A DNA stretch of 40,121 bases from an uncultured Alphaproteobacteria bacterium (GTDB taxonomy: Bacteria > Pseudomonadota > Alphaproteobacteria > HIMB59 > GCA-002718135): NCBI GenBank assembly GCA_902602135.1, contig CACKQA010000002.1, positions 1 to 40,121 of the forward strand, in the 5' to 3' direction. Shown here one piece after another: positions 1 to 40,121 of this stretch. Under the pieces are notes generated by a model. It saw only the letters and a program-made list of their open reading frames with translations. It ran no database searches and had not been told where the DNA came from. The first letter of the stretch is position 1. Each line of letters opens with the position of its first letter. A program made the position numbers and the translations under genes.

Positions 1-1
1 G

Positions 2-2062
2 GGTCTAGGGGGGCCACACGCAGCATATTTTGCAACATTAGATGAATATAAAAGAATGATACCTGGAAGACTAATTGGTGTATCAGTTGATCGTACTAAT
101 AAAAGATCTTACAGAATGGCTCTTCAAACGCGTGAGCAACACATTAGAAGGGAAAAAGCTACAAGTAATATATGTACTGCACAGGCCTTATTAGCAATTA
201 TATCTGCTTCATATGCAATATATCATGGTCCAATTAGATTAAAAAATATTGCTGAGGACATTCATTATAAGTCTAGATATCTAAAGAAATCATTAGAGAT
301 ATTAAATTTTGAAGTAAAATCTATAAATTATTTTGATACCTTATTAATAAAAGATACAAAATCTAAATACTGGGTAAATAAATCTATAGACAATGGTATA
401 AATTTTAGATTTGTAAATGACGATCATTTTTCTATTTCCTTAGATGAAACTACATCACTACAAGATGTAGATAATTTAATTAAATTTTTTAATGAAAACA
501 ATAATGAAATATACGCAGAAGAAATTGAAAGTAAAATTGAAGATTCGATTTTCAAAAGTGATTTAGATAGAAAAGACAAAATATTAACTCATCCTGTATT
601 TAATATCTATCATTCTGAAACAGAAATGATGAGATATCTAAAAAAATTAGAAAATAAAGACGTTGCTTTAAATAGATCAATGATACCTCTTGGATCTTGT
701 ACTATGAAATTAAATGCGGCATCAGAAATGCTTCCAATTACTTTACCAGGTTTTTCAAACGCGCACCCATTCTTAGAGCCCCATCAACGTGAGGGATATA
801 ATGAAATGATGAGTGAATTAATATCGATGTTAAAAGATATTACTGGTTTTGATGCAGTTTCACTCCAACCTAATGCAGGAGCACAAGGTGAGTTTGCTGG
901 TTTATTAGCTATACAAAAATATCATGAGAAAAATTCAGATACTATAAGAAATATTTGTATAATTCCTAAAAGTGCTCATGGAACTAATCCAGCCAGTGCA
1001 CAGATGTGTGGTATGGATATTTTAATTGTAAACTGTGATGACAAAGGTAATGTAGATTTAACTCACTTAGATAAAAAAATAGAAGAGGCAGGTGATAGAC
1101 TGTCTGCTTTAATGATTACTTATCCATCAACACATGGTGTATTCGAAGAAAGTATTGTTGAGATTTGTAAAAAAATTCATGATGCTGGTGGTCAAGTTTA
1201 TTTAGATGGCGCTAATTATAATGCAATGGTTGGAGTAGCTAAACCAGGTAAATTTGGACCTGATGTATGCCATATGAATCTCCATAAGACATTCTGCATA
1301 CCTCATGGAGGAGGTGGACCTGGAGTTGGGGCTATAGGATTAAAAAAACATTTAGCAGATTTTGCGCCTGGGCATCCTATTTTTAAAAATGAAATAGGTT
1401 TAACCAATCAGGAGGCAGTTTCAGCAGCGCCTTGGGGCAGTGCATCTATTTTACCTATTTCATATTCTTATATTTCTATGATGGGTGACGATGGTTTAAA
1501 ATTAGCAACTCAAGTAGCAATATTAAATGCTAATTATATTAAAGAAAGATTAAAAAATTATTACCCTATTTTATATACTGGTAAGAATAATATGGTAGCA
1601 CATGAGTTTATTATTGATATCAGACCGTTTAAACAAGAATTAAATATTTCAGATGAAGATATTGCTAAAAGACTAATTGATTATGGATTTCACGCTCCCA
1701 CAATGTCTTTTCCAGTTCCAGGCACTTTGATGATTGAACCCACTGAAAGTGAATCAAAAGAGGAGCTAGATAGATTTTGTGAAGCAATGATTTCTATTCA
1801 TAATGAAATTAATATGATTAGAAATGGAAAATTTGATAAAGTAGATAATCCTATTAAAAATGCCCCACATACCATAGAAGAGGTATCTTCTGACAATTGG
1901 GATCATAAATATACACGTAAAGAAGCTGCTTACCCTCATGCTTATTTAATAAATAATAAATACTGGAGTCCAGTTAGTAGAATTGATAATGTATATGGGG
2001 ATAGAAATTTATTTTGTGTTTGTCCTCCAATAGATGAATACGAAGAGGCTAAAACTGGATAA
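2..2062 (+). CDS. gcvP: Glycine dehydrogenase (decarboxylating), glycine-cleavage P protein; 5'-truncated by the window edge (686 C-terminal codons present)
   Basis: The frame of track ORF 56..2062 stays open to the left edge (GLGGPHAAYFATLDEYKRMIPGRLIGVS...). It carries characteristic P-protein blocks: PGRLIGVS, the second aminotransferase-like half, and the PLP-lysine context HMNLHKTFCIPHGGGGPG. Confidence 0.93.
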   Translation, partial: GLGGPHAAYFATLDEYKRMIPGRLIGVSVDRTNKRSYRMALQTREQHIRREKATSNICTAQALLAIISASYAIYHGPIRLKNIAEDIHYKSRYLKKSLEILNFEVKSINYFDTLLIKDTKSKYWVNKSIDNGINFRFVNDDHFSISLDETTSLQDVDNLIKFFNENNNEIYAEEIESKIEDSIFKSDLDRKDKILTHPVFNIYHSETEMMRYLKKLENKDVALNRSMIPLGSCTMKLNAASEMLPITLPGFSNAHPFLEPHQREGYNEMMSELISMLKDITGFDAVSLQPNAGAQGEFAGLLAIQKYHEKNSDTIRNICIIPKSAHGTNPASAQMCGMDILIVNCDDKGNVDLTHLDKKIEEAGDRLSALMITYPSTHGVFEESIVEICKKIHDAGGQVYLDGANYNAMVGVAKPGKFGPDVCHMNLHKTFCIPHGGGGPGVGAIGLKKHLADFAPGHPIFKNEIGLTNQEAVSAAPWGSASILPISYSYISMMGDDGLKLATQVAILNANYIKERLKNYYPILYTGKNNMVAHEFIIDIRPFKQELNISDEDIAKRLIDYGFHAPTMSFPVPGTLMIEPTESESKEELDRFCEAMISIHNEINMIRNGKFDKVDNPIKNAPHTIEEVSSDNWDHKYTRKEAAYPHAYLINNKYWSPVSRIDNVYGDRNLFCVCPPIDEYEEAKTG

Positions 2063-2105
2063 ATACTATATATCAATAAATTAAAACACTAATTTAATAA
2101 CAATT

Positions 2106-3134
2106 ATGATTTATATTAACCTCATTTTAGTTTTTTTAGTCTTGGTCGCAATTCATGAATACGGACATTATATTGTTGCGAGATGGTTTAAAGCTGAAGT
2201 TACTGACTTCTCAATTGGGTTTGGCAAACCACTTTTAAAATTTACTGATAAAAATGGCACTACATGGAAATTATCTCCTATTCCATTAGGTGGATATGTA
2301 AAAATCAAGGGACTTGATAATATATTTTCACCAAAATCTAATGATGAGGAGGGATCCTTTCAATCTCTTACACTTTTTCAAAAGATATTAGTACTTTTAG
2401 CAGGAAGTATTTTTAATATTTTTAGTGCATGGTTTGCTCTATTTTGCATATTTTTCTTTTTTGGAATTGTTAGTTTAATGCCAATTATTGGATCAGTGAG
2501 TGAAAATTCATCTGCTTTTGAAAATGATCTTAGAGAAGGTGATAAAATACTTGAGATAAACAATATTAGTATTGAAGAGTTTTCTGATATACCAAAAGCG
2601 ATTGGCAATAACCCAAGAATTAATATTTTAATTGAAAGAAATAATCAGATAATTGAAAAAAACTTTGATCTAAAATTTAATTCAGAATTAAATAGATATA
2701 TTATTGGCATATCTTCACCTCAAAATCCTATTATTGATAAATATAATTTAATTGATTCAATTAAAAATTCTTCTTTATTCATTCCAACATACTATGTAGC
2801 TTCTTTTTCTTTTCTTCAACAATCATATAAAGAAAATACATTAGGAGATCAGTTAGCCGGACCTATAGGAATTGTAAAAAATGCAGATCAAATGATGCTT
2901 GATCAAGTAAGGGGAGTACTTTTTTTATTTATAATAATTTCTTTATTTGTAGGGTTATTTAATTTACTTCCTATTCCTCTTTTAGATGGCGGTCATATAA
3001 TCTATTTTATTATTAGAAGAATTTTTTCAAACTCTCTTCCTGAGTTTATTACAAGAGTTTATTTGGCTGTGGGGATAACAATAATATCTTTTCTCTTTAT
3101 AGTTGTGACTTACAACGATATTTTTTATAAATAA
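2106..3134 (+). CDS. rseP: M50 site-2 zinc metalloprotease (RseP/YaeL type, short single-PDZ form)
   Basis: HEYGHY (HExxH) lies in the first TM helix. A central PDZ-like soluble segment and the C-terminal NLLPIPLLDGGH motif are present. The profile is multi-TM hydrophobic. Confidence 0.85.
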   Translation: MIYINLILVFLVLVAIHEYGHYIVARWFKAEVTDFSIGFGKPLLKFTDKNGTTWKLSPIPLGGYVKIKGLDNIFSPKSNDEEGSFQSLTLFQKILVLLAGSIFNIFSAWFALFCIFFFFGIVSLMPIIGSVSENSSAFENDLREGDKILEINNISIEEFSDIPKAIGNNPRINILIERNNQIIEKNFDLKFNSELNRYIIGISSPQNPIIDKYNLIDSIKNSSLFIPTYYVASFSFLQQSYKENTLGDQLAGPIGIVKNADQMMLDQVRGVLFLFIIISLFVGLFNLLPIPLLDGGHIIYFIIRRIFSNSLPEFITRVYLAVGITIISFLFIVVTYNDIFYK

Positions 3135-3152
3135 ATATTATTGGGAGATAAA

Positions 3153-3521
3153 ATGACAAATTTTGAAAAAGTAAAAGAATTTATGACAACTTTTGGTCAA
3201 GAAGTAAAAATTATTGCTGAATTTCCAGAAAATAAAATTGTTGAATTAAGAAAAAAATTGATTGATGAAGAATTTAATGAATTAAAAGATGCAATTAATG
3301 ATAATGATATTGTTGAAGTTGCTGATGCATTAACTGATATTTTAGTTGTAACATACGGTGCGGGTGCTGCTTTTGGTATAGATCTAGATAAATGTTTTAA
3401 TGAAGTTCATCGTAGTAACATGAGTAAACTTTCAGAGGAAGGTAAGCCAATTTATAATGAATTTGGTAAAGTTATGAAGGGTCCTAATTATTCACCTCCA
3501 GATTTGAAAAAAATAATTTAA
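3153..3521 (+). CDS. MazG-like / PRA-PH-like nucleoside triphosphate pyrophosphohydrolase family protein
   Basis: About 120 aa, all-helical, with acidic metal-binding strings (LIDEEFNELKDA, VEVADALTDIL) typical of the MazG/all-alpha NTP-PPase fold. The track starts at TTG 3141, but ATG 3153 preceded by GGGAGA is the more likely start. Confidence 0.65.
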   Translation: MTNFEKVKEFMTTFGQEVKIIAEFPENKIVELRKKLIDEEFNELKDAINDNDIVEVADALTDILVVTYGAGAAFGIDLDKCFNEVHRSNMSKLSEEGKPIYNEFGKVMKGPNYSPPDLKKII

Positions 3522-4684
3522 ATATTTTTTAGAGCATCATCTAAAGACTTCTTTAAGTCTGAAATATCTTCAATTCCAATTGAAAGTCTGATTAGGGTAT
3601 CAGAAATTCCTAATTCATCTCTAATTTTTTTGTCAATGGATGCATGTGTCATTATAGCTGGATGCTCAATTAAACTTTCAACTCCACCCAAACTTTCTGC
3701 TAGTGTAAATATTTGAATTGTTTCAAGAAATTTTTTTGCTGAATTAATATCGCCCATTAATTCAATTGATAATATTCCACCAAATCCAGTCATTTGTTTT
3801 TTTGCAATTTCATAACTTGGGTTATTTTCTAATCCAGGATAAAAAACGTTATTTATTTTAGGATGTTTTAATAAATAATTAGCAATTTCTAAGGCATTAT
3901 TATTGTGCCTCTCCATTCTTACAGCAAGTGTCTTAATTGATCGAATAAGTAAATAACAATCGAAAGGGCTGGGAACAGCACCAACTGCATTTTGGATATA
4001 TTTAATTTTATCAGCTAAAATTTTATTATCATTTATAATTAGTGCACCTCCAATTATATCTGAATGACCTCCAAGATATTTGGTTGACGAATGTATAACA
4101 ACATCAGCCCCATTATTTATTGGTTGTTGATTGTAGGGTGATGCAAAAGTATTATCACAGACTATAATGATATTATCATCTTTTAAGCTTTCTCTAATTT
4201 TTTTTATATCTATAATTTTTAGTAATGGATTAGAGGGTGTCTCAACCCAAATCATTTTTGTATTTTCTTTTAGATGACCTTGCCAATTATTTTCTTTACT
4301 AAGATCGGTATATGTTACTTCTACATCTTGATTTACTGTTTTAATTTTATCAAATATTCTTCTTGTGCCACCATAAACATCATCGCTACAAATAATTGAA
4401 TAATTTTTACCTAAAGCATCTGATAATGCAGAAATTGCAGCCATACCTGAACTAAAAGCATAGGCAAATTTACCATCTTCCAATTCAACTAATAACTTTT
4501 CTAATATATCTCTTGTTGGGTTTCCTGTTCTTGCATATTCATAAGTAAAGTCACCAGGAGAATTTTGCTTAAAAGTTGATGAAAGATGAATAGGGGGCAT
4601 TACTGCGCCTGTAGTTTCATCAGCACCATGACCTGAATGAATTACTTTAGAATTAAACTTTTTATCTTTAGTATTCACGGTCAC
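3518..4684 (-). CDS. Cys/Met-metabolism PLP enzyme, cystathionine gamma-lyase / beta-lyase / gamma-synthase family
   Basis: YEYARTGNPTR and the PLP-lysine block HSSTKYLGGHSD are present, followed by the C-terminal AESLGGVESLIEHPA string typical of this family. The start is GTG and overlaps the upstream stop (GTGA). Confidence 0.85.
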   Translation of the reverse strand: MTVNTKDKKFNSKVIHSGHGADETTGAVMPPIHLSSTFKQNSPGDFTYEYARTGNPTRDILEKLLVELEDGKFAYAFSSGMAAISALSDALGKNYSIICSDDVYGGTRRIFDKIKTVNQDVEVTYTDLSKENNWQGHLKENTKMIWVETPSNPLLKIIDIKKIRESLKDDNIIIVCDNTFASPYNQQPINNGADVVIHSSTKYLGGHSDIIGGALIINDNKILADKIKYIQNAVGAVPSPFDCYLLIRSIKTLAVRMERHNNNALEIANYLLKHPKINNVFYPGLENNPSYEIAKKQMTGFGGILSIELMGDINSAKKFLETIQIFTLAESLGGVESLIEHPAIMTHASIDKKIRDELGISDTLIRLSIGIEDISDLKKSLDDALKNI

Positions 4685-5679
4685 ATCCAGTCGGCATAAG
4701 GTAAATTTTTAGATAATAAGTATTCTTTATTAAACATTTTATCATAATACTTATTTGCATCATCACAAAGTATTGTTACAATTTTTTTACCATTTCCCAT
4801 CGATTTTGCCAGTTTTACTGCACCACATATATTTACCCCAGAACTTAATCCTAGAAATAATCCATCTGTTTTCATAATTTTAAATAGCATTTCCATACAT
4901 TCTTGATCAGAAACAAAAAATGATTGGTCTACAAGACAGTTTTCTAAATTTTTTGTTATTCTAGCCTGTCCGATGCCCTCTGTGATAGATTCTTCACCTT
5001 TTTTTTCTGGTTTACCATTAGTAAAATAATTAAACATTGATGATCCTTGTGAATCTGTACAAGCGATAATTATTTCTTTATTTTTTGATTTTAGCCCAAC
5101 ACTAACACCTGTTAAAGTTCCTCCAGTTCCAATTGCACATGTGAAACCATCTATTTTACCATCCGTTTGATTAAAAATTTCTGCAGATGTTGTTTTTTCA
5201 TGAAATTTGTAGTTTGCTAAATTTTCAAATTGACCAGCCCAAAAAGTTTTTTTACCTGTTTGTTTTTCAATATCCTTAGCTAATTGCTTTGAGACTTTTT
5301 GATAATTTCCAGGATCAGAATATGGTTTTGCATCAACTAAATGAAGTTTTGCTCCCATATTTTTGAGTATATCTCTTTTAGATTGAACGGTTATGTTAGG
5401 CATTACAATTTCTAAATTATAATTTTTTGCATTACAAACTAACGCTAAGCCTATTCCTGTGTTTCCAAAAGTGCCTTCAACAACAGTTCCACCTGGTTCC
5501 AATAATTTTTTTTCTTCTGCATCCTCGATAATACCAAGTGCTGTTCTATCTTTCACTGAACCAGCTGGATTCATAAATTCAGCTTTGCCGTATATTTCGC
5601 AACCTGAAATCTCTGAAGGGTATTTTAATTTTATTAGGGGGGTGTTACCAATTAATTGAGTAACATTATTTGTTATCAT
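4681..5679 (-). CDS. Fold-type II PLP enzyme, cysteine synthase / cystathionine beta-synthase family (no Bateman domains)
   Basis: PLP lysine in NPAGSVKDR, plus GNTGIG and the GTGGT loop. The EGIG string is more CBS-like than CysK-like. The track start is TTG 5682; ATG at 5679 was used here. Confidence 0.85.
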
Positions 5680-6241
5680 CAATATCTCTTACACCATACG
5701 GATTAAATGAAGTATCCTTATTAATATTAATATTTTTAACTGGGTTTCCTACCATTGTTGCATAAGGGGGAACATCTTTTAATACTACTGTATTAGCTCC
5801 AACTCTTGCACAACTTCCAATAATAATTGGGCCAAGAATACTTGCTCCACATCCTATTATTACATTATCCTCTATTGTTGGATGTCTTTTTGTATCTCTT
5901 TGATCATTGGAATTTTCTGCTGGACTAATTCCTCCAAGTGTAACACCATGATATAAAGTAACATTATTTCCAATTATGCTTGTTTCTCCAATTACAGTTC
6001 CCATACCATGATCGATAAATAGGTTTTTACCTATTTTAGCCGCTGGATGAATTTCAATTCCTGTTAAAAAACGACTAAATTGAGAAACTATTCTTGCTAG
6101 AGTATAAAGATTTAAATTCCATAGATTGTTTGCTATTCTATGAAAGAAAACAGACTTTACTCCTGGGTATGTAAGCACGATACTTAGTTTGCTTCTTGCA
6201 GCTGGATCTCTTTGAATTATTGAGTCTAAATAATCAGTCAT
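5666..6241 (-). CDS. cysE: Serine O-acetyltransferase (short form)
   Basis: Left-handed beta-helix hexapeptide repeats with the CysE signature [41 protein letters not shown]. The gene overlaps the downstream CBS-like gene by 14 nt. Confidence 0.88.
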
Positions 6242-6378
6242 TTCGTAATGCTATTTAGTGATTATTGCATTTTTTTCAATGTAACGAGGGTTTCTCTATA
6301 AAATTTATGATTTTAATTATGTCAATTATTGATAGTTTATGTAGATAAAAGATGATCAATATATAATTTGCTAATTTG

Positions 6379-7500
6379 ATGATTACAGTAAATAAAATCA
6401 AAATTCATTTATTTAAGTATAAGAATAAAAATCCAGTTTTATCTTCATTTGGCAGAATGACTTTTAGATCATCATTAATTGTTGAATTAATTGATCAAAA
6501 TGACAACAGTGGATTTGGGGAAATATGGTGTAATTTTCCCAATCATGCTGGTAGATATAGATTTGAAATTTTTAAGGATTATTTTGCAAATTTACTTAAA
6601 AATTTTGATTTTGAAAAGCCGAGTGCTCCTTATGATTTTTTTTATGAAAAATTTAATTCAATAAAAATTCAAAGTGGTGATTATGGAGCTTTTAGTAATA
6701 TTATTTCCGGAATAGATTGTGCTTGTTGGGATTTATTTTCAAAAAATAAAAAAATACCTTTAAACAAATTAATTAATAGTAATTCTTCAGATAAGATTCA
6801 AGTTTATGCTAGCGGTATTAATAGAGACGAACATAAAGAAAGAATAAATGAAGCAAGAAATTTAGGAATTAAAAAATTTAAAATTAAAATTGGATATGAT
6901 TTAAATGATGATATTTCAAGTCTAGCATCAATTGAAAAAATTTTAAATGATTCTGAAGATTATATGCTTGATATAAATCAAGCTTGGAAAATAGATAAAG
7001 TTAACTCAAATATTAAATCATTAAATCAGTTCAGATATTATTGGTTAGAAGAGCCAATTAGTGCTGATAATTCATTAAATGAAATTATTAATTTAATAAA
7101 TAATCATAGAAATTTAGCTTTTGGTGAAAATATTACTCAAGTAAATAACTTTGTTAAATTAAATGATGATACTTCAATTAAATTTTTACAACCAGATATT
7201 GCTAGGTATGGAGGTATTTCACAAATAATAAGTTTAAAAGATAAAATAGTTACTGATAAAATATATCTACATTATTTAGGTGGTGCCGTGGGTTTAGTTG
7301 CTTCAGCACATTTAATGTCTGCAATTAATCAAAATGGTTTTTTAGAATATGATATTAACGAAAATGCACTCAGAACTGATATTCTAAAACCTTCTATAAA
7401 AATAAAAGATGGTTATCTATTATTAAATTCATCAATAGGTATCGGATTTAATCTTTCAGAAATGTCAAAAAATTATCTAAATCAATATTATGAATTATAA
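6379..7500 (+). CDS. Enolase-superfamily enzyme, mandelate racemase / muconate lactonizing (acid-sugar dehydratase-like) subgroup
   Basis: KxK motif (KFKIKIG) and metal-ligand contexts LDINQAW, WLEEP and FGENI, with QPDI and a later His. The first track codon is TTG; ATG is at 6379. Confidence 0.8.
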   Translation: MITVNKIKIHLFKYKNKNPVLSSFGRMTFRSSLIVELIDQNDNSGFGEIWCNFPNHAGRYRFEIFKDYFANLLKNFDFEKPSAPYDFFYEKFNSIKIQSGDYGAFSNIISGIDCACWDLFSKNKKIPLNKLINSNSSDKIQVYASGINRDEHKERINEARNLGIKKFKIKIGYDLNDDISSLASIEKILNDSEDYMLDINQAWKIDKVNSNIKSLNQFRYYWLEEPISADNSLNEIINLINNHRNLAFGENITQVNNFVKLNDDTSIKFLQPDIARYGGISQIISLKDKIVTDKIYLHYLGGAVGLVASAHLMSAINQNGFLEYDINENALRTDILKPSIKIKDGYLLLNSSIGIGFNLSEMSKNYLNQYYEL

Positions 7501-7885
7501 AATTAAAGTTTACTATGAAGATACTGATGCGTCAGGCAGAGTTTATCATTCAAATTATTTAAAATATTTAGAAAGAGGTAGGTCAGAATTCTTTTATAAA
7601 TTAGGTTATAATCATCAAAACTTACTCCAATCACTTAATTTTTACTTTGTAGTCAAGCATATCGATATAGACTACAAATTACCTGCATATTTTGAAGATA
7701 TGTTAGATGTTGAAACAAAAATTTATGAAATATCAAAAGTAAAAATAATATTTCATCAGTCAATAATTAGAGAAAAAGATTTATTAATTGATTCGAAGAT
7801 TTTAATCACACCTGTGAATGATAAAGGTAAAATTGTAAAAATGCCTGTTGATATGCTTGAAAAATTACAATTATCAAAAATCTAA
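7490..7885 (+). CDS. 4HBT hot-dog fold acyl-CoA thioesterase (YbgC-like)
   Basis: N-terminal VYYEDTDASGRVYHSNYLKYLERGRSEF matches the YbgC/4HBT catalytic-Asp signature. About 130 aa. It overlaps the upstream gene by 11 nt. Confidence 0.8.
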   Translation: MNYKIKVYYEDTDASGRVYHSNYLKYLERGRSEFFYKLGYNHQNLLQSLNFYFVVKHIDIDYKLPAYFEDMLDVETKIYEISKVKIIFHQSIIREKDLLIDSKILITPVNDKGKIVKMPVDMLEKLQLSKI

Positions 7886-7931
7886 ATAATTTTATATTTT
7901 TTTATAAGCAAACAAATGTTAAATAAAAAGT

Positions 7932-8768
7932 ATGGGTATTGTAACTGACGTAATATTGCCTCTATCTCTAGCTTTCATTATGTTTTCATTGGGCTTAGGA
8001 TTAAGTCTAAGTGACTTTACTAGAGTTTTTTTTAAACCAAGAGATTTTCTTATTGGATTATTTTTTCAAATTATTGTTCTTCCAATAGTTGCATTAATAA
8101 TCGTTATGTTTTGGCCCTTATCTCCTGAGTTAGCTATTGGAGTTATGATTCTTGCAGCTGCACCTGGCGGTGTAACTAGTAATGTTTTAACATCATTTGC
8201 AAAAGGAAATATTGCTCTTTCTATATCTTTAACAGCTATAAATAGTATTTTATGTGTAATTACAGTTCCATTAATATTAATGATATCATTAAGTGTTCTT
8301 GACATGGGTGGTATTAATGAGGGGCAGTCACTCTTTAGTGTTGCATCACAAATGTTTTTAATTGTTACAATACCAGTTATCATCGGTGTTCTATTAAGTG
8401 GAGTATTATCTTCATTTGAAAAAATAGCTAAAAATATATCCATAATTTTATTTGTTTTAGTTCTTATTGGAGCGATATTATCTCAAAGAGAAAATGTTAT
8501 TACTTACTTTGCGCAAGCAGGTTTGGTTATGTTATTTTTAAACATTATAATGATGATCATTGTTTATTTATTGTCTAATACTTTTAAATCCTCGAAAGAA
8601 ACATTCAGATGTTGGTTGATGGAAGTTGGGTTACAAAATGGAACTTTAGCAATTGTAGTAGCTAACACTTTCTTTGCAAGTACAGTTTATTTAATACCTG
8701 CAGCAATATATAGTCTAATAATGTACGCAACTGCTCTTCCTTTAATTTATTTCTTAAGAAGAAATTAA
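7932..8768 (+). CDS. Bile acid:sodium symporter (BASS/SBF) family transporter
   Basis: Polytopic membrane protein with the family signature LAAAPGGVTSNVLT and a second-half pseudo-repeat (GLQNGTLA). Confidence 0.8.
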   Translation: MGIVTDVILPLSLAFIMFSLGLGLSLSDFTRVFFKPRDFLIGLFFQIIVLPIVALIIVMFWPLSPELAIGVMILAAAPGGVTSNVLTSFAKGNIALSISLTAINSILCVITVPLILMISLSVLDMGGINEGQSLFSVASQMFLIVTIPVIIGVLLSGVLSSFEKIAKNISIILFVLVLIGAILSQRENVITYFAQAGLVMLFLNIIMMIIVYLLSNTFKSSKETFRCWLMEVGLQNGTLAIVVANTFFASTVYLIPAAIYSLIMYATALPLIYFLRRN

Positions 8769-9548
8769 GACAGGAAAAGTTTCACTATCTAAAACTTCAT
8801 TATTTTTTAGATTAATTTTTGGAAATGGGGGAGACATTTCACCTTTCCTCTTAATATATCTTGCGTCATCACCAGTAAATCTAACTGAAAAAGCTCTTCT
8901 TCTATTATTTGAATTATTACCATATGCAGCATGAATTGTTGCATAGTTAAATGCTATGGCATCTCCTAGCTCACATTCATAGGATATAATTTCATAATCT
9001 TTTCTATTATTTTCAATATCTGGAATTTTTTCAAATTCTTTATCTTTATGATCATAATCATAACCTTTAAATTTTGTAGGTAAAAATATTTTATTCCATT
9101 TATGTGAACCTAGTATGAATTCCATTGATGAATTAATATCAATTTTATCAAGTGGTATCCAAATACTTACATTATCTCTTCCTTGTACACAGTAATACCC
9201 TTGATCTTGATGCCACGGTGTTCTTTTTTTAGATCCTTTTTCTTTTATTAAAACATGCTCATGAAATAAATTTACTTTTTTAGATTTCATTAATGAGCCA
9301 GCAATTTTCGCAATATTAGAATTAAAAATAAAATTTTTATACTCTTTTATTCTTTGCCAATTACAATAATCATCATAAAATACCTCTTGATTATTTACTT
9401 CTTCATAAACACATTTATATTTACTTGGGTTTTGAAAATTATGCTCAACACCCTTTCTTAGTTCTTCAATCCATTTTTGATCAATAATTCTTTTTAGTAA
9501 TACAACTCCATTATTCTGAAATTCATTACTAATATTTTTTTCAATCAT
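8754..9548 (-). CDS. Phytanoyl-CoA dioxygenase (PhyH) family Fe(II)/2-oxoglutarate oxygenase
   Basis: HxD metal motif in WHQDQGYY and distal His in ATIHAAYGN. About 264 aa, typical for bacterial PhyH. Confidence 0.75.
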   Translation of the reverse strand: MIEKNISNEFQNNGVVLLKRIIDQKWIEELRKGVEHNFQNPSKYKCVYEEVNNQEVFYDDYCNWQRIKEYKNFIFNSNIAKIAGSLMKSKKVNLFHEHVLIKEKGSKKRTPWHQDQGYYCVQGRDNVSIWIPLDKIDINSSMEFILGSHKWNKIFLPTKFKGYDYDHKDKEFEKIPDIENNRKDYEIISYECELGDAIAFNYATIHAAYGNNSNNRRRAFSVRFTGDDARYIKRKGEMSPPFPKINLKNNEVLDSETFPVLISS

Positions 9549-10310
9549 TTAATCTTTAATTCTATATCCTTTTGAAAATGTATATGTGATAAATATTATG
9601 CATCCAATTAAAATTGTTAGGATAGTTAATGTACTTGTAAGTAATGAAACATCAGAAACTTCATAAAAACTATATCTGAAACCACTTATTAAATATAAAA
9701 CAGGATTAAGTAATGATATTTTCTGCCAAAATTCTGGAAGCATATTAATAGAGTAAAAACTTCCTCCTAAAAAAACTAACGGTGTAATTATTAGAATTGG
9801 AATAATCTGTAGTCCTTCAAAACCTTCTGCATACATTCCAATTATAAAACCAAATAAAGCAAAAGTAATGGATGTTAGAATTAAAAAAAACATCATTAGA
9901 AGAGGGTGATCTATTCTTACATCTACAAAAAAATTAGCAGTTAATATAATCACACATCCAATTATTAATGATTTTGATGCTGCCGCTCCTACAAAACCAA
10001 GCACTATCTCAAACGAAGATAATGGTGCTGCAAGTATTTCATATATGGTATTTGTAAATCTTGGAAAATAAAAAGCAAAAGAAGCATTAGAAATTGATTG
10101 AGTTAAGATAGTTAACATAATCATTCCCGGTACAATATAAGAGCCATAATTAATTCCATCTATCTCTGTAATTCTTGAACCAATTGCTGATCCAAAAACT
10201 ACAAAGTAAAGAGAAGTTGTAATTATTGGCGAGGCAAGACTTTGAAATAAGGTTCTTCTAAACCTTTCCATTTCATGAATATATATTGCTTTAATTCCGT
10301 ACCAATTCAT
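9549..10310 (-). CDS. ABC-2 type transporter permease (YadH-like)
   Basis: Six-TM profile of about 253 aa with an ABC-2 family pattern. It overlaps the upstream ATPase gene by 20 nt. Confidence 0.8.
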   Translation of the reverse strand: MNWYGIKAIYIHEMERFRRTLFQSLASPIITTSLYFVVFGSAIGSRITEIDGINYGSYIVPGMIMLTILTQSISNASFAFYFPRFTNTIYEILAAPLSSFEIVLGFVGAAASKSLIIGCVIILTANFFVDVRIDHPLLMMFFLILTSITFALFGFIIGMYAEGFEGLQIIPILIITPLVFLGGSFYSINMLPEFWQKISLLNPVLYLISGFRYSFYEVSDVSLLTSTLTILTILIGCIIFITYTFSKGYRIKD

Positions 10311-11235
10311 TATTATTTTCCTGTATAAGTTTAATAAAAATCTCTTCCAGTGAACTTTGCTCGGTATTAATGTCTTTTATTTTATAACCATCTTTTTTTA
10401 AATCATTTAATAGCTCAGTAATATCAGTTGTGTTTGAGTTTAAATTATAGGTATGTGAGATAATTTTATTTGTTTGATCTAAAGTAAAATTATATTTTGA
10501 TAAATTACCATTTATTTTTTTTACAGATTCAAATAATTCAATTTTAATTGTTTTTTCTCCAAGTTTTTTAATTAATTTATCTTTTTCATCCACTAAAATA
10601 ATTTTACCATCGTTTATAACTGCTACTCTATCACTTAACTCTTCCGCTTCTTCAATATAATGTGTTGTTAAAATAATTGTTACTCCATCTTTATTTAATT
10701 TTTTAACAACATCCCACATGTCTTTGCGTAATTCCACATCCACACTAGCTGTTGGTTCATCTAAAAATAATAATTTAGGTTGGTGAGATAAAGCTTTAGC
10801 TATCAGAACCCTTCTTTTCATTCCACCCGATAGTTCTTTAATTTTATTATCTTTTTTATCCCATAAGGATAGTTGTTTTAAAAGCTTTTCTATATAATTG
10901 TGATCAGGCTTCTTACCAAAAAGACCTCTAGAATAATTAACATTGTTCCAGACAGTTTCAAAAGATTCAAGATTTAATTCTTGAGGAACAATACCTGTTA
11001 TTTTTCTAGTAGTTCGATAATTTTTTACAATATCCATATTATTAATTTTTATTGTTCCTGTATTGAAATTTACTATTCCACAAATTGAGTTTATCAGTGT
11101 TGATTTTCCTGCACCATTTGGTCCAAGTAGAGCAAATATTTCTCCTTCTTTAATGTTGAGATTTACATTTTCTAATGCTTTAACTGAATTTTTATAAAAT
11201 TTAGTTACATTATTTATCTCAAGTATATTCTTCAT
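10291..11235 (-). CDS. ABC transporter ATP-binding protein (YadG-like, partner of the ABC-2 permease)
   Basis: Walker A GPNGAGKST, signature LSGGMKRR, Walker B LLFLDEPT and H-loop TTHY, plus a C-terminal accessory domain. Confidence 0.88.
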   Translation of the reverse strand: MKNILEINNVTKFYKNSVKALENVNLNIKEGEIFALLGPNGAGKSTLINSICGIVNFNTGTIKINNMDIVKNYRTTRKITGIVPQELNLESFETVWNNVNYSRGLFGKKPDHNYIEKLLKQLSLWDKKDNKIKELSGGMKRRVLIAKALSHQPKLLFLDEPTASVDVELRKDMWDVVKKLNKDGVTIILTTHYIEEAEELSDRVAVINDGKIILVDEKDKLIKKLGEKTIKIELFESVKKINGNLSKYNFTLDQTNKIISHTYNLNSNTTDITELLNDLKKDGYKIKDINTEQSSLEEIFIKLIQENNNELVRN

Positions 11236-11238
11236 AAT

Positions 11239-12417
11239 TTAAATTTTTGTTATCAGATTTGGAATATTTTGTTTAAATTTGAAATAACCTTTTTTTGAAA
11301 AAATCCAACTATTAACATCATATTTTCTATTAAAAATTATAAAATTAACTGATGGATATTTTGAAATTATTTTTTTATAAATTTTTTTCCAATTTCCTTT
11401 AGTAACATAGGGTAAATATATTTCTTGAATTTGAAATTTTTTTATCCATTTATCTAAATCTTCATAATAATTTTCAAATTCAATATCAATTTTAATATTT
11501 TTATAAAAATCATCATCATTAAAACATGAAATACAAATACCTCTTATATGTTTGATTATTTTTTCAGAGAAATTATGATCATTATAATCTTCTAGTGGTA
11601 AACCTGTAAAAACATTTACTTTTGTATGATTTAAATCTTTTAGAATATTTAATTCATCAGTTGGTATTAAAATATATTTTATTTCCTCTAAATTATAATC
11701 AGAATTTAAGTGTAGTTCATTTACATTATAAATTTTTTCTTCAATTAAAGGATAAGCATTCTCATTTAAAATTTCATTACTTGATATTTTAATATTACTA
11801 TATTTTTCTATATTACTTTTTCTTGCCAAATAATTTTTACCTTTAGTCTGTATACCGGCAACCCATCTCCAAGATAATGTATTAGAAGCTGGATCGCCAT
11901 CCAATAAATGCTGCATAAAAAAATCTGCACCAAGTTGCCAAGGTAAATTAAGAGTAAAAATCCAAATTGAGGCAAACCACATTCTTACATGATTATGCAA
12001 GTATCCATTTTCTTTTAGATTATTTATCCAATTATTAAAAAAAGAGAGATTTGTATTTCCAGAAATTGCATTTAAATAAAATTTTTTATTACCATATTCT
12101 TCAATTAATTTATTTCTTTCTTCTAAGTAATCAGAATAAACCGATGGTCTATGTTCAAGCCAGCCTTTCCAATAAGTTCTCCAATAAATTTCTTGAATAA
12201 ATTTTTCACATTCTCTAAGTTCATATTTTTTTAAGACTTTATCTAGAACTTGTTCTTCAGATATTAATCTATATCTTATGAATGGGGATAATAGAGACGT
12301 GGTATTATTATTAGATCTGTCTTCACTGTAATTTCTATTTACTTCATAATATTTACCTGTTTTATGCAAATAAGATAAGAGTTGCTCTTCAGCAAAGCTG
12401 ATATTTGATTTAAACAT
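11239..12417 (-). CDS. Atypical photolyase/cryptochrome-homology protein: FAD-binding helical domain at the N-terminus plus an uncharacterised C-terminal domain of about 185 aa
   Basis: Residues ~8-207 carry photolyase FAD-domain blocks in canonical order: TSLLSPFIRYRLIS, FIQEIYWRTYW, NGYLHNHVRMWFASIW and LLDGDPASNTLSWRWVAG. There is no N-terminal alpha/beta domain upstream of them. Confidence 0.7.
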   Translation of the reverse strand: MFKSNISFAEEQLLSYLHKTGKYYEVNRNYSEDRSNNNTTSLLSPFIRYRLISEEQVLDKVLKKYELRECEKFIQEIYWRTYWKGWLEHRPSVYSDYLEERNKLIEEYGNKKFYLNAISGNTNLSFFNNWINNLKENGYLHNHVRMWFASIWIFTLNLPWQLGADFFMQHLLDGDPASNTLSWRWVAGIQTKGKNYLARKSNIEKYSNIKISSNEILNENAYPLIEEKIYNVNELHLNSDYNLEEIKYILIPTDELNILKDLNHTKVNVFTGLPLEDYNDHNFSEKIIKHIRGICISCFNDDDFYKNIKIDIEFENYYEDLDKWIKKFQIQEIYLPYVTKGNWKKIYKKIISKYPSVNFIIFNRKYDVNSWIFSKKGYFKFKQNIPNLITKI

Positions 12418-12428
12418 TTTAGTATTAA

Positions 12429-12815
12429 TTAATCGTCAGGTAATTTTTTAGAGCGCCTATTAAGTATTTCCATGTGACGTACTCTTAATACTACAATTGC
12501 GATTGCTAATATCAATATTGCTACAGACTCATACACATAGGCAGATGGATCCACATCTTTTCTTTGCATAATTATCATTCTAGCTAGAGCTGTCATTGCA
12601 ATGAAAAGAGGATAGCTCATTCTTATCATTTTAGAAACCCAGTATTCTTTAATCATTCCAATAATTTCAATATAAATAAACAGCAAAAGAATGTCTGCAA
12701 GCGTTACTTTATAAACTGCAATCATACCTTGCACTTCCATTCCAATCGCTATGATTGTACAAACAATAAGTACAGACAGTACTATTTTTTCTAATAACTC
12801 AAAATAATTATTCAT
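12429..12815 (-). CDS. PsiE-family (phosphate-starvation-inducible E-like) small inner-membrane protein
   Basis: Four-TM protein of 128 aa. LLLFIYIEIIGMIKEYW...YPLFIAMTALARMIIM...AILILAIAIVVL aligns by eye with the E. coli PsiE core (YFLYFEFIALIVKYF...YIGITAIVRLIIV). Confidence 0.65.
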   Translation of the reverse strand: MNNYFELLEKIVLSVLIVCTIIAIGMEVQGMIAVYKVTLADILLLFIYIEIIGMIKEYWVSKMIRMSYPLFIAMTALARMIIMQRKDVDPSAYVYESVAILILAIAIVVLRVRHMEILNRRSKKLPDD

Positions 12816-13178
12816 TTAAATTCTTTCTATTTTATTTAGTTGATTCTTGTTTTTGTAAAATAGAATTAAGGCAAAAACTTCATATAAAAACCAAGAAACT
12901 TGATAAATCACAGGTTTTCTTATTATTTTAGCCAAAAAACTATATCGTGGTATTTCAGACCACATTTCAATAAATGCATCAACTCCACTATAAACCTTGT
13001 TATTTTTTACAGTGTGTAAACGTCTTAATAATTCTTTAGCATTTTTGGCGGTATCTTCTTTTGATTTTTTCTCAGTACTTATATCAATCCATTCAAGATT
13101 ATTTTCTAGTTTTTTGTAATGATTTATTTCAAATCTACAAATACTGCATGAATTATTAAAATAAACTTTAGTAGCCAT
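12816..13178 (-). CDS. DCC-family thiol-disulfide oxidoreductase (DUF393)
   Basis: N-terminal CxxC in VYFNNSCSICRFEI, a later GVDAF string and a hydrophobic C-terminal tail. About 120 aa, typical of the DCC family. Confidence 0.65.
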   Translation of the reverse strand: MATKVYFNNSCSICRFEINHYKKLENNLEWIDISTEKKSKEDTAKNAKELLRRLHTVKNNKVYSGVDAFIEMWSEIPRYSFLAKIIRKPVIYQVSWFLYEVFALILFYKNKNQLNKIERI

Positions 13179-13192
13179 AATAGAAAAATAAT

Positions 13193-13987
13193 TTAAATAA
13201 ATTGAAATTCAATATCCTCTAATTGCTCAAATTGAGCTTTTATATGGTTGCCAGAGTAAATTTTTGATGGTTTTGTACATGAGCCAGATGAAATAAATTG
13301 ACCTTTAAGTAATGTTTCACCTTTTTTTGTAAGATTATTGATTAACCATAAAGCGGCATTTAAAGGATTATTTAAAACATTTTTTGTGTTTCCTGAGTCC
13401 ATTATTTTGTTATCTATAATTAAAGTAACTTTAAGGTCATTGAGATTGACATCATTAATGTTAAATATTTTTTTATTACGTAACCAATATTCAGATGCTC
13501 CATTTGTTGAAATAACATTTCTTGCACCAATTTCGGGTAATGGTTTTGCAAATCTAAAATCGTTTATTTCAATTGAGCATACTAATCCGTCTAATAATAA
13601 ATCTATGTCGTCTATAGTGTATGGTGCTTTTGAGATATCAATGTCTTCTTTAACTCTAAAACTTATTTCTGGTTCTGCATATGGTTCAAAAAAATTTTTA
13701 GAATGTAATTTTTTTGCATTAACTAAACTGTATCTGCTGTATAAATTTCCATAAAAAGGTTCGTTCATATTTAAAACTTCTTGTGCTGTTAGAGATGTGG
13801 CTCCAATTTTTTTTCCAATACAAATATTATCTTTTAGTTCTAAGTATCTAAGTTTTAAATTATCTTGAATTGCATAAGCTTCATCAATTGTTTGAGGTTC
13901 TAGATTTTTTAAAGAACTTAAGCCAGTTTTATTCAATCTATGTTCAAATAAAATTTTTGATGCTTCTTGAATATCTTCTTTATTCAT
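13193..13987 (-). CDS. 2-oxopent-4-enoate hydratase / 4-oxalocrotonate decarboxylase family (MhpD/XylJ/HpcG-like)
   Basis: AYAIQD, IGKKIGATSLTAQE, EPEISFRV, IEINDFR and C-terminal NNPLNAALWLINNL...GQFISSGS match the family pattern. Its start overlaps the upstream stop (ATGA). Confidence 0.75.
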   Translation of the reverse strand: MNKEDIQEASKILFEHRLNKTGLSSLKNLEPQTIDEAYAIQDNLKLRYLELKDNICIGKKIGATSLTAQEVLNMNEPFYGNLYSRYSLVNAKKLHSKNFFEPYAEPEISFRVKEDIDISKAPYTIDDIDLLLDGLVCSIEINDFRFAKPLPEIGARNVISTNGASEYWLRNKKIFNINDVNLNDLKVTLIIDNKIMDSGNTKNVLNNPLNAALWLINNLTKKGETLLKGQFISSGSCTKPSKIYSGNHIKAQFEQLEDIEFQFI

Positions 13988-14697
13988 ACTTGAATTGCGT
14001 ACTTATTAATTTCTTCATATATGTCTAAACATTCTTTATAAATATTTTCATAAGTTTTAGGTACAATATATTCTTTAGAATTTTTGGTATTAAAAGTAGT
14101 AGAGGAAATTACATCTTGATACCAAACTTTAGACCAAATACCATCAGTATCTCTATAGCCTTTTGGCCAATTCAGCATGTTTTGATCAAAATCTAAATTT
14201 AATTTTTGACACAAAATTTTTAAATACTTTTCAGGATTTGCTAATAAATAATCTGAGTTTATTATTATAGGTTCTTTTGAATTTAATAATTTAAAAATTT
14301 CATATAGTTTTTTAAAACCTACATCTTGAATTGATTGTAAAGTATTTTTTTTTAAATATGAGACAATTACTTTAGCAGGATCACGGATTAAAAAACAATT
14401 TATACCTCTATTGATCCAATCTAAGCGTGTTTCATCTAAAATATGATGAGTCATATGTTTCTGGTAAAATATTTTATAACTTCTATCATCTGTAGTAATT
14501 AATTTAATTATCTCATCTTCATCAGTCTGATAGTGATTTATAATTTCATCTTTCATTGGATGATTTAAGTTAGTTTTTTTTAAATAATATGCATAAAAAG
14601 GTTCATCATAAACCTTTGTGTCTTTTCTATTTTCAAAAGATCGCATCAATGCAGTACTAATATTTCTAGGCCCAGACCAAACAAATAAATTAATCAT
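13984..14697 (-). CDS. Sulfotransferase-fold (P-loop-like) protein of unknown specificity
   Basis: N-terminal WSGPRNISTAL resembles the 5'-phosphosulfate-binding loop. LIRDPAKVIVSY resembles the 3'-phosphate-binding RxPxxxxxS motif of PAPS-dependent sulfotransferases. The assignment is at fold/family level only. Confidence 0.5.
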   Translation of the reverse strand: MINLFVWSGPRNISTALMRSFENRKDTKVYDEPFYAYYLKKTNLNHPMKDEIINHYQTDEDEIIKLITTDDRSYKIFYQKHMTHHILDETRLDWINRGINCFLIRDPAKVIVSYLKKNTLQSIQDVGFKKLYEIFKLLNSKEPIIINSDYLLANPEKYLKILCQKLNLDFDQNMLNWPKGYRDTDGIWSKVWYQDVISSTTFNTKNSKEYIVPKTYENIYKECLDIYEEINKYAIQV

Positions 14698-15588
14698 TTA
14701 AAATAAGTTATTATAAAAATTAGTTAATTCTTGAGTAATAGGATTCTTCTTTAATGAGTATTTTTTTTTATTTATTTGATTTACTGGGACAATTCCTGCG
14801 AAAGATCCGGTACAAAATGCTTCATCAGCATTTAATACTTCATTTAATTTAAAATTTTTTTCTTTTACTTTTATTTTATTTTTTTTACATAGATCTATAA
14901 TTTTTTGTCTTGTAATTCCTGTAACACAATATTTCCCCGTTGAAGTAAAGACTGTCTTATTTTTAACAAAGAAGAAATGCGTACTATTATTTGTAGCGAC
15001 ATTTCCATTAATATCAAACATTAGTGCTTCATCAGCATTTTTTTTATTAGCTTCAATACATGCTAGTATACAATTTAATTTACTAAGTGAATTTATTTGT
15101 GGATTTTGAACATTGATTGGTCCTCTAATAGTTTTTACTGTAACTAATTTTAATCCTTTCTTGTATGCTTTAATATCTGGTTTTTTATATTCAGGGATTA
15201 TGATTATAGTTGGTTTAGATATTGTAACTTTAGGTGATTGATAGGGTGTTGATTTAATGCCCCTAGAAACAATTATTCTTAAATGAACATCTGTTTTCAT
15301 TTTATTTATTTTGATAGTCTTTATTAGTGCTTCTGAAAGTTTTTTACGTGTCAAATGTATTTTTAAGTCAATAAGCTTTGCATCTTTATATAATCTATCT
15401 AGATGTTCTTTTAGAAAAATGAAATTATTATTATGATATCTTAACGAATCCCAGATACCATCACCAAGCATTGTGGATGAATCAAAAACTGATATTTTGG
15501 CATCTTTTCTTTTATAAAATTTTCCGTTGATATAAATTTTAATATTTTTATTTCTTTTATCATTTACAAAATCATGACTTGAAACCAT
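14698..15588 (-). CDS. Class IV (fold-type IV) PLP aminotransferase, branched-chain / D-amino-acid aminotransferase family
   Basis: MLGDGIWDSLRYHN...HLDRLYKDAKLIDL at the N-terminus, RIIVSRG, and the C-terminal N..HFFFVKNKTVFT...VTGITRQKIIDL pattern typical of class IV enzymes. Confidence 0.8.
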   Translation of the reverse strand: MVSSHDFVNDKRNKNIKIYINGKFYKRKDAKISVFDSSTMLGDGIWDSLRYHNNNFIFLKEHLDRLYKDAKLIDLKIHLTRKKLSEALIKTIKINKMKTDVHLRIIVSRGIKSTPYQSPKVTISKPTIIIIPEYKKPDIKAYKKGLKLVTVKTIRGPINVQNPQINSLSKLNCILACIEANKKNADEALMFDINGNVATNNSTHFFFVKNKTVFTSTGKYCVTGITRQKIIDLCKKNKIKVKEKNFKLNEVLNADEAFCTGSFAGIVPVNQINKKKYSLKKNPITQELTNFYNNLF

Positions 15589-15706
15589 TATTATTTTTAT
15601 CTTAATAGCAAATATTGTCTACTTAATAATCTTATTAACTATTATTGCAAATCAAAGAGTGACATGTGATCAAATTAATATAACCAATTAGTAATTATCT
15701 TTTGTA

Positions 15707-16867
15707 ATGTTTAATAAAAATTTTATTGTTATTTGTATTTCTTCTACAATTGCGGCTTTCCCACCTATGGCTGTAGTTTTATTAGGTGGAATTATAACAT
15801 CCCAGATAATGATGAAAGATTCATTAGCAACAGTGCCGATGACATTAATGATTATAGGTATAGCAATAAGTGCACCTTTAGCTTCTAGGTTTATGAGTAT
15901 TTGGGGAAGACAGAAAGGATTTTTATTCTCATCATTACTAAGTTGTTTAGCATTAATTCTTTGTTCATTTGCAATTTATTTAGAAAATTTTTTTATTTTT
16001 GCATTAGGTAATTTTTTAATTGGCAGCTCACAAGCTTTTATTCATCAGTATCGTTTTGCTGCATCTGAATCAGTTACAAAAGAATTTATTCCAAGATCTA
16101 TTTCAATTATTTTATTATTAGGTATAGTATCAGCATTACTTTCATCTAATTTTGCTGAATATTTTAAAGATTTTTTTCCAAATAATTTATTTCTTGGTAG
16201 TTATATTTTCTTATCGTTTACAGCAATCATTCCTTTCTTTGTTCTTCTCTTTTACAAGGAAACAAAAACCTCTGATAATAAAAGTAAATTTGAAATTGAA
16301 ACTATTTTTAAACTTTTAAAAAATATTAAAATTATACAATCAATCGTAAGCGCTGGTCTTGGTTATTTTACAATGGCAATAATTATGACTGCCACCCCTT
16401 TACATATGCATCTTGTTAATAAATTTACTTTATTTGAAACAAGTATAGTAATTCAACTTCACGTCATTGGTATGTTTTTACCCTCTCTATTTTCTGGAGA
16501 TTTAATAAAAAGGTTTGGAAATACGAATATTATATATGCAGGAGTAGGTATTTTGTTTTTAAGTATATTCACTAATACATTCTTTGATTTTTACTATTCT
16601 TATATGTTAGGTTTGATACTTCTTGGAATTGGATGGAATTTTTTATTTGTTTCAGGTTCAAGTTTGTTGGTTGTTTCTTATGAAGAAAAGGATAAATTTA
16701 CAGCACAAGGTTTAAATGATTTTATTGTTTTTTCTACTCAAGGTATAGGATCATTATCTGCTGGTTTTCTTTTATATTTTTCAAATTGGGCCGTTATAAA
16801 TCTATTATGTGTTCCACTTTTAATAATCGTTTTACTAGTCTCCATGTTTGCAGCTAGACATAATTAA
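15707..16867 (+). CDS. Major facilitator superfamily transporter
   Basis: About 12 hydrophobic segments in a 6+6 arrangement with a central loop (KETKTSDNKSKFE). 386 aa. Confidence 0.72.
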   Translation: MFNKNFIVICISSTIAAFPPMAVVLLGGIITSQIMMKDSLATVPMTLMIIGIAISAPLASRFMSIWGRQKGFLFSSLLSCLALILCSFAIYLENFFIFALGNFLIGSSQAFIHQYRFAASESVTKEFIPRSISIILLLGIVSALLSSNFAEYFKDFFPNNLFLGSYIFLSFTAIIPFFVLLFYKETKTSDNKSKFEIETIFKLLKNIKIIQSIVSAGLGYFTMAIIMTATPLHMHLVNKFTLFETSIVIQLHVIGMFLPSLFSGDLIKRFGNTNIIYAGVGILFLSIFTNTFFDFYYSYMLGLILLGIGWNFLFVSGSSLLVVSYEEKDKFTAQGLNDFIVFSTQGIGSLSAGFLLYFSNWAVINLLCVPLLIIVLLVSMFAARHN

Positions 16868-16916
16868 ATTTGATAATTCACTTTTAAATATTAATATTTT
16901 CACTATAGTTATTTTA

Positions 16917-17777
16917 ATGAGCAATGTAGGATTTATAGGTGTAGGCTATATGGGCTATGGTATGGCTAAAAATTTACTAAAAAAACATAATGTATATATA
17001 TTTGCTCATAAAAATAGAAAACCCATAAACAAATTAAAAAAAATTGGGGCCAAAGAATTAAAATCATATAATGAAATAAAAAAACATAAACTTGATTGTT
17101 TAATGATATGTGTAACAAATACACCTGTAGCATTAAATGTTGCAAAAAAAATTAAACAAGAACTCGATACTAAAACACTTGTAATAGACTTAACAACGCA
17201 TAATAAAAATGGCGCTGTAAAAATGGATAAAATTTTTAAATTAAAAAATATAAGATATAATTTTTGTGGAGTAATGGGAGGTCCTGTTCAAAGTGAGCAA
17301 GGTATATTAGGTGGTATTTATGGTGGTAAAAAAAGTAATTTTTTAAAATGTAAAAAATTTCTTAATTCTTTTTGTAAGTCTGTTTTTAATTTTGGTGATG
17401 TATCAAAAGCATCTTCTGCAAAATTATTATCTAACTTTTTATCATTGATGACAACTACTACTGTGATTGAGTTTTTTAAATCTGCAAAAAAGCTAAACAT
17501 TGATATTAAACTGTTATGTGATGTTGCTAGATTAGGTTCAGGAAATTCGGGTGCTTTAGATAGAATTGCTGATAAAGCTATAAAAGGTAATTACAAAGGA
17601 TATGTTTTTTCAGTAGATAATACATATAAAGATTTAAATTATATTAATGATCTTGTTTCTGATTTACCTAATGCTAATAAACTCTCAAAAATGGCTAAGT
17701 CATTTTATAAACAAGCTTCAATAAAAGGATTTGGTGATTTACTTGTCAGTGAATTAATTGATAAGGAAAAATATTAA
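16917..17777 (+). CDS. NAD(P)-dependent 3-hydroxyisobutyrate / 6-phosphogluconate dehydrogenase-like oxidoreductase
   Basis: Rossmann start VGFIGVGYMGYGMAKNL directly after ATG 16917. The track start at 16848 adds 23 residues that overlap the MFS gene end and have no homology logic. Confidence 0.72.
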   Translation: MSNVGFIGVGYMGYGMAKNLLKKHNVYIFAHKNRKPINKLKKIGAKELKSYNEIKKHKLDCLMICVTNTPVALNVAKKIKQELDTKTLVIDLTTHNKNGAVKMDKIFKLKNIRYNFCGVMGGPVQSEQGILGGIYGGKKSNFLKCKKFLNSFCKSVFNFGDVSKASSAKLLSNFLSLMTTTTVIEFFKSAKKLNIDIKLLCDVARLGSGNSGALDRIADKAIKGNYKGYVFSVDNTYKDLNYINDLVSDLPNANKLSKMAKSFYKQASIKGFGDLLVSELIDKEKY

Positions 17778-17780
17778 TAA

Positions 17781-17951
17781 ATGGATAAGCTAGTTCCAAT
17801 TATTTATATGATTGGGGTACTATTATTGATCTTACCTTCTTTCTTAAGCTCTAATAGTAATTTTAAAACCTTTTTTACTAACTTATCGATTTGGGTAGCT
17901 ATTGTATTAGTTGTTTTATCTTTTTACTTTGCCTACAATTATTATCTTTGA
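17781..17951 (+). CDS. Possible 56-aa two-TM small membrane protein (below the ORF-track length cut-off)
   Basis: ATG lies 3 nt after the upstream stop. The translation is MDKLVPIIYMIGVLLLILPSFLSSNSNFKTFFTNLSIWVAIVLVVLSFYFAYNYYL, giving two clean hydrophobic helices. It fills most of an otherwise unusually long (241 nt) spacer. No homology support. Confidence 0.3.
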   Translation: MDKLVPIIYMIGVLLLILPSFLSSNSNFKTFFTNLSIWVAIVLVVLSFYFAYNYYL

Positions 17952-18018
17952 TTCATTAAAAGAATTTAATTTAATTAGATGTAGACTAACTTAATCTAAA
18001 TATTTATACGAGCAATTC

Positions 18019-19128
18019 ATGTCCAATCAATTTGTAGCTAAATCAAGAAGATTAAGAAGTACTATTTATTCTTCAAGAATTGAAAAGCAAGGGGTTACTT
18101 CTTATACTATCTATAATCATATGTTACTTCCCGCAGGTTTTGAGGGAAGTCTTGAAGAAACATATAACCATTTAAAAAATTATGTTCAAATATGGGATGT
18201 GGCAGCAGAGAGACAAATAGAAATAAAAGGCAAGGATGCATATAAATTAGTTCAATTAATGACATGCAGAGATTTAAGTAAGGCCAAAGAAGGTAAATGT
18301 TATTATTGTCCAATTATTGATGAAAATGGAGGTATGATTAATGATCCGGTAGTACTGAAATTCAATAATGAAAAATGGTGGATTTCAATTGCTGACTCAG
18401 ACGTTATGTTATTTGCCAAAGGTCTTGCAATAGGAAAAAAATTAGAAGTTTCTATTTTTGAACCTGATGTAAATATTATGGCCGTACAAGGTCCTAAGGC
18501 TTTTGATTTGTTAGAGAAAGTTTTTGGTAAAGAAATTTTAGAATTAAAATTTTATAATTTTAAATATTTTAATTTTAAAAATTCTAAACACTTAATTGCT
18601 CGATCCGGTTGGTCAAAACAGGGCGGTGTAGAAATTTACGTTGAAGACACTAAGTCCGGTTTAGAATTATACGATTTATTATTTGAAGAAGGTAAACAGT
18701 TTAATATCAAACCAGGGTGTCCTCATTTAATTGAAAGAATTGAAGGTGCTTTACTCTCTTATGGAAACGATATGGACATAAATGATAATCCCTTTGAATG
18801 TGGATTAGAAAAATTTGTTAATCTAGAAAATGATATTAAATTTCTTGGGAAAGAAAAATTAATTAAAATTAAAGAAAAAGGAATTAATAAAAAATTAATG
18901 GGTGTTAAAATTAATTTAGATAATATTAATTTAAGATCATCAATTCATTTAACAATAGATGGAAAAATAATTGGTGAAATAAGATCTGCAGTCTTTTCAC
19001 CTACATTCAAAATGGTTATTGGTATTGCAATGATAAATAAGCCGTACTTTATATCTAAAGATAAATTTGATATCATTATTGATAATAAAAATTACAAGGG
19101 AGAAATTTGCGATATTCCATTCGTATAA
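18019..19128 (+). CDS. dmdA: GcvT-family aminomethyltransferase, most likely DMSP demethylase
   Basis: 369 aa. The N-terminus [30 protein letters not shown], and later [16 protein letters not shown] and [20 protein letters not shown], resemble DmdA rather than canonical GcvT as I remember them. The length matches the Pelagibacter DmdA as I recall it. Confidence 0.72.
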
Positions 19129-19131
19129 TTT

Positions 19132-20019
19132 ATGAATAATAATGTAAAAGCTATTATTTTAGCTTTAGTTGCTTCTGTGTCAGGAGTAACAATGAATGTT
19201 CTTATAAAATTTTCGCTTCAAGATATAAATGTATTTACTGCTGGATTTTTAAGATTTCTTTTTGGCTTTATTTTAATTCTTCCTTTTATATTTTATAATA
19301 AATTCCAAAATTACAAGACACCAAATCTAAAAATTCATTTAACAAGAGGTATTTTAAATATACCAATGATGCTACTTGGATTTTCTGCACTTCAATTCAT
19401 ACCTTTAGAACAGATTAAAGCAATTTCCTTTGTTACTCCTATTATTGTAGTAGTTTTAAGTGTAATTTTCTTGAAAGAAAAAATTTATTTAATTCGTATT
19501 GGTGCTTTGCTTATTGGTCTAATTGGAGTCTTTGTTATTTTGAGACCAGGTATAGTGCCAATAAATGTGGGAGCTTATTTAGTTTTGTGCTCTTGTTCTA
19601 TCTGGTCAGTAGTTGTTATTATTACAAAATTTGCTGCAAGGGTTGATAGTGCTTTTACCATTTTATCTTATCAATATACTCTTGTTACCTTTTTATCTTT
19701 TCCTATTGCTTTATATTTTTGGCAATCACCATCATCAGAAACATTAATATATTTAGTCTTTGCAGGAATTGCAGGAACAATTGTTCACCTATGTATAAAT
19801 ACTGCTTATAAATTGACAGATTTATCTGTATTGCAACCAGTCAATTTTTCACGATTATTAATTGCATCTTTATTTGGGTTTTTAATCTTCGATGAAGTGC
19901 CTGATATTTGGACAATGATTGGTGGTTTAATTATATTCTCTTCAATTCTTATCATAACATATAGAGAAAATTATCTTAAAAAGGATATAGCAAAGCAATC
20001 AATACCAGTTAAACTTTAA
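19132..20019 (+). CDS. EamA/DMT-superfamily transporter (paralog 1)
   Basis: Ten-TM profile with two EamA-like halves. It starts 3 nt after the dmdA stop. Confidence 0.8.
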   Translation: MNNNVKAIILALVASVSGVTMNVLIKFSLQDINVFTAGFLRFLFGFILILPFIFYNKFQNYKTPNLKIHLTRGILNIPMMLLGFSALQFIPLEQIKAISFVTPIIVVVLSVIFLKEKIYLIRIGALLIGLIGVFVILRPGIVPINVGAYLVLCSCSIWSVVVIITKFAARVDSAFTILSYQYTLVTFLSFPIALYFWQSPSSETLIYLVFAGIAGTIVHLCINTAYKLTDLSVLQPVNFSRLLIASLFGFLIFDEVPDIWTMIGGLIIFSSILIITYRENYLKKDIAKQSIPVKL

Positions 20020-20025
20020 TTTCAT

Positions 20026-20904
20026 ATGAACAATAATGTCAGAGCAATTTTATTAACTATTTCTGGATCTTTTTTTGCTGTGCTAATGGAAGCTTTAGTT
20101 CGTGCAGCGCAATATGATTCAAATGTTTATACTATTGGCTTCTTGAGATTTTTTTTTGGTTTAGTGATTATTTTTCCCTATTTAATAAAAAATAATTTTA
20201 CTACTTATAAGACAAAGAATTTAAAATTCTACTTATTACGAGGCGCTTGCAATATCCCAGTGATGATTTTAGGTTTTGGTGCTTTAGTTTATGTACCTTT
20301 TGAGCAATTCAAAGCTATGCATTTCTTAAGTCCAATAATTGTAGTTTTACTAAGCTTTATAATTTTTAGAGAGAAAATTTATATGTTTCGTATTCTAGCA
20401 TTAATAGTTGGTTTTGTTGGAATGCTTATTATAGTAAGACCAGGATTTGTAGATTTTAATATTGGAACAATTATGATTCTTGTTTCATTAACTTTTTGGT
20501 CTTTCATAATTATTTTATCAAAATTTGTATCAAAAGATGATTCACCTATAACAATGGTTACATACCAATATACTTTAATGACTATATTTGCTTTACCATT
20601 AGCAATTTATTTTTGGCAAATGCCATCAATAAATTCAATAATTTATGTTTTTTGCGCTGCGATTTCAGGGACAATTTTGCATTTATCACTAAACTTAGCT
20701 TATAAATATGCAGATCTATCTGTTACCCAACCTATATGGTTTAGCGGCTTAATTTTTGGATCCGCATTTGGTTATTTTGCATTTAATGAAAATCCTGATT
20801 TTTGGACATGGATTGGCGGAATTGTCGTCTTTTCTTCTGTTTTATTAATAACTTATAAAGAAAAAGACTCAAAAAAAATGCCAGAAAATAGTAATATAAC
20901 TTAA
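20026..20904 (+). CDS. EamA/DMT-superfamily transporter (paralog 2)
   Basis: Colinear with 19132..20019 and no indels visible by eye (MNNNV[KR]AI.L, GFLRF.FG, YKT.NLK, LSV.QP, ITY[RK]E). Confidence 0.8.
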   Translation: MNNNVRAILLTISGSFFAVLMEALVRAAQYDSNVYTIGFLRFFFGLVIIFPYLIKNNFTTYKTKNLKFYLLRGACNIPVMILGFGALVYVPFEQFKAMHFLSPIIVVLLSFIIFREKIYMFRILALIVGFVGMLIIVRPGFVDFNIGTIMILVSLTFWSFIIILSKFVSKDDSPITMVTYQYTLMTIFALPLAIYFWQMPSINSIIYVFCAAISGTILHLSLNLAYKYADLSVTQPIWFSGLIFGSAFGYFAFNENPDFWTWIGGIVVFSSVLLITYKEKDSKKMPENSNIT

Positions 20905-20985
20905 CTTAATCATAAATATAATTTTGAGAAACTATTGAAATGCACACATTATTTTTGTAGAATTTTCATGTTATTGGGAGGTAAT

Positions 20986-22194
20986 ATGAAATTACTAGTA
21001 AAATTATTTTTAATTTCTTTAACTATTCTTCCATTCGCTAAAACTACTTCTGCAGAAGAATTAATTATTTGGAGTAGAGGTGGATGGTCAGACTGGATGG
21101 TTGAAGGGTTTAATAAAAAAATGGCTGACGAAGGAAAAGATATCGTAGCTATTAACAACCTAATTGGTCATGCTGACTTTCAGGTTAAATTTACAGCTGC
21201 ACTTGCCGCAGGTGAAAGAGTTGATGTTGCAAACATCGACTTAATTAACGTTCCTTATTATGCTGCAATAGGTGCACTAGAAGATATGACTGACTTTTTA
21301 AAGTCACAACCATATTATGATCAATTAAATGGTCCAATGCTTGCTTTAGGATCGTATGATGGAACACACTTTGCTGCACCAAATGCTGCCGATGTGTCTG
21401 GTTATGTTTATAATAAAAAACTTATGCCAAACCCACCAAAAGATTGGGCAGAGATGACAAGTATGTGTGAAGACTTTGCTGCTAGAGGACAACTAATGAT
21501 GGCTTGGCCTTCAAAAAGTTATGGTGGTATGATCTTTACAGGTATGCCAGTTGCTTGGGCAAATGGTGGTTCATGGGTAAGTAAAGATGGTAAAACAGCT
21601 GAGTTAAATCATCCAAAAACAGTTGAATGGTTTAAGCATTACCAAAATTTAATTAACATTGGTTGTGTGCCAGAAAACGTTGATGTTTGGGATTGGCCAG
21701 ATAAACAAGATGGCTTCCTAGCAGGTGATATCGCAATGATTGGTACAGGAAACTTCATGATTAATGTTGTTAAAGATCACACAGAAAAAGTAGATGCTGG
21801 ATTTACAGCATTTATGAGTAGTGACGGTTCAAGTAATTCAGCATTTATCGGAGGTGACTTAATTGCAATCCCAGTTACTACTGGTGCTAAAGAAGCAGCT
21901 CTAGAATACATTGAATATGTGTTATCTGAAGCAGGTCAAATCGAGGTATATACTAAAAATGGTGGTATACCAATTCGAGCAGATCTATTTGAAGGTAATC
22001 CATACCTAACTGATGATCACATGGTATTTGCAAATGCATCTACTGTTGGAGATGTTCCTTATACAACTGTTTATCAGGAGTTAATGGATCCATGGCAAGT
22101 AGCAAATCAACGAATTTTTGCTGGTGAAGATGTGCAGACAGTTCTTGACGAACAAAATGCAATCATGCAAAAAATCATTGATGCTGGTCATTAA
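20986..22194 (+). CDS. CUT1-family sugar ABC transporter periplasmic substrate-binding protein
   Basis: Signal peptide MKLLVKLFLISLTILPFAKTTSA followed by a mature domain with an SBP_bac_1-like pattern. GGAGG lies 6 nt upstream of ATG 20986. The track start at 20935 adds a non-signal extension. Confidence 0.85.
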   Translation: MKLLVKLFLISLTILPFAKTTSAEELIIWSRGGWSDWMVEGFNKKMADEGKDIVAINNLIGHADFQVKFTAALAAGERVDVANIDLINVPYYAAIGALEDMTDFLKSQPYYDQLNGPMLALGSYDGTHFAAPNAADVSGYVYNKKLMPNPPKDWAEMTSMCEDFAARGQLMMAWPSKSYGGMIFTGMPVAWANGGSWVSKDGKTAELNHPKTVEWFKHYQNLINIGCVPENVDVWDWPDKQDGFLAGDIAMIGTGNFMINVVKDHTEKVDAGFTAFMSSDGSSNSAFIGGDLIAIPVTTGAKEAALEYIEYVLSEAGQIEVYTKNGGIPIRADLFEGNPYLTDDHMVFANASTVGDVPYTTVYQELMDPWQVANQRIFAGEDVQTVLDEQNAIMQKIIDAGH

Positions 22195-22220
22195 TAGATA
22201 AAACATTGTAGGCGAAACTT

Positions 22221-23099
22221 ATGAGTAGATTACGAAAAGAACAACTCGTTGGTCTTTTAATGGTTTCGCCTGCATTAATTTTACTTGCAGTTTTCTTTCT
22301 TTATCCTCTTGTAAATTCTTTTTATATGTCATTTCACAAATGGCCACTTTTTGGAAAACCTAAGTGGGTAGGTCTTGATAATTATATTTTTATGTTCCAG
22401 GATGAACGTTTCTGGGAATCTTTGAAATTTACTTTTGTTTACACTTTAACTGTTACACCAATGTTGTTTGTAGTCGCTATTGGAACTGCACTATTATGTA
22501 ACGCAAAAGCTTGGGGAACAACTTTTTTTAGAAGTATCTATTTTTTACCTGTAGTTATGTCTTTTGCCACAGCTAGTTATGTCTGGTTATGGCTTTACAG
22601 TGAAATGTACGGAGTAATAGTTTATGCATTAGAATTTTTTGGTTTTGGTGGAGAAAATAAAAATCTTAATGTTTGGAAAACAGGAACATCTTCAATGTGG
22701 GCTGTAAATGCTATGGTTACATGGAAGTTTTCTGGTATCCAAATGATTATTTTGATAGCTGGATTACAAGCTATAAGAGATGATTATTATGAAGCATCTA
22801 AATTAATGGGGGCTTCACGATGGCAAACAATTTGGAATGTAACACTTCCTCTTTTACGACCTTCAATTGCCCTTGCTTTAATTTTATCCATAGCAGGTTC
22901 AATTCAAGCATATGAACAATTTGTAATTATGACAAGAGGTGGTCCTTCAAACTCTACTAAAACACTTGTTATGCATACTGTTGATATGGGATTTGATTAT
23001 TTCAAATTAGGTCCAGCTGCATCTCTTGGTGTAATTATAATGATAATACTTTTTGTACTTACTGTAATTCAATTACGTTTATTTAGAAAGAATTACTAA
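22221..23099 (+). CDS. Sugar ABC transporter permease, MalF/UgpA type (TMD1)
   Basis: N-terminal LLMVSPALILLAVFFLYPL, then GLDNYIFMFQDERFWESLKFT, and the EAA loop YYEASKLMGASRWQTIWNVTLPLL. Confidence 0.88.
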   Translation: MSRLRKEQLVGLLMVSPALILLAVFFLYPLVNSFYMSFHKWPLFGKPKWVGLDNYIFMFQDERFWESLKFTFVYTLTVTPMLFVVAIGTALLCNAKAWGTTFFRSIYFLPVVMSFATASYVWLWLYSEMYGVIVYALEFFGFGGENKNLNVWKTGTSSMWAVNAMVTWKFSGIQMIILIAGLQAIRDDYYEASKLMGASRWQTIWNVTLPLLRPSIALALILSIAGSIQAYEQFVIMTRGGPSNSTKTLVMHTVDMGFDYFKLGPAASLGVIIMIILFVLTVIQLRLFRKNY

Positions 23100-24026
23100 G
23101 TGAGACGTTACTCATCGGATTGGTACTGGTATTATGCAATTAATTATACTTTAGTTATAATAATTATTTTTCCAATTTATTGGACACTTATTTCTTCATT
23201 TAAAAAACCTAGTGAGCTAATTACTAGTGAGCCTACTTTTTATCCTCATGATTTAACTTTGCAGTATTATGATCAAATTTGGAATTTTGATAGACTCAAA
23301 AGACTTCAAGATACTGAATCAGAAGACTCAGAGTCATCTGGTGTTGAAATTGAGAGCAAATTTAGACTTGATGGTGAAGGAGTCAAAAGACCTTTTATGA
23401 ATAGTGCAATAGTTTCAGCTGGAACAATTATACTAACTATTATCGTTTGTACATTAGGGGGATATGCACTAACCGTTTTAAATACTCCTTTAAAAAATTT
23501 TTTTTTCTTATTAGTAATATTACCAATTTTAATACCAGGTATTTCTCTAATAATACCGCTCTATAAATTATTAAAAGACCTTGGGCTTACTAATACTCAT
23601 TTAGGTTTAATCTTGATACATACTTGTGGAATGTTGCCTTTAGGAATCTTTATGATGAGAAATGCATTTAACAGCATTCCTTCCTCATTAAGAGAGGTAG
23701 CAATGCTTGAAGGATCAAGTGAATTAAAAATTATTACTTCTGTTATGCTACCGTTAGCAATTCCCGGTCTTTTAACAGTGATGGTTTTTGCAATGTATGT
23801 TTCCTGGAATGATTACATATATGCTTTTATATTTATAAATTCACCAGAAAATACAATGTTAAATATTTCATTAATGAAAATTGCATTAGGTGGATCTCAA
23901 TTTGAAATGAAATGGGGAAGTCTAACAGCGGGCTCAATTGTTAGTTTTCTTCCAATAATAATTTTTTATACTTTTCTTCAGCAATATTTTGTTAGAGGAG
24001 TTACAGGAAGCGCAGTAAAAGAATAG
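23100..24026 (+). CDS. Sugar ABC transporter permease, MalG/UgpE type (TMD2 copy 1, 308 aa)
   Basis: GTG start abuts the upstream stop. EAA loop SLREVAMLEGSSELKIITSVMLPLAIPG. It carries an acidic 51-residue loop after TM1. Confidence 0.88.
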   Translation: MRRYSSDWYWYYAINYTLVIIIIFPIYWTLISSFKKPSELITSEPTFYPHDLTLQYYDQIWNFDRLKRLQDTESEDSESSGVEIESKFRLDGEGVKRPFMNSAIVSAGTIILTIIVCTLGGYALTVLNTPLKNFFFLLVILPILIPGISLIIPLYKLLKDLGLTNTHLGLILIHTCGMLPLGIFMMRNAFNSIPSSLREVAMLEGSSELKIITSVMLPLAIPGLLTVMVFAMYVSWNDYIYAFIFINSPENTMLNISLMKIALGGSQFEMKWGSLTAGSIVSFLPIIIFYTFLQQYFVRGVTGSAVKE

Positions 24027-24034
24027 GGGGTTAT

Positions 24035-25090
24035 ATGTATTCTGTAGATTTAAAAAATGTAACAAAAAAATGGGGAGACGTAACTGCTGTAGATCAAGTA
24101 AATCTCCATATTAATGAAGGTGAATTCGTTGTACTTTTAGGTCCATCAGGATGTGGTAAAACAACTACGATGCGTCTTGTTGCTGGATTAGAAGATATAA
24201 CTGATGGTGAGATTAAAATTGGTGACGAAATTGTAAATGATGTTGACCCAAGAAAAAGAGATGTATCAATGGTATTTCAAAATTATAGTCTTTTCCCCCA
24301 CATGACTGTTAGAAATAATATTGCTTATCCTCTAAAAATGAAAAAAATTCCAAGTTCAGAACATGATAAACTTATTAAAGAAGTTTCTTCACTTGTTGAA
24401 TTGCAAGATTTATTACACCGTAAACCAGCCGAACTATCAGGTGGTCAAAGACAACGTGTTGCTTTAGCAAGAGCAATAGTGCGTCAACCACGTGTCTTTT
24501 TAATGGATGAACCTCTTTCAAATCTTGATGCTATATTAAGAGTTACAACGAGAGCAGAATTAAAAAATCTTCATCACCGACTTGGTGTAACGACAATATA
24601 TGTAACTCATGATCAAGTAGAAGCGATGACACTTGCAAATAGAATTGCTGTTATGAACCACGGTAAACTTTTGCAGTTTGATAAACCACAGGTAATATTC
24701 GATGATCCATCTTCTAAATTTGTTGCTGGCTTTATTGGCTCACCTGCAATGAATTTAATTGATGGTCGTGTAGAAAACAAAAAATTTATTTCTGATAGTC
24801 TAACAACATCTTTTGATATTGATTATGAAGGTGATATTACTCTTGGAGTTAGACCTGATAAAATTCAAATAGTCAGTGATACTGATACAAATAATGGATC
24901 TGCTAAAGTTTATTCTGTTGAATTAACGGGGGAGGCAAATCTTGTTACATTTAAATCAAATAATCAAAATCTAATTGTCAAAACAGATAAAAATACACAG
25001 TATGATATTGATTCTGTTTTAAAATTAAACTTCAATAAGGAAGACTGTTACTTTTTTGATATTAATAGTGAAGAAAGGTTAAGAATATGA
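24035..25090 (+). CDS. Sugar ABC transporter ATP-binding protein (MalK/UgpC/MsmX type)
   Basis: Walker A GPSGCGKTT, Q-loop VFQNYSLFPHMTV, signature LSGGQRQRVALARA, Walker B VFLMDEPLSNLD and H-loop YVTHDQ, plus a C-terminal regulatory (TOBE-like) domain. Confidence 0.92.
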   Translation: MYSVDLKNVTKKWGDVTAVDQVNLHINEGEFVVLLGPSGCGKTTTMRLVAGLEDITDGEIKIGDEIVNDVDPRKRDVSMVFQNYSLFPHMTVRNNIAYPLKMKKIPSSEHDKLIKEVSSLVELQDLLHRKPAELSGGQRQRVALARAIVRQPRVFLMDEPLSNLDAILRVTTRAELKNLHHRLGVTTIYVTHDQVEAMTLANRIAVMNHGKLLQFDKPQVIFDDPSSKFVAGFIGSPAMNLIDGRVENKKFISDSLTTSFDIDYEGDITLGVRPDKIQIVSDTDTNNGSAKVYSVELTGEANLVTFKSNNQNLIVKTDKNTQYDIDSVLKLNFNKEDCYFFDINSEERLRI

Positions 25091-27033
25091 ATATCATAGA
25101 TACAAAAATAAATGGCGGTTTTTGGAAAAAAAGAAAAGAATTAAATAAAAATACTTCATTATTTGCAGTTATGAAATCCTTTGAAGATACTGGAAGAATT
25201 AAAGCAATGACTGGTGATAATGATCCTGTGAAACAAAGACCACACATTTTTTGGGAATCAGATTTAGCTAAATTAATGGAAGGTGCTTTTTTCTCCATGC
25301 AACAAGAAAAAGATGAAGATTTAGAAAAAAAAATGGATTCTATAATTGATAAAATTATCGCTAACCAGGAAGAGGATGGATATTTAAATTATTTTTTTTC
25401 ACGACATGAACCAGATAATAAATTTACTAATTTAAGAGATAGGCATGAATTATATTGTGCTGGCCATTTGCTTGAGTCTGCAATTGAGCATCACAAAGCA
25501 ACAGGTAATTCTAAATTTTTTGATGCAATGGAAAGATATGTAGATCATATAATTACTAAATTTGGAAGAGAAGAGGGTAAGATGAGGGGCTACCCAGGTC
25601 ATCAAGAAATAGAACTTGCTCTCGTTAAGGCATACGAACACACAAATGATAAAAAATTTCTCGATTTAGCGACTTATTTTATCGATGAACGTGGTACCCA
25701 CGATAAACCCGAAGATCATTATTATGTAAAAGAAAAAAAGAAATTAATGGAAAAAGAGGGTGAAATTGATTTTTCATTGTTGCCATCAGCAATGAGAGAT
25801 TTTGCAGCTTTCGATCAAGATTTCATGGGTAAAACTTTTAGAGATCTCCATTATTGGCAGGCTCATGAAAGACCTGTTGATCAAAAAACAGCAGAAGGAC
25901 ATTCAGTAAGAGCACTTTATATGTTTACGGCTATGGCTGATTTAGCAAGATTAAATAACGATAGTAAATTGTTAAATGCATGTAAGACTCTATGGAGAAA
26001 CATCGTTGACAAGAGAATGTATGTTCATAGCGGAGTTGGTAGTGCACACATTGGAGAAAGATTTACATATGATTACGATTTACCCAATGACATGGCATAT
26101 GCTGAAACATGTGCAACTATAGCTCTTATTTATTTTGCTAACAGAATGTCAAAGTTGGAATTGAACAGTGAGTACGGTGATATTATTGAAAATAGTTTAT
26201 ATAATCTGCTTTTAGCAAGTACTTCTTTAGATGGTGAAGGCTTCTTTTATGATAATTATTTAGAGTGTGTTCCTGGATATCTACATTCACAGGGTAGACG
26301 TCATGGTGTTAGAGATAGATATCATATGTGTTCCTGCTGTCCACCAAATATAACTCGCCTGTTTGCAAGTATGGATATGTATATATATAATTTATATCAA
26401 GATTCATTAATTGTTGATCAATATATTTCTTCTGAAATTGATTTAATGAATAAGACTCAAGGTATAAAATTAAATCAAACTAGTGATTTTCCTCATAATG
26501 GATATTCTAAAATTGAAGTAATAGAATCAAAAAATAACGAAACTACAATTTATTTTAGAATTCCTTCATGGGATAAAAATATGAAGATTAAACTTAATGG
26601 ATCAGAAATTGATTATGAAGTTGAAAATGGTTATGCCAAAATTAACAAAAACTGGCAAAAAGGAGATGTAATTGATTTATCTTTTGATTTTTCACCAAGA
26701 TATGTTCGAACCAATCCAAATGTTAGATACAACGTAAGAAGAGCATGCTTATTTAGAGGTCCACTTCTTTATTGTTTAGAAGAAAAAGATAATGGCAAAG
26801 ATCTTAATAAATTAATTTTAAATACAAATAATAATTTTGATGAAAAAGATGAAAAAATAAGTTCAGAAAATATTATTTCTTTAACAGCAAATGGATTTAA
26901 ATTTAAAGATTCTAAAGATCTATATCTAAAGGATAAACCAGACATAACGGAAACATCGCTTAAATTTATTCCATATTATTGCTGGTCTAATAGAGGTGAA
27001 AATGAAATGTTAGTCTGGGTTAATGAAAATTAA
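25087..27033 (+). CDS. Glycoside hydrolase family 127 (DUF1680; beta-L-arabinofuranosidase family), cytoplasmic
   Basis: HELYCAGHLLES and GYPGHQEIELALVKAY are present, together with the zinc/catalytic Cys contexts YAETCATIAL and MCSCCPPNI known from HypBA1-type enzymes. No signal peptide. The start overlaps the ATPase stop (ATGA). Confidence 0.87.
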   Translation: MNIIDTKINGGFWKKRKELNKNTSLFAVMKSFEDTGRIKAMTGDNDPVKQRPHIFWESDLAKLMEGAFFSMQQEKDEDLEKKMDSIIDKIIANQEEDGYLNYFFSRHEPDNKFTNLRDRHELYCAGHLLESAIEHHKATGNSKFFDAMERYVDHIITKFGREEGKMRGYPGHQEIELALVKAYEHTNDKKFLDLATYFIDERGTHDKPEDHYYVKEKKKLMEKEGEIDFSLLPSAMRDFAAFDQDFMGKTFRDLHYWQAHERPVDQKTAEGHSVRALYMFTAMADLARLNNDSKLLNACKTLWRNIVDKRMYVHSGVGSAHIGERFTYDYDLPNDMAYAETCATIALIYFANRMSKLELNSEYGDIIENSLYNLLLASTSLDGEGFFYDNYLECVPGYLHSQGRRHGVRDRYHMCSCCPPNITRLFASMDMYIYNLYQDSLIVDQYISSEIDLMNKTQGIKLNQTSDFPHNGYSKIEVIESKNNETTIYFRIPSWDKNMKIKLNGSEIDYEVENGYAKINKNWQKGDVIDLSFDFSPRYVRTNPNVRYNVRRACLFRGPLLYCLEEKDNGKDLNKLILNTNNNFDEKDEKISSENIISLTANGFKFKDSKDLYLKDKPDITETSLKFIPYYCWSNRGENEMLVWVNEN

Positions 27034-27051
27034 TTTATTTTAATTACATTT

Positions 27052-27909
27052 ATGAAAAAATACAAATCAGATTGGTATTTATATTATCTTATAAATGTTA
27101 CTTTAATAATTATTGTTTCTTTTCCTATTTATTGGGCATTTGTTTCTTCAATAAAACCACCCAATGAACTAATAACAAGTACCCCAACATTCTTTCCAAT
27201 AAATCCAACATTTGAAAGTTATGAAAGAATTTGGAACTTAAAACCTACTAGCTCTATGGGTAATGTAAGATCTGCATTTACAAATAGTGCAATTGTATCA
27301 ATTGGAACTGTAGTACTGTCATCAATTGTTTCTACCTTAGCTGCATATGCTCTTACTATTTTAAGAACTCCATTTAGATATTTTATTTTTTTACTTATAA
27401 TTATGCCAATTTTAATACCTGGAATTTCACTCTTAATACCTCTTTATAAATTAGTAAAAGAGCTTGGACTGATGAACTCATATTTAGGCTTAATCCTAAT
27501 ACACTCCACAGGTATGCTGACATTAGGAGTTTTTTTAATGAGAAATGCTTTTATGAGTATACCAACATCTTTACGTGAAGTAGCTTTGTTAGAAGGTTCT
27601 AGTGAGCTACGTATTATGTTTACTGTGATGTTGCCATTAGCGATACCAGGTCTTTTAACACTCATGGTTTTTGCTCTTTATGGTTCATGGAATGATTTTA
27701 TTTTAGCTTTTCTCTTTGTAAATACTATTGATATGGAAATGTTAAATGTCTTCCTAATGAAATTAACATTCGCAGGATCTCAATTTGATACTTTTTGGGG
27801 GCTTTTAAATGCTGGAGCAATAATAAGTTTTGTACCAATTATAATTTTCTATATTTTTCTTCAACAATACTTTGTTAGAGGAGTGACTGGAAGTGCCGTA
27901 AAAGAATAA
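27052..27909 (+). CDS. Sugar ABC transporter permease, MalG/UgpE type (TMD2 copy 2, 285 aa)
   Basis: Colinear with 23100..24026 (SDWY.YY.IN, FPIYW, ELITS.PTF.P, SLREVALLEGSSEL, C-terminal YFVRGVTGSAVKE). Confidence 0.86.
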   Translation: MKKYKSDWYLYYLINVTLIIIVSFPIYWAFVSSIKPPNELITSTPTFFPINPTFESYERIWNLKPTSSMGNVRSAFTNSAIVSIGTVVLSSIVSTLAAYALTILRTPFRYFIFLLIIMPILIPGISLLIPLYKLVKELGLMNSYLGLILIHSTGMLTLGVFLMRNAFMSIPTSLREVALLEGSSELRIMFTVMLPLAIPGLLTLMVFALYGSWNDFILAFLFVNTIDMEMLNVFLMKLTFAGSQFDTFWGLLNAGAIISFVPIIIFYIFLQQYFVRGVTGSAVKE

Positions 27910-27910
27910 C

Positions 27911-28807
27911 ATGAAAAGGTATTCATCTGATTGGTATTGGTATTATGTTATTAACTATGCCTTGGTAGTTATAATATTATTCCCTATTTATTGGACTTTT
28001 ATTTCTTCTGTTAAGGTTCCGGATGAATTAATTACAAGTAACCCAACTTTCTATCCTCATAATTGGACATGGGAGTACTATGACACAACATGGAACTTCG
28101 ATGATGAAATGAGGACTAAGTTACAAAAAAAAATATCTGGAAGTACAACAATAACAGCAGGTATTGAAAGAGCCTTTTTTAATAGTGGAATAGTCACTAT
28201 AGGAACTATTGTTCTATCTTTAATTGTTTCAACACTAGCTGGTTATTCTTTAACTTTTTTTAGGATACCATTTAAAGAAGCAATTTTTATTGCATTAATT
28301 TTACCTATATTAATTCCTGCAGTTTCATTAATTATACCTATCTATAAATTATTAAAATCTCTTGGCTTAACGGATACTCATATTGGATTAATATTTTTAC
28401 ATGCAACAGGTATGTTACCTATTGGTGTTTTTATGATGAGAAATGCTTTCAGTAGTATTCCTTCATCATTAAGAGAAGTAGCTTTGTTAGAGGGAACTTC
28501 AGAACTAAGAATTATGACTACAATAATGATACCTCTTGCAGTACCAGGACTATTAACAGTAATGGTTTTTGCCTTATATATTTCTTGGAATGATTACATC
28601 TTAGCTTTCATTTATATAAATAGTCCTGAAAATATTATGCTAAATACTACACTTGCAAAAATAGCACTTGGAGGAGCTAAATTTGAAATGAAATGGGGAA
28701 ATCTAACAGCAGGTTCAATTATAAGTTTTATACCAATTATTATTATTTACTCAATTTTGCAAAGATACTTTATTAGAGGTATTACAGGAAGTGCCGTTAA
28801 AGAATAA
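27911..28807 (+). CDS. Sugar ABC transporter permease, MalG/UgpE type (TMD2 copy 3, 298 aa)
   Basis: This is the closest copy to 23100..24026 (MKRYSSDWYWYYVINY, SPENIMLN, KFEMKWGNLTAGSI, RGITGSAVKE). It starts 1 nt after the upstream stop. Confidence 0.86.
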   Translation: MKRYSSDWYWYYVINYALVVIILFPIYWTFISSVKVPDELITSNPTFYPHNWTWEYYDTTWNFDDEMRTKLQKKISGSTTITAGIERAFFNSGIVTIGTIVLSLIVSTLAGYSLTFFRIPFKEAIFIALILPILIPAVSLIIPIYKLLKSLGLTDTHIGLIFLHATGMLPIGVFMMRNAFSSIPSSLREVALLEGTSELRIMTTIMIPLAVPGLLTVMVFALYISWNDYILAFIYINSPENIMLNTTLAKIALGGAKFEMKWGNLTAGSIISFIPIIIIYSILQRYFIRGITGSAVKE

Positions 28808-28812
28808 AAGCA

Positions 28813-29631
28813 ATGTCTTTTATTTATAGAGACAAGTTTTGGTACTACACGATTAATATTGTTTTATGTATTTTAATATTATTTCCTATTCTAATAATAT
28901 TAATTCTTTCTTTTAAAACTACAACTGAAATTAGATTTGATAATTTTTTTAATCAATTTACTTTGAAAAATTATTTTTCTATTTGGGATTTAGAAATAAG
29001 AACTAATAAAAATACTTTCAAACAATCACTATTAAATAGTTTAGTTGTAACAAGTGGAACGGTCGTATTATCACTAATTATAAATATTTTAGCTGGGTAT
29101 GCAGTTTCATTACTAACAATACCTTATAAAAATTTTATATTTATTTTATTAATTTTACCTTTCTTAATTCCAGTTTACTCAATTATTATTCCTTTATATA
29201 TTTTACTCTATAAACTTAATTTAAATGATAGTTATCTAGGCTTAATTATAATTTATACTATTTACGTTATGCCAATTGGATTTTTTTTAATGTTTAATTC
29301 TTTTAATAGTATCCCAAAATCTCTACGGGAAGTAGCAATTTTAAATGATAGTTCAGAAATACAAATTCTTTTTTCAATTATGCTTCCATTAGCTATCCCT
29401 GGTTTAATTACTTTAATCATATTTGCTATCTATATTTCTTGGACAGATTATTTACTTGCATTTATCATTATGAACTCTGCTGATATGCAAATGATAAATG
29501 TCACTCTATCTAAAATTGGGTTTAGGTCAATTTATCCATATGCCGGATATGTAATTTCTTACTTACCTCTCATGATTATTTTCATTTTGCTTCAAAAATT
29601 CTATTTTAAGAGTATAATTTCATCATCTTAA
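28813..29631 (+). CDS. Sugar ABC transporter permease, MalG/UgpE type (TMD2 copy 4, 272 aa, most divergent)
   Basis: Same six-TM architecture and an EAA-like loop SLREVAILNDSSEIQILFSIMLPLAIPG. The N-terminus, last loop and C-terminus have diverged. The ORF is intact. Confidence 0.75.
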   Translation: MSFIYRDKFWYYTINIVLCILILFPILIILILSFKTTTEIRFDNFFNQFTLKNYFSIWDLEIRTNKNTFKQSLLNSLVVTSGTVVLSLIINILAGYAVSLLTIPYKNFIFILLILPFLIPVYSIIIPLYILLYKLNLNDSYLGLIIIYTIYVMPIGFFLMFNSFNSIPKSLREVAILNDSSEIQILFSIMLPLAIPGLITLIIFAIYISWTDYLLAFIIMNSADMQMINVTLSKIGFRSIYPYAGYVISYLPLMIIFILLQKFYFKSIISSS

Positions 29632-29634
29632 AAT

Positions 29635-30669
29635 ATGAAAAATGAATTTATGAATGTGCCGATCTTTACTGGAGATGGTAAAGTACAGTTTGAAGAAAGA
29701 AAAATTCCAACGCCAGGAGATAATCAACTCTTAATTCAGGCAAAAGCAAATTTATTGTGTGGTTCTGATAGAAATCAATTTTACAATGGAAGTCCTCAAT
29801 GTATTCCAGGACATGAAGGAGCCGGTGTAATTGTAGATAAAGGAAAAAATGCCAAATTTGAAATCGGTATGAAAGGTGCTGTATACTTATATGATTATTG
29901 CCATAAATGTCGAAGTTGCCAATTAGGGTTAACTAATCAATGTTTACATAAAAACTGTGATTATGGTTTTAATGTTGATGGTGCTTTTTGTGAATATTAT
30001 CTTGTAAATGATTATGTTTTTTTTCCAGTCGATGAAAGTGTTGATGTGATCAATGCGACGTTGCTTTTAGATGTAATGGGGACAGGTGGCCATGCTACCA
30101 AAAGAGCACAGTTAGTTCATAAAGATATTCAATCAGTGCTAATAAATGGCGCAGGACCTATCGGTCTCGGACTTTTAGCAATGAGTAAATTAACTTTTGC
30201 AAAAAATTTACCCGTTATGATTAATGATGTTAAATCATCTAGATTACCATTAGCAGAAAAGATGGGTGGCTTACCTATAGATTTATCGAAACAATCTTTA
30301 GAAGAGGGTATGGAGCAACACGGAATTAAAAATCCTGATGTTGCTATTGATGCAACAGGTAAAACAGTAGCTAGGAAAAATGCTCTTCAAGCTTTAGCTA
30401 AAAGGGGTGTGTTAGTTATGGTTGGTAATGGTGAAGGTTTGGAATTTGAACAATATCCAGATATGGGTGGTCCAGAAAGAAGCATTCTTGGTAGTGAGTA
30501 TTTTTCTTATAATGAAATGGAGGCAAATCATGAATTACTTAAAAATAATCAAGAATATTTATCTCAAATAATTACACATCAGTATAACATTGAAGATGTC
30601 CAAAAATCATATGAACATTTTTTCTCTCCTGAATCTGATGCAGGTAAAATAGCTGTTGTTCATAACTAA
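29635..30669 (+). CDS. Zinc-dependent medium-chain alcohol/polyol dehydrogenase (MDR family)
   Basis: Catalytic zinc ligands in LCGSD and GHEGAG, structural zinc cluster CHKCRSCQLGLTNQC, and NAD fold GAGPIGLG. Confidence 0.85.
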   Translation: MKNEFMNVPIFTGDGKVQFEERKIPTPGDNQLLIQAKANLLCGSDRNQFYNGSPQCIPGHEGAGVIVDKGKNAKFEIGMKGAVYLYDYCHKCRSCQLGLTNQCLHKNCDYGFNVDGAFCEYYLVNDYVFFPVDESVDVINATLLLDVMGTGGHATKRAQLVHKDIQSVLINGAGPIGLGLLAMSKLTFAKNLPVMINDVKSSRLPLAEKMGGLPIDLSKQSLEEGMEQHGIKNPDVAIDATGKTVARKNALQALAKRGVLVMVGNGEGLEFEQYPDMGGPERSILGSEYFSYNEMEANHELLKNNQEYLSQIITHQYNIEDVQKSYEHFFSPESDAGKIAVVHN

Positions 30670-30672
30670 TTT

Positions 30673-31653
30673 ATGAAAAAAATAAAAGTTGCACTTATTG
30701 GAACAGGTAATTGGTGTTTACAACATTGTCGTATTCTTTCACAAAGCCCTCAAGTTGAATTCTGTGGCATTTTAGGAAGAAATAAAGAAAGAACAAAAAA
30801 AAGAGCCAAACTTTATGATGTTCCATATTATATTGATTTTAACGAACTAATAAAAAATCAAAAACCTGATTTAATAAATATAAGTCTTCCGAATGAACAT
30901 CATTACGACATGACAATGAAAGTGATTAAATCTAATACTTCTTTATTTGTTGAGAAGCCTCTTGTTTTTAAAATGAGTGAAGCAAATAAACTTTTATCTG
31001 AAGCTAAGAAAAGAAATCTCTTTTTTGGAATTAATTTTAATTGGCATTATTCTACTCCAGTAAAAAAAGCGATTAAAGCAATTAAAAATAATCAGTTAGG
31101 AGAAATTAATTTTATTACATGGAGATTTGGTGGTGGTGGAGGTGGAAAAAATTTAGATCCTAACGGGAACTTAATTGAAACTCAATGCCATGGATTTGAT
31201 ATGCTTGAATATTTAAATGGACCAATAAAATCAGTTCATTCATTTATGACAGATAAAACAAAAAAAGGTTTTAGTACGATGGTTGTATCAATGAATTTCA
31301 AAAACAAATCAATTGGAAGCTTGCTTGGATCATATGACACATCTTATCAATATCCTAATTCTCATTATGTAGAAATAAATGGGTCGAAGGGAAGAATTTT
31401 AATAGAGGATCAGGTGCAAAAATATACATTTAACAAGAAAGATAGTGAAACCGCTGAAGTGTGGAAAGCAGGATTTTTTAATGATTACGAAAGAGAGTTT
31501 TTGCGAACGTTTGATGAGCATTATAAAGAAGTAATTAATAATTTCATAAAAGGGAAGAGCCCTCCAATACATGCTAAGGCTGGAAAACGAGCTTTAGAAC
31601 TTGCACTTGCATCAATTAAATCTTTTAAGTTAAAAAAAGTTATAAATATTTAG
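30673..31653 (+). CDS. Gfo/Idh/MocA family NAD(P)-dependent sugar oxidoreductase
   Basis: N-terminal Rossmann IKVALIGTGNW, the EKP motif (FVEKPL), and a C-terminal alpha/beta dimerisation domain. Confidence 0.82.
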   Translation: MKKIKVALIGTGNWCLQHCRILSQSPQVEFCGILGRNKERTKKRAKLYDVPYYIDFNELIKNQKPDLINISLPNEHHYDMTMKVIKSNTSLFVEKPLVFKMSEANKLLSEAKKRNLFFGINFNWHYSTPVKKAIKAIKNNQLGEINFITWRFGGGGGGKNLDPNGNLIETQCHGFDMLEYLNGPIKSVHSFMTDKTKKGFSTMVVSMNFKNKSIGSLLGSYDTSYQYPNSHYVEINGSKGRILIEDQVQKYTFNKKDSETAEVWKAGFFNDYEREFLRTFDEHYKEVINNFIKGKSPPIHAKAGKRALELALASIKSFKLKKVINI

Positions 31654-32450
31654 CGCTGATAAACAATTTTGTTCATCGGATGATCTGCTATTTCTCCTGC
31701 TTTTTTTCCACCAAGAAATAATTCAGCATCTCCTTTTCTATCTTTTGTATCAAGTTTACCTACACGAGATCCATCAGCATAATATGTTACAACCATTGCT
31801 TCACGTATTTTGTCTGATTTATTTAATCCAGCTCCATGAATAGTCCATCCAAAGTGAAAAGTGCAATCACCAGCATCTATTGAGTCTAATTCAACAACTT
31901 CCAAATTTTTTTCTTCAATTATCTTATCATAATGATCTTCTGATTTTTCATTTATTGATATACCCATTAAATCACCCATTGTATGAGAATTTTTTACAAA
32001 TCGCATAATTCCCATATCTTTATTACAATCGATTAATGGCATCCATAATCCAATATGAAGATTTGTATCAAGTGGCCAAAAAAATTGATCCTGATGCCAG
32101 TATGATTTTGTATCTCCGGGGTGTTTAAAAATTGCTTGTTCATGAAATATTCGAACAGCATTAACCTTCATTAGATCAGCAGCAATTTTTCCCAAACGTT
32201 TTGATAAACAAAATTTTTCAACACCTTTAGAGTCATAGCGGATATTAAGTGCTTGATAAAATGCACCACCAAATTCTTTATCTTTATCTTTATTTCTTTC
32301 TTCTGCTACTTTTTTTATTTCATCTCTATAAGAAGAAATTTCACTCTTTGATAAAACATTTTTTAACACTACAAAGCCATTTTGCCAAAAAAAATCAATT
32401 TTTTCTTCATCTAAGTTATAATAATTATCAATATTAGGTAAATTATTCAT
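31650..32450 (-). CDS. Phytanoyl-CoA dioxygenase (PhyH) family Fe(II)/2-oxoglutarate oxygenase (second paralog)
   Basis: HxD in WHQDQFFWPL and distal His in WTIHGAGLN. Same length class and N-terminal NGF.VLK pattern as 8754..9548. Confidence 0.75.
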   Translation of the reverse strand: MNNLPNIDNYYNLDEEKIDFFWQNGFVVLKNVLSKSEISSYRDEIKKVAEERNKDKDKEFGGAFYQALNIRYDSKGVEKFCLSKRLGKIAADLMKVNAVRIFHEQAIFKHPGDTKSYWHQDQFFWPLDTNLHIGLWMPLIDCNKDMGIMRFVKNSHTMGDLMGISINEKSEDHYDKIIEEKNLEVVELDSIDAGDCTFHFGWTIHGAGLNKSDKIREAMVVTYYADGSRVGKLDTKDRKGDAELFLGGKKAGEIADHPMNKIVYQR

Positions 32451-32453
32451 ATC

Positions 32454-32475
32454 TATTCAAATTTATATTTGAATA
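32454..32475. promoter_or_regulatory. Candidate operator: perfect 9-bp inverted repeat with a 4-nt spacer
   Basis: TATTCAAAT-TTAT-ATTTGAATA sits in the 86-nt divergent spacer between the PhyH gene and the GH51 gene. Confidence 0.3.
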
Positions 32476-32536
32476 ATTATTGTAATTAAATCTTTTTTAA
32501 TTATGATTTTTTAATTCTTGTTAATATAAATTTTTT

Positions 32537-34084
32537 ATGAAAGTTAAAATTGTTCTCCATAAAGACTATAAAATTAGTCACATTGATAAAAGAATATATA
32601 GTTCATTTCTAGAACATCTTGGAAGAGCAATATATGAAGGTATTTACGAACCTGATCATTCTGAGGCAGATGAAAATGGATTTAGAAAAGATGTAATGAA
32701 ATTAGTTTCTGAATTAAATATGCCTGCAGTTAGGTACCCTGGTGGTAATTTTGTTTCAGCTTTTAATTGGGAAGATTCCATTGGCTTAAAAGAAGACAGG
32801 CCAACAAGATTAGACTTAGCTTGGAAAAGTAAAGAGACTAACGAATTTGGTTTAAATGAATTTATCACATGGTGTAAAAAAGTTAACACAGAGCCTATTT
32901 ATGCTATTAATCTTGGAACCAGAGGTATTGATGCGGCAAGAAATATCATAGAATATTGCAACCATCCAAGTGGCTCTTATTGGAGTGAATTACGCATAAA
33001 ACATGGATTTAAAGACCCTCATAATATTAAAATGTGGTGCTTGGGTAATGAAATGGATGGTGAATGGCAGGTTGGTCATAAAACAGCTTATGAATACGGA
33101 AGACTTGCCAATGAAACTGCAAAAGCTATGCGTTTATTTGATAAAAATATTGAATTGGTTGTTTGTGGAAGTTCGTCAGATACAATGAAAACATTTCCAG
33201 AATGGGAAAGAGAAGTATTAGATTTAACTTATGACTCCGTAGATTATATTTCTATGCATAAATATTGGAGTAATTCTGAAGATAGATCCGATGAAAGAGA
33301 AATTGGCAAACATAATACAACTAATTATTTAACTAATAGTATTGGTCTTCAAACATACATATCTGATGTTGAAAGTACTATAAATTTTATAAAGTCAAAA
33401 AAAAGATCAAAAAAAAATATTAAAATTAGTTTTGATGAATATCAGCCTTGGTATCATAGTATTAAAAAAATGAATACACATTTAAATTCAGATATTAAAG
33501 ATTGGCCCAAAGCATACCCAATTTTAGAAGATGAATATAATCTGTTAGACTGTTTACTTATTGGAACTGTGATCAATACTTTTATAAATAACTCACATAT
33601 CGTTAAAATTGCCTGTATGGCTCAACTTGTTAATGTTATACCAGCAATTTCTACAGTAAAAAATGGAATTAGTTGGAGGCAATCAGTATATTATCCACTT
33701 TATTTCGCATCTTTATACGGAAGAGGGGAGTCGCTTCAACTTAAAATTAATTCACCTAAGTATTCAAGTGATATAGCTGATGATGTTAACTATGTAGATG
33801 CATCTGCTGTAGTAAATGAAGAAAAAAAAACATTATCTTTTTTTATTATTAATAGATCAGAAGAAGAAAATGTAGATTTAGATTTTGATATAAATAACTT
33901 ACCAATTATTAAAATAATTGATCAGCAAATAATTAATCATACAAGTATATATGCATCAAACACTATTAACAAACCAAACGAAATTGTTCCAAAAAAAACT
34001 AATATAGTAACTTTTCAAAATGAAAATTTAATGGCTAAAATACCTAAATTGTCATACCTATTTATTCTCTTAAAAATAAAATAA
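32537..34084 (+). CDS. abfA: Glycoside hydrolase family 51 alpha-L-arabinofuranosidase, cytoplasmic
   Basis: Long AbfA-type strings: FLEHLGRAIYEGIYEP, VRYPGGNFVSAFNWEDSIG, ETNEFGLNEF, LGTRGIDAARNIIEYCNHPSGSYWSELR, the acid/base context WCLGNEMDGEWQVGHKTA, and the nucleophile context ISFDEYQPWY. No signal peptide. Confidence 0.9.
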   Translation: MKVKIVLHKDYKISHIDKRIYSSFLEHLGRAIYEGIYEPDHSEADENGFRKDVMKLVSELNMPAVRYPGGNFVSAFNWEDSIGLKEDRPTRLDLAWKSKETNEFGLNEFITWCKKVNTEPIYAINLGTRGIDAARNIIEYCNHPSGSYWSELRIKHGFKDPHNIKMWCLGNEMDGEWQVGHKTAYEYGRLANETAKAMRLFDKNIELVVCGSSSDTMKTFPEWEREVLDLTYDSVDYISMHKYWSNSEDRSDEREIGKHNTTNYLTNSIGLQTYISDVESTINFIKSKKRSKKNIKISFDEYQPWYHSIKKMNTHLNSDIKDWPKAYPILEDEYNLLDCLLIGTVINTFINNSHIVKIACMAQLVNVIPAISTVKNGISWRQSVYYPLYFASLYGRGESLQLKINSPKYSSDIADDVNYVDASAVVNEEKKTLSFFIINRSEEENVDLDFDINNLPIIKIIDQQIINHTSIYASNTINKPNEIVPKKTNIVTFQNENLMAKIPKLSYLFILLKIK

Positions 34085-34101
34085 ATTTAATTTTATTAAT
34101 T

Positions 34102-34923
34102 TTATTTTGTTCCTAAGGCAAAACCTCTTAGTAAATATTTTTGAAAGTATACTAAAAGAAAAATAGTTGGAACAGTAGAAATAATAATTCCTGCTAAGGA
34201 TGTACCCATATACATACTCAATCTATTTCCTAACTGAAGAGACATACCAACCTGAAGTGTTCTCATGTGCTGTTCTGAGGCAGATACAAGAGGCCATACA
34301 TAATCATTCCAAGCTCCACCAAAATTCACTATAGCTACTGTAAAAATCGCAGGTAGTGCTAGTGGCAGCATTATTCTAATAAAAATTTGCAAACGATTAG
34401 CTCCATCAATAACAGAAGCTTCCTCTACTTCTTTTGGAACACCCTTAAAATATTGTGTCATAATAAAAACACCAAATGGTATTCCAAGCTTTGGAAGAAA
34501 TAAACCCGTATGTGTGTTATTTAGTCCTAAAGAACTAAACTGCGTAAAGAGAGGGATAAATAATAATTCACCGGGTATCATTAATCCAGCAAGAACAAGT
34601 GGATATATAAATTTACGACCAAAAAAATCAATTCTTGCAAATGCGTACCCTGCCATTGAGCAAAATACAGTAGTGAAAAAAGTTGCACATAACGCAACTA
34701 TTAAACTGTTCGTAACCCATACATCAAAACTTGAACTCCACATTTTAATATAATTTTCGACAGTAAAAGGAATGGGAAAAAATCCAAATAAGAAATTTGT
34801 AGTTGTTTTTTGTAATAATTCATTCGGTTGAAAAGATAAAGAGATTACCCATACAACTGGGGTAAACCATATTAGACATGCTATTAAAATTACAAAAAAA
34901 TTGAGAGTTAATCTTTTACTCAT
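34102..34923 (-). CDS. Sugar ABC transporter permease, MalG/UgpE type (second system)
   Basis: Six-TM profile with EAA loop EVEEASVIDGANRLQIFIRIMLPLALP. It overlaps the upstream permease gene by 8 nt. Confidence 0.88.
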   Translation of the reverse strand: MSKRLTLNFFVILIACLIWFTPVVWVISLSFQPNELLQKTTTNFLFGFFPIPFTVENYIKMWSSSFDVWVTNSLIVALCATFFTTVFCSMAGYAFARIDFFGRKFIYPLVLAGLMIPGELLFIPLFTQFSSLGLNNTHTGLFLPKLGIPFGVFIMTQYFKGVPKEVEEASVIDGANRLQIFIRIMLPLALPAIFTVAIVNFGGAWNDYVWPLVSASEQHMRTLQVGMSLQLGNRLSMYMGTSLAGIIISTVPTIFLLVYFQKYLLRGFALGTK

Positions 34924-35998
34924 TTTCTCTAAATAACCTAAATTGTAAAAAGGTAAAAAAACCTATGATTAAAAATAGTACTACTGAAACTGCAGCACCT
35001 GAGCCCATTCTCATATCTCTAAAAGAGTATTCGTAAATTAATTGAACTAAAGTTCTTGAATTATTATCTGGTCCACCTCCAGTTAGAAGTTGTGACTGAG
35101 CAAATATTTGTAAATGAGCAATAATTTGTAAAACGGATACAAGAAGGAAAATTCTACTTACCCCTGGTAAAGTTATATACCAAAACATTTGACTATTTGA
35201 TGCGCCATCAATTCTTGCAGCTTCGTATCTTTCATCAGGAATTTGTTGAAGGGCGGCAATAAATAAAATTATTGGCAAACCAATTGTCCACCAAACAGTT
35301 GCAAAAATGATAACAAATCTACCTCCAATTGTTTTTTGTGTAAAAGGATAAGCATCATACCCAAATGCCTCTATGGCATTATTTACTAAACTTGCATATG
35401 GAGCAAAAAGTTGATTGAATACTAATGATAATCCTACAACTCCAACACCACCAGTTGCCCAGAACATCGTTCTAATAATGGTAAATGTTACACCTTTTTT
35501 ATTTGTTGCAATGGCTAAAATGACAGCAATGAAGGTAACACCATAGGCAGAGTAAAAAGCTAAAATAATTGTATTTCTTACTGTTTTCCAAAATAGATCG
35601 TCTTCCCAATACGCATCTTCTGTTGGTTTAATTCCATTCATAAAATAAACAATTAGAGCAAATATAAAGAAAAACTTTAAACCAACGTTATGCTTTAATA
35701 TTTCGTTTTTATGAAAAATATAAATAGTAGCAATTATCAATAAAAGTACACAAATTTTTATTGGAGTTAAAAAAACGGTAAAATCATAATAAACACCTTC
35801 TCCAGCTAATAAATATATATAATTTTCAAATCCAATAAATTTTTTGTTATCTGGATTGATAGCTACAGCCATCAAATTCCAATCAAAAAAACTCATATAA
35901 AATAATTTACCAAATGGATAGATTAGAAAAGATAAAAAGAAGACTATAAAAGGTAATATTAATAAATATGCATAAAAATTGTCGTTTTTAATTTTCAT
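34916..35998 (-). CDS. Sugar ABC transporter permease, MalF/UgpA type with two extra TM segments (second system)
   Basis: EAA loop RYEAARIDGASNSQMFWYITLPG. An insert of about 65 residues containing two hydrophobic helices sits between FIGFENYIYLL and DDLFWKTVRNT. The start overlaps the lacI-family stop (TAATG). Confidence 0.85.
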   Translation of the reverse strand: MKIKNDNFYAYLLILPFIVFFLSFLIYPFGKLFYMSFFDWNLMAVAINPDNKKFIGFENYIYLLAGEGVYYDFTVFLTPIKICVLLLIIATIYIFHKNEILKHNVGLKFFFIFALIVYFMNGIKPTEDAYWEDDLFWKTVRNTIILAFYSAYGVTFIAVILAIATNKKGVTFTIIRTMFWATGGVGVVGLSLVFNQLFAPYASLVNNAIEAFGYDAYPFTQKTIGGRFVIIFATVWWTIGLPIILFIAALQQIPDERYEAARIDGASNSQMFWYITLPGVSRIFLLVSVLQIIAHLQIFAQSQLLTGGGPDNNSRTLVQLIYEYSFRDMRMGSGAAVSVVLFLIIGFFTFLQFRLFRENE

Positions 35999-36999
35999 TA
36001 TTTTACCTTTACAGATTCACGTTTTATTAATGGAGACTCAACTAAAATATTAAAATTATCATTAAATTTTTGTGGATCAATTATATGCTTAATGGCTTTT
36101 TGCGTCATTTCAGAATATGGTAATTGAACGGTTGTAAGCTTAGGTTTAACAAGTTCACTTATTCTTGAATTATCAAAGCCAATAATTGAAATATCATTTG
36201 GTATTTTCAATCCTGCTTCTTTTATTGCTTGATATGAGCCCATAGCAATTTCATCAGATGTACAAAAGATAGCATCTATTTTTTTATTTTTTTTTAATAA
36301 TTTTTTTGCTTCAAAATAGCCTCCATTTTCTACATTACTTTCAGGTTTAACAATGAAGCTGTTACTATAATTGATGTTGTTTTCTGTATGCGCATCTCGC
36401 CAACCTGATAATCTATCTTTATAACCTTTCATCCAAGTATCACTTGATAATATTATCGGAATTTTTTTTAAGTTATTTTGAAAAAGATAATTTACAGCTT
36501 TTTTTGCCCCATTGTAATCATCCGGTAATATTGTTAAGCCATTAAAATTATTACTGTAACAATTTAATAATATTTTACTTAAATTTAGATTATTTAAATT
36601 TATTTCTAATTTTTTTGTGTAACTGTTTGCAATAATTACACCGTCTGGTTTAAATTCATCTATTGCTTTAAAAATATTTTTTTTATTATCGAGTAATTTA
36701 TTGAACAAAAAAACAAATTGATGTGACTTTAAATCATAACCATTAAAACCATCAAGTAATTTACTGGCAACATTCTCGTTGTAAGAAAATTCCTCCATAA
36801 AAAAAATAAATTTTCTTTTATTAAGTCTACGAATTTTATTATTGCCACTGTAGTTATATTTTTTTCCGATTTTTTTGACATTATTCCATGTTTTGTCAGA
36901 AATACCTTGGTTTTTTTTATCATTAAGAACTATTGAAGCTGTTGCAGGACTAACTTTAGCAAGTTTTGCGATTTCTCTTAATGTGATTTTTTTTTTCAT
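35998..36999 (-). CDS. LacI/GalR-family transcriptional regulator
   Basis: N-terminal HTH ITLREIAKLAKVSPATASIVLN followed by a periplasmic-binding-protein-like sugar-sensing domain (IIGFDN string). Confidence 0.88.
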   Translation of the reverse strand: MKKKITLREIAKLAKVSPATASIVLNDKKNQGISDKTWNNVKKIGKKYNYSGNNKIRRLNKRKFIFFMEEFSYNENVASKLLDGFNGYDLKSHQFVFLFNKLLDNKKNIFKAIDEFKPDGVIIANSYTKKLEINLNNLNLSKILLNCYSNNFNGLTILPDDYNGAKKAVNYLFQNNLKKIPIILSSDTWMKGYKDRLSGWRDAHTENNINYSNSFIVKPESNVENGGYFEAKKLLKKNKKIDAIFCTSDEIAMGSYQAIKEAGLKIPNDISIIGFDNSRISELVKPKLTTVQLPYSEMTQKAIKHIIDPQKFNDNFNILVESPLIKRESVKVK

Positions 37000-37077
37000 T
37001 TTCTAATAAAATTTGTTGGTAAAAATTAATAATTTACTTGAAATATTATTAAATTCAATGCAAATTAACTAAACAAA

Positions 37078-37093
37078 TACTAAATGTTTAGTA
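37078..37093. promoter_or_regulatory. Candidate LacI-family operator (16-bp near-palindrome)
   Basis: TACTAAA-TG-TTTAGTA has 7-bp perfect arms. It lies in the lacI/SBP divergent spacer, 15 nt upstream of the SBP start. Its architecture resembles 16-bp LacI/PurR-type boxes (nnnnAAACGTTTnnnn) with the central CG degraded to TG. Confidence 0.35.
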
Positions 37094-37107
37094 AATATGG
37101 AGGAAAA

Positions 37108-38352
37108 ATGAAAAAAATTAAATTACTATTTTTTGCATCATTCCTATCCCTTTTAAGTTTCAGTGCATCGGCTGTAGATATTACGATTGCAAGATTCTTT
37201 GGTGATTGTGAAGATGCTGGAAGTGATACTAAGGCAACTTCAGGAGAGGCATGTATTATTCAATCAATAATTAATGCTTTTAATGAACAAAATCCTGACA
37301 TTAATGTTACTACTGAAGTTCTTGATTGGGGTCAAACATATAATATTCTTCAAACAAGATATGCGGATAATAGTGCACCTGATATCCATATCATGCACAG
37401 ACACCGTATTCCTCAATTCTCTTCAATTGGAGCTATTGCAGATTTAAGTGGTGAATTAGAAAAATATGGAATGGACTCTAGTGATATTGTTCCAATGATG
37501 ATGGATGCATTAACGTATGATGGCGGTATGTGGGGTTTACCACTTGATATTCATGCTGGATTGTTCCATACCAATTTGGATCTTATGGCAAAAGCTGGCT
37601 TAGTCAAAGATGGAAAACCAATATATCCTACTAGTCCTGCAGAAATGTTAGAGCATGCAAATGCATGTAAAGCTGTAGGAGCTGATTATTTAGCAAGTGG
37701 TATGACTAGAGCTGTTTATAGTCTAACATGGCAACAAAATGCCAATTTCTTTGAAGGTAAAAAGGCAACTCTTAACACTGATGAAGTGAAAAATGTAGTT
37801 CAGCTTTATCTGGATCTTAAAGCTGCGGGCGCTTACCAACCTGAACTTGATTATGGTAGTGCTGAAAAATTCTGGATGGATGGTAATTCATGTATTTTAT
37901 ATAATGGTACATGGGTTGTAGATTATTATTCTCAGAATGTTGACTTCAATTACTATGTTGGACCTATGCCAACAATTTATGATAAGGGAGCAACATGGGC
38001 TGATTCACATATGTGGTCAATTCCAGCATCATTAAAATCTTCAAGTCCTGAAAAATACGATGCTGTTATGAAGTTAGCAAAGTTTATGTGGGATCACAGT
38101 ATTGATTGGTCAAGAACTGGTCACATGTCTTATAGATCATCGGTTATTAACAGTGATGCATATATGAATTTACCGCATAGAACTGAGTATGCATCTACAG
38201 CTGATATAATGACTGATACTCCGCATTCCATAAATTATGGAGCTATTGTTCAGTTATTGGACACAGAAATTGGAGCTATAATGCTTGGTGAGAAAGACAT
38301 GGATTCAGGTCTTAAGGCTGCAAATAATCAATTAAAGAAATTACTTCGTTAA
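37108..38352 (+). CDS. CUT1-family sugar ABC transporter periplasmic substrate-binding protein (second system)
   Basis: Signal peptide MKKIKLLFFASFLSLLSFSASA and GGAGG 5 nt upstream of ATG 37108. SBP_bac_1-like pattern. The track start at 37084 is an upstream in-frame ATG without signal-peptide logic. Confidence 0.85.
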   Translation: MKKIKLLFFASFLSLLSFSASAVDITIARFFGDCEDAGSDTKATSGEACIIQSIINAFNEQNPDINVTTEVLDWGQTYNILQTRYADNSAPDIHIMHRHRIPQFSSIGAIADLSGELEKYGMDSSDIVPMMMDALTYDGGMWGLPLDIHAGLFHTNLDLMAKAGLVKDGKPIYPTSPAEMLEHANACKAVGADYLASGMTRAVYSLTWQQNANFFEGKKATLNTDEVKNVVQLYLDLKAAGAYQPELDYGSAEKFWMDGNSCILYNGTWVVDYYSQNVDFNYYVGPMPTIYDKGATWADSHMWSIPASLKSSSPEKYDAVMKLAKFMWDHSIDWSRTGHMSYRSSVINSDAYMNLPHRTEYASTADIMTDTPHSINYGAIVQLLDTEIGAIMLGEKDMDSGLKAANNQLKKLLR

Positions 38353-38366
38353 TTTCCCTTTTATAT

Positions 38367-38397
38367 AATGGAGGTGTTTTTACACCTCCATTTTTTT
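38367..38397 (+). terminator. Rho-independent terminator / intra-operon attenuator hairpin
   Basis: A perfect 10-bp stem aatggaggtg (38367-38376) / cacctccatt (38383-38392) with a 6-nt loop ttttta, running into a T7 tract (38391-38397). It starts 15 nt after the SBP stop. Confidence 0.78.
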
Positions 38398-38417
38398 GAT
38401 AAAGAAAGATAGGAAGT

Positions 38418-40121
38418 ATGAGAAAAGAACATCCAAGACCACAGTTTGTAAGAAAAGATTGGTTAAACTTAAATGGAGTTTGGACTTGCGAATATTCAAA
38501 AAATATTAAAGGTTTTAAAAAATCTAAATTAAATTCAAAAAAGTTTTCAAAAAAAATTAATGTACCTTTTTGTCCTGAAAGTAAATTATCAGGTATTGGA
38601 AACACTGATTTCATGCAAGAAGTTTGGTACCATAAAAGTTTTAAATTAAATAATAGTTGGAAAGATAAAAAAATATTCATTCATTTTGGTGGAGTTGATT
38701 ATAAGTGTGATGTATTCGTAAACAAAACTAAAGTTGGTTCAAATATAGGTGGTCAAGCGCCATTTAGTATTGATATTTCAAAAGCAGTAAATTTTACTAA
38801 AAATAATGATTTAATTGTTTATGTAATAGATGAAAGATGTCCTGGAAGTATGAACCCATCCCCTTGGTACAAAGGAAGATTTACTCCAAAAAAAATAGCA
38901 ATAGCAAAAAAATGGGCTCTGGATAAACGTAGAACGCAACCTAGAGGTAAACAATCATCTTTTTTACATTCTTATCAATGTGTTTATACAAGAACAACTG
39001 GTATTTGGCAGACAGTTTGGTTAGAAGCTGCTGATAAAAAACATATAAAGAGTGTTTCAATTGTTCCAAATTTAAAAAGTTCATGTTTTGAATTTACACC
39101 TGATTTTTCAGAAAATGTAAATGATAATTTTAAGGTTGATATTACATTTAAAAATAAAAAAATATCTTCTTCTATTTTCAATACAAAAGTAAAAAAAATA
39201 AAAATTAAAATTCCAAAACCAAAGTTGTGGTCTATTGAGCAACCAAACCTTTATGATTTTGTTTTTACTTTAATAAGTGAAAAAAATAACAAAACTTTAG
39301 ATAGAGTTAAGAGTTATGGAGGAATGCGCTCTATAGAAGTGAAGAAAAATAAAGTATATCTCAATAATAAACCTCTCTATCAAAGATTGGTTTTAGATCA
39401 GGGATTTTACCCAGACGGAATTTGGACAGCACCAACCGATAAAGCTCTAAAAAATGATATTATTTTATCAATGAAGGCTGGTTTTAATGGAGCGAGGTTA
39501 CATGAAAAGGTATTTGAAGATCGTTTTCATTATTGGGCTGATAAATTAGGCTACATAACATGGGCTGAGTGGGGTAATTGGGGAGCAAACGAAAATGCAA
39601 AAGGTACCGAGACTGCTTTTATGCATGAATGGCCAAAAATAGTAGAACATTTAAAAAATCATCCATCAATCATTACATGGACTCCTTTTAATGAAACTAA
39701 TACTTTGGAATGTAATTCTCAACATAAGAAATTAATGCGTTTAGCATATGATGTAACAAAGAAAATTGACCCAACAAGACCAGTAAATGAAACAAGTGGT
39801 TATCAACATCAAAAAACTGATATTTGGACAGTACATCATTATGAACCAAAACCTGATAAATTAATGAAAGTCTTAAATCCAAAAAAAGGAGTTTACAGAA
39901 ATTTTCCTAAGTTTGAAACATCCTATAAAAATCAACCTTATATAATTGATGAATATGGAGGAGCTTGGTGGCTTCCTTTAAATCTAAGAGATAAATTTTT
40001 TTCTTGGGGTCACGGAGATCATGTAAGACCTAAGACAATTCAAGAAGTTTATGATCGTATGGATAGCTTGACTGAAGTTGTTTTAAAAACAAAACATATC
40101 CAAGGATTTTGTTACACACAA
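38418..40121 (+). CDS. Glycoside hydrolase family 2-like enzyme (beta-galactosidase/glucuronidase superfamily), 3'-truncated by the window edge
   Basis: Not in the ORF track because there is no stop inside the window. My hand translation from ATG 38418 is open for 568 codons to the edge. It reads MRKEHPRPQFVRKDWLNLNGVWTCEY..., with a sugar-binding domain (IFIHFGGVDYKCDVFVN, PFSIDIS), GIWQTVWLE, LWSIEQPNLYDF and the TIM barrel GFNGARLHEKV. The acid/base context is ITWTPFNETN and the nucleophile context is YIIDEYGG. It ends at GFCYTQ. No signal peptide. Confidence 0.85.
   Translation, partial: MRKEHPRPQFVRKDWLNLNGVWTCEYSKNIKGFKKSKLNSKKFSKKINVPFCPESKLSGIGNTDFMQEVWYHKSFKLNNSWKDKKIFIHFGGVDYKCDVFVNKTKVGSNIGGQAPFSIDISKAVNFTKNNDLIVYVIDERCPGSMNPSPWYKGRFTPKKIAIAKKWALDKRRTQPRGKQSSFLHSYQCVYTRTTGIWQTVWLEAADKKHIKSVSIVPNLKSSCFEFTPDFSENVNDNFKVDITFKNKKISSSIFNTKVKKIKIKIPKPKLWSIEQPNLYDFVFTLISEKNNKTLDRVKSYGGMRSIEVKKNKVYLNNKPLYQRLVLDQGFYPDGIWTAPTDKALKNDIILSMKAGFNGARLHEKVFEDRFHYWADKLGYITWAEWGNWGANENAKGTETAFMHEWPKIVEHLKNHPSIITWTPFNETNTLECNSQHKKLMRLAYDVTKKIDPTRPVNETSGYQHQKTDIWTVHHYEPKPDKLMKVLNPKKGVYRNFPKFETSYKNQPYIIDEYGGAWWLPLNLRDKFFSWGHGDHVRPKTIQEVYDRMDSLTEVVLKTKHIQGFCYTQ

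Follow-up and report, generated by a model that had tools for sequence, protein, structure and literature searches.

The window (that is, the whole stretch of 40,121 nucleotides that was analyzed) belongs to SAR11 (Pelagibacteraceae), which is abundant in the sea, and it contains a tightly packed block of genes on the + strand, 20986-31653, in which our check of the open reading frames found one binding protein, one MalF-type gene, one MalK-type ATPase and four MalG-type genes. This gene content had been proposed in the initial annotation, and both the reading frames and the Pfam matches bear it out. The first gene encodes a periplasmic solute-binding protein, SBP1 (20986..22194, +; PF13416/PF01547), whose N-terminus resembles a signal peptide. 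The ORF lister opens this gene instead at a TTG (20935), but the ATG at 20986 is likely the actual start. Next comes MalF1 (22221..23099, +; PF00528), the sole MalF/UgpA-type membrane subunit in the operon, and directly after its stop codon (spacer of 0 nt) G1 begins with a GTG (23100..24026, +; 308 aa; PF00528, with a match to SugB). A MalK-type ATPase (24035..25090, +; ABC_tran, OB_MalK, TOBE_2), the only one in the window, and a GH127 glycoside hydrolase (25087..27033, +; PF07944, PF20736, PF20737) follow. The GH127 product is predicted to be cytoplasmic, and its gene stands between G1 and the downstream array of G2 (27052..27909, +; 285 aa), G3 (27911..28807, +; 298 aa) and G4 (28813..29631, +; 272 aa), all three with PF00528. 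The string ends with a Zn-dependent alcohol dehydrogenase (ADH; 29635-30669, +) and a GFO/IDH/MocA oxidoreductase (30673-31653, +). The spacers are 18 nt between GH127 and G2, 1 nt between G2 and G3, 5 nt between G3 and G4, and 3 nt between G4 and ADH. The last two genes are syntenic in most SAR11 loci, and in one SAR11 lineage the ADH gene precedes the extra G genes.

All four G proteins score above the gathering threshold of PF00528 (BPD_transp_1), with 48-63 bits. A search of solved structures was made with G1 as the query, and its best homologues are all MalG-type chains (SugB, 6e-29; AlgM2, 9e-21; MalG, 1e-13); G2, G3 and G4 are placed with it through their identities to G1 of 65%, 68% and 46%, respectively. 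By region, identity among G1-G3 amounts to 55-85% in the transmembrane helices and 76-83% in the EAA loop; in P1b it is 9-25%. The N-terminus plus TM1 of G3 is 79% identical to that of G1. The long strings said to be shared by the first three copies are present: the periplasmic end of TM1 reads FPIYWT.ISS.K in G1-G3, and their C-terminal tail (VRGVTGSAVKE or IRGITGSAVKE) is 82-100% identical among them. In the alignments made here, a P..W.....S.K motif is common to SugB, G5, G6, the outgroup G proteins and G1-G3. On sequence grounds, G1-G3 appear to keep all that a MalG-type subunit needs to fit into its core: its transmembrane helices, the coupling loop with the EAA motif, and the tail at the C-terminus (GxTxGAVK in general form), which reaches into the ATPase dimer.

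The segment right after TM1 alone accounts for all length difference among G1-G3, as had been noticed before. However, its lengths in gene order are 51 (G1), 28 (G2) and 41 (G3) residues rather than 51, 41 and 28. In a hydropathy scan, G1-G4 each show six hydrophobic segments, and the SLREVA..EG motif falls between the fourth and the fifth. As the variable segment lies between segments 1 and 2, on the face opposite the ATPase-docking EAA loop, it should form the periplasmic loop P1. The alignment of G1 with SugB agrees with this topology, which upholds the earlier assignment of the segment to the periplasm; the AlphaFold model of G1 is of low confidence (pLDDT 57). In MalG and SugB, loops P1 and P3 contact the binding protein (PMC6906923, PMC7608808; what the TM1 crossover and the tail at the C-terminus do is taken from these papers as well).

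The P1 loop of G1 (residues 50-100; 23247..23399, +) contains an acidic insert, DTESEDSESSGVEIES, and cannot be aligned with P1 of the other copies (9-25% identity). While G1-G3 differ mainly in P1, G2 differs in P3, the scoop loop, as well: P3 is of full length in all three, and that of G2 is divergent in sequence (46% identical to G1 and 35% to G3). Each paralog's version of P1 is conserved among its own orthologs, with loop dN/dS values of 0.11 for G1 and 0.014 for G3, and 11 of 12 genomes have exactly the same G3 loop.

G4 does not fit the picture of alternative subunits drawn in the initial annotation: it is without most of the strings shared by copies 1-3 and without the tail, its C-terminus reading FKSIISSS. 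In all G4-type proteins, a deletion shortens the P3 scoop loop (TM5-TM6) by 7 residues, and the TM1 tryptophan is replaced by Ile, Leu or Met. The tail is missing in most G4-type lineages, even though the most basal G4-type gene retains IRGITTSAVKE, and in the sublineage of the window the EAA glycine of G4 is replaced by Asp. Identity to G1 is 32-50% in TM1, TM2 and TM6 versus 52-69% in TM3-TM5 and the EAA loop. In trees, the G4 clade takes a basal position (bootstrap support of 90-100%); G4 is a separate, older clade and not merely another variant. In the loci examined, G4-type genes are confined to this operon (7 of the 19 matches with at least 64% identity were traced).

All four copies are under purifying selection. 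Among orthologs, dN/dS is 0.038 for G1, 0.052 for G2, 0.022 for G3 (the most conserved of the four) and 0.147 for G4; the values for SBP1, the ATPase and MalF1 are 0.023, 0.027 and 0.012, the last being the minimum of the block. Neutral evolution, which would bring dN/dS near 1, is thus not what is seen. The copies are also old, with dS between paralogs of 1.1-1.8 and a third-position identity of about 50%, and no gene conversion was seen among them, the longest common nucleotide run being at most 21 nt. The alternative offered in the initial annotation, recent duplication without differentiation, is at odds with these distances. A broader form of that alternative takes the extra copies for duplicates that are recent or redundant, or for what is left of formerly complete operons now in decay. 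Related complete SBP-F-G sets in SAR11 (L002, L031 and L032) indicate that whole-set duplication does occur, and a decayed transporter remnant lies 3' of GH127 in one non-SAR11 MAG (L026). However, that remnant is from an unrelated family, the four ORFs are intact and of unchanged length in every good assembly, and no MalF, binding protein or ATPase, nor a remnant of one, stands beside G2-G4 in any of the sampled SAR11 loci, while the non-SAR11 relatives carry a single MalG. With old dS, purifying selection and no remnant sets, recent duplication, neutral decay and operon remnants find no support, and we consider this explanation very improbable. The conditions under which the initial annotation would have failed are thus all decided in its favor, and its interpretation as a whole is partly supported.

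The conservation of the array in related genomes could be confirmed: about 25 independent SAR11 contigs carry it intact. In 11 species-representative SAR11 genomes and many metagenome contigs, the genes are arranged alike and their ORFs are unbroken and equal in length, so that the array is no product of chance or artefact. The MalF:MalG gene ratio is 1:3 to 1:4 in SAR11 relatives and 1:1 in non-SAR11 relatives, and diverged SAR11 lineages retain a single MalF gene beside three or more for MalG. The nearest non-SAR11 operons (L025 and L026; GC 0.45 and 0.60) read SBP-F-G-K-GH127, and the P1 loop of their single G is short. Every SAR11 lineage that was sampled has a G3-like gene. G2 is present in only some of them (it is absent from L020/L023 and from L021/L027/L028/L030). 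In every lineage with a contig covering the region, except L014, a full MalG gene and a G4-type gene lie adjacent to each other downstream of GH127. The sizes of this pair are 298+272 aa or 316/317/320+278 aa, G2 being an optional extra, and on the L014 contig the G4 gene has changed both its place and its orientation.

This adjacency makes a scheme of two translocons as tenable as one of four isoforms. In such a scheme, MalF1 and G1 would be the canonical pair and G3 (in this lineage also G2) would pair with G4, the latter in the role of MalF; both translocons would draw on the one ATPase, and probably on SBP1 as well. The basal count of four membrane subunits corresponds to two pairs, and a G3-G4 pair would end up with just one scoop loop and just one tail, which is also what canonical translocons have (PMC7608808), given the shortened scoop loop, the missing TM1 tryptophan and the mostly missing tail of G4-type proteins. 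It also agrees with this arrangement that the divergence of G4 is greatest in TM1, TM2 and TM6. However, a CUT1 translocon made of two MalG-type subunits was not found in our searches or in the sources used, and it would require a new G-G interface, whereas a duplicate pairing with MalF1 requires none. Moreover, G3 would have to pack on a very different partner in spite of the 79% identity of its N-terminus and TM1 to G1, and in L002 the G3 is 98% identical but the G4 next to it only 72%, which shows no tight co-inheritance of the two. All in all, two translocons are the main rival of the reading that we favor below, though they seem rather unlikely.

Another way to supply the extra MalG subunits with a partner is a MalF-type protein encoded elsewhere. 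The window itself holds a second CUT1 set (34102..38352) consisting of G5 (34102-34923, -), MalF2 (34916-35998, -), a LacI regulator (35998-36999, -) and a second binding protein, SBP2 (37084-38352, +). This set is without an ATPase; the window as a whole therefore has one MalK-type ATPase against two MalF-type and five MalG-type genes, and the unrelated G5 has to be added, as a fifth MalG-type gene, to the four of the initial annotation. In addition, some SAR11 genomes hold extra sets of SBP-F-G (x- or y-type) in which MalF shares 75% or 63% identity with MalF1, and our survey was one of loci and contigs. Against such a partner, MalF2 already has G5 next to it and shares only about 28% identity with MalF1 (that of G5 to G1-G4 is only about 30%), and each of the x- and y-type sets comes with a G of its own; these sets are absent from most loci carrying the array. 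The MalF1-family classes looked up (100%, 81%, 75%, 65-66%, 63% and 58%) each adjoin their own SBP and MalG, and none of these database classes has a MalF1-family gene beside G2-G4. G2-G4 always accompany the MalF1 operon, and we doubt strongly that their partner is encoded elsewhere.

It is also conceivable that the extra copies are kept for a role other than the transport of a distinct substrate: they might titrate MalF1 or the ATPase (as regulation or buffering), or G4 might be non-transporting. Deletion of the MalG scoop loop abolishes transport and leaves ATPase activity (PMC6906923), and G4 combines a shortened scoop loop with the highest dN/dS of the four and, in the sublineage of the window, the Asp in the EAA loop. 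However, G2 and G3 retain every transport-related motif under strong constraint, and their loops are conserved paralog by paralog. We met no such role for PF00528 subunits in the sources used, and a streamlined genome would pay dearly for it. This explanation, too, appears improbable.

The presence of three extra, old and maintained MalG copies beside a single MalF suggests one transporter core in several versions, and we tentatively favor the view that alternative MalG subunits share one MalF/ATPase core. The MalG-type gene would have been duplicated several times inside the operon after the split from the relatives with one MalF and one MalG, and the copies would have been kept. MalF1 and a dimer of the MalK-type ATPase would form the common core, which would take G1, G2 or G3, and possibly G4, as the alternative second membrane subunit. 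G1-G3 differ in P1 and P3, the loops that contact the binding protein and drive out its ligand, so that the isoforms may differ in: the binding protein that they accept; the liganded state of SBP1 that they accept; or what passes through. We infer the assembly of the extra copies with MalF1, the sharing of the ATPase and the functional effect of the loop differences. Conservation in the outgroup pair is highest for G (74% versus 70% for F), but within SAR11, MalF1 is 95-96% identical across lineages where G1 is only 72-82% identical, which fits a fixed hub with variable modules. Several points speak against a shared core: as the genes are seemingly co-transcribed, the single F would be contested by four G subunits, and no switch between them is evident; the operon has a single binding protein despite the different docking loops; the loss of three MalG hallmarks in G4 is left unexplained; and the basal set of four membrane-subunit genes, or two pairs, fits two translocons at least as well.

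By its gene content, the operon is most likely a SAR11-specific elaboration of a canonical CUT1 oligosaccharide importer (MalEFGK2/LpqY-SugABC-type) linked to a cytoplasmic GH127. E. coli MalEFGK2 and Mycobacterium LpqY-SugABC have the same parts (SBP, MalF-type, MalG-type, and MalK-type with a regulatory domain). However, the operon departs from the canonical rule of one membrane subunit of each type, with four MalG-type genes for one MalF-type gene, paralog-specific P1 loops, and a G4 that is without part of the scoop loop and without the tail. The non-SAR11 operons of L025 and L026 are orthologous (54-74% identity) and their gene order matches as far as GH127, but they have one MalG and no downstream G array. 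Bifidobacterium BauABC together with HypBA1 (GH127) is a functional analogue, in which oligosaccharide import is followed by cytoplasmic cleavage (PMC5928203). The multitask ATPases MsmK, MsiK and MsmX are shared among CUT1 systems (PMC7658222), and here, too, one MalK-type ATPase must presumably serve more membrane subunits than a single pair; in those systems, however, complete MalF/MalG pairs share the ATPase, whereas here a single MalF faces several MalG. In group II ECF transporters, alternative membrane subunits (S-components) compete for one EcfAA'T energizing core (PMC7755397). The likeness is only conceptual, as ECF transporters have an unrelated fold and mechanism, no binding protein, and an S-component that topples; our operon, with PF00528 membrane subunits and a periplasmic binding protein, does not belong to them. 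The S-component genes of group II ECF systems are scattered. In the HisJ/ArgT-HisQMP2 system, several binding proteins serve one translocon. There the soluble receptor has been multiplied, whereas here it is the membrane subunit on which the receptor docks; common to both would be that swapping a cheap peripheral part widens the substrate range of an ABC core.

The same-strand block at 20986–31653 opens with a binding protein gene, SBP1, at 20986 (or from a TTG at 20935) to 22194, a MalF-type subunit gene, MalF1 (22221–23099), and the first of four MalG-type genes, G1 (23100–24026, 308 aa), whose GTG start immediately follows the MalF stop. A MalK-type ATPase (24035–25090), a GH127 gene (25087–27033), G2 (27052–27909, 285 aa), G3 (27911–28807, 298 aa) and G4 (28813–29631, 272 aa) follow, and genes for a Zn-dependent alcohol dehydrogenase (ADH) and a GFO/IDH/MocA oxidoreductase (GFO) complete the operon, ending at 31653. 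The ORF list reproduced the coordinates claimed in the initial annotation, all assignments were borne out by Pfam, and the four G proteins all matched PF00528. Among solved structures, G1 is closest to the MalG-type chains SugB (6e-29), AlgM2 and MalG; in databases the G genes are named just “carbohydrate ABC transporter permease”. Identity to G1 is 65% for G2, 68% for G3 and 46% for G4, and most of the near-identical strings that had been listed for the copies are not found in G4. The tight gene spacing suggests a single transcript for the operon; a promoter/terminator scan of 20500–32600 gave counts not above those of shuffled sequence and was uninformative on internal regulation. The GC content of the window is 25–35%, and two tandem EamA-family transporter paralogs (19132–20904) lie immediately upstream of the operon.

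The initial annotation needs a further correction: besides the operon, the window carries another CUT1 set, unrelated to it and lacking an ATPase gene, at 34102–38352. It consists of a MalG-type gene, G5 (34102–34923, 273 aa), a MalF-type gene, MalF2 (34916–35998, 360 aa), a LacI regulator and a binding protein, SBP2 (37084–38352, 422 aa), and presumably borrows the MalK-type ATPase of 24035–25090 or one encoded elsewhere. The segments 25087–27033 and 29635–34084 together carry GH127, GH51 (alpha-L-arabinofuranosidase-like), the Zn-dependent alcohol dehydrogenase, the GFO/IDH/MocA oxidoreductase and a PhyH-type dioxygenase; there are two PhyH-family dioxygenase genes in the window (8754–9548 and 31650–32450). 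To our knowledge, a GH127/GH51-coupled oligosaccharide-use island has not been reported from SAR11, and the coupling of the operon to these two enzymes may be a lead to one particular kind of dissolved oligosaccharide that the clade uses.

A hydropathy scan gave six hydrophobic segments in each of G1–G4; the variable stretch separates the first from the second, and the EAA motif the fourth from the fifth. Because the EAA loop, which couples to the ATPase, must face it, the variable stretch is the periplasmic loop P1, and the SugB alignment, in which query residues 10–64 and 96–307 flank the insert, agrees with this placement. The topology is based on these three lines (SugB alignment, hydropathy scan and EAA-loop parity), and they bear out the proposal that the variable segment is periplasmic; an AlphaFold2 model of G1 built on a 34-sequence alignment had a mean pLDDT of 57 and a pTM of 0.52, too low for use in a fold search. 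In gene order, the P1 lengths are 51, 28 and 41 residues, not 51, 41 and 28 as first listed. The variable part of P1 is only 9–25% identical among G1–G3, and in P3, the scoop loop, identity is 35–46% for G2 and 77% for G1 versus G3. The same three proteins are 55–85% identical in the TM helices, 76–83% in the EAA loop and 82–100% in the C-terminal tail (VRGVTGSAVKE or IRGITGSAVKE). Each paralog's own P1 loop is conserved across orthologs, that of G3 being identical in 11 of 12 genomes (loop dN/dS 0.014), with loop dN/dS values of ~0.10 for G1 and G2. In the maltose transporter, MalE is docked by loops P1 and P3 (the scoop loop) of MalG (PMC6906923), and the same two loops of SugB contact LpqY (PMC7608808). 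As P1 and P3 of MalG and SugB meet the binding protein, this literature supports the structural premise of the docking proposal, namely that the variable loop lies on the side facing the binding protein. We conclude with confidence that the G copies are specialised mainly at the surface meeting the binding protein.

Neutral drift of the copies and recent duplication, the null alternatives raised by the initial annotation, are both rejected by the substitution data. The dS values between G paralogs are saturated (1.1–1.8), third-position identity is ~50%, and identical nucleotides extend over 21 nt at most. The duplications must therefore be old, and it is selection that has kept the protein strings in common, not a recent origin and not gene conversion, which the short runs and the third-position identity rule out. 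Ortholog dN/dS values (NG86) were 0.038 for G1, 0.052 for G2, 0.022 for G3 and 0.147 for G4, compared with 0.012 for MalF1, 0.023 for SBP1, 0.027 for the ATPase and 0.079 for GH127. In genomes as streamlined as those of SAR11, genes without a use are expected to disappear; that three extra membrane-subunit genes for a single partner persist across many genomes, with strong purifying selection acting on them, is strong evidence that the extra subunits matter. That they represent redundancy or decay is hardly credible, and a non-transport or regulatory role is improbable. Decayed operons were considered as the source of the copies and rejected, as MalF, binding-protein or ATPase debris stands beside G2–G4 in no lineage examined. 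In the Hyphomicrobiales MAG locus L026 (10600–11420), a MalG-type fragment of 138 aa and debris of an unrelated MalK C-terminus come after GH127; these are what is left of another transporter, and this PF00528 fragment is no remnant of the operon. Apparent pseudogenes in two other loci (L013 and L035) are attributed to sequencing error in long-read metagenome assemblies, as almost all genes in this stretch carry frameshifts.

With the GH127 protein as query, 11 species-representative genomes were recovered, all Pelagibacteraceae or “uncultured Alphaproteobacteria” single-cell genomes. All 11 keep the SBP-F-G1-K-GH127-G2-G3 order of the window, with intact ORFs of almost always equal length. 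G4 directly follows G3 in ten, the contig of the eleventh (L010) stopping after G3; ADH and GFO come next in eight of these, while L002 has other genes there and L011 stops inside ADH. The exact MalF1 sequence occurs in 789 indexed blocks of a public collection, and the array was seen in all ten further contigs examined. A more diverged SAR11 lineage (G1 of 300 aa, 82% identical) has an identical G2-G3-G4 layout. Still more diverged SAR11-like lineages (GC 0.27–0.32) are of two kinds: L023 and L020 carry G1 (314 aa), G3 and G4, G2 being absent and L020 having a second G4-type gene; and L021, L027, L028 and L030 are arranged as SBP-F-G(308/316)-K-GH127-ADH-G(316/317/320)-G(278)-GFO. Every SAR11 lineage sampled thus has one MalF-type and at least three MalG-type genes. 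The nearest non-SAR11 relatives, a GC 0.45 MAG and a GC 0.60 Hyphomicrobiales MAG, have the canonical SBP-F-G-K-GH127 order with a single G of 285–286 aa and a short P1 loop. We are confident that, in a CUT1 importer linked to GH127, the gene for the MalG-type subunit was multiplied in the SAR11 lineage and that the copies have long been kept. In a bootstrapped NJ tree, the G proteins of these two outgroups group with G1, G3 and the G of a related SAR11 set termed x-type (74% support), G2 lies outside this cluster (85%) and the G4 clade is basal (90–100%), so G2 and G4 either predate the divergence from other orders or changed more quickly once duplicated.

G4 is the odd copy. In every G4-type protein, P3 is shortened by a 7-residue deletion, and Ile, Leu or Met occupies the TM1 position that is tryptophan in G1–G3, in the x-type and outgroup G proteins, and in G5, G6 and SugB. 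The tail is gone from most of them but survives as IRGITTSAVKE in the most basal one (278 aa). Among 32 G4-type genes, the EAA glycine is Asp in 16 (that of the window and 15 others), Asn in one and Gly in 14; nearly all of the window's closest relatives have Asp. In the loci examined, G4-type genes are confined to this operon; of 19 database matches of at least 64% identity, seven were traced to loci, and all seven lie in this context. Wherever a contig extends downstream of GH127, a full-length G and a G4-type gene are both present, adjoining in all such contigs but L014, in which the G4 gene has moved and is inverted. The operon might accordingly encode two translocons, MalF1 with G1, and G3 or G2 with G4, an arrangement which we regard as rather unlikely, even though it would account for: the joint occurrence of a full G and a G4-type gene in every lineage; the basal count of four membrane-subunit genes; and the loss from G4 of exactly the MalG-specific scoop loop and tail, of which the pair would carry one each.

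The extra G subunits could alternatively pair with a partner encoded elsewhere, which is improbable. Database members of the MalF1 family fall into identity classes of 100%, 81%, 75%, 65–66%, 63%, 58% and lower, and one member looked up in each of six classes (100% to 58%) sits in its own SBP-F-G set. The 75% class is x-type, also found in L002; the 65–66% class represents the outgroups; and the 63% class is another related set, y-type. No MalF-type gene adjoins G2–G4 in any locus examined, and a MalF-type partner elsewhere in the genome is unlikely. An orphan binding protein after a PanB-like gene (L016, L002) was considered as a client of the extra subunits; its candidacy was weakened, as it is y-type, and in L032 a MalF and a MalG of its own come after it. 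In the outgroup pair, G is the most conserved subunit (74%), whereas within SAR11 F is 95–96% identical and G1, at 72–82%, is the least conserved; the SAR11-specific feature is this fall of G from most to least conserved. The notion of MalF1 as an unusually constrained hub is only partly usable, as F exceeds K in conservation in the outgroup pair too.

Parts of the operon may differ in history. Across the window and loci L001–L011, GH127 falls into two allele classes (94–99% and 87–89% identity), occurring in genomes whose flanking transporter genes are 98–100% identical, and its dS is 0.89, that of the transporter genes 0.35–0.43, a pattern suggestive of mosaic recombination inside the operon. 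In L002 (8974–17191), a recombination breakpoint separates G3 (98% identical to that of the window) from G4 (72%); further downstream, the place of ADH and GFO is taken by a pair of fatty-acid-desaturase-like genes, a related and complete SBP-MalF-MalG set (59/75/65% identity), a gene resembling PanB and a further paralog of SBP1. In L031 (3070–7184), the ATPase that adjoins the x-type SBP-MalF-MalG set is 92% identical to that of the window, suggesting that the front half of the operon is exchanged as a module among SAR11 genomes.

Of the individual readings, we tentatively favour a shared core: MalF1 and the ATPase dimer would be common to all complexes, and G1, G2 and G3, perhaps also G4, may swap on it as the second membrane subunit. 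This reading, which is drawn from sequence comparison, is preferred because: no new interface has to arise for it, and newly duplicated subunits would naturally be in this state; TM1, the TM helices, the EAA loop and the tail of G1–G3 are near-identical; and the constraint on G and F reverses between the outgroup pair and SAR11. In SugB, TM1 crosses onto the partner's TM2–TM6 bundle and the C-terminal segment enters the ATPase dimer (PMC7608808). Taking the two arrangements together, it is probable that this type I ABC importer is a modular system, with either MalG-type subunits exchanging on one MalF/ATPase core or a CUT1 translocon of two MalG-type paralogs without a MalF-type subunit.

In the canonical model, type I ABC importers have one fixed membrane-subunit pair, and such a pair was present in all CUT1 systems compared; the parts of the operon are ordinary CUT1 components, but their stoichiometry is not, and it would surprise transporter specialists. 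One translocon serving several binding proteins is already known, and extra binding proteins and shared ATPases are established ways to widen substrate range. If the subunits exchange, or two MalG-type subunits form their own pore, this would be a third route to diversify uptake, and annotation-based transporter counts would misjudge the number of SAR11 substrates. Either arrangement would be a new assembly rule for the importer family, and one fixed in the bacterial clade that is most abundant in surface ocean waters. Our searches of the literature, which covered GH127 in SAR11, sugar transporters of SAR11, importers with multiple permeases and permeases that are orphan or extra, did not find this array, a report of several alternative MalG-type subunits or an example of ECF-like modularity in type I importers. 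Sharing of ATPases between CUT1 systems (PMC7658222) and exchangeable S-components in ECF transporters (PMC7755397) are both known. The core-swapping version of the operon would thus resemble the ECF transporters with their exchangeable subunits, as ECF-like modularity in a type I importer.
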